A DNA stretch of 64,000 nucleotides. It comes from Phycisphaerae bacterium (lineage in GTDB: Bacteria; Planctomycetota; Phycisphaerae; UBA1845; DATKUK01). The DNA lies in contig DATKUK010000102.1 of assembly GCA_035530655.1 (NCBI GenBank), positions 143,199 to 207,198 of the forward strand. Direction: 5' to 3'. A program made the translations under genes and the position numbers. The notes beneath the pieces were generated by a model. The model worked only from the letters and a program-made list of their open reading frames with translations. It did not search any database and was not told where the DNA came from. Every line of letters starts with the position of its first letter. Within the stretch, counting starts at the first letter, position 1. Of this stretch, positions 1 to 64,000 are shown in pieces.

Positions 1-72
1 CTGGACAAGCTGATCCTCAACCTGGACAGTTCGCCCAGCGAGACCTACGGACGACAGGAAGGCTCGGCGTAA
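1..72 (+). mobile_element. 3' end of a truncated DDE transposase ORF (IS1380/IS4-like), ending LDKLILNLDSSPSETYGRQEGSA-stop
   Basis: The reading frame is open from the window edge to TAA at 70-72. The tail matches the conserved LDLDxTDDPxHGxQEG block that precedes FFHGYY in IS1380-type DDE transposases. A stop falls immediately after QEG, so this is a fragment. Confidence 0.35.
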
Positions 73-578
73 GGATCAGCGTGAGCCGCTTCGGGTCCGT
101 CGCAGAGCGAAGCGGCGCGGCCAACCCGAAGGCGCGCTCCACGCTCTTGTTCGGCTTTCGGTTGTGTCGAGTGGCCTCAGCTTAGTACTTGATGATGAAG
201 GTCACGGAGATGTTGTTCGACCTTGTCTCCTTGCCATGTCGACCGGTGGTCGGAAAGGCGTCGTCCTCGATGGCACGGCCTATCGCCTTGGGTCCGGGCT
301 TGACGTGTCTTACGAGGTTATCTCTGGATGTGCCTGGCTGGTTGCCGGCGGGGATATCGACGTCATGACCGTGACGAGTGAGGTGGTATTGGAACTGATC
401 ATCCTGGTAAGAGCCGAGCACGCGAGGCGGCGCGCCTTCCGGCAGGTGATCCTCCGAATCACGCTTGACAGCAAGGGGCGTCTCGCCTTGCTCCTGGCAG
501 GTCAATCGGGCGGTGGATACGCTGGTACAACACCGAGCGTCCGCACCAGGCTTTGGACTATCGCAGTCCGGACGAGCC

Positions 579-609
579 TCACGCTGCGTTGCGACGCAAC
601 GCAGCGTGA
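579..609. repeat. 31-nt perfect palindrome TCACGCTGCGTTGCG-A-CGCAACGCAGCGTGA
   Basis: Read directly from the sequence. It is self-complementary with 15-nt arms. It lies in the apparently non-coding stretch between the transposase fragment and the AT-rich gene. Confidence 0.6.
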
Positions 610-877
610 CAGAACAGAGTGTTGTCCAGCAACCAGGGGTACACTACACAAGCTTGCGACAACCCCAATGGCCTCTCAGCTCTGTCTGACAAACAGGTTC
701 TCCCCACGGTACGCCGTCCCGGGCACTGGCGGACAAACCGCCAGCGGCACCCGAGAAGACCAGACCGGAACTGCTAGGCACAGCCGAGGATTCCCATCTT
801 CTTCCTCTCCATCGAACGACAAAGCTCACCTGTCGCTATGAAACGCTCGCGGAATGCCGCTCAGCAGCAGTGATTTC

Positions 878-2092
878 TTAGCGGGGAGGCACATAAGGAA
901 ATATTTCCGTCCCGTTAATCACACCATAAACGTATCGCTGGTGCTCATTAAATGGAAATTCTTTTACATCATATCCATCAAATAGGCTAATTGAAGACAT
1001 CCCGTTGACGAATATCACGAATACACAAACCAGGTAGATATTACCCGATGTTGCTATGGGCTCAGTGGTGCACCTGCGTCTATATGCAATATGCAGCATA
1101 AGAAAGCTAGTTGTCACTGCCAATGTGTTCCATCTATGCATATCCCAACCCACATTGTGCAACAGCAGTGGGGATAAAGAGGCAAGGATAGATAGTAATA
1201 CAAAATACGCTTTAGTCTTTGATTTCCTTAAAATAGAAGTTGAAAAATAAATAAAGACCAGAAAGGCAGGGCCCGTAACGACGCATGAACGTAACAAGTC
1301 TATATATCTCCTCTTGTGCGACCACATTTCTTTCATGATGTCAAGAGTATCTTTTGAAGTTCTATGTAATACATCGAAAGCCGTTTGTCTTAAAGGATGT
1401 TCTATGCTCGCCTGTAGGCTATTGTACATTTTATGTGCTTCTGAAGTCTCCAAGGTAGAGGCGGATACAAATAATCCAAGAGCAAGCAACGCGGCCGAGA
1501 ATAAGCCCAATAGTAGAAGTTTCCTTATGCGCTCCTCGGACTCGATGCTAAATAGAAGTGACATGAAAACAATAGGGAAGAATACAACGATAATGGCTTC
1601 ATGAACCAGCAGAGCCACGGCCATTGATGGCAATGAAAAGAGTAGTTTTTTATAGAAACCAGTTATGTTTAATGTTACTAACGCAAACAGCAAGCCTACA
1701 TGGTCGCAATATCCAATAGAATGAGATAGAAAAACAACAGCAAGGCTAGATGCATAAATCAACGAACAGCCAAGAAGCGCTGGCTCGGCGCTGCGAATGA
1801 AATCTCGTATTAAAATGCTCAAAAGGATAATGTTTATAGAACAAATCACTATGCTGACAATAAGGAAACATTCGTATGATATCGGATAATGATTATTAAG
1901 GTGGCTGAAAAGTGCACCAATGAACCCTCTTTTTGTAAAGCCGAAGTCATAGTTAAATAGGAAATGACTGTAAGACCATATGTTTGGAAAACGGATTCCC
2001 CTGAGAATAGATAAGAATAATAGTACAGATGCGAGCAAACGCCAGAGTGTGATGTCACAACCTGAATTCATTATTGGCTTGGTATTGCGCAT
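878..2092 (-). CDS. AT-rich polytopic integral membrane protein (about 10-12 TM helices), possibly a Wzy/EpsG-like polysaccharide polymerase or ligase (speculative)
   Basis: A 404-aa ORF with many hydrophobic segments. The gene is conspicuously AT-rich against a GC-rich background, which suggests horizontal origin. I recognise no catalytic motif. Confidence 0.65.
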   Translation of the reverse strand: MRNTKPIMNSGCDITLWRLLASVLLFLSILRGIRFPNIWSYSHFLFNYDFGFTKRGFIGALFSHLNNHYPISYECFLIVSIVICSINIILLSILIRDFIRSAEPALLGCSLIYASSLAVVFLSHSIGYCDHVGLLFALVTLNITGFYKKLLFSLPSMAVALLVHEAIIVVFFPIVFMSLLFSIESEERIRKLLLLGLFSAALLALGLFVSASTLETSEAHKMYNSLQASIEHPLRQTAFDVLHRTSKDTLDIMKEMWSHKRRYIDLLRSCVVTGPAFLVFIYFSTSILRKSKTKAYFVLLSILASLSPLLLHNVGWDMHRWNTLAVTTSFLMLHIAYRRRCTTEPIATSGNIYLVCVFVIFVNGMSSISLFDGYDVKEFPFNEHQRYVYGVINGTEIFPYVPPR

Positions 2093-2424
2093 GAACTGTT
2101 TCCTGATGCGGCTAACGTGATGCGGTCAAGTCATAACTGTCCTGTCACATCGTTTTGACGTTGGCTCCTTGGCGGTGGGCTACGCTGCCCGTTTCGGTTC
2201 GGGACTGGCCGAAGACCTCTTGCCATAGGGCGTCGGTGCGTCGTTCGGTGAGTGGGGCCATCGGCACACGGTGCCAGCGTCGCGACGCCGCGGGGGCGAC
2301 CAAGAGAGATCGTCCAACCCAGATCCCCAAGTTGCTTCGGCACCCAGACGCGTGAGTCGCGCTTGGTGAAGTACACCGACAACCACTTGCGACGCGTCCA
2401 GTTGTCGGATTGGCCCACTCGGCC

Positions 2425-3576
2425 TCATTGATTCTCTGCTGATCCATCGGCATCTCCCGAGCGTCCTGTCCCCTTAACGTGATGCGTCAACCCAGTTTGC
2501 CCGCGTCGGCGGGACGCAGAGGTTGGCGTGTCCGCTTCCTTGTGCAACCAATCCAAGAGGGTGCGCGCCGCCTCGAACTGGCGGAGGACTTTGCCTGGGT
2601 CGGGTGTGGCGCCGGTCCAAGCAGGCCTGGGCCCGTCACTGGAGTCTGTGATGACGGTCGTCCACAGCGACAGATTGAGCACGTCTCGCGTCACGGAAAG
2701 CTCATCCAACTCCTCTCCCGCGCCTCGTCGTATCGTCCACATCAGGTCACGCATCTGCCTGCCGCGCAGAGGCACCGCGGCGAAGCGTTCCCAGACGGTC
2801 TGCTCCGCCAGGCGCGACGCCGCAAGATAGAGCGCCGCAACAGTGCTGTCACCTGCTTCTCCGGCGACCCGGAGAAATCGCGTAACGCTCCGCGCGCTGC
2901 TCTGGGGAATCTTCCGCCAGATGGCGTACGCGCCCGCAGGCAGTCGCTGGTACGTCGTCCTGAGGATGTCGAGAGATCCCTGCATGTGCCGGCCGTCTCG
3001 AATATGCCGTTCAGCAATGCCAAGCTGCTCTGTGCAGTAGGTGATGACCTTGTGCAGCCAGAGCTGGGCGAATCGGTCGGTGTAGAACGTCTCGTTGCAC
3101 CGATCCAGGAACGCGTGAACGCAACCACCGAAGTCGTGGGTGGCACGGGCGCCCGCCGATTTGATGACGATGCCCAGCCAGTGCGGATGCTCCAGCCTGG
3201 CAAAGAAGGCATCGTCGGACTCCGTCACCGCCTCAGACAGATCCCTCGCCAGAACGACCCATCCAGACGCTTCTATGTCGTTTGGGATCCCCTGCTGATA
3301 CAGGCGGTCGTTGCGTTTGTGTTCCTCCGCCCGGACCAGGTCCTCCGGATCTCGACCACGCCAGGCGTCCGCCGCGATCAGCATGTCGATATCCGAACAG
3401 GGCCAATGGCTGCCGCGGCCCACCCCGCCAATGACTGCTACACCCCTCACGTACGGCAGGAGAGCGAAGTGGTGGGATTCCTCAGACGCAACTCGCGCAA
3501 TTCGCTCACGCCACCCGTCAAGCACGGCGTCTGCGGACAGCTCTGCCCACGGATAGTCGGGCCATTCCATCGCCAT
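2425..3576 (-). CDS. pol-beta superfamily nucleotidyltransferase, AadA/ANT(3'')-like N-terminal domain with a long helical C-terminal extension
   Basis: The motif IGGVGRGSHWPCSDIDMLI aligns with AadA YGSAVDGGLKPHSDIDLLV (the G[SG]...SDIDhh nucleotidyltransferase signature). The 383-aa protein is longer than a typical ANT. Confidence 0.7.
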   Translation of the reverse strand: MAMEWPDYPWAELSADAVLDGWRERIARVASEESHHFALLPYVRGVAVIGGVGRGSHWPCSDIDMLIAADAWRGRDPEDLVRAEEHKRNDRLYQQGIPNDIEASGWVVLARDLSEAVTESDDAFFARLEHPHWLGIVIKSAGARATHDFGGCVHAFLDRCNETFYTDRFAQLWLHKVITYCTEQLGIAERHIRDGRHMQGSLDILRTTYQRLPAGAYAIWRKIPQSSARSVTRFLRVAGEAGDSTVAALYLAASRLAEQTVWERFAAVPLRGRQMRDLMWTIRRGAGEELDELSVTRDVLNLSLWTTVITDSSDGPRPAWTGATPDPGKVLRQFEAARTLLDWLHKEADTPTSASRRRGQTGLTHHVKGTGRSGDADGSAENQ

Positions 3577-3673
3577 GGGTTCTCGTTCCCTGCCCTGTCG
3601 TCGTCAGGCCAACGGCGGCCATCTCCCGCGGGAAAGCGGCGCAGCGGATTTCCCGGCCTTCTGGATCGCGCAG

Positions 3674-4261
3674 TTAGTGACCCATCTGCCCGGATATAGT
3701 CTCCATGATCCTCGCGTTCGCAATGGGTTCGATGGCGAAGCGATTCCGCAGGTAATCCAGCATCAGCTTCCCTTCCTCCTGGCTGGTGCCCAAAATCGCG
3801 TCTCCCGCAAGGATGATCTTGAAATCCCGCTCATACGCCTCGACCGTCGTAAGCCCGACACACGCATTTGTGGAAAAGCCCGCGACGACCACCGTATCCA
3901 CGGCGCGGGCGAGAAGGACTGCCTCAAGCTCGGTTCGGATAAACGCGCTGTGGCGGGTCTTGCGCATGACAACATCTGTGTTGCGTCGGTGGACCTCGGG
4001 ATGCTCCTCGGCCTCGGGTGTCCCTTCGATCAGGCGCGGCGTGTCGTGCTCTTTCATCCACTGATTCCAGGTGCTTCCATCGGCCTTGTGGACGGTCAGT
4101 ATACGGACGACCGGCAGGTCTCTATCCTGAAAGAAATCGATCAAAGCGTTCGCGTTGGCGATCAATCTTCCAACGCGCGCAAGCTTCTCGGCAGGCCCCA
4201 CTTCCAAAAACCAGTGTTGCAGGTCGATTACAAGCAGTGCCGGTCTCATCATCTCTAGCAC
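3674..4261 (-). CDS. isochorismatase-family (cysteine hydrolase) protein
   Basis: It has the start LLVIDLQHWF, a conserved Lys-containing region, and GFSTNACVGLTTVEA carrying the catalytic Cys, which is typical of the isochorismatase/YcaC fold. It is 195 aa. Confidence 0.8.
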   Translation of the reverse strand: MLEMMRPALLVIDLQHWFLEVGPAEKLARVGRLIANANALIDFFQDRDLPVVRILTVHKADGSTWNQWMKEHDTPRLIEGTPEAEEHPEVHRRNTDVVMRKTRHSAFIRTELEAVLLARAVDTVVVAGFSTNACVGLTTVEAYERDFKIILAGDAILGTSQEEGKLMLDYLRNRFAIEPIANARIMETISGQMGH

Positions 4262-4905
4262 TCACGTGTGCAGGATGTGCCTCCAGGGCCGCGGGCCTTG
4301 GAAGTCAAGCGCATGCAATTGTTGGAGACATTCGGTAGCCCACATTCAAAGCGCCGGTATCCGAACGTCTCGAAGTCCTCGCGATCGTACTGCCACACCA
4401 GCTTCTCGTCCTCCATCGTGAAGAAGTCGAAGAAATTGCCCTCGGCGGGGCGGAACCCGCCCGCATTGTTGTGCGGGAAGGGCGGAATGTTGTCCTTGTC
4501 AACGAAGGGCAGCTCCCCGAGACACTGCGGCAGCCTTTCGAAGTACAGAACCAAATCCACACCGCCCTTTTCCACAAAGCTCTTCTGGCTCATGTGGTGC
4601 CCGGTCGGCTCTGTTCGACGCTGGGCAATGGCCCGATGCATCTTTTCCGCCAGGCTCTTCGGCCTGGGTGGTTCTTTACCCGTCTTGATGACGGGCTCGA
4701 AGAACCAGCCACTTACCGTCCTCTCGTATGGGTTCCGCACGATCGTGACGACCAGGTAGTCCTCGAACTCCGCTGGGACCTGCCAGTCATGGTGCCCGCC
4801 TACGTTTTCGCTCCCGTAGTTGTCCTTCAGCCACTGGAACATGGATTTGGAACCCGTCCGCGGCATCCCGATGTAGACGACCTTGTGTGCTCTCGAAACG
4901 TGCAT
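4255..4905 (-). CDS. sulfotransferase-family protein (PAPS-dependent)
   Basis: The 5'-PSB-like P-loop is VVYIGMPRTGSKS and the 3'-PB-like motif is IVRNPYERTVS. It is 216 aa. Confidence 0.7.
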   Translation of the reverse strand: MHVSRAHKVVYIGMPRTGSKSMFQWLKDNYGSENVGGHHDWQVPAEFEDYLVVTIVRNPYERTVSGWFFEPVIKTGKEPPRPKSLAEKMHRAIAQRRTEPTGHHMSQKSFVEKGGVDLVLYFERLPQCLGELPFVDKDNIPPFPHNNAGGFRPAEGNFFDFFTMEDEKLVWQYDREDFETFGYRRFECGLPNVSNNCMRLTSKARGPGGTSCTREC

Positions 4906-4939
4906 GCCAAGTCTCCAACGTTGCGGCTGGTGCGTGCTA

Positions 4940-5575
4940 TCAGCCGTCGCTGCCAGCCGGCGGTTGGGGCCTTCCTTTCGGTTTCCAGCCCGAAAGCTTG
5001 CCGGTTTCGTGTGATTCCAGCCAGGTGCGTAGTTCCTCCAATGTGCGCACGTTGTCGTCGAGAACGGCCCGATAGAGATCGACCGACGGACACCGCAAAC
5101 TCGGGGCCTGAACCCTCAATTCCTTCAGCTCAAGTATGATCGTTCGGGTCTCGTCTGTAAGGGCTGCTCGCATGGGTTCAACGAGGTGCTCGCCTCGCGG
5201 CAGGCCGTAATCGGTTGGGGCAGACCACATATCGACCTTCCATTCCATGCCGTCGTCCTGCCTGTAGCGAAGCTGCCAGTACAAAGCCTTGTCTCGTCCC
5301 GCCAGTTCGTTCGAGAACCGCGCCTTGGTTACCCTCTGATTGAGGGCGCACTCGCCGAGCACCTCGAATCCGTGTTCGACCTTCAGATCCGAGCAGTATA
5401 TCTCCATATCGATATCAGGATCAACCAAGAGGTCGCAGGCAAAAGCGCCAACAAAAACCGGCCGGCCGAACCTCTGCCATCTGCCGACGAGATCGAGATC
5501 CGCAACGATGCTCTCCGCAACTCGCTTCCTGTCTGCTGCTCGTCCAATCACATCTGTCATTTCTCGTGGACCCAA
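4940..5575 (-). CDS. nucleotidyltransferase-fold protein (Lnu/ANT-like small-molecule nucleotidyltransferase candidate)
   Basis: VGAFACDLLVDPDIDMEIY resembles the hG[SA]...[SD]DhDh nucleotidyltransferase motif. It is 211 aa. The true start may be the internal Met (MTDVIG). Confidence 0.55.
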   Translation of the reverse strand: MGPREMTDVIGRAADRKRVAESIVADLDLVGRWQRFGRPVFVGAFACDLLVDPDIDMEIYCSDLKVEHGFEVLGECALNQRVTKARFSNELAGRDKALYWQLRYRQDDGMEWKVDMWSAPTDYGLPRGEHLVEPMRAALTDETRTIILELKELRVQAPSLRCPSVDLYRAVLDDNVRTLEELRTWLESHETGKLSGWKPKGRPQPPAGSDG

Positions 5576-5584
5576 TCCTGAGCG

Positions 5585-6118
5585 TCAGCGGCACCTGTTA
5601 GGGCGTCGGCTGCAAGCCCACTCCAATGCTTCCTGAGCGATAATCTCGTATGCAGCACTCTTGTTCATGATGTATTCCTCCCGTGCTGCGGCTGCACTGG
5701 CCGCCTCCCTCTTTCGTTGTGCTAACCACTGGGCGCGTTCGCCGTTGCCTTTGAGATACTCGCGGAAGGCCAAGTGCTTGCGCAGCTCAGGCGAATCCGA
5801 TTCACAGGCGTACAGATGATGGCCGGGCAGCTCGGCGGCCGCTGAGTGTGGCAAGGGCGCGAACGCTTCGCGGGTCGAAATACCCCCGTCGCCTTCATGC
5901 ATATAGCCGGTAGCAGCTAACGCCTTTATCACGTCGGACATGGACCCACCGGGGCATTCGACATCGATGTCGATGATATCCTTGGACGGCATGCCCGCAA
6001 CAGACGTGGACCCGACGTGATGGAACCGGCATCCAGCGGGGAGATGCGGACGAAGCATCGTGACTATAGAGTCGAATCGCTCCGACCAGTCAGGGTTGTA
6101 CTCTGTGATGTATCGCAT
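5585..6118 (-). CDS. GrpB-family protein (UPF0157, nucleotidyltransferase-like fold)
   Basis: HHVGSTSVAGMPSKDIIDIDV is the GrpB signature. It is 177 aa. Confidence 0.75.
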   Translation of the reverse strand: MRYITEYNPDWSERFDSIVTMLRPHLPAGCRFHHVGSTSVAGMPSKDIIDIDVECPGGSMSDVIKALAATGYMHEGDGGISTREAFAPLPHSAAAELPGHHLYACESDSPELRKHLAFREYLKGNGERAQWLAQRKREAASAAAAREEYIMNKSAAYEIIAQEALEWACSRRPNRCR

Positions 6119-6225
6119 GGCATTCGTGGGCTGACACTGCGGATCAGACGCGGCTGTAGCCCATCGCCCGCATCTGCCTCTTCTGGGAATACTGACCTAT
6201 ACGAGTCTACTCTTCGGCCTCTCGA

Positions 6226-7008
6226 TCAATTCTCTTCCGGCTTCCTGCACTGAACCGTTATTGCGCCAGCCTCCTTGCTCGGAGGATCGTCGGTCAGCCA
6301 GTGTGTCGCTCTTATGTCTCTGAATCCTGCCGATGTGGCATACCGTACGGCCTCATCAACAGTGAAGAAACAACCCCATCTCTCATTTGCTTCCGTTTCG
6401 ACCAGGCGCCCGCGAACAAACTTCTCCACCACAAACAACCTTTCCCACACATGGGTGGTGGCATCGTACTTATTCCTGTTTCGCCATGCGATGACCACAT
6501 CATCAGGCCCCGTCACCCAGTCACCGGCCCATCTGCCATCATTCTGATTCGTATTGTCTTCGGCGGGCACAGGCGCGAATTCATAGACAAATAAACCGCC
6601 CGGCTTCAAATGCGCCATCACTCGTTCAAATGTTGAATGTATATCCTGATCGCGGGTGAAAAGGCCGAGTCCGCCTGAATCCAGAAAGATCAGGCCAAAG
6701 TCCCGAGGAAGATCGAATTCCAGCATCGATTGCTGGTGCAGTTCCGCCTTCAGGCCATTTGCCTCGCATGCGGCGAGACATTTTGCCATCATGTCCTCAG
6801 ATGTATCGATTCCGACGATGTGAAAGCCTCGCTCAAGAAGGGGAACAAGAACCCTGCCCGTGCCGCTCCCAAGCTCCAGTATGGGCTCGCTTGATGCTTC
6901 TATGCATTTCACCCAGAACTCGATCTCTTCGCTGTGATCCTTGCTGCCGGAGACCAGTTCATACCATTCGGCATGCAACTTCCGATACTCTTTATGGTCC
7001 ATGATCAA
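6226..7008 (-). CDS. class I SAM-dependent methyltransferase
   Basis: Motif I is ILELGSGTGRVL and the post-I acidic motif is VGIDTSEDM. It is 260 aa. Confidence 0.8.
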   Translation of the reverse strand: MIMDHKEYRKLHAEWYELVSGSKDHSEEIEFWVKCIEASSEPILELGSGTGRVLVPLLERGFHIVGIDTSEDMMAKCLAACEANGLKAELHQQSMLEFDLPRDFGLIFLDSGGLGLFTRDQDIHSTFERVMAHLKPGGLFVYEFAPVPAEDNTNQNDGRWAGDWVTGPDDVVIAWRNRNKYDATTHVWERLFVVEKFVRGRLVETEANERWGCFFTVDEAVRYATSAGFRDIRATHWLTDDPPSKEAGAITVQCRKPEEN

Positions 7009-7118
7009 CTCCCATAACGTCCTGCGTGAGCGGCGCGGTTAGCGACCTTGCATGCATGCCGTGATTAGCATTCGTGGGCCCGGCCGCACTTCTCACCTTC
7101 GCGGTTCGGCTCCACCCT

Positions 7119-8156
7119 TTACGTTGCCCATCGTGAGAAGTCCACGTCGACAAACGGGACATCGTTCTCGAAACTGCTCTTCATCCAGGCGAATGTCCTG
7201 TCATGGCGGCCGACGCTTCCGAAGTCCTCCGTCGCACAAGGGGAAGTGGCGAGCATGGAGAGCTCTCTCGCTTTCAGGAAGAGAGGCAAGGACGCTGCCC
7301 ATCTTCGGTCCAACACGTGTTCCTGCCGGTAGCCTTCCATGAACGCATCGAGGAACTCTGCGGCACGCAGGGCCGAGTCGCGCGGCTGGCTGTCCGGGGT
7401 CTTCCATACCCAGAAGAAAAGCGCCGAGCCGATCTCTGACGCCAGCCCTGAGTAGTGGGCACATTCAAAGTCGATAACCACGGGACCGTCCGCCGACACG
7501 AGAACGTTGCCGCCGTGCAGGTCGTTATGTACGGGACCGTGGTCGACGGCAGGTAATTCCTCCAACGCCGCGCGCAGCTCGATGCACCTGGCGATCACGC
7601 GAGGCATCGACGGGTGTATGACGTCCGCCGGCGACTTGAACCAGGGCATGTCCGACCACATGCTCAGTTTGGCGCCGGCCGCGGCAGGCGAGTAGCCGAG
7701 GGAAACGCGATGCATCTTGCCGGCCAGCCGCCCGACAGGGCCAATGACCTCGCGGCTGTTGGGACACTCCTGCCACAGCCGACCCTCGATCCTTTCAAGG
7801 CAATAGGCGCTGACGTGCCATCCGTCCACGACCTGCGACTCGATCAGATTACCGTCGAGCGATCGGCATGGTTGCGGAACCGCGACGCCGCCGGCGTGGA
7901 GATGCGCCATCCAGTCAATCTCGCCGAGCAACAGCGGGTGGCGACTCTCGGCGGACGGAAGCACCTTGAATATGACCTCACCCGTCGGCGCCGGAGACCT
8001 GTAGACAAAGTTCCGGTGATCTTGTATCAGCGTAAGCGAGTTCATGGCCAAACCGAAACGTTCAGCCAGTTCTGGCAACGCACCGGTCAGAAGAATCTGT
8101 CTCGATCTATCGTCCATGGGGCGCAGCAATCTGGTGCTTTCCCATGCTTCTGTCAA
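7119..8156 (-). CDS. aminoglycoside phosphotransferase (APH)/choline-kinase-like small-molecule kinase
   Basis: The Brenner/catalytic motif is VHNDLHGGNVLV and the metal-binding motif is VIDFE. It is 345 aa. Confidence 0.8.
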   Translation of the reverse strand: MTEAWESTRLLRPMDDRSRQILLTGALPELAERFGLAMNSLTLIQDHRNFVYRSPAPTGEVIFKVLPSAESRHPLLLGEIDWMAHLHAGGVAVPQPCRSLDGNLIESQVVDGWHVSAYCLERIEGRLWQECPNSREVIGPVGRLAGKMHRVSLGYSPAAAGAKLSMWSDMPWFKSPADVIHPSMPRVIARCIELRAALEELPAVDHGPVHNDLHGGNVLVSADGPVVIDFECAHYSGLASEIGSALFFWVWKTPDSQPRDSALRAAEFLDAFMEGYRQEHVLDRRWAASLPLFLKARELSMLATSPCATEDFGSVGRHDRTFAWMKSSFENDVPFVDVDFSRWAT

Positions 8157-8579
8157 GAACCGCGAACATCGGCCAGTGGAAGCTCAGGAAACCGCTCCAC
8201 TGGGTTGCCGATGCTGTCTCTCCTGGCCCGCGATCGAAGACCCCCTTGAGAAACGACGCGAGCCTCGCGCCTGTTGCGCAAACGAGTTAATCCTGCAATT
8301 GTGCGGGGCCAACCTCGCCGCAGAGGTCGGACGCTTCGGCAAATGCTTCCAGGTTGACGGCGGACAGCAACAGGATGCCGACAATTGACTTCCGGGTCAG
8401 AAACCAATGGACCACCTCGTGGACCGGGGTGAAGGCCAGAACCTACGGATCCGGACCGCCAAGCACGCGGACAAACGCTTGCCGAACCGCTAGCCTGCCG
8501 GACAATAGAACGATGATAGCTCGCGACGGTCGCGGGTAGGAGTTGTCTGGGAAACCCCGGCTAAAGGATAAGCAGGACT

Positions 8580-10655
8580 ATGACGGATAGCACACCAATG
8601 GTTCTGGCTGCGACGCCGGGCGAGGCGACGCAGTTCTGTCACCGTGATGGCAAGTTCTGGATCGCGCGCCTGTGCGGAATGATTACAGGGAAACAGGGCG
8701 AAGATGCCGGCCCGGCGCGCACGCAGGGCGTGGCTCTGGTCAATGCCGATGGCCGGCGTTGCGAGGGCAGCGATCTGGTGCTGGAAGGCGTGGAGGAATC
8801 GGACGGCACTGTGGTGTGCCGCTGGCGAGTCGGGGATACGCCTCTACGCCTTGCTGTGCGTTGGCAAGAGTGCCCAGACACCGGGGTCGTCAGCCGACGC
8901 GACACGCTGACGAATACGGGCGCCGCAGAGGTGGCTGTGACACGCTGCTTGGCGCGGGTGAGCTTTCCTCCCGGCCGCTACGAGTGCTACACCCAGGCGA
9001 GTCGCTGGGCCAAAGAGAACCAGGGCGCCTGGCAGCCGCTGCACGCCGGCATTGCCCTGCGACATGCATGGGGTCGTACGACCGAGGAGAGCACGCCTTA
9101 CCTGGCCATGCGCGCCATCGGCGCGCACCAGGGCGTGGTGTTCCATGTTCTGCCTTGCGGCAACTGGACGATCCGGGTGAGCCCAGTCACGGCGGGGGGT
9201 GAACTGCCGTATGCCGTGGTGGAACTGGGTCTGGCCGACGAGAACCTGCATCGGGTGCTGCAACCCGGAGAGGCGCTCGATCTGCCGGAGACCCTTTTCC
9301 AGCCCCTGCCGCAGGGCGAGCCGCATCTCGCCGCGCCGGCACTGCATCGCTATCTTCTCGCGCACCATCTCAACGGCGCCAAGGCCCAGGCGCCGGTGGT
9401 GTACAACACCTGGTTCGACCAGTTCGACACCCTGGACGTGCTCCGTTTACGTACGCAACTCGCAGTGGCGAAAGCGCTCGGGTGTGAGGTGTTTGTGATT
9501 GATGCCGGTTGGTACGGCGCGGGCGGCCCGAACTGGTCGGCGCAGGTTGGCGACTGGCGGGAGAAGACCGAGGCCGCCTTCCGCGGGAAGATGCATGGCT
9601 TTGCCGAGGAGGTCCGCGCGGCCGGATTGGGCTTTGGCCTGTGGATGGAGCCGGAGCGATTCGGCCCTGACGCCCCGATCCGCAACGAGCATCCCGAGTG
9701 GTTCGTTCCGGTGGGCGACATGGCGCGGATAGACCTTACCCAGCCGAAGGCCTACGCCTATCTGCGTAGCGAGATCGGGCGGCTGGTGGAAAACTATGGG
9801 CTTGCGTGGATGAAGATTGACTTCAACTTCAGTCTCGACGCCGACGCCTCGGGCACCGAACTTGCAGACTACACGGCAACGTGGTACCGCCTGCTCGACG
9901 AGATACGCGAGGCCTACCCCCAGACGTTCTTCGAAGGCTGCTCGAGCGGCGCCATGCGCGGTGACCTGGCCATGCTCTGCCATGTGGACGGCCACTTCCT
10001 CAGCGATACGGTCAACCCAACAGACATGCTGCGGATTTCACAGGGCGCCTGGCTGCGCCTGCCGCCCGGCAGGCTCGCGCGCTGGACCGTGTTACGTTCG
10101 GCGGGCAAGGACCTGCTGCCACAACGGAAGGGGGTTGCCGCGCCGGAGGCGATCTTGAGCCCCGGCTGGACAGGCTGGGAGTTGGCGGAAGTGGTTGACC
10201 TGGATTTTGCCCTGTTGGCCGCCATGCCCGGCATGATGGGCTTAAGCGGCGATCTGGCTGGTCTCGGGGAGGCGTCGCGAACGCGGATCGCCGAAGGCAT
10301 CGCCTTCTTCAAACATTGGCGGCGCTTCATCGCGGGTGCTGTTGCCCACTTGCTGACCCCGCCGGAACCGCTCACATCTCGCGAAGGGTGGATCGGCGTG
10401 CAACTGCAAACTCCCGGCGACGACACCAGCTTGGTGTTTCTCTATCGCCTGGGCAGCGCCGGCGCACCGCCGCAGCTGCGGCTGTATGCACTTCAGCCGG
10501 AGGCCACATATGCCGTCACGCGCGGTTTTGACGCCCGAGCGACAGGCGCGCCGTTGCGGGGGCAGGCGTTGATGACTGAGGGCCTTCCTGTCGCTGGCTT
10601 GATCGGCGGCCTTGGGTGTCCAGCAGAGATCTTCGTGGTGCGCAGGACTGTTTGA
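8580..10655 (+). CDS. alpha-galactosidase, glycoside hydrolase family 36
   Basis: The GH36 signatures are FVIDAGW, GFGLWMEPE, WMKIDFN (the nucleophile region, cf. YxKWDMN) and EGCSSGAMRGD (the acid/base region, cf. CxSGGGRxD). It is 691 aa. Confidence 0.8.
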   Translation: MTDSTPMVLAATPGEATQFCHRDGKFWIARLCGMITGKQGEDAGPARTQGVALVNADGRRCEGSDLVLEGVEESDGTVVCRWRVGDTPLRLAVRWQECPDTGVVSRRDTLTNTGAAEVAVTRCLARVSFPPGRYECYTQASRWAKENQGAWQPLHAGIALRHAWGRTTEESTPYLAMRAIGAHQGVVFHVLPCGNWTIRVSPVTAGGELPYAVVELGLADENLHRVLQPGEALDLPETLFQPLPQGEPHLAAPALHRYLLAHHLNGAKAQAPVVYNTWFDQFDTLDVLRLRTQLAVAKALGCEVFVIDAGWYGAGGPNWSAQVGDWREKTEAAFRGKMHGFAEEVRAAGLGFGLWMEPERFGPDAPIRNEHPEWFVPVGDMARIDLTQPKAYAYLRSEIGRLVENYGLAWMKIDFNFSLDADASGTELADYTATWYRLLDEIREAYPQTFFEGCSSGAMRGDLAMLCHVDGHFLSDTVNPTDMLRISQGAWLRLPPGRLARWTVLRSAGKDLLPQRKGVAAPEAILSPGWTGWELAEVVDLDFALLAAMPGMMGLSGDLAGLGEASRTRIAEGIAFFKHWRRFIAGAVAHLLTPPEPLTSREGWIGVQLQTPGDDTSLVFLYRLGSAGAPPQLRLYALQPEATYAVTRGFDARATGAPLRGQALMTEGLPVAGLIGGLGCPAEIFVVRRTV

Positions 10656-10767
10656 AGAGACGGAGATGGCCATCTTCGGCCCGGCAATACGGACTGACGC
10701 TGGCCGTTCGTCCGCCAGTGCTGCAACGGCGCGCGCAATCACCGAGCAATGGGTCAGCGAAACCCAC

Positions 10768-11354
10768 CTAATTCCGTGATGTGTCCACCGATCGCCCGTA
10801 GAGCCAGAACGCCGCGGCGACCATCGCGGCCGACAACACCAGCAGGACCGCCCGTGTGTTTGGCTCGGCGAAGACTCGCTTCCACGCTACCTGAGGAAGC
10901 CAATCCAGCGCCGCACGCCACCATGGTGTGATGGATGTACCGGACTTCGACAGGGCAGCCCCCGTCAAGCCCCCCGTGCCGACCGAGGTCTCGGGAACGA
11001 CTGTCACGCGACGCTCACCGGGCCGGCGATAGTTGAGCACCGTTTTTGCCAGCTGCTCGTTTACCGCTGGATCGCTGCGAATGGCCGCGATCGCCTGCTG
11101 TGTCTGAGCAAGCTCCCCGTCGAGCCTCGCGTACTCCGCTCGCATCAGCTCTTCCTGCTCGAGCAGGCGCTCGTGCTGCTGCGCGATGGGCACAAGAATG
11201 CACGCGGCAAACGTCGCCCCAGCCATCAGCAGCAACACCCAGAACATCAGCACGTCGCCCACCGGCTGCGGCCTTGCGCGCTCCGCCGGCGCGCGCGATG
11301 GGATCGCACGACGAAGTCCCGCGGTCACACTGCCCATGTGCCGTTTGCCGGTCA

Positions 11355-11355
<1 letters not shown>
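10768..11355 (-). CDS. FtsB/DivIC-like septum-formation-initiator family membrane protein
   Basis: It has a short cytoplasmic N-terminus, one TM helix, then a coiled coil (HERLLEQEELMRAEYARLDGELAQTQQAIAAI). It sits immediately downstream of eno with overlapping stop and start. The eno-ftsB synteny is widespread. Confidence 0.55.
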
Positions 11356-12653
<1,298 letters not shown>

Positions 12654-13124
12654 TCACCGCCGATGGGCCCTGTGGCAGTTATCGGCCCATCGACTCAAAT
12701 GCCTCAAATGTCTGACAGCCAAGGGTTTGTCACGCAATACGCAAGATTCGCCACTATAAGGCGGGGGTTGGCGGCGTCAAGAAGACGCGCTGCCGCCGGG
12801 CCAGGTGCCACGTGCTGAGGCGGCGCGGCGGTGTCTGATAATGTCGGCCAGCGGAGGTCGTAGCGCCCAACCCCTCGGCTACGAAGGGACTTAGGCGCTT
12901 TCGGCTCTTGGTCGCCAGTGGAGCGGCGGCTACAATTCGAGTAAAGAGGGGTACCGTTGCGGCAGCGACGGGATGTGCCCGGGGTGGTGTTGCGCGTGCA
13001 TTGGCTGGCTGGTGGTCTGACGCCAGCCCGAGCATGTGCGTCGCCGGGAGGCCCTGGAGGGGCAACGTGGTAATGTCCGACAAGTCCAATACCTTTAGGG
13101 AATTGGCGGAGCAAGGGCATAAAC

Positions 13125-16100
13125 ATGATTCGTAGTTTCATCGCAGGTGGCATGAGGTGGCGACTCGTTTTAACCGGCTTACTGGCATTGCCCGCCCTGA
13201 CATGCGTGCAGCCACCCGAGCGCCTCACACCGGAAACAGAGCCCTTCGATCTGAGGATTTCGGTGTCGCGGCCGGCCGAGGACGTTGTTTTCAGCGATGC
13301 CGAACCGGTCGAGATTCGCTGGTCGGACCTGGGCCCCTACGATCTGGACGGCGATGGCCGCCTGAACGACCCGCCCGATGGCTCGACAGTGATGATCCAG
13401 CTCGATCCAGACCCCAACGATCCTGACAGTGGCAATGAAATCGACGTGCTCGGCCCGTTCGATGCCGTGCCCGACGACGACCTGTACGAATTCGACGGGC
13501 TGGATGCCGACGGCGAGATCGTAGAGGCCGGCGTCTACTACGTGTTGGCGACCATGGATACGGGCGACGAGACCTTAACAGACGCGTCGCTGGGCACGAT
13601 CCGGGTGCCTCTGGCGTTCAGTGAGCCGGAGACCGACGTCGAGCTGAATATAGTGGACGACTCGACCACCATCGCCTGGACGGCCGACGACGGAGGCATT
13701 GCCGGCGGCACGGTCGACTTCGGGCTCGATCCGGACCCGGTCGATCACACCGACGAAGGCGAGGGCGAGGATGAAGATGAGAAGTACTTCCTCAAGGGCC
13801 AGCCGCTGACCGACGGCGATTTTACACTCAGCGGTGCGGTGATCGGCAGCGCGGGCATTGCAGATGGCACGTACTACCTGTTCGCCCGGATCGAACAGCC
13901 CGGATTCGACACGATGTACATCACCTCGCCGGTCCAGATCACGATCGGGGCGTTTGGCCCGCCCACGCTGGAATTCGTGGACCTGGACAATGATGTCGAG
14001 AAGATTGTGGGCGATATCGTCATTATTAAGTGGGAAGACGACGACGCTGACGACAACGCCAAGATCGATCTGTTCGTCGTTGATGACGTGACCGGGGACG
14101 AAGTGCAACTGCTTAACGATCGGCTTGAGGACGCCGACGGCTCTCAAGACAGGTACAACTGGAACACCACCGGGATGCGGCCGGCAGCGTATCGTGTGAA
14201 GGCGACCATCTCGGATGACACCTCCACGGTCGAGGTCGTGGCGGACGGGAAGATCATCCTGCGGTCGTGCACGGACTGCCCGCTCATCACCATCACGTCG
14301 CCGGCGGCGGACGTGGATGGCATGGTGATGAACAGAATTCGGATCCGTTGGCAGGACGACACCCCCGTGGCCGGTGCGAAGGTTGCGCTGTACTACGATG
14401 ATGATCCGAACCCCATGGAAGCGGCTGAAACGGGCGATCCCGAGGTGCGCATCACCCCGGTAGACGGGCTGCCGGGCAATCTGGACGGAACCGATGCCGA
14501 CAGCTTCGAATGGGTGCTGCGGCCGGACGATCTGGCCCAACCGGCCGTGCCGGGGGGGACCTATTGGATTTTCGGGTATATCGGTAAGGCGCAGGTACCT
14601 GTACCTCCAAGCATCAGCACTCACGGCTACTCCGTGGCGGCGGGTAAGGTGACGGTAGATGATTCCCCGCCGGAGTTGGAGTTCATTGGGCTGGCCGGCG
14701 ACGTCGACGCGATTGTCGGTGACACGATCATCATCGAATGGGAGGACCGGGATCCCGACGACAACGCCAAGATCGATCTGTTCGTCGTTGATGGCGTGAC
14801 CGGGGTCGAAGAGCAACTGCTCAACGACCGGCTAGAGGACGCCGACGGGCTACAGGACGAGTTCGATTGGGATACCACGGGCATGCGGCCTGCCGTGTAC
14901 CGTGTGAAGGCGATCATCTCGGATGACACCTCTACGGTTGAGGTCGTGGCCAACGGGAAGATCATCCTGCGGTCGTGTGCGGACTGCCCGCTCATCACCA
15001 TCACGTCTCCATCTGGGGATATAGACGCGACCGCGGTAGATAAGATCGAGATTACCTGGCAGGACGACACCCCCGCAGCTGGTGCGAAGGTCGCACTGTA
15101 CTACGATGATGATCCGAACCCCATGGAAGCGGCCGATCCCAACGAGACGCGTATTACTTTGGCGAGCGGGCTGCCGGGCAACCCGGACGGAACCGATTAC
15201 GATGACTTCGAGTGGGACTTGCGGCCGGAGGACCTGACCGAACCGGCGGTGCCGGCGGGTGAGTATTGGATCTTCGGCTACATCGGCAAGAGCGATGTGC
15301 CCGAGCCGCCGAGCACCGATATCGATGGTTACTCCGTCGCGGCGGGCAAGGTGACAGTGGGCAACACGCCGCCACAACTGGAGTTCACCACGCCAGGAGA
15401 CACGGACGAAACGCTCATCATCGATGATCCCAACGACCCAAACAGCACGGATCTGACGATCAAGTGGAACTCGCGCGATGCCGACGACCCGATTACGATC
15501 GAGTTGTTCATCGACCTCGACGGCAACCACGACAACGGCAACGAGCGGCCAATCAACACAGCCACGATCAATGCTGACGTCGGTCCGGAAAGCGACGAGG
15601 AAGAGTGGAACAATCCCTCGGATGGTGTTGTGGATGCTTCGGGCGCAGCCGTGCCGCCAGGTGAATACACGCTCTTCGCGCTGGTCGACGATGGCATCAA
15701 TGACCCAGTCGTTGTCGAAGCGGAAGGGAAGATTATCATCCAATCGGGTCCCGGCAGCCAGCCGCAGATTACCATGGTCGAGCCGTTGGTGGACGTATCG
15801 CCCACGGTCGGCAGCCCGATCCTCCTTTCGTGGCAGGATGACAACACCGTAGCCGGCACGAAGATCCAGCTACGCTACGATGACGATCCGATCCCCGATC
15901 AGGGCACGGAGACGGGGGACAACGAGGTCAACATCGACGCGCTTCGCGACGCCAATCCGGACGGCTCGGCGGATCAGTTCTCGTGGTCGTGGCATCCGGA
16001 CCCGAGCGTTAATCCAGCCAACATCCTCCTGCCAGCCGTGCCGGAGGGCGAGTATTACGTCTTTGGGTACATCGGCGGCGCCGACCCGGTGAACAGTCCG

Positions 16101-18359
16101 TCGTCGATCGACGTGGCAGCCGGCCGCATCCTCGTGCCCAACACCTCGCCGGAGCTGGTCTTCACCACGCCGCCCTCCGGTCAGAATCTCAACGTGCCGC
16201 TCGGGGCGGGCGCGGTCTTCGGGTTCAACTTCCGTGACGCTGAGGACGACGTTCGTGTCAAATTGTTCCTCGACCCCGATACCAACCACAGCAACGGCAA
16301 CGAGGTCCGCATCGACAAGGGCAACACCACGCTGGACTTCGACCCCAATGATCCGCGAGGACATGCCTACACGCAGAATTGGGACGGGACCAACTTCAGC
16401 GGACAGACCGTCGAAACCGGCACGTACTTCCTGTACGCAAAGCTGAACGACGATACGAACCCGGAGGTGACCGTCGAGGCTGGGGCGAGCCGGAAAGTAA
16501 ACGTGATCGGCGTGACGGCACTAGCCAGCGGAACCGGTGCTGACGTGGCCAACACCGGAGGTTCCGGTCCGTTTACCTTGATCGACGGTGGCGCTGACTT
16601 CGTGGGCGCTGGGGTCACCGAAGGAGACCGCGTCAAGATTACGGGCGGGACGGGTGCGAACGTAGGCGTCTATAGCGTGACGGCGATTGCGGCGAACATG
16701 CTGACGCTGGACGAGGATGCAGGCGACTCCGGCGGCGCGGGTAACGTCGTTTACCAGGTATTCGAGAAGGACCCGCCCACGGCAGCTGTCATCGTGATGG
16801 CCACGCCGGCCAGCAATCAGCAGGTCAGCGAGGGTGACGACGTGTCGATTACCTGGGCCGACCTGACGGCGACGGGGAGTGAGACCATTACGCTGGTCTA
16901 CTCGACCAGCAGCACGGCCGACGCCGGCGCCGAGGTCGGCGCCGCCGAAACGCTGATCCGCTCGGGCATCCAGGCGGCGTTGGACGGCGTGAATGACCAA
17001 GCCACCTGGGACACCAGCGGCATGGCGGCCGGCACTTACTACATCCACGGCAAGATTCTCGCGGGCGCGACCGTCAAGGATACGTCCACGGCCAAGGGCA
17101 GCGTTGAGATTACCGGTGCGGCTATCACCCCGTCACTGGCGTTCAGCGAACCGGCCATTGAGAAGGATGTTGTCGTGGGCGGTCCAGGTGTCGGCGACAA
17201 CGATCCGCCGTTGGGTATCATTTGGCAGTACGAGAGCGGTGCCACCGGCAACATAAGCCTGTTCATCGACCGGGACACCATCAACACCAACGGCACCGAA
17301 CGCCTGATTCTAAGCAATCGTAAGCAACCAGCAGCCCCAGCGGGCGCTACCGATAGCTTTCCGCCGGCAGGAGTGTGGAAACTCACCGACCTAGACGGAG
17401 TCGACGTGCCGACGGGCAAATACTTCATGCGCGGCGTGCTGAATGTCAGCGGCTCGAGCCCTGTATACGCGACGGCGCCGGGACGGGTCAATATCCGCAA
17501 GACGGTCGACTCGCCATTGATACTGCTGACTGCACCCGCTGCGGATATCAGTATAACGACCGCCCAGTCGCGCCAGGTCGCGATCAACTGGAATGCGGAC
17601 GACCCGGGAGGCAACGCCGAAGTACATCTCTGGTACAGCACGACCGCCAATGCAGACAACGATACGCCTCGGATCCTAGAAACTGCAACAGGTGGACCTA
17701 TCACCCGCCTGGGTGATGTCAAGAATGCTTCGGGTTTTGAGTTGGTTGATCGACGAGCTACGTTTGAAGGTATTGTGGATCCCAACGATCAGGTCAGAGT
17801 GGTCAGCGGCACGGGAGCAGTGGTCGGGACGTATACGGTTACGGAAGTCGAACGCACGGTGCTCACTCTGGATGCAGATCCCGGTGACTCGGGCGACAGC
17901 GGCGACGTAGCCTACGTAGTTGCGGATGAAGTTCTCGCGACCGGTTCAAGTGCGGACGTAAGCAACGCAGCGGGCCTCGGACCGTTCACGTTAACAGATC
18001 CTGCTGCTGCCTTTGCCGGTGTTGTGGATCCCAACGATCAGGTCAGAGTCGTCGGCGGCACAGGAACGGTGGTCGGCACGTACACCGTTACTCTTGTGGC
18101 AGATCAAGAACTAACCTTGAGTGCCAATGCGGGTGATTCTGGTCTTGCAGGCGATGTGGTCTACGTCGTCGGGCATGAAGTGCTTGCCAGTAGCGGGCGC
18201 GTTGCAGCGTCGGAAGGGACGTTCACATGGTTTATCAATCCCGGCGATCTGGCTGTGGGCACCTACTACATCCACGCGGTGATCGGCAGCGGTGCTCGAT
18301 ACATCAACGATGAGGACCGTGATACGACCCTTGGACAGCTCACGGTGAGAGCCCCATAG
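13125..18359 (+). CDS. giant repetitive secreted or surface lipoprotein (1744 aa) with acidic calcium-binding-like DxDxDG motifs and tandem beta-rich modules
   Basis: The N-terminus has a signal peptide with a lipobox-like LALPALTC. The composition is highly D/E/G/T-rich. It has about four 240-aa modules and three about 80-aa modules (DPNDQVRVVGGTG...). Confidence 0.85.
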   Translation: MIRSFIAGGMRWRLVLTGLLALPALTCVQPPERLTPETEPFDLRISVSRPAEDVVFSDAEPVEIRWSDLGPYDLDGDGRLNDPPDGSTVMIQLDPDPNDPDSGNEIDVLGPFDAVPDDDLYEFDGLDADGEIVEAGVYYVLATMDTGDETLTDASLGTIRVPLAFSEPETDVELNIVDDSTTIAWTADDGGIAGGTVDFGLDPDPVDHTDEGEGEDEDEKYFLKGQPLTDGDFTLSGAVIGSAGIADGTYYLFARIEQPGFDTMYITSPVQITIGAFGPPTLEFVDLDNDVEKIVGDIVIIKWEDDDADDNAKIDLFVVDDVTGDEVQLLNDRLEDADGSQDRYNWNTTGMRPAAYRVKATISDDTSTVEVVADGKIILRSCTDCPLITITSPAADVDGMVMNRIRIRWQDDTPVAGAKVALYYDDDPNPMEAAETGDPEVRITPVDGLPGNLDGTDADSFEWVLRPDDLAQPAVPGGTYWIFGYIGKAQVPVPPSISTHGYSVAAGKVTVDDSPPELEFIGLAGDVDAIVGDTIIIEWEDRDPDDNAKIDLFVVDGVTGVEEQLLNDRLEDADGLQDEFDWDTTGMRPAVYRVKAIISDDTSTVEVVANGKIILRSCADCPLITITSPSGDIDATAVDKIEITWQDDTPAAGAKVALYYDDDPNPMEAADPNETRITLASGLPGNPDGTDYDDFEWDLRPEDLTEPAVPAGEYWIFGYIGKSDVPEPPSTDIDGYSVAAGKVTVGNTPPQLEFTTPGDTDETLIIDDPNDPNSTDLTIKWNSRDADDPITIELFIDLDGNHDNGNERPINTATINADVGPESDEEEWNNPSDGVVDASGAAVPPGEYTLFALVDDGINDPVVVEAEGKIIIQSGPGSQPQITMVEPLVDVSPTVGSPILLSWQDDNTVAGTKIQLRYDDDPIPDQGTETGDNEVNIDALRDANPDGSADQFSWSWHPDPSVNPANILLPAVPEGEYYVFGYIGGADPVNSPSSIDVAAGRILVPNTSPELVFTTPPSGQNLNVPLGAGAVFGFNFRDAEDDVRVKLFLDPDTNHSNGNEVRIDKGNTTLDFDPNDPRGHAYTQNWDGTNFSGQTVETGTYFLYAKLNDDTNPEVTVEAGASRKVNVIGVTALASGTGADVANTGGSGPFTLIDGGADFVGAGVTEGDRVKITGGTGANVGVYSVTAIAANMLTLDEDAGDSGGAGNVVYQVFEKDPPTAAVIVMATPASNQQVSEGDDVSITWADLTATGSETITLVYSTSSTADAGAEVGAAETLIRSGIQAALDGVNDQATWDTSGMAAGTYYIHGKILAGATVKDTSTAKGSVEITGAAITPSLAFSEPAIEKDVVVGGPGVGDNDPPLGIIWQYESGATGNISLFIDRDTINTNGTERLILSNRKQPAAPAGATDSFPPAGVWKLTDLDGVDVPTGKYFMRGVLNVSGSSPVYATAPGRVNIRKTVDSPLILLTAPAADISITTAQSRQVAINWNADDPGGNAEVHLWYSTTANADNDTPRILETATGGPITRLGDVKNASGFELVDRRATFEGIVDPNDQVRVVSGTGAVVGTYTVTEVERTVLTLDADPGDSGDSGDVAYVVADEVLATGSSADVSNAAGLGPFTLTDPAAAFAGVVDPNDQVRVVGGTGTVVGTYTVTLVADQELTLSANAGDSGLAGDVVYVVGHEVLASSGRVAASEGTFTWFINPGDLAVGTYYIHAVIGSGARYINDEDRDTTLGQLTVRAP
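13960..15370 (+). repeat. near-identical tandem duplication (two modules, each about 237 aa or 710 bp) inside the giant lipoprotein gene
   Basis: Long DNA stretches recur with few changes. For example, gacaacgccaagatcgatctgttcgtcgttgatg appears at about 14056 and about 14766, and the KIILRSC[TA]DCPLITITSP block recurs. Confidence 0.7.
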
Positions 18360-18542
18360 ACGTCCGGTGTGACTATCCGTGCGCGGTATGCACGACTATC
18401 CAGGGCGGGCCCCCCGGCTCGCCCTGTTGTTTGCGCGGCAGCCGGACGGGTTGACGAGCATCCCCATGACGCGATAATGGGGCGTCGGGTTCGAGCCGGC
18501 CAATGGGGTCGAGCAGTCGGCCCGTTTTTGCCTGCGATCGCC

Positions 18543-20030
18543 ATGCCTAACTTCCTTCACCGTCGTACCCAACGCAAACAAGTACCGGTTACCGAGAAGG
18601 TAATCGGCGCGATGCTCCTGATCTTGCTGGGGGCGATTCTCGCAGCCATCTTCGTCACCGTTGCCCGCGACAGAAGCGAGCTTTTCGCCGCGCCGATCGA
18701 GCAGGCGGGGCGGCCAGATGAGTCTGAGACCCAACTGCTCGCGGGTCGACTGCTGCCCGCCTCTGCCGCCGACGAGCAATGGAAGCTCGACCCGAATTCG
18801 GTCACATCGCAGGAAGGCTCCGAAGCGGCACTGGTGTTGGGTGCTGTCTACCACACGCTCGCACCCACCCAAAGCTCGGCAAACGTCCGGATTCATCGCT
18901 TCGCGGATGCGGCTGCGGCGCGGCAGACGTTCCTGAACTATAAGCCCTTCGACGTGGAGACGGCCGAGTCGATCCTGCTTGGCCTGACCGGTCAGACTAC
19001 ACTCGGGATGGAGGATTATCTTCTCGACGACAAGGTGCGGTTCTGGAGCGGCCGTCACTACACCGAGATTCAGTACGAGGGCGCGTCGGCAGACGATCGA
19101 GCCAAAGCCGTCGCGCTGGCCGCCGCGCTGGCCGAGCGGCAATTGGCCTACGGACCGCCGGCGCCCAGTCGCAAGGCCGACCAACCCTCAGCCGAGCAGG
19201 GCCAGCAAGAAGCAGCGCTTGGAGCGGGCGTTCTCCCACCGCCGGAAGACGCCGACTGGAAAGGGCCTGAAGCCGTGCGCGTATTCGGGCCCGCCAATCT
19301 CTACGAGAAGATCAACGGCAGGGCGGGGCTCTACTTTTCATTCGGGTTCGTCAAGCTGACTTTCGGCACGTACCGCCACGCGAAGCAGGGCGAGCAATAC
19401 GTCGACTGTTACGTCTATGACATGGGCGAGTTGGAGAATGCCTTCGGCATGTTCAAGGTCGAGCAGGGGGGCGACACCGAGCCAGTCCAGATCGGCCGCG
19501 AGGGCTATGTGGCCGAAGACAGCATCTTTTTCTGGAAGGGTCCCTGCTACGTACAACTGCTCGTGCCGCAGTCGGGCCAGGCCTACAGCCGGTTCGTGCC
19601 GGCGCTGGCCGAGGCGGCGGCTGAGTTGATCGAAGACGACGGGCGCAAGCTGTGGGCCGACGCGGTGCTGCCCCAGCAGGACCGCATTGATCGCTCGTTC
19701 GCCTATGTGCGGGCCGATGCGTTCAGCCTGGACTTCCTCAAGAACGTGTACACCGCCGAGTACCAGGCGGGCGAAACGACCTGGACGCTCTTCGTTCACC
19801 GTGCGCCCGACGACCGGCAGCCTCGCGACCTGCTGAGCAAGTACGGCGAGTACCTGGCCAAGTACGGAAAGGTCGAGTCCCGATCCGAAGACTATCTGGT
19901 GGGGCATGTGAGCGGATACTACGACGCCGTCTTTGCCGACGGGCGATACTTCGCCGGGCTGAACGGCTGTGCCGATCGCGGCGTCGCCGAATCGCGTGCC
20001 CGTGCCCTGCGCGAGGCGCTCCAGGAATAG
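18543..20030 (+). CDS. membrane-anchored hypothetical protein (N-terminal TM helix, large extracytoplasmic domain)
   Basis: The start chosen is the in-frame ATG giving MPNFLHRRTQRK followed by the TM helix IGAMLLILLGAILAAIFV. It is co-directional and tightly spaced between the giant lipoprotein and the DUF362 gene. Confidence 0.6.
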   Translation: MPNFLHRRTQRKQVPVTEKVIGAMLLILLGAILAAIFVTVARDRSELFAAPIEQAGRPDESETQLLAGRLLPASAADEQWKLDPNSVTSQEGSEAALVLGAVYHTLAPTQSSANVRIHRFADAAAARQTFLNYKPFDVETAESILLGLTGQTTLGMEDYLLDDKVRFWSGRHYTEIQYEGASADDRAKAVALAAALAERQLAYGPPAPSRKADQPSAEQGQQEAALGAGVLPPPEDADWKGPEAVRVFGPANLYEKINGRAGLYFSFGFVKLTFGTYRHAKQGEQYVDCYVYDMGELENAFGMFKVEQGGDTEPVQIGREGYVAEDSIFFWKGPCYVQLLVPQSGQAYSRFVPALAEAAAELIEDDGRKLWADAVLPQQDRIDRSFAYVRADAFSLDFLKNVYTAEYQAGETTWTLFVHRAPDDRQPRDLLSKYGEYLAKYGKVESRSEDYLVGHVSGYYDAVFADGRYFAGLNGCADRGVAESRARALREALQE

Positions 20031-20034
20031 CCGT

Positions 20035-21102
20035 ATGACCGAAGATCACGACGACCGCAATGATCATCCCACCCGGCGGGAGTTCCTCCGGCGGGGGGGC
20101 AGCGCGGTAGCGGTGGCTGCCGGAGCGACGGCGGCCGGCCTGCTGCTGTATGACCCGACGGGCAAGCGCGGGCTGGGGCGGCCCGCGCCACTGAAGCTGA
20201 AGAACTACTTCGCGTCGATCGACTACGGCGCGTCCGAGCCGCACCTCTCGGTGGCCCGCGGGCGCGATGTGGCGCGCATGGTGTCGGCCGCGCTCGAACC
20301 GATGGGCGGCATGAAACGCTTCGTCAAAGTCGGTGACGTGGTGCTGCTCAAGCCGAACGTCGCGTTTGACCGCGCCCCGACGATGGGCGCCACGACCAGC
20401 CCGGCATTGGTGGCCGAGGTGGCCCGTCTTTGTCGCCAGGCCGGGGCCAAGAAGGTGATCGTCGCCGACAACCCGATCGAGTCGCCGGAGGGCTGCTTCG
20501 CCAAGACGGGGATCGGCCAGGCCGCTCGCGAGGCGGGAGCGGTGGTCATGCTGCCATCGGCGAGCCATTTCCGCGAGGTGGCGGTCCGCGACACACCGCC
20601 CGACGCAGGCCGCGGCGAGATCCTGGGCTCGTGGTCGATTCTCTGGCCGCCGCTGGCCGAGGCCGACAAGGTGATCGGCCTGCCCACCGTCAAGGACCAC
20701 AACCTTTGCTACGCGTCGCTGGGCATGAAAGGGTGGTACGGATTGCTGGGCGGGCGGCGCAATCAGTTTCACCAGGCCATCCACGAAATCATCAGCGACC
20801 TGGGCTACATGATCAGCCCGACGCTTATGATTGCCGACGGCACGCGTGTGCTTATGCGCAACGGGCCGACCGGCGGGCGCCTGCAAGACGTGAAGGCGGG
20901 CAACACAATCGTCGCCGCCGTGGATCAGGTGGCTTGCGACGCCTGGTGCTACGAGAATCTGCTCGGGCGCGATCCGGCCAAACTTGCGTATCTGGAGATG
21001 GCGTGGGAGAAGTTCGGGCGCGGTCAGCTTCCGCATCGGCTGGGGCAGCGCGACTGGCAGGACTACAAGCGACGCGGTCTCGTCGCCGAGGTAAACGTAT
21101 AA
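20035..21102 (+). CDS. DUF362-domain protein with a twin-arginine (TAT) signal, probably a periplasmic Fe-S protein
   Basis: The TAT motif is RREFLRRGGSAVAVAAGA. The DUF362-like core is VKDHNLCYASLGMKGWYGLL. The start ATG lies 5 nt after the upstream stop. Confidence 0.75.
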   Translation: MTEDHDDRNDHPTRREFLRRGGSAVAVAAGATAAGLLLYDPTGKRGLGRPAPLKLKNYFASIDYGASEPHLSVARGRDVARMVSAALEPMGGMKRFVKVGDVVLLKPNVAFDRAPTMGATTSPALVAEVARLCRQAGAKKVIVADNPIESPEGCFAKTGIGQAAREAGAVVMLPSASHFREVAVRDTPPDAGRGEILGSWSILWPPLAEADKVIGLPTVKDHNLCYASLGMKGWYGLLGGRRNQFHQAIHEIISDLGYMISPTLMIADGTRVLMRNGPTGGRLQDVKAGNTIVAAVDQVACDAWCYENLLGRDPAKLAYLEMAWEKFGRGQLPHRLGQRDWQDYKRRGLVAEVNV

Positions 21103-21164
21103 GTTGCTTCATGCAGACGCCCGACGACAGGGCAGGCGGCTTCCGAATCGGCAAGAGGTAGGCA

Positions 21165-23018
21165 GTGAGGATCACCACCGTAAGGATTATCTGCCAGAGC
21201 GTGTTGTTCTGTGTGTTTCTTGCGCTCTCGCTGCTGACCACGTTCGCCTATCTCGACAGCCTGCCGGGCCTGAAGCTGTGGCTGAGCAAGTTCCTCGAGA
21301 TCGATCCGCTCATCGCCATTTCGACCGCCATCACCACCCACACGGTCTACAAGGGTCTGTTGTGGTCGCTGGTGCTGCTGGTCCCGACGCTGTTCCTCGG
21401 GCGGTTCTTCTGCGACTGGATGTGCCCATACGGATCGCTGCATCACTTCGTGGGTTGGGCGTTCAACCGGCGCAACACCAAACATCGCATAGAGTCGAAC
21501 CGACATCGCCCGCTGTACCGCTTTAAGTACTACTTGCTGGTGGCTTTGCTGGCGGCAGCCGTGCTGGGCAGCCTGCAAATCGGCCTGCTCGACCCGCTCT
21601 GCCTGCTGCATCGTTCGGTGGCGGTGTCGGTCGCGCCGACGTGGGATATGGCCGTCACCGCCATCGAACGAGGGCTCGACGTCAACCTGTCGACTTGGCG
21701 GTTCCGCCTCGATCCCGGCGTGTACCAGCTCGGGTGGGTCATCGGCGCGATCCTGTTCGTGCTGGTAGCTCTGAACGTGGTCATCCCGCGTTTCTTCTGC
21801 CGCTCGTTGTGTCCGCTCGGGGCCACGCTCGGGTTTTTCAGCCGGTTCTCGCTGTGGCGCATCGACCGCGACCCGGACCGTTGCACTCATTGCGATCTCT
21901 GCCTGCGAAGCTGCGAGGCGGCCTGCGACCCCCAGGCCGATCTGCGCAAAGCGGAATGCTTTGTTTGCTTCAACTGCGTCGAGGAATGCCCGCACGATGC
22001 GCTGCGCTTTGCGTTTGTCCCTGCGGGCCGACGAGAGATAAGCGGTACCGATGTGGCCGGTCGGCGGGCGGTCTTCGCGGCGGTTGCGGGCTTCCTCTTC
22101 TATCCGTTCGCCCGCGCCAGTGCCCGCACGAAGCGCGACTTCTCGAGCAAGGCTATCCGGCCGCCCGGTGCGGTCGAGGAGCAGGAGTTTCTCGAACGCT
22201 GCGTGAAGTGCGGCCAGTGCATGCGCGTCTGCCCGACCAATGTGCTGCAACCGGCGGTGTTCGAAGCCGGTGTGGAAGGGCTGTGGACCCCCGTGATGAA
22301 CTACCGCATCGGCTTCTGTCAGACCTCCTGCACGGCGTGTGGGCACGTGTGCCCGACCGGTGCCATTCAGCACCTATCGGTAGCCCAGAAGCTGGGCGCG
22401 GGACCTCACGAGCAGGCCGGGCCGGTCCGTCTGGGTACGGCGCATTTCGATCGCGGCCGCTGCCTGCCATGGAGCAAGAACATTCCCTGCGTGGTGTGCG
22501 AGGAAGTTTGCCCGACCAGCCCGAAGGCCATTTATTCCGAGCGGATGCAACTGGCTATTCGTGACGGGGCCAAGCAGGTCGTCGCAGCCGGCGACCGGGC
22601 GGTTACTCTGGCTGAACAGCCGCGGCCTGGTGAGTTTGTCGCCGAGTCGGCACGGTTCGAGTTCAACCAGTTCGCCGGCGACCAGACGACGCGCTACTTC
22701 GTTGAGATTCTCCACGCCGACGGCGTCCGCGAGGTCCACCCGATTGCGTCGAACGACATCGACACGCTGCTGATCGCCGATCGGTGGCATCAGACACCTG
22801 CGGCGGGCGAGACGGCGGTCATCATGATCGAATTCCGCGTACCCAAGGTGGACGTGTCTCGCTGCACCGGCTGCGGGCTGTGCGAACACGAGTGTCCGGT
22901 TGTCTCAGACCGCCGCGCTGTGTACGTGACGGCCGAGGGTGAAACGCGCTCGCAGCACTACCAGGAAGCCGGGCGCAATCGCTCGGTCCGCCTGCTCCAG
23001 TCAAGCGGGGCGTCGTGA
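21165..23018 (+). CDS. membrane-integral polyferredoxin (NapH/MauN-like, multiple 4Fe-4S clusters)
   Basis: The N-terminal TM region carries FFCDWMCPYGSL, the NapH-type motif. It is followed by at least six CxxCxxCxxxCP ferredoxin motifs, for example CVKCGQCMRVCP and CTGCGLCEHECP. Confidence 0.8.
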   Translation: MRITTVRIICQSVLFCVFLALSLLTTFAYLDSLPGLKLWLSKFLEIDPLIAISTAITTHTVYKGLLWSLVLLVPTLFLGRFFCDWMCPYGSLHHFVGWAFNRRNTKHRIESNRHRPLYRFKYYLLVALLAAAVLGSLQIGLLDPLCLLHRSVAVSVAPTWDMAVTAIERGLDVNLSTWRFRLDPGVYQLGWVIGAILFVLVALNVVIPRFFCRSLCPLGATLGFFSRFSLWRIDRDPDRCTHCDLCLRSCEAACDPQADLRKAECFVCFNCVEECPHDALRFAFVPAGRREISGTDVAGRRAVFAAVAGFLFYPFARASARTKRDFSSKAIRPPGAVEEQEFLERCVKCGQCMRVCPTNVLQPAVFEAGVEGLWTPVMNYRIGFCQTSCTACGHVCPTGAIQHLSVAQKLGAGPHEQAGPVRLGTAHFDRGRCLPWSKNIPCVVCEEVCPTSPKAIYSERMQLAIRDGAKQVVAAGDRAVTLAEQPRPGEFVAESARFEFNQFAGDQTTRYFVEILHADGVREVHPIASNDIDTLLIADRWHQTPAAGETAVIMIEFRVPKVDVSRCTGCGLCEHECPVVSDRRAVYVTAEGETRSQHYQEAGRNRSVRLLQSSGAS

Positions 23019-23136
23019 CGGAATATCGGCCGATTACAACGGTCGAACTTATACAGGTTGTAGCCGTCCATGCACGACGCGACGCCGCACTAACATTAGC
23101 ACGAGTATGACTATCGTAAATACTCGGTTGACTGAC

Positions 23137-24891
23137 TCAACATGGGGTAGGGCAGGGGGGTGACGCCGTCTGCGCCACGTAGATCCAACGCTCGGTGGCC
23201 GGGCCGAAGTTCTTCCCGTCGCACCTGGCACGAGCCTGCACCACGTATGGCCCGGGCAGCACGTCGGTGAACAGCGCCTTTCCGTCAGCCGTCCGTCGGA
23301 CAGCGATGCACCGGCTGCGGTCGCGCGTCAACAGACGGCACTCGAACGCCACCTTGTCGGCCTGCCCTTGCCCGACAAGCGTACACTGCACCTCGACACG
23401 ATCGCCCCCAGCCGGGATGCGTGTCGGGTGGGTGGGCGAGAACACCGCGGTAATGCACTGATCCGGGTTGTGGCGTAACTGGAGCGTCGTCGCGTGGGCG
23501 GAGCCGCGATGGAGCACCACGTCCGGCACGGTAATCTCTCCAGGGCGCTGCACCGTCAACACTCTGGGTGAGTCCCCGCCGATCGTGTACACCAACGTCG
23601 AGCCGGAAGGCAGAGGAAACTGATGCGGCTGGCGAATGGTCACGTGGTAGCGTGTCTGCTCGACGGGCGCCCGCCACGCAGCCGTCGGACCGTCGAGCAG
23701 GAACGGGCTCACCTCCAGCCGGTCGGGCTCGTCGATCAGCCCATCCCAACGGACGAAGGCGTTAAGCATCCCGCGCGGGCAGCTTCGCGGATCGCAGTCG
23801 GCTTGCCACAACCCGCCGGCGTCGATCCCGAACTGTCCCTGGCCGACGTGCTGAAAGATGATGGCTGGTCGGTCGAGCCTCACCTGACCGGTGGCGACCG
23901 GCACGAAAGGAGGATACCAACGCCCCAATGGATCGTCCTTGTGGTGGGTGCGCTGATCCCAGACAAACGTGCCCGCGGCCCGGCCGGCCAACAGCAGGTC
24001 GTACAGCCCCGGCTTGCCAGACTCGACGGAAAGGTACTGGGTAAACGGCACCGTGCGGTCCTTAAGGCCGTGCTCGATCTGGAGCCAACCCGGGTAGGGC
24101 GGCTCGGCCTGGAGCCATCGTGCCGCGTTCAGGTAGTCCCAGACGCCGATGTCGGTGCCTGCTACGCGGAGGTTCCACTGCCTCGGGCCGAACAGTCGCT
24201 CAGCCTCATCGATCATCTGGGGTGCGCCGGCAGGCGTGATCAGCGGCTCGATGGCGAGGCACCCGACTAAATGCTCCGAATGGGTCAGCGCCAGCAGCAG
24301 CGCGCCCGTGCCGCCCATCGAGGCCCCATGCACCCATACGCGCCGGGGGTCGGCTCGGAAGCGTTCCAGGACGAACCGCAACGTATAAAGCAGCCGTCGC
24401 TGCGTGTAGGGCACCACCTGCGTATCACGCTGAGGCTGGGCGGGAAAACGCTCGTGGTAGCCGAACCACGCCGTGTGCCCGGGTTGTCGCTCCCCAAGCC
24501 AATGGGTCTGCGCCAGTGCGTCGGTGTTGTCGTCGGGGATCACGACGATGTGATCGGGCCATCGGCGCTCCCGCCGATTGAAATCGCCCTGGCGCGCGTG
24601 CAGAACCGTGACCACCGGCGCCGGCTCTGTCATGCTTTCCGCCGTTGGCCGCAATAGCGGCAGGCGTACCAGGAAGTCGTAGCAGACCGCCCCAACGCCG
24701 GGCGCGCTCATGGATGAGTCCGTTTCGTGTCGGAAGTGGTAATACCAGTAACCCCAGTGGCTGAAGTGTTTCACCAACGTCGGCTCACGGGGTTCGGCCG
24801 CCTGGAGCGGAACCCAGGCTGCCGCGGTTAGAAACAGGCAACAGACGGTTCGCCACGTGCCGGCCGATACGATCCTTCCCAGCCGCTCCAT
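23137..24891 (-). CDS. secreted alpha/beta-hydrolase (esterase or S9-peptidase-like)
   Basis: The nucleophile elbow GxSxG is VHGASMGGTG. A signal peptide follows the Met at 24891 (MERLGRIV...AAWVPLQAAEP). The longest ORF extends to 24990. Confidence 0.7.
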   Translation of the reverse strand: MERLGRIVSAGTWRTVCCLFLTAAAWVPLQAAEPREPTLVKHFSHWGYWYYHFRHETDSSMSAPGVGAVCYDFLVRLPLLRPTAESMTEPAPVVTVLHARQGDFNRRERRWPDHIVVIPDDNTDALAQTHWLGERQPGHTAWFGYHERFPAQPQRDTQVVPYTQRRLLYTLRFVLERFRADPRRVWVHGASMGGTGALLLALTHSEHLVGCLAIEPLITPAGAPQMIDEAERLFGPRQWNLRVAGTDIGVWDYLNAARWLQAEPPYPGWLQIEHGLKDRTVPFTQYLSVESGKPGLYDLLLAGRAAGTFVWDQRTHHKDDPLGRWYPPFVPVATGQVRLDRPAIIFQHVGQGQFGIDAGGLWQADCDPRSCPRGMLNAFVRWDGLIDEPDRLEVSPFLLDGPTAAWRAPVEQTRYHVTIRQPHQFPLPSGSTLVYTIGGDSPRVLTVQRPGEITVPDVVLHRGSAHATTLQLRHNPDQCITAVFSPTHPTRIPAGGDRVEVQCTLVGQGQADKVAFECRLLTRDRSRCIAVRRTADGKALFTDVLPGPYVVQARARCDGKNFGPATERWIYVAQTASPPCPTPC

Positions 24892-24970
24892 CGGATCCGC
24901 GGTGGGCGCAGCCCTGCTTGCCTGCCCGGACACGGTCGCTATGCTAAAGGTGAGCGAACGGTCCGACGAC

Positions 24971-25504
24971 ATGCCGAAAGAGCCCTCCACTACGCAGGAT
25001 ACGTCCGTCGCGAGAGCTGAAGCCGCCTTTCGCGCCCATCTGCGGCGCCGAGGCCTGAAGTATACTCGCGAGCGACGGGCGATTCTCCAGGCCGTGATGC
25101 GAAACGAGCAACATTTTGAGGCCGAGGGGCTGCTACTAGCGATGCGCCAGCAGGCCGTCCGGGTGGGGAAGGCTACGATCTACCGCACGTTGCCGTTGCT
25201 GGTTGAGGCGGGGATTGTCCGAGAGGTGATCTACGGAGAGAAGCACGCCCACTACGAACACACGTTCGGGCACACGCCGCACGACCATATGGTCTGTCGT
25301 GACTGCGGTCAGGTGATCGAGTTCGATAGCAAAGAGGTGCTCGAGCTGATAGGGCAACTTTGCGGGCGACAGGGCTTCGAGCCGCTCTATCACCGCTTCC
25401 AGGTATCCGGCCGATGCGATAGATGCCAGCGCGTGGCCGCGCAGCGTCGCCGAGGCGCTAGCAGAGCGCGGCGTACGTCATCAGGGCCAGCACAGCGATC
25501 CTGA
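24971..25504 (+). CDS. fur: Fur-family metal-responsive transcriptional regulator
   Basis: The DNA-binding helix is ATIYRTL. The metal-site motifs are HAHYEH...HDHMVCRDCGQVIEF and CDRC. The alternative start is ATG 24941. Confidence 0.75.
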   Translation: MPKEPSTTQDTSVARAEAAFRAHLRRRGLKYTRERRAILQAVMRNEQHFEAEGLLLAMRQQAVRVGKATIYRTLPLLVEAGIVREVIYGEKHAHYEHTFGHTPHDHMVCRDCGQVIEFDSKEVLELIGQLCGRQGFEPLYHRFQVSGRCDRCQRVAAQRRRGASRARRTSSGPAQRS

Positions 25505-25599
25505 TCTTTCGCCGGAAAAACCAGACCAGTACGTCCCAATGCATCTTTCCGCCTCCTGCGGGCAGTGATTCCTCCGATAAGCGAGGCCACAAACGCAGT

Positions 25600-25906
25600 G
25601 CCCATCGCGGGGAGGCGATGGCTCGACTTATAGGACTTTGTAAGTCCTTGACATGGCGTGAGTTGCCTGCATCCGCGTCGGGGAGAGGAGATTTGCCGGA
25701 TGGGCCGGTTGTGCCGCCCGATGACCCAAAGTGGCGGCGGACAGCACACTCCCGTGCTGCCTTGCCTGCTAACTCCTTGAAACAAAGGAGGCTACAGGCT
25801 ATCTTCGCCGGTGCCCACGGCCGCCGCCTGGCGCGAGTGTTTGCCCGGCTGCAACGGCGGTGGGGGCCCTAGGTGCTGGTACCACACGGGAGTGCAAACG
25901 ACGATC
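25600..25906 (+). promoter_or_regulatory. long structured 5' leader of glyQS with candidate sigma70 -35 TTGACA (25647-25652), an adjacent 17-bp perfect palindrome, and a weak T-box-like element near the start codon
   Basis: The palindrome AGGACTTTGTAAGTCCT is at 25631-25647. The segment GGUGCUGGUACCACACGG at about 25871-25888 resembles the T-box core GGGUGGUACCGCGG. There is a GGGAG Shine-Dalgarno before ATG 25907. Confidence 0.25.
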
Positions 25907-27526
25907 ATGGCTGAGCAATCGTACATGGAGAAGCTGACCGCGCTGTGCAAGCGGCGCGGGTTTATCTTTCAGTCGAGCGAGATCTATGGGGGCATCGGCG
26001 GCTTCTGGGACTACGGACCGCTCGGTGTGGAACTCAAACGCAACATCAAGAATGCCTGGTGGCACGACATGGTCACCACGCGCGACGACATCGTCGGGAT
26101 CGACTGTGCGATCATCATGAACCCGAGTGTATGGGAGGCCAGCGGGCATGTCACCGGCTTCACCGACCCGCTGGTGGACTGCAAGAGCTGCAAGGCCCGC
26201 TTTCGGGCGGATCAGCTTAGTATGTACTATGTGTATGCCGTGGAGCACATCCCCGAGGTGTTCTCCGCAGTCGAGCGGAAGCAGGTCGAGCAGGACTCTC
26301 CTGTGCAGACCGAATTGGTGACGGAAGAGGGGTCGTCGGACGATGTGGTGCAGACGATCGCCCGGCGCATGCTGAACTCCAAGCGGGCCAAGGTCGTCGT
26401 CGTGCCCGGTCGGGAGAACGGTCCGGCGTGGCGGTTCGTCCAGGACGGGCCGAAAAACTACCTCCTCGCGCCTTACAACGCGGCGATCGGTGCCGACAAC
26501 CCATACCATCGCTGCCCGAACTGCGGGGGCGGCCTGACCGATCCACGCAAGTTCAACCTCATGTTCGAGACCTACGTGGGGGCCATGCGCGATTCCTCGT
26601 CGCGGGCGTACTTGCGGCCCGAGACGGCGCAGGGGATCTTCGCGAACTTCAAGAACGTGCTCGATACCACGCGCATCAAGCTGCCCTTCGGCATCGCCCA
26701 GATCGGCAAGAGCTTCCGCAACGAGATCAACCCGCGCAACTACACGTTCCGCTCGCGGGAGTTCGAGCAGGCCGAGATGGAGTTCTTCTGCCATCCCTCC
26801 GAGGCGGAAAAGTGGTATGAGTACTGGCGCGACGCGCGGTACCGCTGGTACGTCGACCTGGGGCTTAAGAGCGACCGGCTCAGCTTGCGCGACCACACGC
26901 CCGAAGAGCTGGCCCATTACGCACGTGGCTGTGCCGACGTGGAGTATGCGTTTCCCTTCGGCGTATCAGAACTCGAGGGCATCGCCAACCGCACCGACTA
27001 CGACCTTACCCAGCACCAGAACGCCAGCGGGAAGGATCTGACCTACTTCGACGACCAGACACGCGAGCGCTTCATTCCCTATGTCGTCGAGCCGGCAGGG
27101 GGCATCGACCGGACGGCCTTGGCGCTTCTGTGTGAAGCCTACACCGAAGATGAGGCTCCCGACGAGAAGGGCGTGCCGCAGCCGAGGACGCTGATGAAGT
27201 TTCACCCGCGCGTGGCACCGATCAAGGCGGCGGTGTTCCCGCTCGTCAAGCGCGACGGTATGCCCGAGATCGCGCGGGCGATCTACGAGCAACTGCGCCA
27301 GTGCGTGCCTGCATTCCATGACGACAAGGGTGCCATCGGCCGACGCTACCGCCGCCAGGACGAGGCCGGCACCCCGTTCTGCTTTACCGTCGACGGGCAG
27401 ACCCTCGAAAACGGTACCGTAACGGTCCGCGACCGGGACTCGCTGCGGCAGGAGCGGATCGATAAGTCACGGGTACAGCAATACCTGGCCGACGCCTTGG
27501 GTCGCGCGGTCGTTGAAGGCGGCTGA
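25907..27526 (+). CDS. glyQS: glycine--tRNA ligase (dimeric class II type)
   Basis: It reads MAEQSYMEKLTALCKRRGFIFQSSEIYGGIGGFWDYGPLGVELK... and carries class II motifs. Confidence 0.95.
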   Translation: MAEQSYMEKLTALCKRRGFIFQSSEIYGGIGGFWDYGPLGVELKRNIKNAWWHDMVTTRDDIVGIDCAIIMNPSVWEASGHVTGFTDPLVDCKSCKARFRADQLSMYYVYAVEHIPEVFSAVERKQVEQDSPVQTELVTEEGSSDDVVQTIARRMLNSKRAKVVVVPGRENGPAWRFVQDGPKNYLLAPYNAAIGADNPYHRCPNCGGGLTDPRKFNLMFETYVGAMRDSSSRAYLRPETAQGIFANFKNVLDTTRIKLPFGIAQIGKSFRNEINPRNYTFRSREFEQAEMEFFCHPSEAEKWYEYWRDARYRWYVDLGLKSDRLSLRDHTPEELAHYARGCADVEYAFPFGVSELEGIANRTDYDLTQHQNASGKDLTYFDDQTRERFIPYVVEPAGGIDRTALALLCEAYTEDEAPDEKGVPQPRTLMKFHPRVAPIKAAVFPLVKRDGMPEIARAIYEQLRQCVPAFHDDKGAIGRRYRRQDEAGTPFCFTVDGQTLENGTVTVRDRDSLRQERIDKSRVQQYLADALGRAVVEGG

Positions 27527-27574
27527 CGTCTCGCTACGTCCACGGGCACTGCCGCATCGTCCGGTTTCTGCAAA

Positions 27575-27630
27575 AAGGCGCTTGACCGCACGCGTTACTA
27601 CAGTGTACTGTTATAATATATAACTATACT
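27575..27630 (+). promoter_or_regulatory. AT-rich promoter/operator island with a perfect extended -10 TGTTATAAT (27609-27617) overlapping the imperfect palindrome GTTATA-ATA-TATAAC, upstream of the ArsR-like gene
   Basis: Read directly. TGnTATAAT fully matches the extended -10 consensus. It sits about 60 nt upstream of ATG 27676, which has a GGGAG Shine-Dalgarno. Confidence 0.45.
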
Positions 27631-27675
27631 ATGTAATAACTTTAACGATCCTGTTAACCTTTGTTGGGAGCAGCC

Positions 27676-28308
27676 ATGTCGTCCAGCCCGAAACCTTCCG
27701 CCGTTCGAACTCAGGCCGCCTCGACGGACCGCCCGTCACGCCCGCGCCAACAGCCAAAGGGAAGCAAAAAGAGTTCTCAAAAGAAAAGGCCGCACGGTGA
27801 CGATACCAGACGGCGCTCGCGCCAAACCCGTGACGGACGCGGCAGGGGGTTGGCTACGCTCTTCCCCAAGGTGGTCAAGAACCGGCGTCTGTTTGGGCTG
27901 GCAGGGGTCTGCGGGTTGGCCGAGTGCGACGGTACCAAGCCCATTATCACGGTCGAGCGACGAGAGGAGCTGTTCACCAAGCCCGCCAGGCGGCCCCGCG
28001 AGCGATTCCTGTCGGCCGCCTCCGACGAGCGAATCGCCAAACTCTGCAACGCCATGGCCAATCCGCGTCGCGTGGCCATGCTCAAGGCGATCTTCACCGG
28101 AGCGGGCAGATATGCCCAGCTCGCAGAAACGCTGGGGCTCAAGGCCGGGCCGCTGTATCACCATGTACGCGAACTTCGCCTGGCTGGACTGCTTGAACTC
28201 GCACAGCGCGACACCTACCGTCTGACCGAGTACGGCAAATACGCCTTGCTGTTAGCCTGCCTGAGTGAATCGCTGCTGAGCAAACTCCATTCGACCGACC
28301 GCGAATAG
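27676..28308 (+). CDS. ArsR/SmtB-like winged-helix transcriptional regulator with a basic low-complexity N-terminus
   Basis: The HTH region is NPRRVAMLKAIFTGAGRYAQLAETLGLKAGPLYHHVRELRLAGLLE. The N-terminal 80 aa are rich in R, K and S. Confidence 0.6.
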   Translation: MSSSPKPSAVRTQAASTDRPSRPRQQPKGSKKSSQKKRPHGDDTRRRSRQTRDGRGRGLATLFPKVVKNRRLFGLAGVCGLAECDGTKPIITVERREELFTKPARRPRERFLSAASDERIAKLCNAMANPRRVAMLKAIFTGAGRYAQLAETLGLKAGPLYHHVRELRLAGLLELAQRDTYRLTEYGKYALLLACLSESLLSKLHSTDRE

Positions 28309-28492
28309 CCCTCGCGATGGGCGACGGGAAGCGTTCTTCGGCACGCTCTAAAGCCGCCATCGCCAACGATCCGAAGGGTCTCAGTTGGCTGGTCGACCAC
28401 GCCGACAGACCTATGGCTGACCCCCAGCGGGCCCAATTCGGCACAACCCGCACGTAACTCGTTGTTATTAAAGTACTTAAGCATAAGGTCCG

Positions 28493-28506
28493 ATAAGATA
28501 TCTTAT
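28493..28506. repeat. 14-bp perfect palindrome ATAAGATATCTTAT in the AT-rich convergent intergenic region between the ArsR-like gene and fabF
   Basis: Read directly. It is embedded in the AT-rich patch cgttgttattaaagtacttaagcataagg. Confidence 0.5.
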
Positions 28507-28519
28507 GTTGCGCTCGCCG

Positions 28520-29791
28520 CTATCGTCGTGCAGGCTCAGCCCGGCCGACAACCAGTGCACCGATAGCACCCCCGAACCCCGTCGACAGCTTCAGCGCGTA
28601 CTCGATGTTCTGATGACGTGCGTATCCGGGCACATAATCAAGGTCACAGGCTGGGTCAGGATCCATCAGGTTAGCCGTCGGCGGTGCGACCTGCCGCGCC
28701 ACCGCCAGTACGGTAATGGCCGCCTCAACGGCCCCAGCCGCGCCCATCATATGCCCCAGGCCGCCTTTGACTGAGCTTACGGGCACGCGGTGTGCAGTGG
28801 GGCCCAGCACAGCTTTCAGGGCGCGGGTCTCGATGGGGTCGTTGGCCCGGGTAGCCGTGCCGTGCGCGTTAACGTATCCGATCCGGTCGGGTTCGATCCC
28901 GGCCGCATCGATGGTGCGACGCAGGACAGTCGCCAGGGCCTCGCCGTCGTTTCCGAGCTCGGCTAACCCAGCCGGGTCGGCGCCCATACCCCAGCCAACC
29001 AACCGGCCAAGCATGCGCCCGCCACGAGCCAACACACCTTCGGGCGACTCGAGCACGAGCACAGCCGCTCCTTCCCCGAGGGCAAATCCGCGCCGTTGAC
29101 GATCGAACGGACGGCATGCGGTGCTCGCATCCCCGTCGGCCTCAGCGAGAACCCCCATACGCCGGAACGAGCTGACGAACAGAGGGTGGATCGATGCGTC
29201 GGTAGCACCGGCCAGCACAACGTCAGCCTGGCCGTCGGCAATCAGCTGGGCACCGCGAATCACAGCGTGCAACCCGGTGGCACAAGCGGTCGCCATACCT
29301 ATACAGGGCCCCGTCACTGCGAACTGGCGGGCCACCGCCCTCGCCGGCTCGGCCGGGTCTGTTCTGCCCAACGCTGCCGCCGCTGTGCGGTCGCCGGCAA
29401 GAAAGGCCTTGTGAGCTGTCAGCAGGCTCAGCACGCAGCCCTTGCTGCACCCGATGACCACCCCCCCCGCCCTCATCCCGGCCGGCGCCCTGCCTGCCAG
29501 CCCTGCCTGCTCTACTGCCTCTCGTGCTGCGTCGACCACGAAGCTGACGGCCCGGTCCGTCCCGTTCAGGGCATCTGCCTGTACAACCCTGGCCACCGCG
29601 GCGTGGGTATCCCCGACAGACTGTCGCCCTACCGCGGTGTGCCCCGCCAGCAGCCGCACCCACGTGGGCTCGACCCCCCTGCCCAGTGGGGTGACCATGC
29701 CGATACCCGTTACGCATACCGAGTTCACCGTCGCGTTCCGTCCACACCGACGTCGCAGGACTGCCCGACCGTCGCCGCGTCCATTCGACAT
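28520..29791 (-). CDS. fabF: beta-ketoacyl-ACP synthase II
   Basis: The N-terminus has VCVTGIGMVTPLG. The active-site Cys region is ACATGLHAV. The C-terminal His regions are YVNAHGTATRANDP and GHMMGAAG. The true start may be downstream of the longest-ORF Met. Confidence 0.9.
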   Translation of the reverse strand: MSNGRGDGRAVLRRRCGRNATVNSVCVTGIGMVTPLGRGVEPTWVRLLAGHTAVGRQSVGDTHAAVARVVQADALNGTDRAVSFVVDAAREAVEQAGLAGRAPAGMRAGGVVIGCSKGCVLSLLTAHKAFLAGDRTAAAALGRTDPAEPARAVARQFAVTGPCIGMATACATGLHAVIRGAQLIADGQADVVLAGATDASIHPLFVSSFRRMGVLAEADGDASTACRPFDRQRRGFALGEGAAVLVLESPEGVLARGGRMLGRLVGWGMGADPAGLAELGNDGEALATVLRRTIDAAGIEPDRIGYVNAHGTATRANDPIETRALKAVLGPTAHRVPVSSVKGGLGHMMGAAGAVEAAITVLAVARQVAPPTANLMDPDPACDLDYVPGYARHQNIEYALKLSTGFGGAIGALVVGRAEPARR

Positions 29792-29888
29792 CTATACTGT
29801 AGGCAGCCAGACTGTCCTGTGTTTCGCCCCGGCCGCAGACGACTGACGGGCTTCCTATAAAACGTTAACAGGGTCGCCAAAGCTCTTA

Positions 29889-29910
29889 TGTTATAATGTT
29901 ATAACATAAC
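29889..29910. promoter_or_regulatory. tandem TGTTATAA-TGTTATAA boxes containing the 12-bp perfect palindrome ATGTTATAACAT (29896-29907), in the fabF upstream region
   Basis: Read directly. It has the same TGTTATAA(T) box as the ArsR-like promoter. Both strands carry an extended -10-like element because of the symmetry. Confidence 0.45.
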
Positions 29911-29986
29911 AACCGTACAGAAGACCCGCCCGTACACATCTCCTACGGGCGGGCTCGCTCGACAACCCGTTTTTGACCGGCGCGAT

Positions 29987-31132
29987 TCACGCCTGCCCGG
30001 CCAAAGCATTCTGGAACGCCGCCACGCCCGCTCCGACCTTGACCGGCTGGCCCATCTGCTTGAGCACCGCCTCGATCGCCGCCACGACGCCCAGCGTGTC
30101 GACCACGTCGACATAGCCCATGTGCGAGATGCGAATGATCTTGCCTTTGAGCTGGGCCTGCCCGCCGGCCACCTGGCAGCCGAAGTCCTTCAGCAGCGTC
30201 TTGCGCAGCGCCGCCTCATCGACGCCGTCCGGCACGAGCAGAGCCGTCACCGAGTCGACCGGATCGGCGGCGAAGACCTTCATGCCAACAGCCTGGGCCG
30301 CCGCGCGGGTGGCGCGGGCGAGCAGGGCCGTCCGCTTCCAGACGTTCTCGATCCCCTCGGCACAGATCATCTCCAGTGATTTCCGCGCGGCGCGGACGAG
30401 AGAAACAGCCGGCGTATAAGGCGAATCGTTGTCGGCCATCGCCTTGCGGTATGCGGGAAAGTTCACATAGTAGGTCGGGCTCTGGAAGGAATCGATGCGC
30501 TGCCATGCTCGCTCGCTGACGGCTGCAAAGCCCAGCCCCGGCGGCAGCATCATGGCCTTCTGCGAGCCGGTCACCACAACGTCTACGCCCCACTCGTCCA
30601 TCTTAAGCGGGATGGCCCCAACGGCCGTGATCCCGTCCACCAGCAGAAGCACGTCGCGCCGGCGCGTGATGGCCGCAATGGCCTGCAACTCGCTGACCGC
30701 GGCCGTCGATGTCTCACTATGCGTAATGATCACGTAGCCGATCTGCGGGTCCTTATCGAGGTAACTCTTGATCGCGTCCGCCTTGGCTCCGTGGCCCCAC
30801 TCGACATCGTGGCAAATACAGGGGATGTTGAAAGCTTCGCACACCTCAGCCCACCGCTCACCGAACTTGCCGCCCCGCGCAACAAGCGCCTTCCTGTCGG
30901 GTTTGCAGGTACTGACGATCGCTCCTTCCATCGTGCCCGTCCCACTGCTGGCCAGGATCAGTGGAAGCTGCTTCGTCTGGAAGACGTGTTTGAGCCCTTC
31001 CAGCACCTCTCCGGTCAGAGCACGAAACTGGCTCGTGCGATGGTGCTCGATGGGCCGGGCCATCTCCAGCAGAACTTCTTCCGGCACCATGGTCGGGCCG
31101 GGCGTGAACAAACGTAGCTTGGCCATCATCAT
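29987..31132 (-). CDS. class V aminotransferase (serine-pyruvate/alanine-glyoxylate aminotransferase-like)
   Basis: The N-terminus has FTPGPTMVPEEVL. The PLP-lysine region is VVVTGSQKAMMLPPGLG. It is 381 aa. Confidence 0.85.
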   Translation of the reverse strand: MMMAKLRLFTPGPTMVPEEVLLEMARPIEHHRTSQFRALTGEVLEGLKHVFQTKQLPLILASSGTGTMEGAIVSTCKPDRKALVARGGKFGERWAEVCEAFNIPCICHDVEWGHGAKADAIKSYLDKDPQIGYVIITHSETSTAAVSELQAIAAITRRRDVLLLVDGITAVGAIPLKMDEWGVDVVVTGSQKAMMLPPGLGFAAVSERAWQRIDSFQSPTYYVNFPAYRKAMADNDSPYTPAVSLVRAARKSLEMICAEGIENVWKRTALLARATRAAAQAVGMKVFAADPVDSVTALLVPDGVDEAALRKTLLKDFGCQVAGGQAQLKGKIIRISHMGYVDVVDTLGVVAAIEAVLKQMGQPVKVGAGVAAFQNALAGQA

Positions 31133-31235
31133 CCCTTTCCTGATTCGCCAGTGACTCCTGACCGGGCCGACAAACTGCGGGTGGGATTATAGACAGGGCT
31201 CGCCGAGGCTACAATCGCCCTGTTGCCGCTAACGG

Positions 31236-31763
31236 TCAGCCGGACGTCCGTGGACGGTCCTTCCGGTCCGCAGGCAGTTGGCCCCGCTTGGCCGCCTCTC
31301 GCTGGGGTGCGAATACGGTGGCCATGGGCAGCTTGTCCCTAAGGTAGAGAAAGATGTACGTGCTGACCACCAGACCGATGTGGTACACCACGCACATGCC
31401 CACAAACCCCCAGGGCAGCGCCCATCCGCGATGGTAGTACATCCACGGCAGGACAAACGAATTGGCCAGCACGATGAAGGTCTGGATGGGGCGCACGCGC
31501 CACGGTCCCTGCATCGCGGTGCGGGCGATCCACGTCAACATGAAGACCAGCACATAATTCCATGTAAGCGCGGCATACATCACCGCGTAGGGCCAGCCAG
31601 CAAATGACCATGCCACCACGCCCCATATTACGGTGATTGGGGCTAGGATCCGCAGCGACGCCCGGATCGCCAACAGCATCGTCAGTTTCGGGCTGGGCAT
31701 CCGTGCGGTCTGCTTGTCGGAGGGGCTGGCCGAGGCAGACGGGGGTGGTTGCTGATCAGACAT
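31236..31763 (-). CDS. hypothetical integral membrane protein (4 TM helices)
   Basis: It has hydrophobic helices after a Pro/Ser-rich N-terminus. It is 175 aa. Confidence 0.55.
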   Translation of the reverse strand: MSDQQPPPSASASPSDKQTARMPSPKLTMLLAIRASLRILAPITVIWGVVAWSFAGWPYAVMYAALTWNYVLVFMLTWIARTAMQGPWRVRPIQTFIVLANSFVLPWMYYHRGWALPWGFVGMCVVYHIGLVVSTYIFLYLRDKLPMATVFAPQREAAKRGQLPADRKDRPRTSG

Positions 31764-31840
31764 GAAGCGATCTGCCCCGTTGGAAGCCTTTCCAGCAACG
31801 AATCATCTCAGGCCTGAAACAAGCAGGCTGTGAGGCATCT

Positions 31841-33121
31841 TCAGTCGCCTGCTTCCCCAGGGGCAGGGCCATCCTCGGCGGCGGTTCGGTCCGGCGGCTG
31901 ACCCTCTGGTTCGGGGCTCTTGGCAAACAGGTAGTAAAGCCTGCCCTCGGCCATGCTTCGGCCGGCCAGTCGCCCCGCCTGCGCACCGATACCCATAAAC
32001 ACGTCGCATCGTCCGGCTGCACGAATGGCGTTGCCCCGATCCTGATCGAGGACGAAGCCGTAGAACAGCTGCGTCGCAACTCGCCCGCCTGCCTCCCGCG
32101 CAAGCTCGGTCACCGCGTAGGCCAGACACGCCCGAGGGTAGATCTCCTTGTCGGTGGCAATGGACCGAAACGGCAGCACCGGAACGTTGAGACAGCCATA
32201 TGGTCCACCGGTGACCGGCTTGAAGAACACATAACGGGGGTTGAGCGGCAGGTAGACATCAAGTTGCTCAGGATGCTGCTTGAAGAAGTTGATCATGGCG
32301 TCGAGCGACAGTTCGTTCCGGTCTAGCTTGCCGTGACTGATCATGGCTTCGCCCACGGAGACGTAGTCGTACCCGTTATCGCCGGCGAACCCGATCTCCA
32401 TGAGACGCCCATCGGGCAGACGAAGACGCGCCGAGCCCTGGACCGACACCACGTAGGCCTCAAACGCGTCGCCCAGCCACACAAGTTCGCTGCCCGGCAG
32501 ACCCAGCTTGGTGATTTGATCCCGGGTGTAATAGGCTACGACGTTCCCGTCTGCGCTCCGCCGGCCCAGCGTCACGCCCGTTTGCGGGTCTCGAACCAGA
32601 TCCGGCGGGGGCTTGTGGAGCGGGTAGTGAAACCGCTCGTCCGGCTGGAGGCGGGCGTCGAAGATCGGGCAGTAGTACCCGGTGAACAGCACGGTTCCCT
32701 CGTCGTCATAACCTACCGACGTATAGACGTCGAACCGCCTGCGCAGCGCGTCGTTAAACTGCTCCGGCGTCTGCGCTTCATCCAGCAGTAGGAGGAACTG
32801 CCGTAGACTCGTGACGGCACGATCGTGTGAGATCTGGCCGTACGGGAAGAACCGTCGGCTGGAAGGCTTGGCCAGATAGGCCAGACTGTTGTTGGCCGCC
32901 TGACGAAGCCCGTGCTGATCGGCAAAGCCGGCTGCGAAGTCGGGGATCTGCGCCGGATCAGTCACCTTCCGCAGGGCCAACTGACCGGCAGGCAGCGGGC
33001 GACTGTAGTCGGGCTGTTCGGGCGGGCCGATAGGTGAGGTCACCTGTCCCCGCTTCAAGCCGCACCCCCCTACCGCGATGGCCACCAACACCCCGAGCCC
33101 GACAGCCAAGCGAGTCCTCAA
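31841..33121 (-). CDS. mltA: membrane-bound lytic murein transglycosylase A-like lipoprotein
   Basis: The lipoprotein signal is [10 protein letters not shown]. The MltA-like core is FTGYYCP...[12 protein letters not shown] with a 3D-domain-type C-terminus. It is 426 aa. Confidence 0.55.
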
Positions 33122-33297
33122 AGCGCCGTCCTCCCGTGTTCGCCGATTACGTCCGCCACGCTACGAGTGTAGTCGTCCCTCGATCGATTGCAACCGCCCC
33201 GACAGGCGGGCAGCCCCGCCTTCGGGCCTGTCAGTTGAAGGCTCGGCGCCCCAACACTACAGTACGTGCGGTCTCGCGAGCAGCAGGAGTCACAAGG

Positions 33298-33996
33298 ATG
33301 CTTGTCAGTGTGGTCATGCCGGTCTACAACGAACGGGCGACGATCGAGCAGATCGTCCGGCGCGTATTCGAAGCTCCCATTCCGCATCAGGTCCAGTTGA
33401 TCGTGGTGGACGACGGGTCCACGGACGGCACGCGCGAGTTGTACCCCAAGCTGCGCCAACAGTACGCCGACAAGCCATTGGTCATCATTGAGCAGCCCAC
33501 CAACCGCGGCAAGGGCGCCGCGCTGCGCGCCGGCTTCGCAGGGGCAAGTGGAGAGGTGGTGCTCATCCAGGATGCGGATCTAGAGTATAATCCTCAGGAT
33601 TATCCAAAGCTGCTTCGCCCGATCGAGCTCGGCAAGGCCGACGTCGTGTATGGTTCGCGATTTATCGGACAGGAACATCGTGTCCTGCTCTTCTGGCACT
33701 ATGTGGGCAACAAGCTGCTTACGGTTCTGTCGAACGCATTCACGAACCTGAACCTGACGGATATGGAAAGCTGCTACAAGGTATTTCGCCGGGAGGTGAT
33801 CTCGGGGCTGCGCCTTCGGCAGAACGGTTTCGGCTTTGAGCCGGAGGTCACTGCCAAGGTGGCACGCGGCAACTGGCGGATATACGAAGTGGCGATTACC
33901 TACGACGGGCGGGATTACAGTCAGGGCAAGAAGATCACCTGGACCGACGGCGTCAAGGCCTTTTACTGCATCATTCGGTATCATCTGATGGACTGA
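33298..33996 (+). CDS. family 2 glycosyltransferase (polyprenyl-phosphate glycosyltransferase, DPM1-like)
   Basis: It reads [20 protein letters not shown] and IQDADLEY. An AGGAG Shine-Dalgarno lies upstream of ATG 33298. Confidence 0.85.
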
Positions 33997-34180
33997 GGCG
34001 GAACCCACCCTGGCCCGGGCAGAGGCGAGCCATCCGGCGGCGTCCCGCCCGAGACCACACCGGGGTGTCGTCTTGAGCAGACGTCTTATCGGTCGGTGTG
34101 CGCTGGGCGACTCCCGATGTTGTGCCGGCTAACGGGACGCAGTTTTGCTGCCGATAATTCCCGTTGGAGTCAGCGACGGT

Positions 34181-36133
34181 ATGCGCCCAGCGATCTATTC
34201 CTATCTGCTGCAAACGGAGAATCCCTCAGCCGACCGCGCGTTGGCAGCCGCGCTGGCGGAGGTGGAGGCTGCGTTCGCTGAGCCGGTGGTGCAGACGATC
34301 CTCGCACGCGGCGCCGCCGGCGCGGACGGCTTGATTCGCTTCTTCCATCGTCTGCCGTCCGCCGTAAAGAACTTGGTGGTTCACGAGGTGGCGAGGCTGC
34401 GCGAGCCCCTTCACCGTGTTGGGCGCGCCTCAGACACATTGGGGCGAAGCAACGTGTATCGGATCGTGGCTCATGCCAAGTCCATCGAGTTGGCTGGGCT
34501 GCTTACAGTGGGTCTTCGCGACTCCGCACCGGAGGTGCGTTGTGCTGCAGCGGAGGCGCTGCGCGAACTTGCCGACCAGTACCTGACGACCGGCGAGCAG
34601 TCGGCTGACGAAACGGTACACGACCCAGTCGGTCTGCTCGCCGGGCAGCTTGGCAGCGCTTCGGCCGAACGCGGCAAGGAGCGTAAGATTCTCCTTGCTG
34701 TCCTTCAGGAGGGATTGAACAGCCTCGGCGTCCACCGACGCCCGGAGGTGATCGAGACGGCCATGTGGTTCGCCATGCAGTTGGAGCGGATGCTCCAGGC
34801 GCACGTGGCAGCGGCCGGCGATCAACATATCGAGGTCATCGGCGAACTGCTTCGGCGAGAGCCCACACCTCGCATGGCAGCTTTCGTCTGTCTGGCTCTG
34901 GGTTGGTCGCGGGTACGGCAAGTCGCTGCCGACGTCATCGCACAGGCGAAGGACGGACTGTTTCTGAGGAGCCTGTTGTCGCATAAGGACCGTTTCTGCA
35001 AGCCCGTCGCCCAATATGGTCTAGCCGAGGTGCGTCGGCTGGTCTGGCTGGAGCGAGACCCCGGCCTGATACGGCGGCTGTCATCCGACCAGCAGGTTGC
35101 GGCCATGGCGATCATCTCGGCCTCAGCGATCGACGAGCGGCTAAAGCTGCTGGTCGCTCAGGATGTGCTGTTATCGGGGACGCGCGAAGCCCAACGCATC
35201 GCGCTGGAATGCCTTCTGGCGAACGGCCGAGACGAAACCACCGATACGCTTCGGCAAGTGCTGGCGTGGGATGATGAGGAGTTTACCGAGGCGGCGCTGG
35301 TCGAACTGCTGCGTCGCTCTCCCCCCGACTTGCCCGCGCTGGTTATTCAGCAGCTTACGAGTCGATCTCCGCGTGTGCGACAACTCGCGGCCCAACATGC
35401 CGCGTCCTACAGCTTTGAAAGGTACTGGCAGGCATTTGACGACCTGCCTCCCGACGCGAGAGTCTCTGCCGGTCGCGCGGTGCTCAAGCTGGTCCCTGAC
35501 TTCGTCGATCGTCTCGTCCGAAAACTGGAGGAGGGCCGGTCGGATGAAATCCTACGAGCCTTGCAGGCTGCCGACGATCTGAACCTGCTCAAGTCGTTAT
35601 CATCGACGCTGGCACGTCTCGAACGCCACCACAGCCAGAGTGTTCGCGCGGCAGCCGCTCGAGCCTTGGGCAAACTCGACAAGCAGCAACAAACCCGAGC
35701 CCAACAGGCGGTGGATGAAGCCTCAGCGGCTCAGCCGCAGGCGTCGTCGGAACAGCAGGCAAGTCCCCACGCGGCCGTCTCGCCGGAGCGCGTGGCGGAC
35801 AACAAGTTGGGCGAACTGGAGCGAATGCTCAGCGCGCCGGAGACCGAAGCCCGAGCGGATGCCGTTCGCCAGTTGCTCCACACACAGATCGTCCCGGCTA
35901 CAGCCATCCTGATCGATCTGCTGACCGATGAGAACGTTTCCCGACGCCAGTGCGGGCTGGAGTTGATCGAAGAAACGCGTCTGGCGGCGATGATGGCTCA
36001 CGTGCTGGGCATGGCTCGCCACGAACCTGATCCGTCGCTGCGTCAGCGAGCACAGAACGTGGCCGACACGGTTCGCCAGGAGCTCCAGGCCGCCATCCGT
36101 GGGCACGCCCAGTTTGAGGAGCAGCAAGTATGA
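34181..36133 (+). CDS. HEAT/PBS-lyase-repeat protein
   Basis: It has repeated helical pairs with (D/E)xxxxVRxxAAxALg motifs (DSAPEVRCAAAEAL, SPRVRQLAAQHA, ENVSRRQCGLEL). The longest ORF starts at TTG 34145. Confidence 0.6.
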   Translation: MRPAIYSYLLQTENPSADRALAAALAEVEAAFAEPVVQTILARGAAGADGLIRFFHRLPSAVKNLVVHEVARLREPLHRVGRASDTLGRSNVYRIVAHAKSIELAGLLTVGLRDSAPEVRCAAAEALRELADQYLTTGEQSADETVHDPVGLLAGQLGSASAERGKERKILLAVLQEGLNSLGVHRRPEVIETAMWFAMQLERMLQAHVAAAGDQHIEVIGELLRREPTPRMAAFVCLALGWSRVRQVAADVIAQAKDGLFLRSLLSHKDRFCKPVAQYGLAEVRRLVWLERDPGLIRRLSSDQQVAAMAIISASAIDERLKLLVAQDVLLSGTREAQRIALECLLANGRDETTDTLRQVLAWDDEEFTEAALVELLRRSPPDLPALVIQQLTSRSPRVRQLAAQHAASYSFERYWQAFDDLPPDARVSAGRAVLKLVPDFVDRLVRKLEEGRSDEILRALQAADDLNLLKSLSSTLARLERHHSQSVRAAAARALGKLDKQQQTRAQQAVDEASAAQPQASSEQQASPHAAVSPERVADNKLGELERMLSAPETEARADAVRQLLHTQIVPATAILIDLLTDENVSRRQCGLELIEETRLAAMMAHVLGMARHEPDPSLRQRAQNVADTVRQELQAAIRGHAQFEEQQV

Positions 36134-36600
36134 CCCGCCTCATTCTTGCTCAGCATAGCAACATCGACCGGTACCGCGCGATGCGCAGCGGCATTGAGCA
36201 GACGGGTGGCTCGAGCGACTGGCTGGCGCTGCTGCTGATCCTGGTTGGTCTTGCCGGGCTGGTTGGGCTGGCGGTGCTGACGTCATACCTGGTTCGTCGT
36301 CGCCGGTCGCTGGCCAACAGTCCGGATCGACTGTTCCGTCAGGCGTTGGCCGCGCTCGACCTGCCCGCGGTCGACGTGTACTACCTGCGGCAGATCAAGC
36401 GCAAGATCCGTTACGCTCACCCCGCTGTCATCCTCATGAGCCCCCGCCTGCTTGGTCTGGCAGCCAGCCGCGCGGCGGCACCGGAGCCTTTGATCGGAAA
36501 CCTGCGCCAGCGGTGCGATGAGGTGTCGCGCCGCCTGTTCGGCGAGCCGGTGCCGGAACTGGTCGAGGACCCGCCGGCCGAAGCCTTCGACGACGTCTGA
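36130..36600 (+). CDS. hypothetical single-pass membrane protein
   Basis: Its ATG overlaps the upstream stop (ATGA). The TM helix is LALLLILVGLAGLVGLAVL. It is 156 aa. Confidence 0.5.
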   Translation: MTRLILAQHSNIDRYRAMRSGIEQTGGSSDWLALLLILVGLAGLVGLAVLTSYLVRRRRSLANSPDRLFRQALAALDLPAVDVYYLRQIKRKIRYAHPAVILMSPRLLGLAASRAAAPEPLIGNLRQRCDEVSRRLFGEPVPELVEDPPAEAFDDV

Positions 36601-36635
36601 CCTCGCCTCCCCCACCGCGACCACGATGCGTTTGG

Positions 36636-37811
36636 CTACCCGCCGGATCCATCCGACGTGCTCGGTGGGTGATGTCGGCTCGTCATCCTTCCAGGCACGT
36701 AGGAGCAATACGGCTCCTCAGCCAGATAGTCGCCGTGCTGGTAGAACGCTCTGGCCCGACATCCCCCGCAGATGTGACGGAACTCACACACGCTGCAGCG
36801 TCCCTGTAATAGATCGGTGTTCCGCAGGCGCGCGAAGACCGCCGAGTTACGCCAGATGTCAGCGAAGCGCTGGCGCGTCACGTCGCCGGCAGAGACAGGC
36901 AGATACCCACACGGATAGACCTGCCCCGTGTGCGAAACGAAGCAGACGGCCCTGCCGGCCAGGCACCCGCGCGTCATCGAGTGCAGCGGCTGCTGGTTCG
37001 TGCTTGCCGGGCGACTACCGTTGGCCTGATGTGCCCCCCTGCCGCCTTGGGCACGCCCACCGAGTTGCCGCACGATTCGGTAATAGTGCGGCGCGCAGGT
37101 GGCCTTGATTGGCACCGAACTCTTGCTCTCCAGCTTGGCCAACTGCACGAGTAGCGCTTCCACCTGATCGGCCGGCAACATCTGCTCTTCCGCGATCTGC
37201 TCGCCACAACCCACCGGCACGAGAAGGAAGTAATGGACCGCGTCGACCCCTAGCGACTCCGCAAGCCTCAGCAGTGCGTCGATCTGCCCGGCATTGTGCC
37301 GCGCGATGGTGCAGTTGATCTGAGCGCTAACGCCGGCTTGCTGGACGTGCTTCAAGCCAGCCAATGCCCGATCAAACGACCCGGCCAATTGCCGGAAGCG
37401 ATCGTGCGTGGCTGCGTCGACGCCATCCAGCGAGATGCTGACTCGAGCAAAGCCCGCCTCACGGACCCGGCGCGCCGCTTCGGCATCGATGAGCGTACCG
37501 TTGCTGGCCAGAGCGGTCCGCAAACCATGTGTGCGTGCCCAATCGGCCAGATCGTAAAGGTCGGGGCGCATCAAGGGCTCGCCACCGGAGAACACCAGAA
37601 TGGGTCGCGCGAAGTCGGCCAGGTCGGCGATCATCCGGCGGGCCTGGTCGGTGGTCAGATCGGTTTCGGTGGGCTCGCACGATACGTCCAGGCGGCGACA
37701 ATGGATGCAGGCAAGGTTGCATCCGGCCGTCGTCTCCCAGAACACCAGGCGCAAGGCCGGCGCCTCCCCCATTGCTGACCCCTCCGTTTCGAGCTTCTGC
37801 CGCCCTACCAT
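36636..37811 (-). CDS. radical SAM enzyme with a C-terminal SPASM domain (AhbD/NirJ/PqqE-like)
   Basis: The N-terminal motif is CNLACIHC (Cx3Cx2C). The C-terminal Cys-rich region is CSVCEFRHICGGCRARAF. The true start may be the internal Met (MGEAPALRL). Confidence 0.8.
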   Translation of the reverse strand: MVGRQKLETEGSAMGEAPALRLVFWETTAGCNLACIHCRRLDVSCEPTETDLTTDQARRMIADLADFARPILVFSGGEPLMRPDLYDLADWARTHGLRTALASNGTLIDAEAARRVREAGFARVSISLDGVDAATHDRFRQLAGSFDRALAGLKHVQQAGVSAQINCTIARHNAGQIDALLRLAESLGVDAVHYFLLVPVGCGEQIAEEQMLPADQVEALLVQLAKLESKSSVPIKATCAPHYYRIVRQLGGRAQGGRGAHQANGSRPASTNQQPLHSMTRGCLAGRAVCFVSHTGQVYPCGYLPVSAGDVTRQRFADIWRNSAVFARLRNTDLLQGRCSVCEFRHICGGCRARAFYQHGDYLAEEPYCSYVPGRMTSRHHPPSTSDGSGG

Positions 37812-38023
37812 CGTCGACTGCCTCGGTTACCGGTCCGACCGCGTGCACGCCTCGCGGTTTCGCGTGGTGGGCCGTCTATCGGACCGTCCCATCATCATAG
37901 GGCTCGATCGCGCCACCCTCAAATATGGGTGCAACTCGCCCGCACCAGGAGTCGATATGAACGGCAAATGGGGTAACCACAAGGCGTGTACGCCCGGGTA
38001 GGTGGCGATAAGGAGTTGATCGC

Positions 38024-39079
38024 ATGTCAACAGAGCTGAGCGGAAGAGTCGTGTTTTCCAGTGGCAAGCAAGGCGACTACGACGTGTGGATGCTTGACCT
38101 CGATGCCAGTCGGCTCGTTCAACTCACCCACGGAGACTTCTGGAACGACAAGCCACGATGGTCACCCGACGGGCGCTGGGTGGTGTTCGTCAGCAGCGTG
38201 CAGGGAACGCCGAACATCTACAAGGTGCCGGCCGGCGGCGGCGAGGTTGTCCCCCTCGTGGAGGACGACCGCTGGAACGACTTCCCTGCGTTCAGCCCCG
38301 ACGGTAGACAACTCGGCTACGTCTCGAACCACGCGGGCAGCAATGACTTGTGGATCGCCGATGCTGACGGGAACCACGCGCGTCAAGTCACAACCTATGA
38401 AGGCGACGACAACTCCTTTTCCTGGATGCCGGACGGCAAATCCGTCCTGTTCAGCAGTGACCGGAGCGGTAACTGTGACATCTGGCGGCTTGACCTGGCC
38501 AGCGGCGAGAAACAGCAACTTACGGTCGATGCGGGTATGGACGTCCATCCGGCCGCCAGCCCCGACGGCCGGCTCATCGCTTTCGTCTCCAACCGACAGT
38601 TCGATCCCGGCGCCCAACGCGACGAATGGGCCGACCGTGATCAGGACATCTGGTTGATGACGGCGTCGGGCAAATACCCCGTGCGGGTCACCAGCAATCA
38701 GAACTCCGATCGGTGTGTAGCCTGGTCGCCCTGCGGTCGCTTCCTCATCTACGCATCGATCAACTCCGGCTCGGCTGAGCGGCTGCGGATCGTCGACGTC
38801 TCCGACCTGATTGCCGCCTACAAGACGGGCGACCACGACTGCATTCAGCGGGCTGCCGGTCGCTTGCGGTCCTTCAGCCTGGAGCTCGAACGTGCGGCGC
38901 TGGAGGCCGAGATCGATGCCGGCCGCCACCCATTCTTCCTGACGTCCCTGTTGCCGGACTTTCTGGTCAGGCCGTTTTACGGCGAGGAGTACTTCGGCTC
39001 CGAGCGGTATCCCGACTGGATCGGCACCGACGGTCTGAGGAGCAAGACCCTCCAGGCGGCAGCCAGTAAAGCAACGTGA
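38024..39079 (+). CDS. TolB-like beta-propeller protein (PD40/WD40-like repeats)
   Basis: It has repeated xSPDGxxxxFxSxRxGxxxIW blades (WSPDGRWVVFVSS, FSPDGRQLGYVSN, WMPDGKSVLFSSDRSGNCDIWR, ASPDGRLIAFVSN). Confidence 0.75.
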   Translation: MSTELSGRVVFSSGKQGDYDVWMLDLDASRLVQLTHGDFWNDKPRWSPDGRWVVFVSSVQGTPNIYKVPAGGGEVVPLVEDDRWNDFPAFSPDGRQLGYVSNHAGSNDLWIADADGNHARQVTTYEGDDNSFSWMPDGKSVLFSSDRSGNCDIWRLDLASGEKQQLTVDAGMDVHPAASPDGRLIAFVSNRQFDPGAQRDEWADRDQDIWLMTASGKYPVRVTSNQNSDRCVAWSPCGRFLIYASINSGSAERLRIVDVSDLIAAYKTGDHDCIQRAAGRLRSFSLELERAALEAEIDAGRHPFFLTSLLPDFLVRPFYGEEYFGSERYPDWIGTDGLRSKTLQAAASKAT

Positions 39080-39281
39080 GGTTCGCCTGCGGCCACGGCG
39101 CGCGCTAAGTGCTGGCCCGACAGAGGCTTGCATAGGCCTGCGCCCGTCGTATGCGCCGAGCGGGTAGGCTTCTTCAGCGCCGGCGGCGTTGGCAATCGTC
39201 GTCACTTCGGGTAGACTACATCGCTGTCTGGGGGCGCATGTAACGGCGGCGCCTACTGGGTTGGGTCAAGGAGGATAGGCG

Positions 39282-39989
39282 ATGGTCGCCCTTGTTATCG
39301 CATGCCTCAGCGATGTGGCAATTCTTGCTGCGCTGCCGTCATTGGCTGGGATCTACGTAGTGTGTCTGGTGGTCGGTGGCGGGCTGCTGCTGGTCTCGAC
39401 CGCGCTGGGAGGGCACGGGCACGCCGACTTCGATGCGGACGGGGTGGCCGGAGTTGATCTGGACGTGGATGCCGACGCAGTCGACGCCCACGCAGATGAC
39501 CTCTCGGCGGGTCACGCCGACACCGATTCAGTCGTGTCGCTGGCGACGTGGTTCTCCTTGCGGTTCGTGATCTACTTCATCGCCGTTTTCGGGCTGATCG
39601 GCACGGTTCTCACCTATATGGCCGCGATGCAGAACGCGGCCGTTCTGGCATGGGCCGCGGTTGCGGGCCTCGTGGTCGGGCAGACCGTCCACCAGACGCT
39701 GCGCTATCTCAGTCGTACCAGCGGAGACAGCGCCGTTCAAACCTCGGACTACCTCCAGAAGCCCGCGCGGGTAACGATCGCCATCGTGCCACCCAGTCGG
39801 GGCGAGGTGGCGGTACGCGTCCAAGACCGCGAACGCTTCGTACCTGCCGTCGCCAAACACGAAAATGAGCGGTTTGACATCGGACAGACCGTCGTCATCG
39901 CATCGTTTATCGCCGGAACAGCCGATGTCATTTCGCAGAAGGAACACGAGTTCATGGCCGAGTTAAAAGCGGGAGATAACGATGGATAA
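39282..39989 (+). CDS. NfeD-family membrane protein (partner of SPFH/flotillin proteins)
   Basis: It has N-terminal TM helices and a C-terminal OB-fold-like soluble domain. It sits immediately upstream of flotillin and overlaps it by 8 nt. Confidence 0.65.
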   Translation: MVALVIACLSDVAILAALPSLAGIYVVCLVVGGGLLLVSTALGGHGHADFDADGVAGVDLDVDADAVDAHADDLSAGHADTDSVVSLATWFSLRFVIYFIAVFGLIGTVLTYMAAMQNAAVLAWAAVAGLVVGQTVHQTLRYLSRTSGDSAVQTSDYLQKPARVTIAIVPPSRGEVAVRVQDRERFVPAVAKHENERFDIGQTVVIASFIAGTADVISQKEHEFMAELKAGDNDG

Positions 39990-41340
39990 CATGGTACTTG
40001 CTCAGGGCAGCGATCCGGCCTCGGCGGTGATCATCGGCTTGGGGATCCTGCTGGTCATCATTGCCTTCGTCATACTCCTTTCGAAACTCATGGTGGTGGG
40101 CAACCCCAGCGAGTTGCTGGTCATCAGCGGCCGGCGGACCCACGAGGGACAGGGGTATCGCACGCTGATCGGCGGACGCACGCTGGTGATCCCCATCCTC
40201 GAGAAGGCCGCCACCGTCAGCCTGCGCAACATGCAGGTCGGTCTTGAAGTCAAGGCGCAGTCGGGCGGCGGCAAGATGGTACCCATCACCGTAACCGGCG
40301 TGGCCAACGTCAAGGTTTCCTCAGAGCCCGAGGTCCGCGGCAACGCCATCGAGCGTTTTCTCGGACAGCCTCAAGCTGAGCTTCAGCGCGTGGCGCGCGA
40401 GACGCTCGAGGGCGGTCTGCGTGCCGTCATCGGCAAGATGGTGCCCGAGGAGATCGTCGAGGATCGCGACAAGTTCGTGGCCACCGTGATGAAAGAGGTG
40501 ACCGACGACTTCTGCAAACTGGGCATGGTGATCGACAGTGTCAACATCCAGAACGTCCACGACGAAGAGGAGTACCTCGTATCGATCGCGCGCAAGGCGG
40601 CGGCGCTGGTCCGTGCCGACGCCCGCCAGTACGAGGCCCAGAGAAAGGCCGAGGCCGACGTCAAGGAGGCCGAAGCCGACGCCCAGGCCCGACGTGCCCG
40701 CGCCGAGCGCGATGCCGAGGCCAGATCGGCCGAAGCCGCCGGCCATCAGAAGGCCGAGCAGGCACGCCTGACGGCCGAAAAAGCAATTGCTGAAGCCGAC
40801 AATGACCTGCGCATCCGCAAAGCCGAGCTGGCGCAGCAGGCCGAACTGAAAGAGGCTGAAACTCAGGTCGCAGCCGCCAAGGCCGAGGAGGCACGTCTGC
40901 TGGCCACGCAGGTCAAGGCCGCTAACGCCGCACGCGACGTAGCCAAAGCCAAGGCCGAAGGTGATGCAGCCACCATCCTCGAAGAGGGCAAAGCCCGCGC
41001 CACCGCCATTGAGCAGATCGGCACGGCCATCGAAGACCACCCGGACGCACTGAAAGTCATACTTATCGAAATGATGCCCGATATCGTGCGCGAAATCACC
41101 AAGACCGTCGCCAACGTCGAGCTCGGCAGCATCACGGTGATCGACGGTGGAAAGGGCGAGGCTATGTCCGGCGCTGCGTTGGGACGGGCACGCATGCTCA
41201 CCGACTCGCTCGCGACGCTCAACAGTGTGCTTGGGGTCGATCTCCGCTCGCTTGCCCAGTCGATCGCCGCCAACATCACGGGCGACGGCCGAGTGGCCGG
41301 GGCGCCCGCGGCCAGTCCGGGCAAACCGACTGAAGCCTGA
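39982..41340 (+). CDS. floT: flotillin-like SPFH/band-7 protein
   Basis: It has an N-terminal membrane anchor, an SPFH domain, then a long Ala/Glu-rich coiled-coil region (EAEADAQARRARAERDAEAR). It is 452 aa. Confidence 0.85.
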   Translation: MDNMVLAQGSDPASAVIIGLGILLVIIAFVILLSKLMVVGNPSELLVISGRRTHEGQGYRTLIGGRTLVIPILEKAATVSLRNMQVGLEVKAQSGGGKMVPITVTGVANVKVSSEPEVRGNAIERFLGQPQAELQRVARETLEGGLRAVIGKMVPEEIVEDRDKFVATVMKEVTDDFCKLGMVIDSVNIQNVHDEEEYLVSIARKAAALVRADARQYEAQRKAEADVKEAEADAQARRARAERDAEARSAEAAGHQKAEQARLTAEKAIAEADNDLRIRKAELAQQAELKEAETQVAAAKAEEARLLATQVKAANAARDVAKAKAEGDAATILEEGKARATAIEQIGTAIEDHPDALKVILIEMMPDIVREITKTVANVELGSITVIDGGKGEAMSGAALGRARMLTDSLATLNSVLGVDLRSLAQSIAANITGDGRVAGAPAASPGKPTEA

Positions 41341-41401
41341 TGTTTGCCCTCTTGCTACGCCGTCCGCAGCATATTCTGCTGCCCGCCAGGAGATTTTGTC
41401 C

Positions 41402-42895
41402 GTGGCGTTAAGCGACCGACAGCGACTACAGCACCTTGTCCGAGCCAATCACCCATGCATCGCGATCACCACGCACGAGGAGGACTATGCGCTTCCCCTG
41501 GTGGTAGAGGTGGCTGCGGAACTGGGCGAGCCGTTGCAGGTCTGGAGCGTGGTGGGCGGTCTTCACGACGGAATGGTGGCTGACAGTCCCGCCCTGCCGG
41601 AAACGGAGCATCCGGCTGCGGCTCTCTACAAACTGGCGCGGGAGCCGGCGGCCCGGCTCTGTGCCATGCTCGATCTGGCCGGGCACCTGAACGACCAGCG
41701 GACCCTCCGCCTGCTGCGCGATGCGATACACCACTTCCGCCGTGTAGGCGCCACGGTCGTGCTGATCGATCATCTCGAGCGATTGCCGCCCGTGATCGCC
41801 GCCGAAGCGACCCGCTTCGAGATCTCGCTGCCCGACGAGAAGGAGCTGGAATCGATCACCCGCGCGGCCCTCAGCCAAGTGCATCGGCGTTACCCGATCA
41901 GGATCGACCTGACCCGCAGCGAGCTGCGCACCATCATCCGGAATCTTCAGGGCCTCACACGCCGGCAGGCCAAACAGATCATCATCGACGCGGTTATGGA
42001 GGATCGACGTTTTGCCGCCAAGGATATCAACGCCGTGCTGGCCCTGAAGCGCCAGACGGTCCACACAGGCGGTCTGCTCGAGTATGTCGAAACACCGGTC
42101 GACCTGACTGAGATCGGCGGGTTGCGCAATCTCAAGGCGTGGCTGAAAAAGCGCGAGCGTGCGTTAACCGAAAAAGGCGAAGCCTTTGGGCTGCGCGCCC
42201 CGCGAGGCGTGCTCATGGTCGGCGTGCAGGGCGCGGGCAAGAGCCTGTGCGCCAAAGCCATTGCCGCCGCCTGGCAGCGCCCCCTGCTGCGAATGGATCC
42301 GGGCGCCTTGTATGACCGGTACGTGGGTGAATCGGAACGGCGCTTGCGCGAGGCGCTTCGCCAGGCGGAGATGATGGCTCCGATCGTCCTGTGGATTGAC
42401 GAGATCGAAAAGGCCTTCGCCTCCGCCGCGAGCCGAAGCACCGACGGGGGCCTTTCGCAGCGCATGTTCGGCACGCTGCTCACCTGGATGCAGGAGCATC
42501 AGTCGGGCGTGTTCCTGGTGGCGACGGCCAACGAGATCGACGCCCTCCCGCCTGAGTTGCTCCGCAAAGGCCGCTTCGACGAAATCTTCTTCGTCGATCT
42601 GCCCGACAAGCAAACGCGGAAGGAAATATTCGCCATTCACCTGGCCAAGCGGAAACGCGACCCGGGCAGCTTCGATCTCGACGCCCTGGCTGACGTCGCC
42701 GAAGGGTACAGCGGCGCGGAAATCGAGCAGGCCGTCCTCTCGGCGTTGCATGACGCTTTCGACGAGGGCGCGGAACTCGACACGCAGCGAGTCGCTGCCG
42801 CCGTGAAGGGCTCGCCCCCTCTGTTGGTGACGATGGCCGAGCGAATCGATGCGCTGCACCGGTGGGCCGACGGGCGCTGCGTATCGGCCGGATAG
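41402..42895 (+). CDS. AAA-family ATPase (classic AAA core, C-terminal)
   Basis: Walker A is GVQGAGKSL. Walker B is [12 protein letters not shown]. The SRH-like region is [14 protein letters not shown]. The start is GTG 41402 (or TTG 41396), the first in-frame start after the flotillin stop at 41340. Confidence 0.78.
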
Positions 42896-42941
42896 CTGCG
42901 ATGCCTGCGGCCCCGGTGGGCCGACGGCCCGGCCGCCGGTC

Positions 42942-42972
42942 TTGACCTTCCCTCACTCAGGTCGTATATAAC
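42942..42972 (+). promoter_or_regulatory. candidate sigma70 promoter TTGACC-17nt-TATATA upstream of pheA
   Basis: The -35 is TTGACC at 42942-42947. The -10 is TATATA at 42965-42970. It is preceded by a GC-rich hairpin (GGGCCG-A-CGGCCC). Confidence 0.45.
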
Positions 42973-43030
42973 GCGGTTCGTGCAATCATGTTCTGCCGGA
43001 ATCGGTGCCCCCCAGGAAAGGGCCATCTGA

Positions 43031-44101
43031 ATGGACCTCGACGAACTCCGCCGCCAGATTGACCAGCTCGACACCCAGCTTGTCAAGCTGCTGAACCGCC
43101 GCGCCGAGGTGGTGGTCCAGGTCGGCCAGCTCAAGGCGGCCAACGGCACGCCTATCTATGCGCCCGACCGTGAAAAGCAGGTGGTTGACCGTATCGTCGA
43201 GCTCAATCAGGGTCCGCTTTTGGGCAAGACGCTGGTAGCGATCTGGCGCGAGATGATGAGCGGCTCGTTCGCTCTGGAAAAGCCGCTGCGTATCGCCTAC
43301 CTGGGCCCTGAAGGCACCAACTCGCACCTGGTCGCCACGGAGAAGTTCGGGGCCAGTGTCGAGTACGAGCCGGTCAGCATGATCGCCGGCGTATTCGACG
43401 AGGTCGCCCGCGAGCACGCCGACTTCGGCATGGTGCCCATCGAGAACAGCACCGGCGGCGGCGTGATCGATACCCTCGACGCGTTTGTCGAAACCGACGT
43501 CAAAATCTACGCGGAGATCAACCGCGTGATCCATCACCATCTGCTGGCCAACTGCCCACTCGAACGGGTCGAGCGAGTCTACTCCAAGCCGGAGGTGTTC
43601 GCTCAGTGCCAGCGATGGCTGGTCAGCGTGGGCCTGGCCGACAAGACCATTCCCGTCGCCAGCACCGCCAAGGCCGCCGAACTCGCCCGCACCGAGAGCT
43701 GGACGGCGGCGATCGGCAGCACGCTCGCCGCGGAACTGAACAACCTCAAAGTCATATGCAGCAACGTCGAGGACAATCCCAACAACATCACACGCTTCTT
43801 TGTCGTCGCGAGGCAATGGGCCAAACGAGTCGGAGACGACAAAACGGCGCTGATGTTCACCACCGCTCACCGGGCCGGCGCGCTCGCCCACGTGCTCGAT
43901 GTGTTCAAAACCGAGGGGATCAACCTTACGTTCATTACCTCGCGCCCGAGCAAGAAGCGCAATTGGGAGTATTACTTCTTCGTCGATGCCGAGGGCCACA
44001 TCGACGACGAGAATCTCACCCGCGCAGTCGAGCGCTGCAAGGAGCACTGCCTGGAACTGCACGTGTTGGGTTCGTTCCCTCGTGCCCCCGAGTCCACGTA
44101 G
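43031..44101 (+). CDS. pheA: bifunctional chorismate mutase/prephenate dehydratase (P-protein)
   Basis: The N-terminal chorismate mutase helix is LRRQIDQLDTQLVKLLNRRAEVV. The prephenate dehydratase domain is IAYLGPEGTNSHLVA...TRF. The C-terminal domain is ACT. Confidence 0.9.
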   Translation: MDLDELRRQIDQLDTQLVKLLNRRAEVVVQVGQLKAANGTPIYAPDREKQVVDRIVELNQGPLLGKTLVAIWREMMSGSFALEKPLRIAYLGPEGTNSHLVATEKFGASVEYEPVSMIAGVFDEVAREHADFGMVPIENSTGGGVIDTLDAFVETDVKIYAEINRVIHHHLLANCPLERVERVYSKPEVFAQCQRWLVSVGLADKTIPVASTAKAAELARTESWTAAIGSTLAAELNNLKVICSNVEDNPNNITRFFVVARQWAKRVGDDKTALMFTTAHRAGALAHVLDVFKTEGINLTFITSRPSKKRNWEYYFFVDAEGHIDDENLTRAVERCKEHCLELHVLGSFPRAPEST

Positions 44102-44134
44102 CCACGCGACAGAGCGTTCCGCACAGGTATCACC

Positions 44135-45151
44135 ATGATCGTTATCCTGAAATCCGGCGCCAGCGAAGAGGTCGTTCAACATGTCGCTGAGCGCATCACC
44201 CAGCTTGGTCTGACCCCTCACATCTCTCGCGGTGAGTTCCGCACCATCATCGGCGCCATCGGCGAGGAAGGCGTTGCCCTGCCCGAGCAGCTCGAGCAGA
44301 TCGCCGGCGTCGAGAAGGTCATGCCGATCATGCGGCCTTACAAGCTGGCCAGCCGCGAGTTCCATCCCGACGACACCGCGCTGGAGATTCGCGGCGTGAA
44401 GATCGGCGGCGACTACTGCGCCGTAATCGCCGGCCCGTGCTCGGTCGAGAACCGCGAGCTGCTGCTCAACGTCGCGCGACAGGTCAAGGCCGCCGGCGCC
44501 TCGATCCTTCGCGGCGGGGCCTTCAAGCCGCGGACCAGCCCCTACAGCTTTCAGGGGTTGGGCAAAGAGGGGCTGGAGTACCTGGCGCAGGCCCGTGCAG
44601 AACTCGACATGCCCGTCATCACTGAGGTTATGGACCCGCGCGACGTCGAGCTCATGACCGACTACACCGACATCTACCAGATCGGTGCCCGCAACATGCA
44701 GAACTACAACCTTCTGCTCGAGGTCGGCCAGACCAACAAGCCGGTCTTCCTCAAGCGAGGCATGGCCGCCCCGATCAACGAGTTGCTCATGTCGGCTGAG
44801 TACGTCATGAGCCGCGGCAACCATCAGGTCATCCTCTGTGAGCGAGGCATCCGCACCTTCGAGACGCAGACGCGATTTACGCTGGATATCTCCGCCGTTC
44901 CCGTGATTCGAGCAAACAGCCACCTGCCGATCTTCGTCGATCCGTCGCACGCGGCCGGCAAGCGCGAACTCGTGGCCGACTTGGCCCTGGCGGGTATGGC
45001 CGCTGGGGCCCATGGCGTCATGGTCGAGGTGCACACCGATCCGGAGCAGGCCCTGTCGGACGGCCCCCAATCCATGTTGCCCAGCGGTTTTCGGCGGCTG
45101 ATGGAGCGGCTTCGCCAGGTCGCCGAAGTCTTGGGTCGCCGCCTCAACTAG
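44135..45151 (+). CDS. 3-deoxy-7-phosphoheptulonate (DAHP) synthase, type I-beta with an N-terminal ferredoxin-like regulatory domain
   Basis: It reads [29 protein letters not shown] and [11 protein letters not shown]. Its adjacency to pheA supports DAHP synthase rather than KDO8P synthase. Confidence 0.88.
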
Positions 45152-45241
45152 CTCCTGTGGCGATTTCGGCATTGACTGCCCCCGCGGGCTGGACTACACT
45201 AAGGGTTTCATGAGAGCGAGCGAATGCGAGGATAAGTGCTG

Positions 45242-46048
45242 ATGCGACGACCGTTTGTGGCCGGCAACTGGAAGATGAACCTTACCCTTGCCTCCTCCGC
45301 CAAGCTGGTGGATGAGCTGATCGGGCATCCCGAAGCGTGTTGCCCGGGCGGCTCGGGCAACACCGAGCTTGCGGTCCAGGTGGCGGTGTGCCCCCCCTAC
45401 CCCTACCTGCTGGCGCTGAAAGACAGGCTGAACGGATCGTTCGTCGGGCTCGGGGCCCAGAACATGTACTGTGAGCCGTCCGGCGCGTTCACCGGCGAGG
45501 TATCGGCCGAGATGCTCAAGGATGTGGGGTGCCGGTACGTCATCATCGGCCACAGCGAGCGCCGGCACAGCATCGGGCGCGGCGAGCCGGATTCGCTGCT
45601 CAACGCCAAGCTCAAGGCGGCCCTGGCGGCGGGCCTCGAACCCATTTTCTGCATCGGCGAGAAGATCGAACAGCGAGATGGCGGCCAGACCGAGAATGTG
45701 CTCGAGCAGCAAATCCGTGCCGGCCTGGAGGGCATCGACGGCGACGGCGCGGCCAGGCTCGTCATCGCCTACGAGCCCGTCTGGGCCATCGGCACCGGAA
45801 GAAACGCCACGGCCGATCAGGCCCAGGAGGCGCACAAGTTTACGCGTGCCCTGCTCGGTGAGTTGTATGGCGAGCAGGTCGCTTCTGTCATTCCGATCCA
45901 ATACGGTGGCAGCGTCAAACCTGAAAACGTCGGGGAGTTGATGGTCCAGCCCGACGTGGATGGGGCCCTGGTCGGCGGCGCGAGCCTGAAGGCCGACTCG
46001 TTCGCCGCGATCGTGGCAGCCACCGCGCGAGCCAAGAAGCTCGCCTGA
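45242..46048 (+). CDS. tpiA: triosephosphate isomerase
   Basis: It reads MRRPFVAGNWKMN and IGHSERR, with the active-site Glu region AYEPVWAIGTG. The longest ORF starts at GTG 45236. Confidence 0.92.
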   Translation: MRRPFVAGNWKMNLTLASSAKLVDELIGHPEACCPGGSGNTELAVQVAVCPPYPYLLALKDRLNGSFVGLGAQNMYCEPSGAFTGEVSAEMLKDVGCRYVIIGHSERRHSIGRGEPDSLLNAKLKAALAAGLEPIFCIGEKIEQRDGGQTENVLEQQIRAGLEGIDGDGAARLVIAYEPVWAIGTGRNATADQAQEAHKFTRALLGELYGEQVASVIPIQYGGSVKPENVGELMVQPDVDGALVGGASLKADSFAAIVAATARAKKLA

Positions 46049-46078
46049 CAGGCCGCCTAGCAGCCCGAGGGTCATCCG

Positions 46079-46468
46079 ATGAATGCATTCGTTCTGGCGT
46101 CTTTCTGGCAGGGGTTGGCGGGTGTGTCGTTCATCATCATCTGCCTGCTGCTGCTGTTTGTGGTGCTCATTCAGAAAGGTCGCGGCGGCGGCTTAAGCGG
46201 CGCCTTCGGCGGAGCCGGGGGACACAGCGCGTTCGGGGCCAAGACCGGTGACGTCTTCACGTGGATCACTGTCGTGCTGGCGGGGCTGTTCATCCTGGTC
46301 TCGACGGGCCTGAATTTTGTATTCCTCCCGCAACGGTCGGAGCTGCCGACCACGCCTCCGGGCGTCGAGTCGGCCGAGCCCAACCAGGTCCAAGCCCCGT
46401 CTGCACCGGTATCGGCCGGCCAAAACGCGCCGACCGAACTGCCCGCGCCGTCACCCGTCACCGAGTAG
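46079..46468 (+). CDS. secG: preprotein translocase subunit SecG
   Basis: It has an N-terminal TM helix, LIQKGRGGGLSGAFGG and a second TM helix. The tpiA-secG linkage is conserved. Confidence 0.8.
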   Translation: MNAFVLASFWQGLAGVSFIIICLLLLFVVLIQKGRGGGLSGAFGGAGGHSAFGAKTGDVFTWITVVLAGLFILVSTGLNFVFLPQRSELPTTPPGVESAEPNQVQAPSAPVSAGQNAPTELPAPSPVTE

Positions 46469-46505
46469 CTCGGAAGACGAATGCGCAGCCTGGAGGTCCA
46501 GCCCC

Positions 46506-47387
46506 GTGATACAATCCATGACCGGTTTCGGCGAAGCCCAGCACCACGAGCCGGGGCTGACCTACACGCTGGAGATTCGCAGCCTCAATAACCGATACTT
46601 CAAGCCGGCTATCAAACTGCCTGAACCCCTGCAATTCCTCGAAGCCAATGTTGAAAAACTGCTCCGCAGCCGGCTTGGACGCGGCAGCGTGACCTACACC
46701 CTTCGCCTTCGTAGCGAGACGGTGGAGGCCGCACACGACATCAACACGGCCGCCCTCCAGTGGTACCTCGACCGTCTCCGTCAGGTCCAGCCGGCTGCAA
46801 GTCCGGTTTCGATCGACATGGCCACCATCCTCATGCTCCCCGGCGTCTGCCAGCCCAGGCAGATCGACGACGAGGCTCGCGATGCCCAGTGGCAGGTCGT
46901 TCAGCAGCTCACCGAGCAAGCGCTCGACCGCCTGCTGGCCATGCGGCGCGAGGAAGGACAGGCCCTCCGTCTCGACCTTCTGACTCAGTGTCAGGCCATC
47001 CGCGATCACCTCGATGTCGTCGCTCGCCGGGCTCCCAGCGTGATTCAGGAATACCATCAGCGCCTCGTCCGGCGCGTTCAGGAGCTTACCGCCGGGGCCA
47101 CGCTGGAGCTGAGCAAAGACGATCTGGCCCGCGAGGTGGCTGTCTTCGCCGAGCGATCCGACGTCAATGAGGAGTTGGCTCGGCTGGCGAGCCATCTGGA
47201 CCAGTTCGTGCAGCTCTGCGACAGTAAGGAGCACGCCGGCAGGAAATTCGATTTCATTGCTCAGGAAATGTTGCGCGAGGCCAATACCATCGGCAGCAAG
47301 GGCAACGACGGAGAGATCGCCCGCGAGATCGTCGAAGTAAAAAGTCGTATTGATCGGCTCAAGGAACAGGTTCAGAACGTTGAGTAA
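46506..47387 (+). CDS. yicC: YicC-family stress-induced protein
   Basis: (V/M)IQSMTGFGEA matches the YicC N-terminus MIRSMTGFA. The alternative start is ATG 46518. Confidence 0.8.
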   Translation: MIQSMTGFGEAQHHEPGLTYTLEIRSLNNRYFKPAIKLPEPLQFLEANVEKLLRSRLGRGSVTYTLRLRSETVEAAHDINTAALQWYLDRLRQVQPAASPVSIDMATILMLPGVCQPRQIDDEARDAQWQVVQQLTEQALDRLLAMRREEGQALRLDLLTQCQAIRDHLDVVARRAPSVIQEYHQRLVRRVQELTAGATLELSKDDLAREVAVFAERSDVNEELARLASHLDQFVQLCDSKEHAGRKFDFIAQEMLREANTIGSKGNDGEIAREIVEVKSRIDRLKEQVQNVE

Positions 47388-48018
47388 ACCCGAAGCCGAA
47401 ACGCCAGTCGATTCCGCCGGGCGAGGCACCCTGGTGGTCGTCTCCGGCCCCAGTGGGGTGGGCAAGAGCACCATCGTCCAGCGCCTGAAGGAGCGACTCA
47501 ACGCTCAACTCAGCGTCTCGGCTACCACGCGCCCACCCGGCCCCACGGAGAGCGACGGTCGCGACTACTATTTCCTCGACCGCCGCCAGTTCGAGCAGAA
47601 ACGGCAAGCCGGCGAGTTGCTCGAACACGCCGAGTATCTTGGGCACCTCTATGGCACGCCGGCCGAACCTGTCCGAGCCGCCCTGGGCGACGGCAAAATC
47701 GTCTTGCTGGAGATCGAAGTCCAAGGCGGGTTGCAGGTGGCCGCCATGATGCCCGACGCCGTGATGATCTATATCCTGCCGCCGCCGCGCTCGAAGGCGC
47801 TTGGCGAACGGCTCCAGGGCCGCGGTCGCGATCGGGAGGAGACGATCCGCCAAAGACTGGCCCATGCCGACGAGGAAATACGTTTGGCCCGACAGAGCGG
47901 TAAATACCGCTACTTCGTGGTCAACGACGTTTTGGACGATGCCGTCCAGCAGATTGTGCAAATCATCCAGGACCATCGCCGCGAGACCGCACGTTGCGGC
48001 CCGCTTGCGACAGGGTAG
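47380..48018 (+). CDS. gmk: guanylate kinase
   Basis: The P-loop is VVSGPSGVGKST and SATTRPPRPGE-like. It has a TTG start that overlaps the yicC stop. Confidence 0.88.
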   Translation: MSKPEAETPVDSAGRGTLVVVSGPSGVGKSTIVQRLKERLNAQLSVSATTRPPGPTESDGRDYYFLDRRQFEQKRQAGELLEHAEYLGHLYGTPAEPVRAALGDGKIVLLEIEVQGGLQVAAMMPDAVMIYILPPPRSKALGERLQGRGRDREETIRQRLAHADEEIRLARQSGKYRYFVVNDVLDDAVQQIVQIIQDHRRETARCGPLATG

Positions 48019-48036
48019 TGCAGGAGGCAGTCATTC

Positions 48037-48264
48037 ATGATTGAGGCACTCAAGAGCGACGAGGTGGTCAACAAGGTGGGCGGACGTTTCAAGCTGACCG
48101 CCATGATCCAGAAGCGCTGGCTTGAACTGATGCAGGGCGCACGCCCCACCGTTGATCCTGAAGGCAGGACCACCATGGAGGTCATTGTCGAAGAGATCCT
48201 GCAGGGCAACATCGTTATTGACTACGAGAACAGCGATATTGCCCCGCCAGATGAAGTCAACTGA
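48037..48264 (+). CDS. rpoZ: DNA-directed RNA polymerase subunit omega
   Basis: It is a 75-aa protein. VVNKVGGRFKLTAMIQKRWLEL resembles the RpoZ core (GNRFxLvxxAaxRArql). The gmk-rpoZ synteny is conserved. Confidence 0.6.
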   Translation: MIEALKSDEVVNKVGGRFKLTAMIQKRWLELMQGARPTVDPEGRTTMEVIVEEILQGNIVIDYENSDIAPPDEVN

Positions 48265-48880
48265 GTCGACGGCCGCCGGCGAGCTGGAAGGCTACGAGTT
48301 GATCCTCGCAGTGTGCGGCGGCATTGCGGCCTACAAGCTCTGCCAGGTCACATCCACACTGGTGCAGCGGGGTTGCGGCGTCACGGTGGCCATGACTGAA
48401 GCCGCCACCCGCTTCCTGGGACCAGCCACCTTCCAGTCGCTGACGGGCAGGCAGGTTTTCACCACGCTTTGGGACGCGCAGAACTACTACGACCCCCAGC
48501 ACCTCAAGCTCAGCAGCCGCGCCGACCTGCTGCTTGTCGCGCCGGCCACAGCCAACATCATCGGCAAAGCGGCTTGCGGCATCGCCGACGAGTTGGTCAG
48601 CACAATGATCATGGCCGCCGACTGCCCGGTGGTCTTTGCCCCCGCGATGAACCAGCGGATGTGGCGTAACCCCGTCGTCGAACGTAACGTCCGTATGCTC
48701 AAGGACTTGGGCTATTCTTTTATCGAACCCACGTCGGGATGGCTGGCCTGCGGCGAGGTGGGACCGGGGCGTCTGGCCGACGTGGATACGATCGTCGCCT
48801 TCGTCGCCGACAGACTTAGGGCGGGGCAGCGCCCAAGTCCGCCGGATGACGCACCCGCCGCCAAGGAAGACGGTCCGTGA
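48251..48880 (+). CDS. coaC: phosphopantothenoylcysteine decarboxylase (flavoprotein), stand-alone
   Basis: It reads [12 protein letters not shown]...[24 protein letters not shown] 48251 overlaps the rpoZ 3' end by 14 nt. Confidence 0.8.
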
Positions 48881-49515
48881 GGACTCTCGTAACCGCCGGC
48901 CCCACCCGCGAGCACTTCGACAGCGTCCGCTTTATATCCAATCCGTCCAGCGGCAAGATGGGCTTCGCTGTGGCCGCCGCCGCCGCGGATCGAGGTCACA
49001 CCGTGACCCTGGTCGCCGGTCCGGTTGAGTTGCCCGACCCCAGCGGCGTCCGAACCATTCACGTGGTGTCCAGCGCTGAGATGGCCCGCGCGTGCAAGGC
49101 CTGCTTCAAATCGTGCGACGTTGTGATCATGACCGCTGCCGTGTGTGACTACCGCCCCGCCAAGCCGGCCCGCCACAAGCTGGCCAAGAGTCACGAAGCG
49201 CGAGCGATCACGCTTGTACCCACCGAGGATATCCTCGCCTCGTTGGGCCGCATGAAAACCCGCAGCGAGATCCTGATAGGATTCGCCATGGAGGATCGTC
49301 AGCCCCGACGAAAGGCGCGTGCCAAGCTCGAGCGCAAGAACCTCGACGCGATCTTCCTGAACGGACCCGCGAACATCGGCTCGGATCAGGCCGAAGTGCA
49401 ACTGCTCGTGCGAGGCGGACGATGGCAGCCCTGGCCTCGCGCCAGCAAGAGGCGGGTGGCCGACAGAATCGTGCGACTCGCCGAGCGACTTCACGCCCGC
49501 GCCGTTGACAAGTAA
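48877..49515 (+). CDS. coaB: phosphopantothenate--cysteine ligase, stand-alone
   Basis: It reads [26 protein letters not shown]. Its start overlaps the coaC stop (ATGA-type overlap). Confidence 0.8.
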
Positions 49516-49603
49516 GCTTCTCAGTCATACCGTAGTCACCCAGTAGATGGCGCGATCGCGACAGCCTCGTTTGTCGCTGCCTTTCCTTGCATAAAGTACC
49601 GTT

Positions 49604-50755
49604 ATGTCGCCGGCACCGACCGACTTGGCCCGCCCCAAGAGCGTCCTCGGCCCCATCCTGGCTCCGCTGCTCATCCTCGGCCTGCTCTACGCCTTTATCT
49701 GCGCCATCAACGTGATGGGCGGCGGGCTGAAGATCCTCGCACAGGCGCCCGCCACCGAGGCCGCCATTCAAAGCCTCTTCGCCCGTGCCGCCAATCCGCT
49801 GGCCGGCTTGTTCGTCGGCATCCTGATCACGTCGTTCGTCCAGAGCTCGTCCTTCACTACCTCCCTGACGGTCGGGTTGGTCGCGACCGGCCAGATCTCG
49901 GTCGTCGGCGCCGTGCCGATCATCATGGGAGCCAATATCGGTACCAGTGTGACCAACATGTTGGTATCCCTGGGACACGTGTCGGCCAGACTGGAGTTTC
50001 GCCGAGCGTTTGGGGCCGCCATCGTTCACGACATATTCAACGTCCTCACGGTGGCCTTGATCCTGCCCATCGAACTGACCACCCATGCACTTAGCCGTGC
50101 CGCCATCGCCTTGGCTTCGGTTTTCATCAGCCCCACCGAGACCGTCCCCACCAATCCACTGAAGGCCGCCACCCAGCCCGTGGTCGACGGCGTTCGCGCC
50201 GGGCTGGAGCATCTGCTTGCCGCCAGAGAGGAGTGGCTCGGCGCCGTCATGGGCCTGATCGGCCTGGCAGCTCTGTTGCTGTCGCTGGTCCTGCTGGTGC
50301 GGGTGCTGAAGCGATTGGTCCTTTCTCGGCTCGAAGCCTTCTTCGCGCGTTATTTCTTCCGAAACTGGGCGTTGGCCCTGACCCTCGGGCTCTGCGTAAC
50401 CGTCCTGGTGCAATCCAGCAGTGTCACCACCAGCCTGGTCGTGCCGCTGGCGGGCGCCGGCGTCTTGCGGCTACCGCAGGTGTTTCCATATACCCTGGGA
50501 GCCAACATCGGCACCACGGTCACCAGCCTGCTCGCGGCAGCGGCGACCGGAACCCCTGCCGGCCTGGCGGTCGCGTTTGCTCACCTGCTTTTCAACGCGG
50601 CCGGGACCGCGATTTTCCTGCCGTTGCGCGCTATCCCGATTCGGTTGGCCCACTGGTATGCCACGCTGGCAGCCACGCGCAGGGGCCTTGCGCTGCTGTA
50701 TCTGGTCGTGGTGTTCTTTGTGCTGCCGTTTCTGTGTATCATGCTTAGCTGGTAG
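49604..50755 (+). CDS. Na+/phosphate cotransporter family protein (NptA-like)
   Basis: It is a polytopic membrane protein with the duplicated GANIGT(S/T)VT motif of the Na/Pi cotransporter II-related family. Confidence 0.8.
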   Translation: MSPAPTDLARPKSVLGPILAPLLILGLLYAFICAINVMGGGLKILAQAPATEAAIQSLFARAANPLAGLFVGILITSFVQSSSFTTSLTVGLVATGQISVVGAVPIIMGANIGTSVTNMLVSLGHVSARLEFRRAFGAAIVHDIFNVLTVALILPIELTTHALSRAAIALASVFISPTETVPTNPLKAATQPVVDGVRAGLEHLLAAREEWLGAVMGLIGLAALLLSLVLLVRVLKRLVLSRLEAFFARYFFRNWALALTLGLCVTVLVQSSSVTTSLVVPLAGAGVLRLPQVFPYTLGANIGTTVTSLLAAAATGTPAGLAVAFAHLLFNAAGTAIFLPLRAIPIRLAHWYATLAATRRGLALLYLVVVFFVLPFLCIMLSW

Positions 50756-50777
50756 ACGACCATGGAAGGCTTGAGTC

Positions 50778-51482
50778 ATGTTTAGCCAAATCCTCAAGGC
50801 GCTGCGCGCCAGGCGCATTGCCGAAGAGCTGCTGACCGAGTTGGACCAGATGCTCTCCCACACGGCCTGGATGTTCGATCGGGCCTCATCCGTGCTCCAG
50901 CGGACCGTCACGGCCGAGGAGGTTCGCGAAAGCCTGTATCGCCGCGACCGGGAAGTCAACGAACTCGAACGCAGCATGCGCCGAAAAATCATTCGCCATC
51001 TGACAATCAACCCCGGTAGCGAGGTCGCCGGCTGTCTAATGTTCATGTCGCTGGCCAAGGACGCCGAACGTATTGGCGACTATTGCAAGAACGTCTTTGA
51101 GGTGGGCGTGTTCTTCAGGCGTCAACTGCGTGCCCAGCACTACGCTGGACGGCTCAATGAGGTTCGCCAACAAGTGCAAGCGATGTTCGAGCAGGCCCGA
51201 CACGCTATCGGCCAGGCCGACCCGGATACGGCCAGGAACGTGATCGACAGCGCCGGACAAATCAGCAGAAAGTGCGAAGACGTGGTTCACCAGTTGCTTC
51301 AGGAGCATCACGAACTGGACACCGACGAGGCGGTCGCCTATTCGCTTCTCGCGCGCCACTACAAGCGCGTAAGCGCTCATCTAAGTAACATCTGCACGGC
51401 TGTGGTCAGCCCGATTGACATGCTCGATTTCCACGACGAGCCCACGCCGCCCGACGGTCCGCCTCCTCCAACCCAACCATGA
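50778..51482 (+). CDS. PhoU-domain phosphate-uptake regulator-like protein
   Basis: It has two helical PhoU-like repeats (DAERIGDYCKNV...). It is adjacent to the Na/Pi cotransporter gene, a common pairing. Confidence 0.65.
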   Translation: MFSQILKALRARRIAEELLTELDQMLSHTAWMFDRASSVLQRTVTAEEVRESLYRRDREVNELERSMRRKIIRHLTINPGSEVAGCLMFMSLAKDAERIGDYCKNVFEVGVFFRRQLRAQHYAGRLNEVRQQVQAMFEQARHAIGQADPDTARNVIDSAGQISRKCEDVVHQLLQEHHELDTDEAVAYSLLARHYKRVSAHLSNICTAVVSPIDMLDFHDEPTPPDGPPPPTQP

Positions 51483-51552
51483 GCCGCCGCAGCCAGGCTT
51501 TACGGTGCCTGCCCGATGTGTACCCCGTTCTGTTGCCCTTGCGGAGGTCGTT

Positions 51553-53208
51553 GTGAAGGCTTTGCGACGCGATCTTGAGCAAACGCTCATCACCGCAACA
51601 GAGGACCTGCTTTTCACGCGCCGTGCCGTCCAGCCGAAGATGCTGGCCCATTTCGCCCCAGCCGCCGCCCTTCTCTGGACAGGCCGATGTTGTGCCAGTC
51701 CGTTTGTGGGCAACCGCAGGCTCTTGCAGTTTGCCGGCCAAATGGGCGACGCCCTGGCGGCCGCCACGCGGAAAGAGCTCACGCCCCAGAGCAACCCCCC
51801 TCACCTCATACCTCATGCCCTCGCTGACGTGCTGACCCTGCTCGAACCCCAACTGCCTGCCGCTAGGCGCAAAAGGTGGCGCGAAACCCTCCGGGTGGCG
51901 GGTGGCGCACTGTCACAGTACCTCCGGGCCAAGCGCAGGCAACTTGGCAGACCCGGCCCGTACACCGGCACAGGTCCGAACCATCTGTTCCGTCACGCCG
52001 CCACGCTCTATCAAATTGGCCGTGTTCTGGGCAGCGCGCAATGGTCCCGCCAAGCGTCGGCGGCCCTGCGCCGCATGGTGGCGCTTCAGGACCCTCAGAC
52101 CGGATGTTTCCCCGAGCAGGACGGGCCGGTGGTCGCCTATCACTGGGTCACCCTTGACGGGCTGGCACGTTACCTGACCAGTGGCGGCGGCAGGTTTGCT
52201 CTCGAACCGCTCCAGCGAGGCATCGAGTACGCCGTCCGCCACCTCTATCCCGACCTCGTTCGCCTCGAGCTGTTCGACGAGCGAAACCGCCTGCGCCGAG
52301 ACGAAGGCGCGATGTTTCATCCCGAAACCTGCGTGTACCATCCTCAGGGCCGGCGCCTGCTCGCCTTGGTTTTGCAGAGGTGCCCGACGTTGGCCAGTCG
52401 ACTGGCCCAGATCAAGACGGGCCCAAGCGCCGGATACTCGCTTAGTGAGATCGCCCGTGCTTTGACTGTTGACTTCGATGCCTCGCAACGGGCGATTCCC
52501 GTCGAGTCTGCCAGCATGACGCTGCGAATGGATCATGCGGGCCTGTTGCGTCGACGCCACGGGTGGTTCTACGGGCTCAGTGCCTTGTCGGCGGCGGCCC
52601 AGCCCCATCACCCCTTCCACATGGACCGGACAGCCAACCTCGTCCTGTATCACGACCGCGTCGGGCGCATCGTGGCCGGCGGCTATGACAAGCACACCCT
52701 TGAGTCCGCCACATTCCGGATCGTCGAGTCGGGTGAATGCGGCTATTTTCCGGCCGTCGCGGGCCACCTTCGAAACGCTCGCGGATGCGATCGACTGGAA
52801 CTTGACTACGGTGCGGCACAAGCCCATCTGGAGGTCCGCGCCCACAGTGCGGAACGGTGCCGATTGACCGCGATTGGCTCTACCAACATGCATTGGCGAC
52901 AGGTGGATCTGAACCTTCAACTTTGGCTGCCGCACGGTCAGACGATCCATCTGGGCGCCCGCCGGACTCGACGGGTCCTGCGTCCCCGACAGGGAACAAA
53001 GTCGTGGCCCACAGATGGAGTCATTGAACTGCCCGGGCGATACCGAATTCAGACCGTTCGCGACGCCGAGTTGATCTGGCCCTACTGCGCGTACAACGTC
53101 TACGGCGGACCGCCCCACCTGATGCCCCCCGATGAGGCCGTCGCCATTCTTCGCGTCCCTCTCGAGCCGGTCCGCAACCGTGCCGACGTGACGTTCCATT
53201 TGGACTAG
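51553..53208 (+). CDS. hypothetical protein (possible alpha/alpha-toroid, heparinase II/III-like; speculative)
   Basis: It is a 551-aa ORF. The start chosen is GTG 51553, preceded by GGAGG 6 nt upstream. I recognise no diagnostic motif. Confidence 0.55.
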   Translation: MKALRRDLEQTLITATEDLLFTRRAVQPKMLAHFAPAAALLWTGRCCASPFVGNRRLLQFAGQMGDALAAATRKELTPQSNPPHLIPHALADVLTLLEPQLPAARRKRWRETLRVAGGALSQYLRAKRRQLGRPGPYTGTGPNHLFRHAATLYQIGRVLGSAQWSRQASAALRRMVALQDPQTGCFPEQDGPVVAYHWVTLDGLARYLTSGGGRFALEPLQRGIEYAVRHLYPDLVRLELFDERNRLRRDEGAMFHPETCVYHPQGRRLLALVLQRCPTLASRLAQIKTGPSAGYSLSEIARALTVDFDASQRAIPVESASMTLRMDHAGLLRRRHGWFYGLSALSAAAQPHHPFHMDRTANLVLYHDRVGRIVAGGYDKHTLESATFRIVESGECGYFPAVAGHLRNARGCDRLELDYGAAQAHLEVRAHSAERCRLTAIGSTNMHWRQVDLNLQLWLPHGQTIHLGARRTRRVLRPRQGTKSWPTDGVIELPGRYRIQTVRDAELIWPYCAYNVYGGPPHLMPPDEAVAILRVPLEPVRNRADVTFHLD

Positions 53209-53309
53209 CCGGCCGGTCTGTAGCGCATGGCTGGCCATGGCCGATAAACCATTAAGTGCTAACACTGCGGAGTGAGTGCGCGCGGAAGGTCAGTCTCAGG
53301 GACGCGCCA

Positions 53310-55838
53310 ATGTCAGACGCCTCACAATCCATACGCAGAATCCCCACCGTCCATGCGGTGCTCGTCCTGCTCGTGCTGACTTTTCTCCTGGCGGCAACGT
53401 GCACGTTTAGTCCGAGCGATTGGCCCAGCACGAAAACGTGGCCCCATCCACAGTCGGTGCACAACGCCTGCGGCAGAATCGGCGCGTGGGTGGCATACCA
53501 ACTGTTCCACTGGATTGGACATGGTGTTTACCCCCTGCTTCTGCTGTCGGCGCTGGTGGCCCTCCGGGCGCTTTGGGGTCGGTCTGTCAATGACTTACCG
53601 CTTCGCGTCGTCGGGATCGCTGTGACCTCCGTCGTCGTGGCGACCTCCGCCCGGATGATCTGGCCTGGTTCCGATAGCTCCTTACCCGAGGGTTATGGGG
53701 GCATCATCGGTATCGCCCTGGCGAGCGCTATGCGATCGCAGTTCGGCGCCCTTGGGTCATGCGTGGTTCTGCTGTGCGGCCTGTGCACCGGCCTGCTGCT
53801 GGCGGCCGACGATGCACTTCGCGCGGCCCCGCCGATCCTGCTATGGGCGATCAAGCAAAGCATCGGTCTGCGCGCGGCCCTACCGGTCGTCCCGGGCAAA
53901 AAGCCGCGCCGTGCCGACGCCCCACACCAGCCGATGGTCGACGCCCCGCCGGTCGACAGCACCGCTGCCACAGAGGAGGACAGGGACCAGCCGCCAGCCG
54001 AACCTGTCATCAACACCGGCAGAAGCCGCCTGTTGGCCGTACAGCACGAGAATCTCGCCGCGCTCGATGCATCCGCCGATGTGGCCCGCGTCGCGCGTGA
54101 ACCGGACCAGACGTTGCTTGACGAACCCCCCACCGATACGGGCGAGGATGACCTACCGACCCAGGCAGACCAGGATGCACCCCAAGAAAGCGACGCTGTA
54201 GAGGCCGGCGATCCATCCGTTGACGAGGCAGCACCTGAATTCGTTGCCGACGAGGAGGATGTCTTGGCGTCTGAGGATCTCGCGCCGCCCCGGAACGTGG
54301 CTGTCGAGCACGTCGAAGACTGGGCGGGCGCGTCGCCGCAGCAACTGGGCGAGTATGAGCTGCCCCCACTGACGCTGCTCGACGAGCCGCAGTACGAGCC
54401 ACCCCTTGACCATGAGAGCGTCGTCAAGGGCAAGGCCCGCCTCCTGGAGAGAACGCTGGCCGACTTCCGCGTTCAGGCCCGCGTCGTCCAGGTCGACACC
54501 GGTCCGGTGGTGGCCATGTACGAACTCGAGCTGGCCCCGGGGGTGAAGGTCAGTCAAATCCATGCCCTGGCCCACGACATGGCCCGGGTGCTCAAGGCCC
54601 CCGCCGTCCGCGTGGTCGCCCCCATCCCCGGTAAGAACACCATTGGTGTGGAAGTACCGAACATCGACAAGGAAAAGGTTCGCCTGCGAGAGCTACTGGC
54701 CCTGGCCGGCAACTCGGTCGGTCGCACGACGTTGCCCCTGTGCCTGGGCAAGGACGCCAGCGGCAATCCCCTCGTCGTCGATCTGGCCACCATGCCTCAC
54801 CTGCTCATTGCCGGCACGACCGGCTCGGGTAAGAGTGTCTGCATCAGCGCCCTGGTCATGAGCATCCTGATGACGCAGCGGCCCGATCGCGTGAAGCTCA
54901 TTCTGGTGGACCCGAAGATGGTCGAACTCAGCGTCTTCCGAGACGTGCCGCACCTGATGTGCCCGATCGTCACCGACATGCAGCAGGCGGAGATGATCCT
55001 CGATTGGGCCGCTACCAAGATGGACGAGCGCTATGAACTGCTGGCCGAAGCCGGGGTACGCAATATCCAGGCATACAACCAGCTTGGCCCGGATCAGATC
55101 GTGGAACGCTTCAACCCCACCACAGAAGACGAAGCAAGCCGCATCCCTCAGTACTTGCCCCACATCATCATTGTCATCGACGAGTTGGCCGACCTGATGA
55201 TGATCGCCGCCAAGAACGTCGAGCACCATCTGTCGCGTTTGGCACAAAAGAGCCGGGCTGTCGGCATCCACATCATCGTGGCCACCCAGCGCCCGCAGGC
55301 CAACATCGTGACCGGTCTGATCAAGTCCAACATTCCATGCCGCATCGCGTTCCGCGTCGCCAGCCGCATGGATTCACGTATCGTACTCGACCAGAACGGC
55401 GCCGAGGTCCTCATGGGGGCGGGCGACATGCTCTTCCTGCCGCCCGGATCGGCCAAGCTGCGGCGGGCGCAGGGCACGTTCGTCGAGGATCTGGAACTGC
55501 GGCGCGTTTTGGACCACCTCAAGGGCTCGGTGGGCCAGCAGTTCCACACGGAGCTGGTCAACCTCCGCAACGGCGGCGTAGACGATGGACCACGTGACGA
55601 GTTGTTCGACCAGGCCGCTCAGATCGTGATCGAGACACGACGCGGCAGCGTCAGCCTGCTCCAGCGCCGCTTGACCATCGGCTACGCCCGGGCCTCGCGC
55701 CTCATCGATCAGCTCGCAGCCGCCGGCGTGGTCGGCCCATATAAGGGCTCGCAGGCCCGCGAGGTCATCATGACCGTCGAGCAGTGGGAGGCGGTCCAGC
55801 AGCAGGAACAGTTCGAGCTGCAAGAGGTGGACGAGTAA
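53310..55838 (+). CDS. ftsK: DNA translocase FtsK/SpoIIIE
   Basis: It has N-terminal TM helices and an acidic linker. The motor reads LLIAGTTGSGKSVCISALVMSIL...LILVDPKMVELS...VIDELADLMM, with the C-terminal gamma domain GYARASRLIDQL. Confidence 0.9.
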   Translation: MSDASQSIRRIPTVHAVLVLLVLTFLLAATCTFSPSDWPSTKTWPHPQSVHNACGRIGAWVAYQLFHWIGHGVYPLLLLSALVALRALWGRSVNDLPLRVVGIAVTSVVVATSARMIWPGSDSSLPEGYGGIIGIALASAMRSQFGALGSCVVLLCGLCTGLLLAADDALRAAPPILLWAIKQSIGLRAALPVVPGKKPRRADAPHQPMVDAPPVDSTAATEEDRDQPPAEPVINTGRSRLLAVQHENLAALDASADVARVAREPDQTLLDEPPTDTGEDDLPTQADQDAPQESDAVEAGDPSVDEAAPEFVADEEDVLASEDLAPPRNVAVEHVEDWAGASPQQLGEYELPPLTLLDEPQYEPPLDHESVVKGKARLLERTLADFRVQARVVQVDTGPVVAMYELELAPGVKVSQIHALAHDMARVLKAPAVRVVAPIPGKNTIGVEVPNIDKEKVRLRELLALAGNSVGRTTLPLCLGKDASGNPLVVDLATMPHLLIAGTTGSGKSVCISALVMSILMTQRPDRVKLILVDPKMVELSVFRDVPHLMCPIVTDMQQAEMILDWAATKMDERYELLAEAGVRNIQAYNQLGPDQIVERFNPTTEDEASRIPQYLPHIIIVIDELADLMMIAAKNVEHHLSRLAQKSRAVGIHIIVATQRPQANIVTGLIKSNIPCRIAFRVASRMDSRIVLDQNGAEVLMGAGDMLFLPPGSAKLRRAQGTFVEDLELRRVLDHLKGSVGQQFHTELVNLRNGGVDDGPRDELFDQAAQIVIETRRGSVSLLQRRLTIGYARASRLIDQLAAAGVVGPYKGSQAREVIMTVEQWEAVQQQEQFELQEVDE

Positions 55839-55880
55839 CCTGGGCCGGTCCGCCCTGCCAGTAGCGAAGGCCACTACCTG

Positions 55881-57008
55881 TCAGCCGGTTCGCGAGGCGG
55901 CGCGAAGCACCTTTCCAACGTACGCGTCGGCGTCGGCCTCCTCAACGCCCTGGACCTGGAAGATGATGCCCCGCCCACCCTTCGTATACTCGATCGCTTC
56001 GAAGATTTCGTGCGGTTCCATCGCCCACGTCTGAACCCGCTTACCCGCCGCGAGAATCCGCTTGAACACGTCGGGCCACTTGCACGGGTTGGCCTTACCC
56101 GCCCCGGGCACCCACTGAATGCCTCGCAGTTCGTCGATGCCCAGAAACAGATCCAGGTGCGGCAACTGCCCCACCCCATCGAGGTGATAGAAGCCGTGGT
56201 CCACTCGTCGGCAGCACTCGGTGAGTTCGGGTATCACCAGACGCCCGCACATCGCGGGACCGATCATGTAGGCGAAATCACTCTGAAACATATAGGTTCG
56301 CTTCGGCGACCACACCGGAGCCCAGGCCATGCATCCCGGCGAGTGGCCCTTAAGAATGGCGTAGAAATGCTCGTAGTACACCCACCACGCGTCGAATACC
56401 TCCCATACCAGGCGCTCAACCTCATCCGGCGCGTCCATCACGTCAGTCAGCAGTGTCTCGGTCGTTCGGATACTCGCCAGGATATCCAGCATGCCCCCCA
56501 GATCGGGCAGCGTGATCTGCGTCTTGCCGCCGATCCGCTCCACGATCGCCCGCATATAGCGGTCGTTGTGAATGAACCATTCCGTGTCAGTCCGCGGCTC
56601 GACCCGCAGACCGGCCAACTCGGTATCGACGGCCGGATAAAACCATACCCCGCCATCCCCAGAGTACTGGGCACGGGCCAATCCCGTGTACGCCGCCGCC
56701 GAGCCTGCACCGTAGTTCGTGAACAGATATGGATAGCCGTCCCCGGCGTACCAGGTTGCCCGTACATTCGCTTCGGCGATGTCTACGATCTGCTCGACAG
56801 GCATGTCGCCGTAGGCCGGGATATACCCCTGCCACGGCTGGGTGGCCGGTGCGTCCTTCCGGTGTCCCGACAAAAGAACCAAAGGCCGATCGAGTTCACC
56901 GGCCCAGAACGCCTCGTGCGACTGTCGAACCGGGCCGAAATCGAAGTCCTGATAGCACGTCGGCATACCGCCGCTCCCTTCTTGTAGAACGCTGTCCCAA
57001 CACGACAC
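55881..57008 (-). CDS. hypothetical protein (possible UroD/MtaA-like TIM-barrel; low confidence)
   Basis: It is a 375-aa ORF convergent with ftsK. I see no firm motif. Confidence 0.5.
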   Translation of the reverse strand: MSCWDSVLQEGSGGMPTCYQDFDFGPVRQSHEAFWAGELDRPLVLLSGHRKDAPATQPWQGYIPAYGDMPVEQIVDIAEANVRATWYAGDGYPYLFTNYGAGSAAAYTGLARAQYSGDGGVWFYPAVDTELAGLRVEPRTDTEWFIHNDRYMRAIVERIGGKTQITLPDLGGMLDILASIRTTETLLTDVMDAPDEVERLVWEVFDAWWVYYEHFYAILKGHSPGCMAWAPVWSPKRTYMFQSDFAYMIGPAMCGRLVIPELTECCRRVDHGFYHLDGVGQLPHLDLFLGIDELRGIQWVPGAGKANPCKWPDVFKRILAAGKRVQTWAMEPHEIFEAIEYTKGGRGIIFQVQGVEEADADAYVGKVLRAASRTG

Positions 57009-57039
57009 CCAAACTTCAGGAGCGCCCGCGCCGTGGGCG

Positions 57040-57552
57040 TCACCAATGCGGCTCGTGCCCGGATTCCTCCTCCGGGTCGAAGCCGAACCGTCGCAGCCAG
57101 TCGTCTACTTCGTCCGGTGGCGTGCCCTTGCGCTTCTCAGGGGGCTCAGACGGCACACGCGGCGGCCTCGAAAGCACCCGCACCATCAACTCCAGGAACT
57201 CGGCCGACGTGGCATGTCGACATCGGCGACGTCGAGCAGCCTGCCGGATAGCTCGATCGGTGCTGACCACTATCAACCGTCGCGGCGATGAACTGGCGCG
57301 AATCTGCTCGCCGATCACCTCGTCCGCCGATCGCCCCGCCCCGCTGTAGAGCACGTCTACGCCTTCGGCGTGCAACTGACCAGCCAGCGCGTCCGACGGC
57401 GCCACGCCGTCGAACACCAGCAAAACCGGCTCACCCACCCTTTGCGACCAAGAGGCCACCATCTCGCAGAGTTGCCTGCGCCCAAGCTGCGAGCAGCCCT
57501 CCACGCCGCGTGCCGCATGCAGCAGGTTGTAGCCATCGATCACAACGGGCAT
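57040..57552 (-). CDS. NYN/YacP-like PIN-fold domain protein
   Basis: MPVVIDGYNLLHA...LLVFDG...DVLYSG...ADEVI is the YacP-like NYN pattern. The longest ORF extends to 57597. Confidence 0.6.
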   Translation of the reverse strand: MPVVIDGYNLLHAARGVEGCSQLGRRQLCEMVASWSQRVGEPVLLVFDGVAPSDALAGQLHAEGVDVLYSGAGRSADEVIGEQIRASSSPRRLIVVSTDRAIRQAARRRRCRHATSAEFLELMVRVLSRPPRVPSEPPEKRKGTPPDEVDDWLRRFGFDPEEESGHEPHW

Positions 57553-57610
57553 GGTCTTGACGGGGCAACTGGCGTTCGGTTGGACAGCAATCCCCACCCA
57601 TCAAGCGACG

Positions 57611-58906
57611 CTACAGTTTCACACCGTCCGGGTCCCGGTGCTTGATCCGGCCGCCGACGATCGTCATCACGGCCTTCGCCGGCACTTCCGTCCCGTTGAA
57701 CGGGCAGTTGCGGCTCTTGGAGGCAAACCTGGTCACGTCGATCCGCCACGACCGGTTGGGGGCGATCAGGGTCACGTCCGCATCACTTCCAGGATGCAGA
57801 GACCCTTTCTTCAGCCTAAGAACCTGCGCCGGTTTGATGGTCATGGCGGCAATCAGCGTAGGCCAGTCAATCAATCCCGGCTCGATCAGCGCTCGGGCAA
57901 ACAGTCCTAAGGAGCTCTCCAGGCCGATCATGCCGAACGGGGCCGCCAGGAACTCCAGCTCCTTCGCTTCCGCACCATGGGGAGCATGGTCGCTCACCAG
58001 GCAATCGATCGTCCCGTCCACCACGCCCTGCAGGCACGCTTCCACGTCAGCCTTCGTCCGAAGCGGCGGATTCACCTTGAAGTTCGCGTCGTACGCCGCA
58101 CAGGCCTCTTCGGTCAACAACAGGTGGTGCGGACACACCTCCGAGGTCACCATTGGCCCCTCAGCCTTGGCTCGCCGCAGCAGCGCCACGGCACGTGCAG
58201 TCGACACGTGCGCCACGTGGTACCGGCACTCAGCCGTCCGCGCCAGGACGATGTCGCGCTGGACGATCAACTCTTCGCCGATGGGCGATATACCCGGCAG
58301 GCCCAGGCGGATCGCCGTTGCGCCCCCGTTCATCACGCCCTCGCCCGCCAGCTCCGGATCCTCGCAATGCTGGATGATGCACCGATCGAACATGGTGACA
58401 TACTGCATGGCCTTGAGCATTACGCCGCTCTTGGCGATGCACGCGCCGTCGTCGCTGAACGCCACCGCGCCGGCCCGCACCATCTGACCCATCTCGGCCA
58501 ACTCCGCACCGGCGCGTCCCTTCGTGGCCGCCCCTATCGGATAAACGTTGCACTGATCTGCCCGCAACGCCTGACGGTAAACGAAATCAATGTCGGCCTC
58601 CGTGTCGAGCGGTGGGCTCGTGTTGGGCATGCACGCCACGCTCGTGAACCCCCCTGCCACGGCAGCGGCCGATCCCGACGCGATGGTCTCAGCCTCCTCG
58701 CCGCCCGGTTCGCGGAAGTGCACGTGCATGTCGATTAGCCCGGGGCAGACGATGAGGCCTCTGGCGTCAATCGTCTCATCGGCCTGGCCCACCCGACCGA
58801 TTTGCTCCACCTTGCCCTCGGCCAGCAGCAAATCCGCTTGTGTATCCAGATTTTGTGAGGGATCGATGATCCGCCCGTTCGTGATCTTTATGCTCGGTAT
58901 AGCCAT
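57611..58906 (-). CDS. pyrC: dihydroorotase
   Basis: It reads PGLIDMHVHFREPG, with the carboxylated-Lys region and HVSTA, DHAPH. Confidence 0.9.
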   Translation of the reverse strand: MAIPSIKITNGRIIDPSQNLDTQADLLLAEGKVEQIGRVGQADETIDARGLIVCPGLIDMHVHFREPGGEEAETIASGSAAAVAGGFTSVACMPNTSPPLDTEADIDFVYRQALRADQCNVYPIGAATKGRAGAELAEMGQMVRAGAVAFSDDGACIAKSGVMLKAMQYVTMFDRCIIQHCEDPELAGEGVMNGGATAIRLGLPGISPIGEELIVQRDIVLARTAECRYHVAHVSTARAVALLRRAKAEGPMVTSEVCPHHLLLTEEACAAYDANFKVNPPLRTKADVEACLQGVVDGTIDCLVSDHAPHGAEAKELEFLAAPFGMIGLESSLGLFARALIEPGLIDWPTLIAAMTIKPAQVLRLKKGSLHPGSDADVTLIAPNRSWRIDVTRFASKSRNCPFNGTEVPAKAVMTIVGGRIKHRDPDGVKL

Positions 58907-58931
58907 TTCAGCGTAATACGCGGCGACTTGG

Positions 58932-59882
58932 TCACGCCGCCTTTGAGCTCGCCTGGTTCAACAGGAACAACACAGCCATGCGCACGGCCAGGCCGTTACT
59001 TACCTGGCGCAGGATCGCACTCTGCGCGCCGTCCGCTACGTCGCTGGCGATCTCGACCCCCCGATTGATCGGCCCGGGGTGCATCACCAGCAGATCGGGC
59101 TTGGCCCGGGCCAACCGCTCACGTGTCAGCCCGAACAGACGCGAATACTCCTGCACGCTCGGGAAGACGCTGCTGGTGATCCGCTCGTTCTGCACCCGCA
59201 ACATGTTGACCACGTCGACGCGCCCGATCACGTCGTCCAGGTCGCAGCTCAGCGAGGCCCCCATTTCCCTGAACGCCTTGGGCAGCAGCGTCGCCGGCCC
59301 GATGAGCGTGACCTCGGCTCCGAGCTTGCGCAGCCCGAACAGATCGGACCGCGCAACCCGCGAGTGCGCGATGTCGCCCACGATCGCCACCTTTAGACCC
59401 TCAATACGACCTTTCATTTCGCGGATCGTAAACAAATCCAGCAGCCCCTGTGTCGGGTGCTCGTGCTGTCCGTCGCCGGCGTTCACCACGCTGGGCTCGA
59501 TGCACCGGGTCAGGTAATGCGGTGCCCCCGCCGCCGGATGGCGAACCACTACCAGATCCACGCCCATGGCTTCAATGTTGCGTGCCGTGTCGCGAAGCGT
59601 CTCACCCTTACTCACCGACGATGTCCTGGCTGAAAACTCCAGGACGTCTGCGCTCAACCGGCTGGCTGCCAACGCGAAGCTCGTTCGCGTCCGGGTGGAG
59701 TCCTCGAAGAACAGGTTCACCACCACCTTGCCGCGAAGGGCCGGCACCTTCTTGATGCTCCGGGTGGATACCTCTTTGAACCCGGTAGCCGTATCCAGAA
59801 TGTGCTCCAACTCTGCCCTGGAAAGGTCCTCCAGGCCCAACAGATGCCGTCGCCGCCAGACGAACGCTTTCTCCTTGCTCAT
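58932..59882 (-). CDS. pyrB: aspartate carbamoyltransferase catalytic subunit
   Basis: It reads [16 protein letters not shown] and HPGP. The start is MSKEKAF, overlapping the pyrR stop by 4 nt. Confidence 0.92.
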
Positions 59883-60403
59883 CGACCCTCCACCCCATCG
59901 CAACCGTCCACCTCTTGGAGATTGACCTTTACATGCTGACTGCCTTGTTCAAGCGACAGCCCCACAAACTCGGCCTGGATGGGAAGTTCGCGACCTCGTC
60001 GCTCAACCAGAACCGCCAGCCGAATGGCTTGTGGGCGGCCCAGGTCCGCCAGCGCGTCCAACGCCGCCCGCACCGTACGCCCGGTGTACAGCACATCGTC
60101 GACCAGCACCAGGTACCTATCCGTGATATCGAAGTCGATTAGCGTCGCCCGCACCTCCGCCGTCCCGCCCTTCTGGGCCAGGTCATCGCGATACAAAGTA
60201 ATATCCAGTGCCCCGTGTGCTGAAGGAGAGATGCCCATCGACGAAAGCAGCCGGCTTAGCCGCCTTGCCAGCACGTCGCCCCGCCTGCGAATGCCAATGA
60301 CCGCCAACTCCGCACCAGGTGGGATCGACCGCGCGATGTCTGTGGCCATCCGTTCCAGGGCCCGCGCAATACCCCGACCATCCAGCAGAGCCGTTTTACC
60401 CAT
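59879..60403 (-). CDS. pyrR: bifunctional pyrimidine regulator/uracil phosphoribosyltransferase PyrR
   Basis: The PRPP-binding motif is [22 protein letters not shown]. It is 174 aa. Confidence 0.9.
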
Positions 60404-60474
60404 CGCGTCGATAGATTAGCTCACCGCGCCCCAGCCCACAAGCGCAAGGCCATTGGCCACACTGCTTACGCGGG

Positions 60475-60514
60475 CGACAAAGAAAAAGCCGGGCCCGCCG
60501 CCGGACCCGGCCCC
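60475..60514 (-). terminator. rho-independent terminator for folC (GC-rich hairpin plus T-run on the minus strand), in the pyrR leader region
   Basis: The minus-strand read is GCCGGGTCCG-GCGG-CGGGCCCGGC followed by TTTTTCTTTG. Confidence 0.55.
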
Positions 60515-60536
60515 TATCGCACGATCGTCTACGCGC

Positions 60537-61922
60537 TTACTTGCTCGCCAGCAGTTGTTTGGCCTGCCCGACCAGATAGAACGAACCCGCAATGCAGATC
60601 AGATCCTCTCGCGTAACCGCCCGCTTGGCAATCGCGAGCGCCTCGTCCAGCGTCGGTGCCGTCTGAGCCATCTTGCCGGTCAGCTCGACAAACCGGCTGA
60701 GCAACTCTGCCGGCTCAACCGCCTTGGGCGACCCGTTGCGCGTGAAGATGACCTTATCCGCCCCGTAACGGAGTCGGTCCAGCATGCCAGCCACATCCTT
60801 GTCGGCGCTACAGCCAAAGATCAGGACCATCGAGTCATAGGGGATATTCTGGCCGATCGCCCGCATCAACGCATTCACGCTGGCGGCATTGTGGGCTCCA
60901 TCAACCAGAATCCGCGGCTCCTGAGAGAGCATCTCCATCCGCCCCGCCAGCTTGACCGCCGCCAGCCCGTCAATCGCCGCCTGATCCTCAATGTGATGGC
61001 CCTGCTGCTTCAGCGCATCCAGCAATCCCAGTGCCACGCCGCAGTTAATGGCCTGATGCTCGCCCATCAGGGGTACCTGCAGGTGCTCGAAGCGACTCGC
61101 CTGAGTGGTCAGACATACCCGCGTATGGGGCCCGACCAGGCGAGACGACTCGAACCGGTAGCTGAAATCGATGTCCTCACCCGTGATGCGCAGGTCGGTG
61201 TTGACCTTCTGTGCCGCCCTCCTGAGCACTCGCATAACCTCCGGCTCCTGCGGGGCGCTCACGATGGGCACGCCGTTCTTGAAGATCCCTGCCTTCTCCT
61301 CGGCGATGGCGGCCAGCGAGCTACCTAGCTGCTGCTGATGATCCAAACTGATCGTGGTGATCCCGCAGACGTCGGGCTTCAAGACGTTGGTCGAATCCAA
61401 CCGGCCCCCGAGCCCCGTCTCGACCACCGCAATGTCCACATCCTTCTCAGCGAAGTGAAGAAACGCTGCCGCCGTCATGATCTCGAAGAACGTCGGATCG
61501 TCGCTGCGGAGCTGTTTCACCACCGGTGCGATCTTAGCCATCGCCCGGGTCAATTCCGCCTCGCTAATCAGCTTACCATCGACACTGATTCGCTCGCGCA
61601 GATCCACCAAGTGGGGAGAGGTGTAAAGCCCCGTCCGTCGCCCGCATGCTTCCAACATCCGCGCCAACATCGTCGCAGTCGAGCCCTTGCCCTTCGTACC
61701 AGCGATATGCACACTGCGGAAGCTGCGATGCGGGTTGCCCAACCCTTTCAGAAGGCGATTCATCCTCGAAAGGTTGAAGGTCGTGTGGTTGTACCCCACA
61801 CGCGTCAGCTTCTCGTAATCGGTTACAGACCCGAGGAACCTCAGCGCCGCGCGATATGTCCGGATGACCCCGTTGCTGTTCCGCCTCCGGCCAGCCGCTG
61901 TCGTAGCAGATAACTGTGCCAT
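60537..61922 (-). CDS. folC: bifunctional folylpolyglutamate synthase/dihydrofolate synthase
   Basis: The P-loop is VHIAGTKGKGST. It follows the Mur-ligase-family layout. Confidence 0.9.
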   Translation of the reverse strand: MAQLSATTAAGRRRNSNGVIRTYRAALRFLGSVTDYEKLTRVGYNHTTFNLSRMNRLLKGLGNPHRSFRSVHIAGTKGKGSTATMLARMLEACGRRTGLYTSPHLVDLRERISVDGKLISEAELTRAMAKIAPVVKQLRSDDPTFFEIMTAAAFLHFAEKDVDIAVVETGLGGRLDSTNVLKPDVCGITTISLDHQQQLGSSLAAIAEEKAGIFKNGVPIVSAPQEPEVMRVLRRAAQKVNTDLRITGEDIDFSYRFESSRLVGPHTRVCLTTQASRFEHLQVPLMGEHQAINCGVALGLLDALKQQGHHIEDQAAIDGLAAVKLAGRMEMLSQEPRILVDGAHNAASVNALMRAIGQNIPYDSMVLIFGCSADKDVAGMLDRLRYGADKVIFTRNGSPKAVEPAELLSRFVELTGKMAQTAPTLDEALAIAKRAVTREDLICIAGSFYLVGQAKQLLASK

Positions 61923-62691
61923 ATTGCGGGCCCATTCTACCGGCCGTCGGCCCGGCGGTCAAGCCCCTATCGCAGAAGCGATCCTGACCCGGTCGGCACC
62001 GAGCTGATCTTGTAAGATGCTGTACAAAAAGAAGTTAACTCCTGTCCCCCTATTCGCCGATGAACGTTCATATTCAGCTACTTGGCGATCTCGACAGACC
62101 TAAAGTGGCCGTAAGGTTCGATAAAAGCGAACTTTACATACGCGAGCGACGATGCGCCGCCACCGCCTGGGGCCTTTGTGGCGGATAATCATCCACAGCC
62201 CGCGCCCAGACCATCTGCATGGCCTTGCCGGTCGGGAAAGCACCTGCGCATTCTCGTTCGCCGCTGGCCAGCCTTCCGGGCAGTTCCACGCGTTCTATCC
62301 GCTCGGCAGGCATCGCCTATGTGGCTTCAGTGGGGCAACCTGTCACGGACGCCAAGCGATCGCAGTCCACGGCTGGCCCCGGCGCGAGCGGGTCGTTATC
62401 GTAGTGACGCGGTGTCCCGGCACGATGAGGGTGTCCAGCGGACGCCGTCGGACCAACTGATCGGGACTTCAGGCAGCCCCGCAGCCAGCGGGCAAATGTG
62501 GTAACGTTCATTGTGGCAGACTGTTATGCTGTAAACTTTAGCCATTTTCGACCGGGTAATGCCGTTGAGGACCCCCGCTGGAGCCCGCTAGCCAATTCCG
62601 AGCAACTCGGGCCTTGCACAGGAACTTGCCATTAATTTGTAACTCATTGCAGTAGAAGGGATTAACATCCCGCAAAACGGCTAAACTCCAC

Positions 62692-63777
62692 ATGCTCACA
62701 CTCGACGTTAATCTGGGCGATCGCGGGTACCCGGTTCTCATTGGCTCGGGGCTCTTGAATCGTTTTGGTGACCTTTTGGGGCCGCGCCTCGTACCGACAA
62801 GTGCCGTAGTGGTTTCCGACCACACGGTTGCGGGGCTATATGCTGAGCGCCTCCTGACTTCTTTGGGGGAGGCTGGCTGCAGGACGGCGCTACTTGAGGT
62901 CGCGCCGGGCGAGTCGTCGAAGTCGCTTGCGGTGGCCAGCCAGCTATATGACCAACTCAGCGCCCTGGGCGTAGACCGTCAGTCGGCCATCATTGCTCTC
63001 GGCGGCGGCGTGGTGGGCGACTTGAGCGGTTTTGTGGCCGCCACCTGGCTGCGGGGGCTGCCCTTTGTTCAGGTCCCGACTACGCTGGAGGCCGACATCG
63101 ACGCCAGCGTCGGGGGCAAGACGGCCGTCAATCACCCCAGTGGGAAGAACCTCATTGGCGCCTTTCACCAGCCACGACTTGTGATCATCGACGTCGAATG
63201 CCTCCGCACGCTCGATAAGCGTGACCTGCGTGCCGGCTTGGCCGAAAGCATCAAACACGCCGCCATCCGCGACGCAGATTTCTTCGTGTGGCAGCGTGAG
63301 CGTGCCAACCTGATCCTCGGCGGCGACGAGGCTGTGTTGGCCGAACTCATCCAGCGTAACTGTCGGATTAAGGCGGAGGTCGTCGCGGAGGACGAGCGCG
63401 AGGCCGGACTGAGGGCGATCCTGAATTTCGGGCATACCATCGGGCACGCCATTGAGGCGGAATGTCAGTTCGGACTTAGGCACGGCGAGTGTGTGGCGTT
63501 GGGAATGATAGCCGCCAATCACATTGCCACGCACCGCGGCCTGCTCGACCCGGATCAGGCCAGGCAGATCCGCGATCTCACTGAGCGGTTGCAGCTTCCT
63601 TGCAGGCTGCCCCAGCGGCTGGATGCAGACGCTCTCGGACGCCGTATGCGTCACGACAAAAAATTCCTAGCGGGTCACATGCGGTTTGTTCTGGTCGACC
63701 GAATCGGCCAAGCCCGGATCGTGGACGACGTCGGCAATGCTGAGGTCGTTGGCGCGTTGGTCGCGATTCAGCCCTGA
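62692..63777 (+). CDS. aroB: 3-dehydroquinate synthase
   Basis: It reads ALGGGVVGDLSGFVAATWLRG (Rossmann/NAD), VPTTLEADIDASVGGKTAVNHP, and the metal-site motifs GHTIGHAIE...HGECVA. Confidence 0.9.
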   Translation: MLTLDVNLGDRGYPVLIGSGLLNRFGDLLGPRLVPTSAVVVSDHTVAGLYAERLLTSLGEAGCRTALLEVAPGESSKSLAVASQLYDQLSALGVDRQSAIIALGGGVVGDLSGFVAATWLRGLPFVQVPTTLEADIDASVGGKTAVNHPSGKNLIGAFHQPRLVIIDVECLRTLDKRDLRAGLAESIKHAAIRDADFFVWQRERANLILGGDEAVLAELIQRNCRIKAEVVAEDEREAGLRAILNFGHTIGHAIEAECQFGLRHGECVALGMIAANHIATHRGLLDPDQARQIRDLTERLQLPCRLPQRLDADALGRRMRHDKKFLAGHMRFVLVDRIGQARIVDDVGNAEVVGALVAIQP

Positions 63778-64000
63778 CTTGTCTCGGGCAGGACCACCGG
63801 TCAGGGCGGGCTCGCACGGACCGCCATATCCGGCCTCTGCGCCTAGCACACCGGTTCTGGCGATCGGGTAGCCGGGTCGGTTGCCCTGACCCGGCTCCCA
63901 CACCACCGTACGTACGGTTCCGTATACGGCGGTTCACGAGGAACACGCAAGACGTCGATGCTCTTCCATCAGGCTGATGAGGCCCAGTCCGCGCAACTCA

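What the first reader, a model, noticed from the sequence alone, without database searches (positions are those of the whole stretch)
2425..8156. Tight co-directional cassette of seven small-molecule-modifying enzymes, a candidate multi-drug or xenobiotic inactivation island (or an orphan tailoring cassette)
Seven minus-strand genes sit with very short or overlapping junctions. In order they are an AadA/ANT(3'')-like nucleotidyltransferase, an isochorismatase-like hydrolase, a PAPS-type sulfotransferase, a second nucleotidyltransferase, GrpB, a class I SAM-methyltransferase and an APH-like kinase. Each family has members that inactivate antibiotics. ANT and Lnu do so by nucleotidylation, APH by phosphorylation, and the isochorismatase-like SttH hydrolyses streptothricin. 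Sulfotransferases of the StaL type sulfate glycopeptides, and O- or N-methylation is another route. The region has no core biosynthetic gene such as PKS, NRPS or sugar synthesis. It adjoins a transposase remnant and an AT-rich foreign-looking gene. A seven-enzyme array like this is unusual. It may be one operon acting on a shared substrate class, for example sequential adenylylation, phosphorylation, sulfation and methylation of an aminoglycoside-like or nucleoside-like compound.
Basis: partly seen in the sequence, partly recalled or inferred. Interest (0 to 1): 0.7.

Follow-up and report, generated by a model that had tools for sequence, protein, structure and literature searches.

The report
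Patchwork array of small-molecule-modifying enzyme genes
Seven same-strand genes for a kinase, a methyltransferase, three nucleotidyltransferase-fold proteins, a sulfotransferase and a cysteine hydrolase really do sit together in this Phycisphaerae genome, but close relatives show the array is made of five separately gained and lost blocks, so it is not one seven-step pathway and no gene belongs to a proven resistance family.

Summary
Seven intact minus-strand genes fill 2425-8156, separated by 116, 107, 24, 34, 2 and 97 nt, with no hairpins between them. The broad family calls are right: APH, class I SAM methyltransferase, GrpB, a Pol-beta-fold nucleotidyltransferase (NT2), Sulfotransfer_2, isochorismatase-like hydrolase, and a second nucleotidyltransferase (NT1). 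The finer labels are not. NT1 lacks the AadA C-terminal domain. NT2 resembles TUTase and CD-NTase folds, not Lnu. The sulfotransferase is Sulfotransfer_2, not StaL-type. The kinase is closest to amicoumacin kinase AmiN. No gene reaches the cut-off of any curated NCBIfam resistance family.

Comparative data argue against a single seven-gene pathway. An orthologous locus (81-89% nt identity) keeps five collinear blocks: APH, MT, GrpB+NT2, ST+ISO, and a flanking MiaB-like gene. It differs by gene-sized insertions or deletions placed exactly in the spacers. NT1 lies elsewhere in other relatives, including as Tn3 cargo. In 62 genomes carrying NT2 homologues, the other six genes are essentially absent within 10 kb. 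GC3 is uneven (0.59-0.78 against a background of 0.775). No attC sites were found.

Best reading: a flexible accessory islet of stand-alone enzymes, plausibly for detoxifying or inactivating outside compounds. That function is inferred, not shown. Interest is modest.

The parts
7119..8117 (-). APH-fold kinase resembling amicoumacin kinase AmiN/YerI. It is 332 aa from the ATG at 8117; the longest ORF from a TTG reaches 8156. Block 1.
   Evidence: Pfam APH 3.4e-23. Best solved relative is amicoumacin kinase 6SUI, E 2.7e-29, aligned over residues 27-342. No NCBIfam family reaches its cut-off. The orthologue in L069 is 81% identical at protein level.
6226..7002 (-). Class I SAM-dependent methyltransferase of the small-molecule amine N-methyltransferase type. 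Block 2, and the most compositionally deviant gene in the array.
   Evidence: Methyltransf_25 1.2e-15. Daptide MTase model 3.7e-25 but 88.8 bits against a cut-off of 175. PDB relatives include MtfA 3G2M, CcbJ, TylM1 and DesVI. GC3 is 0.586 against a background of 0.775 +/- 0.034.
5585..6118 (-). GrpB-family protein with a nucleotidyltransferase fold and no known substrate. Block 3, together with NT2.
   Evidence: Pfam GrpB 1.8e-33. PDB 2NRK 1.5e-14. It is adjacent to NT2 in L066, L067, L068 and L069, but absent upstream of NT2 in L080.
4940..5560 (-). NT2, a 206-aa Pol-beta-superfamily nucleotidyltransferase from an unannotated but highly conserved family. Block 3.
4255..4905 (-). Short (216 aa) family-2 sulfotransferase, presumed PAPS-dependent. 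Block 4, together with ISO.
   Evidence: Sulfotransfer_2 at 22.8 bits against a cut-off of 22. 24 of 25 family members hit only this family. PRTGSKS and RNPYERTVS motifs are read from the sequence. Relatives at 65-69% identity are not next to ISO or NT2.
3674..4252 (-). Isochorismatase-like cysteine hydrolase (amidase type). Its start lies 2 nt after the ST stop. Block 4.
   Evidence: Isochorismatase 1.5e-35. All NCBIfam hits (YcaC-like, BiuH, RutB, PncA) are far below their cut-offs. PDB relatives are cysteine hydrolases and N-carbamoylsarcosine amidases. The tight ST-ISO junction is kept in L069, L080 and L109 and was present in L066 before an IS cut it.
2425..3576 (-). NT1, a 383-aa nucleotidyltransferase with a large helical C-terminal domain, from a rare family. 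Block 5.
   Evidence: NTP_transf_2 E 0.007 for this protein; 25 of 30 family members hit it and none hits AadA_C. The AF2 model has pLDDT 91. Best Foldseek hit is ANT(4') at E 1.4e-3, TM about 0.5. The profile matches KNTase at E 0.0016 over 33 residues only. Relatives lie in other contexts.
8118..8579 (.). 462-bp non-coding region between the kinase gene and the divergent GH36 gene. It is the only large gap and the likely promoter region for the array.
   Evidence: No sigma-70-like site was found here, and the scan was at chance level overall. The promoter role is inferred, not shown.
2374..2447 (.). Relic of the array's ancestral right-hand boundary. It matches the region just upstream of, and overlapping, the 3' end of the MiaB-like gene in the orthologous locus.
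   Evidence: 77% identity over 74 nt to L069 9012-9084, E 9e-11. In L069 that segment overlaps the 3' end of the MiaB-like gene.
878..2092 (-). AT-rich 404-aa integral-membrane ORF. It is a later insertion between the array and the MiaB-like gene and is not one of the enzymes.
   Evidence: GC 0.399 and GC3 0.405. About 9-10 hydrophobic segments. No family hit. L069 lacks it and has only 824 bp with an ICMT-like gene there.

Best explanation
The region is a flexible accessory-gene islet at a fixed chromosomal site in a Phycisphaerae genome, between a GH36 gene and a MiaB-like gene.

It is built from five separately inherited blocks: APH kinase, SAM methyltransferase, GrpB+NT2, sulfotransferase+cysteine hydrolase, and NT1. 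Each block encodes an intact stand-alone enzyme or enzyme pair.

The blocks face the same way, and their spacers carry no hairpins. They are therefore probably read through from the 462-bp region upstream of the kinase gene, possibly with internal starts in the three spacers of about 100 nt. This is inferred.

Each enzyme most likely acts alone on outside or stray small molecules. The expected reactions are phosphorylation, N-methylation, nucleotidylation, sulfation and amide hydrolysis. Together they would form a chemical-defence or detoxification toolbox, not a sequential pathway. This too is inferred from family and from the company the genes keep.

Shown here: the genes and their families, the block structure, gene-by-gene turnover between close relatives, the loss of linkage in distant relatives, the uneven base composition, and the absence of attC sites. 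Not shown: the substrates, any resistance phenotype, and co-transcription.
For: - Block structure: blastn of the window's contig against orthologous L069 gives five collinear blocks at 81-89% identity (APH, MT, GrpB+NT2, ST+ISO, MiaB-like). Between the blocks the window has 42, 12, 38 and 3953 bp. L069 has 2447 bp (MBL-fold, Flavodoxin_2 and GNAT genes plus two small ORFs), 1058 bp (AF_0692), 343 bp (an 80-aa ORF) and 824 bp (ICMT-like).
- Other close relatives differ again. L066 has GNAT-CYTH-AF_0692-GrpB-NT2-ST, followed by ISO cut by a transposase. L080 has a TIM-barrel gene, an FMN-reductase-like gene, then NT2-ST-ISO.
- NT1 is a separate block. At 88.6% nt identity it follows a 3keto-disac_hyd-type gene in L113. 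At 60-65% protein identity it sits in a GNAT-hydrolase-MT array beside an IS110, or as Tn3 cargo with a resolvase and an Acetyltransf_9 gene.
- In 62 genome loci carrying NT2 homologues (39-69% identity), the other six genes are essentially absent within 10 kb. Only four weak hits were seen, to GrpB, MT or ISO.
- The 99 immediate neighbours of those NT2 homologues fall into 141 Pfam families. GNAT and methyltransferase families are the commonest. The Paenibacillus neighbours are DJ-1, an AadA-like nucleotidyltransferase, a GNAT, an AAA_33 kinase and a HAD hydrolase.
- ST relatives at 65-69% identity lack both ISO and NT2.
- GC3 is MT 0.586, NT2 0.656, GrpB 0.669, ISO 0.714, NT1 0.721, APH 0.743 and ST 0.783, against a background of 0.775 +/- 0.034.
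- Enzyme type: the kinase resembles AmiN, the methyltransferase resembles natural-product N-methyltransferases, and NT1's best fold matches are antibiotic nucleotidyltransferases.
- No spacer folds better than shuffled sequence (z +0.4 to +2.0), and no terminator-like site lies in a spacer.
Against: - No gene reaches the cut-off of any curated resistance family, so the detoxification or resistance role rests on class-level resemblance.
- NT2's fold is closest to RNA-tailing and cyclic-nucleotide synthases, not to drug-modifying enzymes. GrpB has no known substrate.
- The ST-ISO junction (0-2 nt) and the GrpB-NT2 adjacency are kept in the close clade, so these two pairs may be functional units.
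- The direction of each insertion or deletion is unknown.
- Only four or five related contigs are informative, and all come from metagenomes.
- There is no expression or biochemical data.
Confidence: 0.55

Rival explanations
1. All seven genes form one operon whose products act in turn on a shared substrate class, for example adenylylation, phosphorylation, sulfation and methylation of an aminoglycoside-like or nucleoside-like compound.
For: The genes are co-directional with short spacers of 2-116 nt and no hairpins between them. Six of the seven are kept in the same order in L069.
Against: Gene-sized insertions and deletions interrupt every block boundary between close relatives. NT1 lies elsewhere in a relative at 88.6% nt identity. 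Linkage is essentially absent in 62 more distant loci and around ST relatives. GC3 is uneven. No transporter, regulator or substrate-supplying gene travels with the array.
Confidence: 0.07
2. Only the conserved sub-core is a true functional unit. GrpB+NT2 and/or ST+ISO would form a small new pathway, for example a nucleotidylated or sulfated intermediate processed by the cysteine hydrolase. The other genes would be unrelated passengers.
For: NT2-ST-ISO adjacency is seen in the window, L069, L080 and L109, and in L066 before an IS cut ISO. The ST-ISO junction of 0-2 nt is kept in all of them. GrpB-NT2 adjacency is seen in the window, L066, L067, L068 and L069.
Against: The linkage holds only in relatives with at least about 75% NT2 identity. 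It is absent at 73% and below (L071, L004-L065) and around ST relatives at 65-69% identity. L069 has an extra ORF between NT2 and ST. L080 lacks GrpB. This shallow conservation can be explained by recent common descent alone.
Confidence: 0.18
3. The genes have unrelated housekeeping or metabolic roles, such as cofactor salvage, amidase activity or metabolite repair. They simply accumulated at a site that tolerates insertions, with no defensive or detoxifying theme.
For: No curated resistance family is matched. NT2 is unusually well conserved across phyla, which suggests a specific conserved substrate. The ISO hits are to generic amidases. GrpB occurs fused to dephospho-CoA kinase in other bacteria.
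Against: The genes are patchily distributed, compositionally foreign and variable between close relatives. They are associated with IS and Tn3 elements. Relatives' arrays are consistently enriched in GNAT, MBL-fold, NQO-type flavodoxin, HAD, APH and methyltransferase genes. No housekeeping equivalog reaches its cut-off either.
Confidence: 0.15
4. The array is an integron-like or other site-specific cassette array, or a nucleotide-signalling anti-phage defence system built around the nucleotidyltransferases.
For: Gene-sized insertions and deletions fall exactly in the spacers. NT2 has a fold like CD-NTase and OAS. NT1 gives weak HalB and MNT matches.
Against: No attC-like inverted repeats were found. 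No spacer folds better than shuffled sequence. No integrase gene was seen among the genes examined around the array. Two junctions (2 nt and 24 nt) leave no room for a recombination site. PADLOC gave no meaningful hit for six of the seven proteins and only a generic methyltransferase-domain hit (mad2) for the MT. NT2 homologues have no conserved effector neighbour.
Confidence: 0.04

Closest known systems
Chromosomal runs of antibiotic-modifying-enzyme homologues (intrinsic resistome) in soil bacteria such as Paenibacillus and Bacillus. The general phenomenon is cited from my own knowledge (for example Pawlowski et al. 2016, Nat Commun, Paenibacillus sp. LC231).
   Same: Co-directional runs of small stand-alone group-transfer enzymes (GNAT, nucleotidyltransferase, kinase, hydrolase) with variable content. 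NT2 homologues in Paenibacillus sit among DJ-1, AadA-like nucleotidyltransferase, GNAT, AAA_33 kinase and HAD genes.
   Different: The host here is an uncultured Phycisphaerae. No gene matches a curated resistance family. No activity has been tested. Two of the seven proteins, NT1 and NT2, belong to families without a significant Pfam or NCBIfam match.
Amicoumacin kinase AmiN/YerI (PDB 6SUI, 6SUM)
   Same: Full-length APH-fold similarity (E 2.7e-29, residues 27-342). The catalytic HxDLHxxN and DF[DE] motifs are kept.
   Different: The alignment shows only distant similarity. Substrate-binding residues were not assessed. No amicoumacin-related context is present.
Kanamycin nucleotidyltransferase ANT(4')-Ia, with AadA, AAD(9) and LinB
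   Same: NT1 has an N-terminal Pol-beta nucleotidyltransferase domain plus a helical C-terminal domain. These enzymes dominate its fold matches.
   Different: The matches are marginal (E about 1e-3, TM 0.33-0.55). NT1 is about 100-130 residues longer. No AadA_C domain appears in any of 30 family members. The sequence match to KNTase covers only the 33-residue catalytic motif.
Terminal uridylyltransferases (Cid1, TUT7) and CD-NTases (DncV, CdnB, CdnG)
   Different: NT2 is only about 200 aa, against 290-400 aa or more. It hits no CBASS or PADLOC model and has no conserved effector or partner gene. Sequence identity is 9-15%.
Integron gene-cassette arrays and attC clusters without an integrase
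   Same: A co-directional array of small accessory genes in which close relatives differ by whole genes.
   Different: There are no attC-like repeats or hairpins and no integron integrase nearby. Two junctions are too short for a recombination site.
Transposon-borne and plasmid-borne multi-resistance islands
   Same: Mosaic make-up, IS or transposase remnants at the edges, and NT1 relatives carried as Tn3 cargo.
   Different: This array sits at a fixed chromosomal site. There is no intact mobile element around it. NT1 has no plasmid match, and NT2 has only distant ones (under 31% identity, mostly annotated 'hypothetical protein', some unannotated).

Membership tests
AadA / ANT(3'') aminoglycoside adenylyltransferases (claimed for NT1) | An N-terminal NTP_transf_2 domain followed by the AadA_C (DUF4111) C-terminal domain, in a protein of about 260 aa | tested here: not met
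   NT1 gives NTP_transf_2 at E 0.007, below cut-off, and no AadA_C hit. None of 30 family members hits AadA_C. Foldseek matches to AadA have E 0.14-0.4. No NCBIfam hit. NT1 is 383 aa.
Lincosamide nucleotidyltransferases (Lnu), considered for NT2 | Sequence or fold similarity to LnuA, LnuB or LinB | tested here: not met
Pol-beta superfamily nucleotidyltransferases (NT1, NT2, GrpB) | The nucleotidyltransferase fold with a G[SG]/GA motif, a DxD motif and a third carboxylate | tested here: met
APH / phosphotransferase enzyme family (PF01636) | A Pfam match above cut-off and the catalytic HxDxxxxN and DFx motifs | tested here: met
   83.1 bits against a cut-off of 23.2. HNDLHGGN and IDFE are read from the sequence and align with AmiN.
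Curated aminoglycoside or macrolide phosphotransferase resistance families (NCBIfam, which includes resistance-gene models) | A score above the family's curated cut-off | tested here: not met
   The best NCBIfam hits are homoserine kinase at 38 bits against a cut-off of 271, and other families far below their cut-offs. No APH resistance model is listed.
Isochorismatase-like cysteine hydrolases | A Pfam match and the Asp-Lys-Cys catalytic triad | tested here: met
   123.3 bits against a cut-off of 27. IDLQ, RKTRHS and TNACV are read from the sequence. The positions were not checked on a structure.
Streptothricin hydrolase SttH | Specific similarity to SttH beyond the general fold | not tested
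   No SttH sequence or model was identified in the libraries used. The NCBIfam hits are to YcaC-like, BiuH, RutB and PncA models, all below their cut-offs.
Sulfotransfer_2 (PF03567) sulfotransferases | A Pfam match plus the 5'-PSB and 3'-PB PAPS-binding motifs | tested here: met
   22.8 bits against a cut-off of 22. 24 of 25 homologues match only this family. PRTGSKS and RNPYERTVS are read from the sequence. PAPS use is inferred.
StaL-type or Sulfotransfer_1/3 glycopeptide sulfotransferases | A match to those Pfam families or to StaL structures | tested here: not met
   No such Pfam hit in 25 family members. No PDB sequence match at E <= 1.
Class I SAM-dependent methyltransferases | A Rossmann-fold methyltransferase domain with motif I | tested here: met
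   Methyltransf_25 at 58.4 bits against a cut-off of 27. LELGSGTG is read from the sequence.
Conserved operon or pathway (all seven genes as one unit) | The genes stay linked across relatives beyond what recent common descent explains | tested here: not met
   the array has a block structure with gene-level turnover, and linkage is lost in distant relatives.
Integron cassette array | attC recombination sites after the cassettes, and usually an IntI integrase | tested here: not met
   No inverted-repeat family lies in the spacers. Spacer folding z-scores are +0.4 to +2.0. No integrase gene was seen among the genes examined next to the array.
Anti-phage defence systems (PADLOC models, including CBASS cyclases) | A match to a defence-system protein model, plus partner genes | tested here: not met
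   Only a generic methyltransferase-domain hit (mad2) and one hit at E 0.004. NT2 has no conserved partner.

The most novel reading that the evidence does not exclude
The short, highly conserved NT2 family has no Pfam model and a fold like TUTases and CD-NTases. It might be a new kind of minimal nucleotidyltransferase with a specific conserved substrate, either a nucleotide or RNA 3' end or a widespread natural product. In this clade it might work with GrpB and the tightly coupled sulfotransferase-hydrolase pair as a previously undescribed small modification pathway. Alternatively, the site might be a cassette-capturing hotspot that uses a mechanism other than attC/IntI.
Probability: 0.1. Interest if true: 0.6.

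Novelty: new member of a known kind. Interest (0 to 1): 0.3.

Why it matters
If the enzymes do modify antibiotics or other outside compounds, the locus shows how an uncultured planctomycete lineage builds and reshuffles a chemical-defence toolbox one gene at a time. It also points to two unannotated nucleotidyltransferase families (NT1 and NT2) and an AmiN-like kinase as candidates for new drug-modifying activities. As it stands, this is an ordinary example of a variable accessory islet. The comparative data remove the more exciting idea of a seven-step pathway.

Tried and rejected
1. Integron or attC hypothesis. The repeat search and DNA folding of all spacers found nothing, so it was rejected.
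2. Defence-system hypothesis. The PADLOC scan was negative apart from a generic methyltransferase-domain hit.
3. Exact-sequence look-ups of the TTG-start versions of APH and NT2 found nothing, because gene callers use later ATG starts. The GrpB and enolase look-ups succeeded.
4. Single-sequence and profile searches of NT1, NT2 and ST against PDB sequences gave nothing useful, apart from the 33-residue KNTase motif for the NT1 profile.
5. Plasmid searches. NT1 had no match. NT2 had only distant matches below 31% identity, mostly annotated 'hypothetical protein' and some unannotated.
6. Literature searches on GrpB with nucleotidyltransferase, on amicoumacin kinase, and on the planctomycete resistome returned nothing directly useful. 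One of them was badly phrased.
7. The sigma-70 promoter and intrinsic-terminator scan was at chance level.
8. The metagenome scan added only three short informative contigs: L080, L109 and L082.

Full report
**What is there.** Identical contigs from several metagenomes carry the same array (L001-L003). A 100%-identical protein is labelled 'Phycisphaerae bacterium' on a 207-kb contig (P0008 and P0121). I used the start codons chosen by gene callers on those contigs. The genes, in order of transcription, are:
- APH kinase, 7119-8117
- methyltransferase (MT), 6226-7002
- GrpB, 5585-6118
- NT2, 4940-5560
- sulfotransferase (ST), 4255-4905
- isochorismatase-like hydrolase (ISO), 3674-4252
- NT1, 2425-3576

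The spacers are 116, 107, 24, 34, 2 and 97 nt. A 462-bp gap separates the kinase gene from a divergent GH36 gene. An enolase gene lies beyond that.

**Family assignments.**
- Pfam confirms Isochorismatase (1.5e-35), GrpB (1.8e-33), Methyltransf_25 (1.2e-15) and APH (3.4e-23). Sulfotransfer_2 just passes its cut-off, at 22.8 bits against 22. 24 of 25 ST homologues hit that family and no other.
- NT1 gives only a sub-threshold NTP_transf_2 hit. However, 25 of 30 of its homologues hit that family, 16 hit Polbeta, and none hits AadA_C.
- NT2 has no Pfam, NCBIfam or PADLOC hit. Its AlphaFold model (pLDDT 90) is a Pol-beta-type nucleotidyltransferase.
- The NT1 model (pLDDT 91) matches ANT(4') kanamycin nucleotidyltransferase best, but only marginally (E 1.4e-3, TM 0.33-0.55). 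GlnE, HalB, LinB, AAD(9) and AadA follow. The NT1 family profile matches KNTase only over the 33-residue catalytic motif.
- The kinase aligns over nearly its full length with amicoumacin kinase AmiN (6SUI, E 2.7e-29) and keeps the catalytic motifs.
- The methyltransferase's closest solved relatives include the natural-product amine N-methyltransferases MtfA, CcbJ, TylM1 and DesVI.
- The hydrolase's relatives are generic cysteine hydrolases and N-carbamoylsarcosine amidases.
- NCBIfam includes curated resistance-gene models. In it, none of the seven proteins reaches any family cut-off.

The finer labels (AadA/ANT(3''), Lnu, StaL or Sulfotransfer_3, SttH) are not supported. All seven proteins keep their expected catalytic motifs, read directly from the translations, so none looks like a pseudogene.

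**Is it one unit?** I fetched 62 genome loci that carry NT2 homologues at 39-69% identity. They come from Planctomycetota, Chloroflexota, Omnitrophota, Desulfobacterota, Synergistota, Firmicutes and Actinomycetota. I then searched them for all seven proteins. Apart from four weak hits to GrpB, MT or ISO, none of the other six genes lies within 10 kb of NT2. The 99 immediate neighbours of those NT2 genes fall into 141 Pfam families. GNAT acetyltransferases (about 6) and methyltransferases (4) are the commonest, and GrpB appears twice. NT2 therefore has no conserved partner.

**Close relatives.** These are more informative.
- Contig L069 carries orthologues of six of the genes in the same order, at 72-89% protein identity. 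Nucleotide alignment resolves five collinear blocks at 81-89% identity: APH, MT, GrpB+NT2, ST+ISO, and a flanking MiaB-like gene.
- Between the blocks the window has 42, 12, 38 and 3953 bp. L069 has 2447 bp carrying MBL-fold, Flavodoxin_2 and GNAT genes plus two small ORFs. It then has 1058 bp with an AF_0692-family gene, 343 bp with an 80-aa ORF, and 824 bp with an ICMT-like methyltransferase in place of NT1.
- L066 has GNAT-CYTH-AF_0692-GrpB-NT2-ST, followed by an ISO gene cut by a transposase.
- L080 has a TIM-barrel gene and an FMN-reductase-like gene directly upstream of NT2-ST-ISO, with no GrpB.
- L109 has NT2-ST-ISO.
- L071, whose NT2 is 73% identical, has HAD, Flavodoxin_2, APH and a P-loop protein before NT2, and then integrase and phage-like genes.
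- NT1 is a fifth block. At 88.6% nucleotide identity it follows a 3keto-disac_hyd-type gene in L113, not ISO.
- At 60-65% protein identity, NT1 closes a DUF3795-GNAT-alpha/beta-hydrolase-methyltransferase array next to an IS110 transposase (L073). In L076-L078 it sits as Tn3-family cargo after a resolvase and an Acetyltransf_9 gene.
- ST relatives at 65-69% identity are not beside ISO or NT2.

The only adjacencies kept throughout the close clade are ST-ISO, with a junction of 0-2 nt, and, less strictly, GrpB-NT2.

**Composition and boundaries.**
- Third-position GC is uneven across the array: MT 0.586, NT2 0.656, GrpB 0.669, ISO 0.714, NT1 0.721, APH 0.743 and ST 0.783. Nineteen long genes elsewhere in the window give 0.775 +/- 0.034. 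This fits separate, partly recent acquisitions.
- Downstream of NT1, positions 2374-2447 match the segment that overlaps the 3' end of the MiaB-like gene in L069 (77% over 74 nt).
- It follows that the AT-rich 404-aa membrane ORF (GC 0.40, about 9-10 hydrophobic segments) was inserted later, between the array and the MiaB-like gene. A weak IS1380-like fragment at the very left edge of the window came with it.
- The MiaB-like gene has a different C-terminal tail in the two lineages.

**Mechanisms considered for the mosaic.** I tested the integron idea directly. There are no attC-like inverted repeats. None of the window's spacers folds better than shuffled sequence, with z-scores from +0.4 to +2.0. 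Two junctions are too short to hold a recombination site. No integrase gene was seen among the genes examined next to the array. The same folding result, together with the absence of terminator-like sites in the spacers, is compatible with read-through transcription of the whole array. Co-transcription was not shown.

**Interpretation.** The array is best read as a flexible accessory islet at a fixed chromosomal site. It is assembled from stand-alone enzymes, or enzyme pairs, that are gained and lost one block at a time. Relatives' arrays repeat the same enzyme classes: GNAT, MBL-fold, NQO-type flavodoxin, HAD, APH, methyltransferases and nucleotidyltransferases. Some members are associated with IS elements or Tn3. 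The kinase resembles AmiN and the methyltransferase resembles natural-product N-methyltransferases. Together these points make a role in modifying outside small molecules (antibiotics, toxins, xenobiotics) the most plausible theme.

This remains an inference from family and context. No protein meets a curated resistance-family threshold. NT2 looks structurally more like RNA-tailing enzymes or cyclic-nucleotide synthases than like drug-modifying enzymes. GrpB has no known substrate.

The idea of 'one operon on a shared substrate' is not supported. A smaller functional unit (ST+ISO, GrpB+NT2) cannot be excluded, but its conservation is no deeper than recent common descent would give.

**Novelty and score.** Variable islets of resistance-like accessory enzymes are a known kind of genome feature, and this is a new example in an uncultured Phycisphaerae. 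The two nucleotidyltransferase families without a significant family match are worth a biochemist's attention. NT2 stands out because it is 50-69% identical across phyla. The locus as a whole is not surprising. Interest is 0.3.

Noticed in passing
window 4940-5560 (-); relatives L004-L065 and P0001-P0120: NT2 belongs to a widespread family with no Pfam or NCBIfam model. Members are 50-69% identical across at least seven phyla, and three carboxylates are invariant. The fold is closest to TUT7, DncV and CD-NTases, but the protein is only about 200 aa. Some members carry a C-terminal DUF3795 fusion (P0076, P0104). There is no conserved neighbour.
   Followed up: partly
L076-L078 (gene at about 8001-9113 in L076); L073 8001-9113: NT1 relatives at 60-65% identity are carried as cargo of a Tn3-family transposon (transposase, resolvase, Acetyltransf_9 GNAT, then NT1). 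Others sit at the end of a GNAT-hydrolase-methyltransferase array beside an IS110 transposase.
   Followed up: partly
window 878-2092 (-): A 404-aa ORF with GC 0.40 (GC3 0.405) in a genome of about 63% GC. It has about 9-10 hydrophobic segments and no hit in Pfam, NCBIfam or PADLOC. It is clearly foreign, and its function is unknown.
   Followed up: partly
window 2374-2447; L001 11381-11572 (window positions before 1 up to 72); L001 11715-13112: A 74-nt relic next to NT1 matches the region at the 3' end of the MiaB-like gene in L069. The MiaB-like gene in the window's genome has a different C-terminal tail. An IS1380-like fragment (DDE_Tnp_1_4, E 0.005) lies between them. An insertion therefore displaced the old gene end.
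   Followed up: yes
window 63863-63934 (-): An Rfam group II intron match (RF00029, 44.3 bits against a gathering score of 40, E 2e-5), far from the array.
   Followed up: no
L071 7501-16689; L072: A 73%-identical NT2 gene lies at the edge of an integrase, DnaB-like and Terminase_4 gene set, which suggests a prophage or integrative element.
   Followed up: no
L069 6721-7016: An 80-aa hydrophobic ORF is inserted between NT2 and ST in the relative. It is followed by the only strongly folding spacer hairpin seen (z -3.8).
   Followed up: no
L069 4446-5453; L066 2023-3024: A 333-335-aa protein recorded in the precomputed Pfam hits as PF27245 (AF_0692) precedes GrpB in two relatives and is missing in the window. 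It gave no hit in the Pfam copy searched here.
   Followed up: no

Follow-up and report, generated by a model that had tools for sequence, protein, structure and literature searches.

An uncharacterised, putatively periplasmic redox module and a gene for a clade-specific candidate repeat lipoprotein in a Phycisphaerae bacterium

Described relatives and layout of the locus

Several described systems resemble parts of the locus analysed here. Dual Sec/Tat polyferredoxins, such as Q1NSB0 of the delta proteobacterium MLMS-1, join a NapH-like part of four transmembrane segments (TMs) with cytoplasmic clusters to a twin arginine, a weak TM5, positive charges and a four-cluster NapG-like domain. The Tat dependence of this family was shown experimentally by Tooke et al. 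(2017, PMC5449189), whose study dealt solely with membrane insertion and described neither a function nor partner genes. The same work cited MsrPQ (YedYZ) as a two-protein equivalent of dual-targeted proteins (PMC5449189). The cofactors of MsrPQ are heme b and a Mo-cofactor. NapGH, with its paralogues MauMN and NosGH, is a quinol dehydrogenase. DUF362 and DUF2088 belong to one Pfam clan (CL0471), that of the LarA superfamily of nickel-pincer nucleotide racemases and epimerases, whose substrates are 2-hydroxy acids (PMC11770544); fusions of DUF362 with CBM9 and dockerin domains are also on record (PMC5742341). The SusE/SusF-type lipoproteins of Bacteroidota contain tandem Ig-like/CBM modules.

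The locus lies in a 64-kb stretch of a Phycisphaerae bacterium contig (DATKUK010000102.1), all of which was analysed and is referred to as the window. Its four plus-strand ORFs, named G1 to G4 (Table 1), are separated by 183, 4 and 62 nt, exactly as in the initial annotation. The observations of that annotation were partly confirmed and its interpretation, a single operon linking a giant surface protein to a redox pair, was partly supported. With modest confidence, the whole is best explained as two linked but separable units: a redox operon, G2-G4, and a probable accessory partner, the candidate lipoprotein G1. The locus is therefore described here as an uncharacterised periplasmic redox module accompanied by a clade-specific accessory lipoprotein.

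Table 1. Features of the G1-G4 locus, in window positions (nt)
Feature	Position	Strand	Remarks
G1, 1744-aa Ig-like-repeat candidate lipoprotein	13125..18359	+	ORF
G1 signal peptide up to candidate lipidated Cys27	13125..13205	+	A-L-T-C
G1 N-terminal two-domain module	13200..13970	+	alignment, phmmer and profile matches
G1 super-repeat copy 1	13959..14666	+	aa 279-514
G1 super-repeat copy 2	14667..15374	+	aa 515-750
G1 super-repeat, diverged copy 3	15432..16163	+	aa ~770-1013
G1 ~80-aa 'GTGxxVGxYxV' module, copy 1	16521..16769	+	further copies at 17715-17930 and 17955-18191
Terminator-like hairpin	18401..18436	+	42 nt past G1 stop; 11 bp, 9 G-C, then TTGTTTGC
Sigma-70-like promoter motif	18451..18478	+	TTGACG-N16-GATAAT, 5' of G2
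G2, DUF6599 protein	18543..20030	+	N-terminal membrane anchor and periplasmic alpha+beta domains
G2 membrane anchor	18600-18665	+	aa 20-41
G3, Tat-exported DUF362 protein	20035..21102	+	LarA-like fold; Tat motif nt 20071-20091
G4, NapH-NapG fusion polyferredoxin	21165..23018	+	
G4 internal RR and weak TM5	22062-22118	+	aa 300-318; GRRAVFAAVAGFLFYPFARASARTKRD

The redox genes G2-G4

What had been described simply as a membrane-anchored protein does have the anchor, and can be assigned to the DUF6599 family: G2 matches PF20244 in two stretches (E 8.6e-55, 185.6 bits; gathering score 27). Its fold is PknH-sensor/PsbP-like. The DUF362 identity of G3 was borne out by its match to PF04015 (E 1.6e-41, 143 bits; gathering score 24), and its Tat signal by the N-terminal twin-arginine motif TRREFLR, the RR of which is present in 42 of 43 homologues. 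A clear AxA cleavage site is absent from G3, and the protein may therefore stay anchored. The proposal that G3 is an Fe-S protein was rejected, since no cluster-binding cysteines are conserved across the 43 homologues; none of its five cysteines is invariant, and C301 and C305 were found in only about half of the proteins compared. The conserved residues are Lys, His and Asp, with an invariant H222-x9-K232-x13-H246.

The GTG start of G4 is preceded by AGAGGT. The protein has four hydrophobic TMs (at about 1-35, 60-88, 119-149 and 182-218), two Fer4_5 matches and the Cx3CP motifs FFCDWMCP and FFCRSLCP (C83-x3-C87-P and C212-x3-C216-P). At least six CxxCxxCxxxCP motifs had been reported; there are indeed six four-cysteine groups, two cytoplasmic and four periplasmic (346-356, 385-396, 433-449 and 567-577), but the strict form occurs only three times. 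TM5, weakly hydrophobic and with positive charges behind it, is preceded by an R[RK] pair in 34 of 35 homologues; in G4 it lies below the Kyte-Doolittle threshold of 1.5 that the other four TMs pass. By analogy with the proteins studied by Tooke et al. (PMC5449189), G4 appears to bear the hallmarks of Sec/Tat dual targeting.

The earlier designation of G4 as a NapH-like polyferredoxin holds, and a NapG-like part can be added to it. The C-terminal domain matches the NapG model (E 1.3e-24), and the NapH/MauN and MauM/NapG subfamily models are also matched (TIGR02163, 1.5e-21; TIGR00397, 2.1e-19), that of NosR weakly. The scores fall far short of the equivalog thresholds (for NapG, 86.8 vs 269 bits; for NapH, 71.5 vs 234 bits). 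The possibility that G4 is the NapGH of a periplasmic nitrate reductase was discarded, given the sub-cutoff scores and a window free of nap genes. The idea that G3 and G4 are a periplasm-facing electron-transfer pair is supported as a prediction.

The conservation of this arrangement was assessed in 60 informative DUF6599 loci, each with at least 4.5 kb of downstream sequence. DUF362 follows DUF6599 immediately in 35 of them, and in 29 the polyferredoxin is present too, in the same order. All but one of the 25 loci without an adjacent DUF362 carry a Tat-signal aldo/keto reductase in its place, while 16 loci have all four genes (DUF6599, DUF362, polyferredoxin and aldo/keto reductase). The reductase is absent from the window. 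The DUF6599-DUF362-polyferredoxin order spans at least six phyla; the taxa covered include Planctomycetota, Gemmatimonadota, Latescibacterota, Armatimonadota, Syntrophorhabdales/'delta proteobacterium', Opitutales and Verrucomicrobiales. Neighbouring genes elsewhere code for gluconolactonase, a SKI-family kinase, a 3-keto-disaccharide-hydrolase-domain protein and glycosyltransferases. G2-G3-G4 can be regarded as a self-contained operon of many phyla, coding for a predicted periplasm-facing electron-transfer module. The window and its closest relatives alone (loci L001, L002 and L005) also have a FUR-family regulator gene a short way downstream.

The candidate repeat lipoprotein G1 and its link to the module

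The NCBI record places the start of G1 at Met10 (13152), and the protein is 100% identical to a 1735-aa hypothetical protein of a Phycisphaerae MAG. A lipoprotein signal peptide had been proposed. The signal peptide ends in a cysteine that, after a hydrophobic stretch, is kept in 9/9 orthologue N-termini examined; the lipobox in the window is non-canonical (A-L-T-C, against [LVI][ASTVI][GAS]C), several orthologues having canonical forms (L-A-G-C, L-V-G-C, L-L-G-C). The first ~260 aa are the sole part shared with the short orthologues (282-327 aa), and a search of 1.84 billion proteins detected this N-terminal module in no more than 18 representatives (E<=1e-3).

The remainder of G1 is built from repeated modules, as had been noted. 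The reported 710-bp internal duplication is real (two copies of 708 nt each), but the copies agree in 77% of nucleotides and 66-80% of amino acids, so that the duplication is neither recent nor near-identical; the third copy shares about 33-46% of its amino acids with the other two. The 'GTGxxVGxYxV' module has no Pfam match. Kre9_KNH matches G1 at 26.9 bits (cutoff 24.6), and the FlgD/CHU_C matches are weak, that to CHU_C being internal and below cutoff. Orthologues range from about 280 to 1744 aa, and the giant size, to which significance had been attached, is due to lineage-specific tandem duplication. Nor were dockerin or EF-hand-like motifs upheld: D-x-[DN]-x-D-G occurs as two isolated copies (aa 73 and 942) in a protein that is 12% Asp, and no dockerin or EF-hand family was matched in the Pfam search.

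The hairpin between G1 and G2 has a free energy of -23.4 kcal/mol (z = -4.2). Its conservation, with base changes, was seen only in L083 and L084, a similar one being recognisable by eye in L002; its U-tract is weak, so that read-through from G1 is possible. The promoter motif fits 10/12 consensus positions, in a scan that scored consensus match only. TTGAC-N17-19-ATAAT has this sole match in the 64-kb window (0.10 expected), and TTGAC-N17-ATAAT is kept in 7/7 loci with a long G1 (the window, L001, L002, L005, L083, L084 and L087), within a G1|G2 gap of 175-295 nt. At loci with a short G1 the gap is 12-72 nt in 5/6 cases and contains no such motif. The hairpin and the conserved promoter motif argue for a separate G2-G4 transcript, G1 probably being on a different one. 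Only G2-G3-G4 is free of an internal terminator or promoter and conserved in order across taxa, which speaks against the single four-gene operon initially proposed.

Under that proposal, a giant adhesin-like surface lipoprotein would be served by the redox pair, in the processing of an extracellular substrate or in surface electron transfer. The same strand and the close spacing agree with it, as do the constant adjacency of G1-type genes to DUF6599 within their clade and the short gaps of the short-G1 clade, which are compatible with co-transcription there. However, apart from the intergenic signals and the variable size of G1, modules lacking G1 are widespread, G1 has no signal for sorting to the outer membrane or the surface beyond its lipobox-like cysteine, the CHU_C match is sub-cutoff, the DxDxDG motifs number only two, and the locus encodes neither cytochromes nor any other conduit that would reach the cell surface. 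Nothing in the data favours a cell-surface location, an adhesin role or extracellular electron transfer, and a single operon of this kind seems improbable.

Of 73 loci only 8 have a G1-type gene upstream, and all 8 are from Phycisphaerae. Seven of these fall in two sister clades of the DUF6599 tree; the eighth, L005, lies elsewhere, beside the G1-less L012. Every full orthologue of the N-terminal module (about 13 loci: the window, L001, L002, L005, L083, L084, L087/88, L003, L004, L007, L008, L021 and L086) sits directly upstream of DUF6599, with varying outer flanking genes, and the adjacency persists down to about 40% identity in DUF6599 and 25-30% in the G1 N-terminal module. Among 1.84 billion representatives no full orthologue occurs in another context, where only domain-level relatives (P0139 and P0152) were found, and the window holds no G1 paralogue. 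In clade (c), which has a short G1-like gene, there is no adjacent polyferredoxin. The tie between G1-type proteins and the redox genes is thus non-random, as had been suspected. It is no general property of the module: in most Phycisphaerae, as in at least five further phyla, the redox genes stand without a G1-like gene; G1 is a lineage-specific neighbour and no core component.

The adjacency might also be a historical accident, a repeat lipoprotein gene having inserted once 5' of a DUF6599 operon in the ancestor of the subclade, with no functional connection. The restricted distribution of G1-like genes and their separate transcription signals would fit this, and the closest relatives share wider synteny: the window, L001 and L005 have enolase on the upstream side and/or FUR on the downstream side, so that the adjacency could partly be inherited gene order. 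Yet it has endured great divergence despite changed flanks, full orthologues are not found in other contexts, and the short forms lie just 12-72 nt from G2. An accident therefore appears rather unlikely. Under the preferred reading of two linked units, G1 probably serves the module as an accessory partner and might, for instance, bind glycan or an envelope polymer; in genomes with a long G1, this gene would have its own terminator-like hairpin and G2 its own promoter.

A possible electron-transfer route and comparison with known systems

By analogy with the dual-targeted polyferredoxins, helices 1-4 of G4 would be inserted by Sec, and helix 5 and the four-cluster C-terminal domain exported by Tat. 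The NapH-like part may link the quinone pool to the periplasm, a coupling suggested by a NapH similarity under the NCBIfam cutoff (77 vs 213 bits). In the periplasm, G4 would trade electrons with G3, the Tat-exported enzyme of LarA-like fold, while G2, anchored by one helix, might form a complex with Tat-exported oxidoreductases as their binding or organising subunit. Electrons could flow from a periplasmic dehydrogenase to quinone, or from quinol to a periplasmic reductase. The neighbours in other phyla and family-level analogy suggest a hydroxy or carbonyl compound derived from sugar as the most likely substrate.

Instead of serving catabolism or respiration, the module might take part in the maturation or repair of periplasmic proteins or cofactors, in the manner of MauM/MauN, NosR/NosGH, CcoG or MsrPQ, with G1 as a client or protected envelope protein. 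The matches of G4 to the NapH/MauN and MauM/NapG models and, weakly, to NosR are in keeping with such a role, as are the MsrPQ parallel drawn for dual-targeted proteins (PMC5449189) and the FUR-family gene downstream in four loci. All model scores are far under the family cutoffs, though; the 64-kb window is devoid of nap, mau, nos, cco and msr genes; the FUR linkage is limited to the closest relatives; and the LarA-fold DUF362 protein, the aldo/keto reductase and the sugar-related neighbours suggest small-molecule chemistry. This role has little likelihood, and the comparisons below follow the reading of a redox operon with an accessory lipoprotein.

G4 resembles the dual Sec/Tat polyferredoxins by layout, sharing all the elements listed above; it differs in that its cytoplasmic cluster motifs number two, not three, and its periplasmic domain contains an insertion of ~100 aa specific to Phycisphaerae. 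Its halves match NapH and NapG, and by analogy G4 would link quinol/quinone to a Tat-exported periplasmic enzyme. Unlike in NapGH, both halves form a single polypeptide, the scores are far under the equivalog cutoffs, and a DUF362 protein takes the place of NapAB as partner. MsrPQ is similar in that a membrane redox protein supplies a Tat-exported periplasmic enzyme; the sequences are unrelated, and its cofactors contrast with the Fe-S clusters predicted here. G1 is, like SusE/SusF, a lipoprotein candidate with tandem Ig-like beta-sandwich modules, and a faint precomputed SusE match exists in the L001 orthologue; the window G1 has no significant SusE match, SusC/D genes are absent and glycan binding is putative. 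As for the LarA superfamily, G3 shares the fold, although no solved structure is matched at the sequence level, even by profile, and no lar biosynthesis genes (LarB/C/E) lie within the 64-kb window. In linear spacing, its H222/K232/H246 nearly coincide with the H174-x9-K184-x15-H200 of LarA1. Tat export and an Fe-S electron-transfer protein as partner set G3 apart from every characterised LarA.

Gene order and probable transcription units

Four plus-strand genes were found as open reading frames with intergenic gaps of 183, 4 and 62 nt, as the initial annotation had it. They encode a giant putative repeat lipoprotein (G1), a DUF6599 protein (G2), a Tat-exported DUF362 protein (G3) and a NapH-NapG fusion polyferredoxin (G4; see the table). 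The window is chromosomal DNA with a G+C content of 63%. GH36 glycosidase and enolase genes lie upstream of G1-G4, while a convergent esterase-like gene, a FUR-family regulator gene and a class II aminoacyl-tRNA synthetase gene follow in that order on the 3′ side; the remainder consists of housekeeping genes (pyrB, pyrC, ftsK, coaBC, gmk). In the related loci L001 and L002 the FUR gene directly follows G4 on the same strand, and in L005 it lies nearby. At the start of the window the G+C content falls to 0.49, as against about 0.63 across the rest, and the two ORFs located there had no Pfam match; this segment may be foreign DNA. An Rfam search of positions 12500-23300 (E ≤ 1) gave no matches.

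Features of the window and of related loci (coordinates of numbered loci are each locus's own)
Feature	Sequence	Position	Strand	Remark
Low-G+C segment	window	1-2000		
ORF in low-G+C segment	window	164-841	+	
ORF in low-G+C segment	window	878-2092	-	
G1	window	13125-18359	+	1744 aa
~80-aa module of G1, three copies	window	16521-16769, 17715-17930, 17955-18191		no Pfam match; interspersed among Ig-like repeats
G2 leader	window	18479-18542		hairpin at 18506-18523
G2	window	18543-20030	+	495 aa
G3	window	20035-21102	+	355 aa
His-Lys-His triad of G3	window	20698-20772		aa 222-246
G4	window	21165-23018	+	617 aa
Insertion in G4	window	22530-22840		aa ~455-558
Esterase-like gene	window	23137-24990	-	inserted between G4 and the FUR-family gene
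FUR-family regulator gene	window	24857-25504	+	
Tat-signal aldo/keto reductase	L040	13553-14725	+	with L012 and L052, plus about 37 further loci
Tat-signal aldo/keto reductase	L012	15018-16358	+	
Tat-signal aldo/keto reductase	L052	10951-12180	-	
Sugar-related flank	L040	7236-9721		
Sugar-related flank	L037	5110-7899		
Sugar-related flank	L009	14646-16421		
Sugar-related flank	L012	7570-9867		
Second lipoprotein-like gene	L003, L004, L007	~7400-8700	-	~357-449 aa

The four genes had been proposed to form one operon. An 11-bp hairpin with nine G-C pairs (-23.4 kcal/mol, z = -4.2) is present 42 nt past the G1 stop codon, followed by TTGTTTGC; it is kept, with base changes, in loci L083 and L084. 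The sequence TTGACG-N16-GATAAT lies 25 nt beyond this hairpin, and is the sole match to TTGAC-N17-19-ATAAT in the 64 kb, where 0.10 would be expected. All six of the other long-G1 loci carry an equivalent promoter-like motif in their G1-G2 gap. Within the clade whose G1-like genes are short, five of six loci have 12-72 nt before G2, without the promoter motif. The hairpin and the motif separate G1 from G2 and suggest that in the window the four genes are probably not on one transcript. In the simplest reading, an ancestral short G1 gene would have been co-transcribed with G2, and in the loci where G1 expanded G2-G4 would have kept or gained their own promoter. The G2 leader contains a further hairpin followed by TTTTT right before the ATG, also kept in L083 and L084; its candidacy as an attenuator was rejected, its folding being no better than that of shuffled sequences (z = 0.1).

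The candidate repeat lipoprotein and its neighbourhood

A hypothetical protein from a Phycisphaerae MAG matches G1 with 100% identity. Its signal peptide ends at Cys27 in a non-canonical box (A-L-T-C); the cysteine is kept in nine of the nine orthologue N-termini examined, several of which have canonical lipoboxes. Pfam returned a marginal match to a Kre9/KNH Ig-like domain, weak ones to FlgD-Ig and CHU_C, and nothing else. The CHU_C match, being internal and below cutoff, was dismissed as evidence of T9SS sorting. So was the dockerin or EF-hand reading of the initial annotation: the DxDxDG motif occurs only twice and Pfam offers only the matches just listed. Comparison of overlapping G1 fragments showed a body built from a 236-aa super-repeat. 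Copies 1 and 2 share 66-80% identity in protein and 77% in DNA, and a third is about 33-46% identical to both; the reported internal duplication thus exists as repeat copies, without being near-identical. More diverged modules lie downstream, plus a unit of about 80 aa present three times (consensus ...DGGADFxGxVxxGDxVxVxGGTGxxVGxYTVT...LTLDxDAGDSG...).

Close homologues of G1 are few, with lengths of 716, 1244, 1245, 1336, 1535, 1575 and 1744 aa. The first ~260 residues (G1N) are homologous to complete lipoprotein-like proteins of 282-327 aa. An exhaustive G1N search of 1.84 billion representatives found only 18 relatives, and a metagenome scan with a four-sequence G1N alignment only two loci, of which one was the L004 contig. 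A G1N profile matches in only 8 of 82 DUF6599 loci, in each case directly upstream of DUF6599. Where full-length G1 orthologues have readable contigs, DUF6599 again comes next, and one such locus runs on through DUF362, polyferredoxin and aldo/keto reductase genes. Two proteins sharing only the Ig-like domain of G1 (P0139 and P0152) have unrelated contexts. A second conserved lipoprotein-like gene with no Pfam match is present in L003, L004 and L007, which belong to the clade without an adjacent polyferredoxin; it is divergent from the short G1-like gene and upstream of it.

Of the eight G1-bearing loci, the DUF6599 tree places seven in two sister clades of Phycisphaerae; the eighth (L005) groups elsewhere, beside a locus lacking G1. 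Part of the adjacency is explained by shared ancestry. The adjacency itself persists down to 25-30% identity despite changed flanking genes, a point in favour of a functional tie. G1 is best seen as a clade-specific, probably accessory, candidate lipoprotein, a repeat-expanded local addition and not a defining component; it does not define a new surface-redox system. Nothing supports surface exposure, adhesion, dockerin-like calcium sites or extracellular electron transfer. The locus contains neither cytochromes nor outer-membrane components.

The three proteins of the conserved module

G2 matches DUF6599 (PF20244; E = 8.6e-55), with a membrane anchor at aa 20-41 (N-in). Its AlphaFold model (pLDDT 78) contains alpha+beta domains, predicted to be extracytoplasmic binding or scaffold folds and not enzymes. 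Sequence searches against PDB chains gave nothing meaningful, nor did a literature search on DUF6599/PF20244.

G3 belongs to DUF362 (E = 1.6e-41), a large family for which this search alone gave over 3000 relatives (E ≤ 1e-20). The reported Tat signal holds: the motif TRREFLR is present, and 42 of 43 homologues, drawn from many phyla, keep its RR. Invariant positions hold Lys, His or Asp; since none holds cysteine, G3 is not itself the Fe-S protein it had been called. The invariant triad H222-x9-K232-x13-H246 is spaced almost as in LarA1, where His174 is catalytic, Lys184 tethers the cofactor and His200 binds nickel; as a lead only, this hints that a protein exported by Tat may have a nickel-pincer-type site. 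Neither the G3 sequence nor its profile had meaningful matches among PDB chains, and in the literature DUF362 is mentioned in two settings only, as an outgroup to LarA and in fusions with CBM9/dockerin.

NapH models match the first half of G4 and NapG models the second, all with scores below the family cutoffs. Four strongly hydrophobic helices, two Cx3CP motifs and two cytoplasmic 4-Cys groups are followed, after helix 4, by a conserved R[RK], a weakly hydrophobic helix 5, positive charges and four further 4-Cys groups. NapH-NapG fusion polyferredoxins share this architecture, and Tooke et al. showed by experiment that Sec and Tat together insert them (PMC5449189). A non-conserved insertion of ~100 aa separates periplasmic 4-Cys motifs 3 and 4 of G4; the polyferredoxins are 612-716 aa long in Phycisphaerae versus 500-548 aa in other phyla. 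G2-G4 are predicted to form an electron-transfer module that faces the periplasm and is of the NapGH type, with G3 as its putative terminal enzyme.

Distribution, partners and possible role

A DUF6599 alignment scan (one genome per species) found 330 relatives, and 80 loci were read; partners were counted in the 60 with at least 4.5 kb downstream. DUF362 lies immediately 3′ of DUF6599 in 35 of the 60, the polyferredoxin follows in the same order in 29 of those 35, and 16 of these 29 also have a Tat-signal aldo/keto reductase (AKR). This AKR adjoins DUF6599 in 24 of the 25 loci lacking DUF362. The loci come from Planctomycetota, Gemmatimonadota, Latescibacterota, Armatimonadota, Syntrophorhabdales/'delta proteobacterium' and Verrucomicrobiota. 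DUF6599, DUF362 and the polyferredoxin are fixed partners in at least six phyla, and G2-G3-G4 is an ancient, mobile unit. These counts make DUF6599, which almost without exception has a Tat-exported oxidoreductase beside it, a fixed companion of such enzymes. No paper describing the gene set was found in a literature search.

The Tat-signal AKR, which has a Cys-rich C-terminal tail, is the commonest DUF6599 neighbour (40 of 82 loci) and in Isosphaeraceae its sole partner, with DUF362 and polyferredoxin lacking. As the periplasm has no NAD(P)H, an AKR there is odd. By tblastn it was absent from the window, and a literature search on periplasmic Tat-exported AKRs with Fe-S clusters found nothing.

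Elsewhere the module's neighbours are often sugar-related (gluconolactonase, SKI-family kinase, nucleotidyl transferases, a protein with a 3-keto-disaccharide-hydrolase domain, glycosyltransferases), and the module's probable substrate is a hydroxy or carbonyl compound derived from sugar. Further sugar-related genes that flank it in other phyla encode a Wzy_C protein and a glycosyltransferase of the glycogen-synthase-like kind. A gene for a multihaem cytochrome c lies upstream in L072 (Opitutales).

What the initial annotation observed is partly confirmed, and its interpretation is partly supported. The genes and their gaps stand and a periplasm-facing electron-transfer module is supported; the near-identical duplication, dockerin motifs, Fe-S nature of G3, single operon and surface-redox system are not supported. 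The useful outcome for the original claim is negative, and the object of interest is the conserved, undescribed module, with or without the AKR, a further system of the same kind as NapGH and MsrPQ. DUF6599 has no known function and that of Sec/Tat polyferredoxins is undescribed; the fixed partnership and the Tat-oxidoreductase neighbours offer a testable hypothesis for both and for DUF362, namely a NapGH-like wire to a periplasmic enzyme of the LarA-fold or AKR type. A fuller joint reading, which we consider unlikely, would make the module, with or without AKR, an oxidoreductase complex of the periplasm, widespread and as yet undescribed. The catalytic subunit, possibly with a nickel-pincer-type hydride cofactor, would be the LarA clan's first extracytoplasmic member, the Fe-S chain of the complex would lead to the quinone pool, and the expandable Ig-repeat lipoprotein would have been recruited in some Phycisphaerae as a substrate-capturing arm.

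Follow-up and report, generated by a model that had tools for sequence, protein, structure and literature searches.

A dif-type sequence and two conserved AT-rich, promoter-like islands beside an ArsR-like gene in a Phycisphaerae bacterium

The terminus protein RTP is a winged-helix dimer. Genes for terminator proteins lie at the terminus, where they adjoin the site that regulates them (PMC10331603), and mobile elements that make use of Xer recombination encode small helix-turn-helix (HTH) Xer activators beside their dif-like sites (PMC6744903). The dif sites themselves, both that of E. coli and those predicted by Kono et al. in 2011, are 28 bp long and have 11-bp arms around a 6-bp centre (PMC3025954); in the sole Planctomycete genome analysed in that survey no dif was predicted (PMC3025954). 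Here we describe a locus from a Phycisphaerae bacterium, within a 64-kb stretch of DNA (hereafter, the window), in which a site of this same architecture lies between AT-rich islands and next to a gene for an ArsR-like protein.

The three AT-rich islands stand out against a host GC content of 62.6%, in that 30-nt segments with at most 34% GC are rare over 7-62 kb and the islands are the longest there. The motifs that the initial annotation had named in them were all confirmed in the sequence. Specifically, island 1 carries TGTTATAAT at 27609-27617 and GTTATA-ATA-TATAAC at 27610-27624, island 2 carries TTGTTATTAAAG from 28462 and a 14-bp palindrome, ATAAGATATCTTAT, at 28493-28506, and island 3 carries a TGTTATAA-TGTTATAA tandem at 29889-29904 and the palindrome ATGTTATAACAT at 29896-29907. 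TGTTATAA occurs four times in the 64 kb, against 0.14 expected, with all four copies in the region of the three islands and none of 100 shuffles reaching that number. For the hexamer GTTATA by itself there was no enrichment (7 matches against 4.4 expected). The 10-bp palindromic form of the box, TGTTATAACA, allowing up to two mismatches, has seven matches in the window, five of which are within 27609-29906. Dinucleotide shuffles of the three islands held a mean of 0.37 such matches, with none of 5,000 reaching five and only 0.14% having a match in all three islands; hence, the box reflects more than AT-richness.

All three islands were kept in orthologous loci with proteins of 68-88% identity, although the intergenic DNA around them is scrambled there, and in the relatives (8-10 kb) the AT-rich islands and the box were confined to the same intergenic regions. 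Nucleoid-protein binding, which had been raised for such tracts, is an unlikely explanation for islands that are this short, sequence-specific, and conserved in position. More broadly, their AT-richness in a 62.6% GC genome could be read as marking either nucleoid-protein sites or the scars or ends of horizontally acquired DNA, a reading whose chances we regard as close to negligible: the gene order Fur, GlyRS, ArsR-like, fabF-like, aminotransferase, MltA is conserved across species together with the islands, the conservation is base-specific, and no element-end repeats were seen. The conserved order and the host-like GC3 of the genes between the islands led us to reject a mobile or foreign island. 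As to the layout, the islands do flank the ArsR-like and fabF-like genes as had been described, but island 2, only 6 nt past the fabF-like stop codon, is an element of a different kind. We read the islands as a composite of two kinds of element, island 2 being the chromosomal dif and islands 1 and 3 being promoter/operator/leader regions, with a probability of roughly 0.6.

Island 2 is, as judged from its sequence, most likely a chromosome-dimer resolution (dif) site. The dif-type site (28486-28513, plus strand), delimited by a matrix scan, published dif lists and alignment, comprises an XerC-like arm, AGGTCCGATAA, a central GATATC, and an XerD-like arm, TTATGTTGCGC, that is, two 11-bp arms that form an imperfect inverted repeat around a 6-bp centre. 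The matrix, derived from 33 dif sites published for other phyla, gave one outstanding match in the window, at these positions (14.9 bits; next best, 1.3). This score is above the minimum of the training sites (5.0) and well under their median (41.6), the latter because the outer XerD arm has GCGC where AAGT is usual. In 14 related loci the dif-type site was likewise the unique top match, with 10-24 bits and on the same strand as the ArsR-like gene. The site is near-invariant in at least 10 lineages. Most lineages share an unchanged 24-nt core, GTCCGATAAGATATCTTATGTTGC, amid intergenic DNA that cannot be aligned. Scans for the exact 22-mer, which miss variants like those of L018, L019, and L022, found it in four contigs of the genome collection and six metagenome contigs; it was single-copy in each of four draft genome bins, and the window likewise holds one site. 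On the XerC-arm side is a further conserved stretch of ~35 bp (28452-28485, plus strand), which in the alignment of orthologs reads ACGTAAnTC...TGTTATTAMAGT..TTAAG..TAAGG and contains the box TGTTATTAAA at 28463-28472.

The 14-bp palindrome had been taken for an ArsR-type operator; it is instead the inner part of the dif-type Xer site, contributed by the ATAA-N6-TTAT of both arms. TGTTAT-type boxes are common to the three islands and the adjacent regulator has an ArsR fold, and both facts fit the view of the initial annotation that every island, this palindrome included, is an operator of that regulator. We nevertheless find that view very improbable, given that the palindrome is embedded in a 28-bp dif match with both arms and their spacing, is present also in contigs that lack the regulator, and has a half-site, ATAAGAT, that differs from GTTATA. 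Under the dif reading, XerC/XerD-type tyrosine recombinases would resolve chromosome dimers at the island 2 site, at the replication terminus. No tyrosine recombinase was found among 17 window ORFs scanned against Pfam (seven near the site and ten elsewhere); Xer genes need not sit close to dif. Islands 1 and 3 were also considered as degenerate dif sites and rejected based on negative matrix scores (e.g., -9.7 for island 3 of L012), and the resemblance of TTATGTTATAA to an XerD arm was treated as coincidence.

Genes on both sides converge on the dif-type site. Within this single 64-kb window of mixed gene orientation, cumulative G-C is highest at 26.4 kb, and to the right of the site the GC skew of the plus strand is lower by ~0.05, whichever strand the genes are on. 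The absence of both a DnaA-box cluster and parS indicates that this is not an origin, and a replication origin or centromere was rejected on these grounds and because cumulative skew is here at its highest and not its lowest. Counting against a terminus position, an identical dif core adjoins parAB in L009, and parAB is normally near an origin. G-rich heptamers point toward the site (GGTGGGG, 14:0), a bias that is not independent of GC skew. Polar heptamers were considered as FtsK-orienting-like sequences and set aside, the G-rich bias being tied to the skew and GGGNAGGG having no polarity.

The gene preceding the site (27676-28308, plus strand) encodes a 210-aa protein, which we characterized using a family alignment, an AlphaFold model, and Foldseek searches against PDB. 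It has a disordered basic tail (residues 1-56), a small beta domain (~73-100), and a winged helix with a C-terminal helix (107-209), the monomer model reaching a pLDDT of ~90 over residues 120-205. The ArsR-like assignment made earlier is borne out by an ArsR/SmtB fold, the top PDB matches being SmtB, NolR, CadC, BigR, ArsR, and HlyU (target TM-scores 0.62-0.76; 0.67-0.75 for SmtB, NolR, CadC, BigR, and HlyU), and a recognition-helix-like motif, KAGPLYHHVRELRLAGLL, is invariant in the family alignment. Scores from curated models fell below threshold (HTH_5, 17.6 with a cut-off of 22; HTH_20, 20.6 with 27; NF033788, 26.6 with 55). Inspection of the family alignment by eye revealed no inducer-sensing site of the CXC (alpha3) or alpha5 His/Asp/Glu type; semi-conserved Cys residues, present in the family, might allow redox sensing. 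The family numbers ~460 clusters at 50% identity (E ≤1e-10), its named members being Phycisphaerae and the bins of L007 and L008 being labelled Planctomycetaceae. We dismissed a short ORF at 28317-28457, in the gap that separates the ArsR-like gene from dif, since SKA..A.DP.G alone recurs (in three to four orthologs) and the stops differ.

Island 1 precedes this gene and appears to constitute its promoter and operator. A -35-like TTGACC (27582-27587, plus strand), kept as TTGAC in orthologs, is 24 nt from TATAAT and 18 nt from TACTGT. It is followed by the palindrome ACAGTGTACTGT (27600-27611, unstranded), a candidate operator that is a perfect ACAGTATACTGT in L003 and L015, and by the extended -10 with box 1, TGTTATAATA (27609-27617, plus strand), a 9/10 match to TGTTATAACA. 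The extended -10, TGTTATAAT, is indeed perfect, as had been asserted, in that it matches TGnTATAAT in sense orientation and is conserved in orthologs; box 1 is kept as TGTTATAAT or TGTTATACT in the window, L001, L003, L006, L007, L015, and L020. Overlapping both the -10 element and the probable transcription start, the inverted repeat GTTATA-ATA-TATAAC (27610-27624, unstranded), which reads TGTTAT-N5-ATAACt, is a candidate operator for a winged-helix dimer; it is kept in L003, matches in 5/6 positions in L001, and is degraded in L015. The AT-rich leader then has a second box, TGTAATAACT (27632-27641, plus strand; 8/10), of which TATGTAA is conserved in the window, L003, L012, and L015, and, in the ortholog alignment, the element GTTAAC-CTTTGTT-GGGAG (27653-27670, plus strand), with a Shine-Dalgarno sequence 5 nt before the ATG. 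No canonical -35 was present at 16-18 nt in islands 1 and 3, and canonical -35/-10 promoters were rejected there, as a consensus scan gave only antisense matches of doubtful meaning. In L024, which holds a distant family member, a TTGACA-17-TATACT promoter is overlaid by three palindromic AGTATACTGG repeats, by analogy the usual picture of an autoregulated repressor.

Island 3 lies upstream of the fabF-like gene (28520-29728, minus strand), whose GTG start was placed at 29728 by inference and whose N-terminus was compared with orthologs. The product is beta-ketoacyl-ACP synthase II-like and divergent, with both ketoacyl-synt N and C domains (Pfam) and a score of 319 bits to TIGR03150 (fabF), under the cut-off of 493; the gene is a paralog that has diverged and that possesses a separate, conserved control region. 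That region comprises the tandem boxes TGTTATAATG and TGTTATAACA with the palindrome ATGTTATAACAT (29889-29907, unstranded), as seen in the sequence and by ortholog comparison, and TGTTATAAC (29906-29898, minus strand), which reads as an extended -10 for the fabF-like gene. Here, TATAACATAA(C/G) is invariant in the window, L001, L004, L010, and L012, and L006 has TATGATATAAG. Further into the leader, GTTAAC followed by a T-rich stretch (29864-29869, minus strand) parallels the island 1 element, a pattern thus common to the ArsR-like and fabF-like leaders. Between island 3 and the aminotransferase stop codon is a GC-rich hairpin, CCCGCCCGTA...TACGGGCGGG (29925-29953, minus strand), which the sequence and an overlapping terminator-like call mark as a probable terminator, so that island 3 would be a separate promoter. 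Counting against promoter function, the fabF-like gene would have a leader of ~170 nt, and this leader shows little conservation.

One common DNA-binding protein, as the initial annotation suggested, is reasonable for islands 1 and 3, because they share a conserved box and the neighbouring protein has an ArsR fold, but not for the dif-type palindrome of island 2. Autoregulation, along with co-regulation of the fabF-like gene by the ArsR-like protein, is plausible from these sequence features. The extended -10 elements (TGTTATAAT and TGTTATAAC) are set within short inverted or tandem repeats of a TGTTATWACA box, with a GTTAAC-plus-T-rich leader ~25-40 nt after the extended -10 in both islands; in the most likely mechanism, a dimeric ArsR-type repressor would bind across the -10 and start of its own promoter, and likewise at the fabF-like promoter. 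The palindromes that overlap the extended -10 vary between orthologs. Because TGTTATAA(T) is the sense extended -10 in nearly every ortholog, RNA polymerase alone could explain part of the sharing; at the extreme, the box TGTTATAA(T/C) would be only a strong extended -10 for the housekeeping enzyme, with the palindromes as AT by-products and no shared regulator. This would accommodate both the constancy of the sense-strand first box, which is always TGnTAnnnT across orthologs (TGTTATAAT, TGTTATACT, TGTTATAAC, TGATAATAT), and the drift of the exact palindromes (e.g., in L015 and L012). We consider it rather unlikely, however, since conservation extends to the second boxes and to TATAACATAA(C/G), downstream of the -10, in DNA that a promoter does not require, a third box is beside dif where there is no gene start, islands of this kind are missing from the other genes of the window, island composition does not account for the enrichment of the repeats, and L024 has three exact palindromic repeats. 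A structured RNA was rejected as well: an Rfam gathering scan of the window returned no match besides part of a group II intron at 63.9 kb, a permissive scan of 27400-30100 returned no match, and the window has no tRNA or tmRNA genes.

The pairing of the ArsR-like family with dif was an unexpected result. Across the family, down to ~26% identity, every locus with enough downstream DNA has a dif-type site within 38-231 nt downstream of the gene, on the gene's strand and with the XerC arm nearest to it. The distance from stop codon to dif is 177 nt in the window, 220 in L001, 231 in L003, 230 in L006, 122 in L017, 82 in L018, 67 in L019, 46 in L007, 38 in L020, ~93 in L008, and 45 in L022. The dif-linked proteins are 26-88% identical and the other flanking genes differ. 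One speculative explanation is that the ArsR-like protein is itself a dif or terminus factor, whether an Xer accessory protein or activator, a terminus organiser, or a replication-terminator-like protein, whose TGTTATWACA and AGTATACT-type sites would be located in the promoter of its gene, next to dif, and spanning dif. It could account for a linkage that persists in every locus with enough downstream DNA despite divergent proteins and differing neighbours, as well as for the presence, in the clade of the window, of boxes on both sides of dif within 2.3 kb (5/7 of the TGTTATAACA-type matches in 64 kb), and it has precedents among terminator-protein genes (PMC10331603) and Xer activators (PMC6744903). 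We hold it to be doubtful, in view of the ArsR/SmtB fold, with no RTP or Tus among the top 50 Foldseek PDB matches, and of the L007/L020 lineage, which lacks boxes on the far side of dif. Moreover, the boxes are near-palindromic, so that their orientation cannot be assigned and no fork-trap polarity is readable, the linkage could be gene order inherited within one phylum, and L009, and probably also L011, have the dif core but lack the gene.

Taken as composite, the islands carry an annotation lesson, in that one 'palindromic operator' is really a recombination site. The Planctomycetota/Phycisphaerae dif consensus GTCCGATAAGATATCTTATGTTGC, together with its variants, provides a simple marker of the replication terminus, of value where the large 2011 survey (PMC3025954) predicted none for Planctomycetes; with it, the replichores of draft genomes are easier to orient, and Xer-integrating elements can be searched for. 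The constant pairing of family and dif is a testable lead on chromosome resolution or termination in bacteria that divide without FtsZ. A local regulatory system would predict TGTTATWACA and CAGTATACTG matches near dif only. It is a long shot that this unrecognised, basic-tailed ArsR-fold family is a dedicated dif partner that binds AT-rich boxes both around dif and in the promoter of its own gene, and that acts in dimer resolution, terminus organisation, or replication termination. Were it so, it would represent a third, independently evolved terminus protein system beside those of Tus and RTP or, alternatively, a substitute for or assistant to FtsK in Xer control, in a phylum with highly unusual cell division.

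Compared with known systems, the promoter elements are most akin to extended -10 sigma-70 promoters (TGnTATAAT), to which TGTTATAAT is a perfect and TGTTATAAC an 8/9 match, both in sense orientation upstream of genes; a poor -35, as at islands 1 and 3, is typical of that class. Unlike plain extended -10 promoters, the elements of the window sit in conserved repeats beyond what a promoter needs. The 210-aa protein shares with NolR, HlyU, and BigR, which are ArsR/SmtB proteins that do not sense metals, the winged helix with a C-terminal dimerisation helix, an HHxxxLxxAGL-type recognition helix, and AT-rich palindromic DNA over its own promoter. It differs from them in scoring under the Pfam/NCBIfam cut-offs, in its additional N-terminal disordered basic tail (~56 aa) and beta domain (~45 aa), and in that its family's gene adjoins dif in every locus with enough downstream DNA. 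E. coli tus/terB and B. subtilis rtp/TerI-II resemble the locus in having a small DNA-binding gene at the terminus, here a probable one, with probable sites in its own promoter, and RTP is, like the 210-aa protein, a winged-helix protein. Unlike Tus and RTP, the 210-aa protein is without a sequence or fold match to either (Pfam; top 50 Foldseek matches), and its boxes are without visible polarity. The XafT family is DUF3653, a family other than the ArsR-like one. As here, XafT-type Xer activation factors (TLC-phi; PMC6744903, PMC9226527) are small HTH proteins encoded beside a dif-like site, but on a mobile element bounded by two such sites, whereas the window has one, in conserved chromosomal context. 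The island 2 site aligns with the dif of Acidobacteria Ellin345 (ATGTCCGATAACAGATATTATGTTAACT) and of Mycobacterium (TCTACCGATAAGCGACATTATGTCAAGT), and its arm cores, CCGATAA(G) and TTATGT, and 6-bp spacing are identical to those of predicted dif sites from Acidobacteria and Actinobacteria (Kono et al. 2011, PMC3025954). Like known dif sites, it is intergenic, has convergent genes on its two sides, is single-copy in the window and in each of four draft bins, and lies at what, over 64 kb, looks like a local switch in GC skew, and it is unlike them in its outer XerD arm, GC(G/A)N in place of AA(G/C)T, in its centre, GATATC, which is itself palindromic, and in the constant linkage of this type of site to one gene family.

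The ArsR-like winged-helix gene (210 aa; 27676-28308, plus strand) followed genes for Fur (24857-25504, plus) and glycyl-tRNA synthetase (GlyRS; 25907-27526, plus), and faced a minus-strand series encoding a beta-ketoacyl-ACP synthase II-like protein (KAS; 28520-29728), a class-V aminotransferase (29987-31132), a 175-aa protein without a family match (31236-31763), and MltA (31841-33121). Near and remote relatives of the winged-helix protein were found in Phycisphaerae metagenome bins. Related loci with 68-88% identity in this protein retained the gene order (Fur, GlyRS, winged-helix gene, and convergent KAS, aminotransferase, and MltA); the neighbourhood is stable and chromosomal, and a mobile island was ruled out. 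The KAS is a divergent paralog, scoring 319 bits against the TIGR03150 fabF model (cut-off 493), with its Cys-His-His motifs intact by inspection. In a more distant relative, L006, matches to the gene were limited to a pair of overlapping fragments of low identity (38% and 30%; 5828-6483), possibly reflecting a pseudogene or an assembly error.

Against a window GC content of 62.6%, AT-rich stretches of at least 30 nt were rare across 7-62 kb, and the longest there were three islands: upstream of the winged-helix gene (island 1), in the convergent gap (island 2), and upstream of KAS (island 3). All three were conserved in the 68-88% identity loci, the surrounding GC-rich intergenic DNA having diverged past alignment, and in the 8-10 kb compared per relative AT-rich islands were essentially restricted to the same three intergenic regions. 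Toward the window ends, a 404-aa ORF (878-2092, minus; 40% GC, AT-rich stretch 937-2086) with about eight predicted membrane-spanning segments and no Pfam match has the appearance of a polytopic membrane protein gained by horizontal transfer, similar in kind to surface-polysaccharide polymerases or ligases, and several short AT-rich patches (62.0-62.7 kb) were near an Rfam group II intron catalytic-domain match (63863-63934, minus; 44.3 bits, gathering score 40).

The motifs quoted in the initial annotation were all recovered at their positions, and the box that the islands share is more than a by-product of AT-richness. Specifically, TGTTATAA occurred four times in 64 kb (0.14 expected), always within the islands' region, while the bare hexamer GTTATA was not enriched in the window. 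As a 10-bp palindrome with up to two mismatches, TGTTATAACA had seven matches in the window, five of which were in 27609-29906; dinucleotide shuffles of the three islands gave a mean of 0.37 matches and never reached five in 5000 trials, which argues against a mere compositional effect. Nucleoid-protein sites or foreign DNA are, for these conserved islands, a barely credible explanation.

Island 2 differed in kind from its neighbours. Its 14-bp palindrome, initially taken for an operator, is instead embedded in (A/T)(G/A)GTCCGATAAGATAT(C/A)TTATGTTGCGC, which was identical or near-identical in every relative and corresponds to a site of the dif type, at which XerC/XerD recombinases resolve chromosome dimers (28486-28513; 11-bp arm AGGTCCGATAA, 6-bp centre GATATC, 11-bp arm TTATGTTGCGC). 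Its architecture and arm cores agreed with dif sites in the supplementary list of Kono et al. (2011; PMC3025954), such as ATGTCCGATAACAGATATTATGTTAACT in Acidobacteria Ellin345 and TCTACCGATAAGCGACATTATGTCAAGT in Mycobacterium. A position matrix from only 33 published sites (Acidobacteria, Actinobacteria, Tenericutes, and Verrucomicrobia) returned a single outstanding match in the 64-kb window, at this position (14.9 bits; runner-up 1.3), and the homologous position was the unique top match in 14 related loci, including the variants ...GATATATTATGTT... (L018, L019) and ACGCCCGATAATGGACGTTATGTCCGAT (L022, 23.9 bits). Four genome bins of a species-representative collection each had a single copy of the exact 22-mer, which was also present in six metagenome contigs.

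The site was located 6 nt past the KAS stop codon, between convergent genes. Cumulative G-C peaked at 26.4 kb, and plus-strand GC skew dropped across the site both in plus-strand genes (+0.035 to -0.019) and in minus-strand genes (-0.047 to -0.094), as expected of a terminus, albeit locally, within one 64-kb window. Neither a DnaA-box cluster nor parS was found in the window, and no xer gene was among 17 window ORFs scanned against Pfam (seven near the site, ten elsewhere). The outer XerD arm was atypical, and the matrix score fell under the median of the training sites. The sequence 28486-28513 is very probably the chromosomal Xer/dif site. Several G-rich heptamers were strongly polarised toward this position (reference 28500; GGTGGGG 14:0, GGGGCGG 16:2, GGCAGGG 17:3), possibly as words of the FtsK-orienting type, although GC skew and this polarity are not independent; the E. 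coli motif GGGNAGGG had no polarity relative to it across the window. An identical core was also present in a contig labelled Acidobacteriota (L009, 69% GC; 6285-6312), flanked on one side by the start of an LptF/G-like permease gene and on the other by the end of parB-parA, and with no ArsR-like gene nearby. This context is odd for a terminus site and may reflect mis-binning of the contig, its origin from a secondary replicon, or a chromosome of unusual layout. The core probably also occurs without the winged-helix gene in a 1-kb contig (L011).

Islands 1 and 3 shared a two-part layout in gene sense, based on matching conserved features upstream of both genes. Orthologs of the winged-helix gene retained TTGAC...(T)ACAGT(A/G)TACTGTTATA(A/C)T, followed by an AT-rich leader and by (G/A)TTAAC, a T-rich stretch, GGAG, and ATG. 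Here, TGTTATAAT matches the extended -10 element perfectly, and two symmetrical sequences overlap it: the palindrome ACAGTGTACTGT (27600-27611) and an inverted repeat, GTTATA-N3-TATAAC (27610-27624). Among members with 26-36% protein identity, TGTTATAAT or TGTTATACT persisted (L007, L020), or took the form TGTTATCTT/TGTTATTAC (L018/L019). Upstream of KAS, orthologs retained (T)TATGTTATAAC (TGATAATAT in L012) and an invariant TATAACATAA(C/G), with (G/A/C)TTAAC and a T-rich stretch about 20 nt beyond. The tandem TGTTATAA-TGTTATAA of the initial annotation results from the deletion, in the window and L012, of 8 bp that are present between the boxes in L001, L004, and L010, such that start-to-start spacing was 8 bp in the former (window 29889-29906) versus 17 bp in the latter (L001 7279-7306); if one protein binds both boxes, helical phasing differs between species. 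Between island 3 and the aminotransferase gene upstream of it was a GC-rich hairpin (29925-29953). In L006, dif and the islands were retained despite the fragmented KAS, with an AT patch resembling island 3 at 6610-6652. In the close clade, some 35 bp adjoining dif were also conserved and contained a third box, TGTTATTA(A/C)A. Rfam identified no RNA family in the islands' region. A scan for consensus -35/-10 elements detected no sense-strand promoter at islands 1 and 3, which is compatible with the extended -10 class, and both are candidate promoters. That the boxes are promoter elements and nothing more we regard as rather unlikely.

The winged-helix protein scored under the respective cut-offs of HTH_20, HTH_5, and NF033788. 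In an AlphaFold model based on an alignment of 18 sequences, residues 1-56 formed a disordered basic tail and residues from about 73 to 100 a beta domain of two hairpins, besides a confidently predicted winged helix (pLDDT about 90) that included a long C-terminal helix; the best PDB matches of the model were SmtB, NolR, CadC, BigR, ArsR, and HlyU (target TM-scores 0.62-0.76). 'ArsR-like' is thus valid for the modelled fold, with scores below the curated sequence thresholds for ArsR membership. Invariant in the family alignment was KAGPLYHHVRELRLAGLL, the counterpart of the ArsR recognition helix; inspection of this alignment revealed neither a CXC motif nor an alpha-5 metal site. A near-identical NCBI-derived protein (P0006, 99%) is annotated as 152 aa, lacking the basic tail, although the ATG at 27676 follows a Shine-Dalgarno sequence (GGGAG) and relatives conserve the N-terminus; its annotated start codon is probably placed too far downstream. 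The family was larger by full HMMER search than word-indexed search suggested, with 62 clusters (50% identity) at E 1e-30 or better and 461, mostly full-length, at 1e-10 or better; the few named clusters were from Phycisphaerae. In a distant member (L024, 25-85), a TTGACA-17-TATACT promoter was overlaid by three palindromic AGTATACTGG repeats with a 16-bp period, the classical look of an autorepressor operator, and the related ACAGTATACTGT was present at 27600-27611 in the window clade.

The best-supported reading, which we place at roughly 60% as a whole, takes island 2 to be dif and sees in islands 1 and 3 promoters of the extended -10 class that operators overlap; these operators would most simply be bound by the adjacent ArsR-fold protein, which would autoregulate and control the fabF-like gene. 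The original proposal that all three islands are operators is highly improbable given the probable identity of island 2.

In all compared loci where sufficient sequence was available downstream, the family member was followed on the same strand by a dif-type site, whose XerC-like arm was the one closer to the gene. The distance from the stop codon was 177 nt in the window, 220, 231, and 230 nt in L001, L003, and L006, 122, 82, and 67 nt in L017, L018, and L019, and 46, 38, about 93, and 45 nt in L007, L020, L008, and L022; L010, L012, and L015 had the same arrangement, and L021 and L024 were uninformative, ending 66 and 118 nt past the stop codon. In L007, L008, and L020 the pair persisted although the outer neighbours on both sides were not those of the window: DUF2062 was upstream, and HisRS and small conserved proteins were downstream. 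Between gene and dif, a possible 46-codon ORF (28317-28457, plus) contained a peptide stretch, SKA..A.DP.G, that also occurred in L001, L003, and L015, where a 3-nt difference kept the frame; stop positions differed among relatives and L012 did not have the ORF, which could be coding or simply conserved DNA.

This linkage bears on an alternative in which the winged-helix protein has a role specific to dif or the terminus, with its own sites bracketing dif. Precedents are tus with terB and rtp with Ter sites, in which the terminator gene adjoins a site regulating it, known from few lineages only (PMC10331603), and small HTH Xer activators encoded beside dif-like sites (PMC6744903). We judge such a dedicated role improbable, and favour the promoter-operator reading. 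Dif prediction for Planctomycetes failed in the survey of Kono et al. (PMC3025954), and our literature search found no later description; for Planctomycetota, the present dif sequence seems to be the first made explicit. Both dif sites and autoregulated promoters of the ArsR type are already known, and the locus would add one further example of each, at its core ordinary biology, correctly re-identified; the gene-dif linkage is a new observation, surprising and readily testable.
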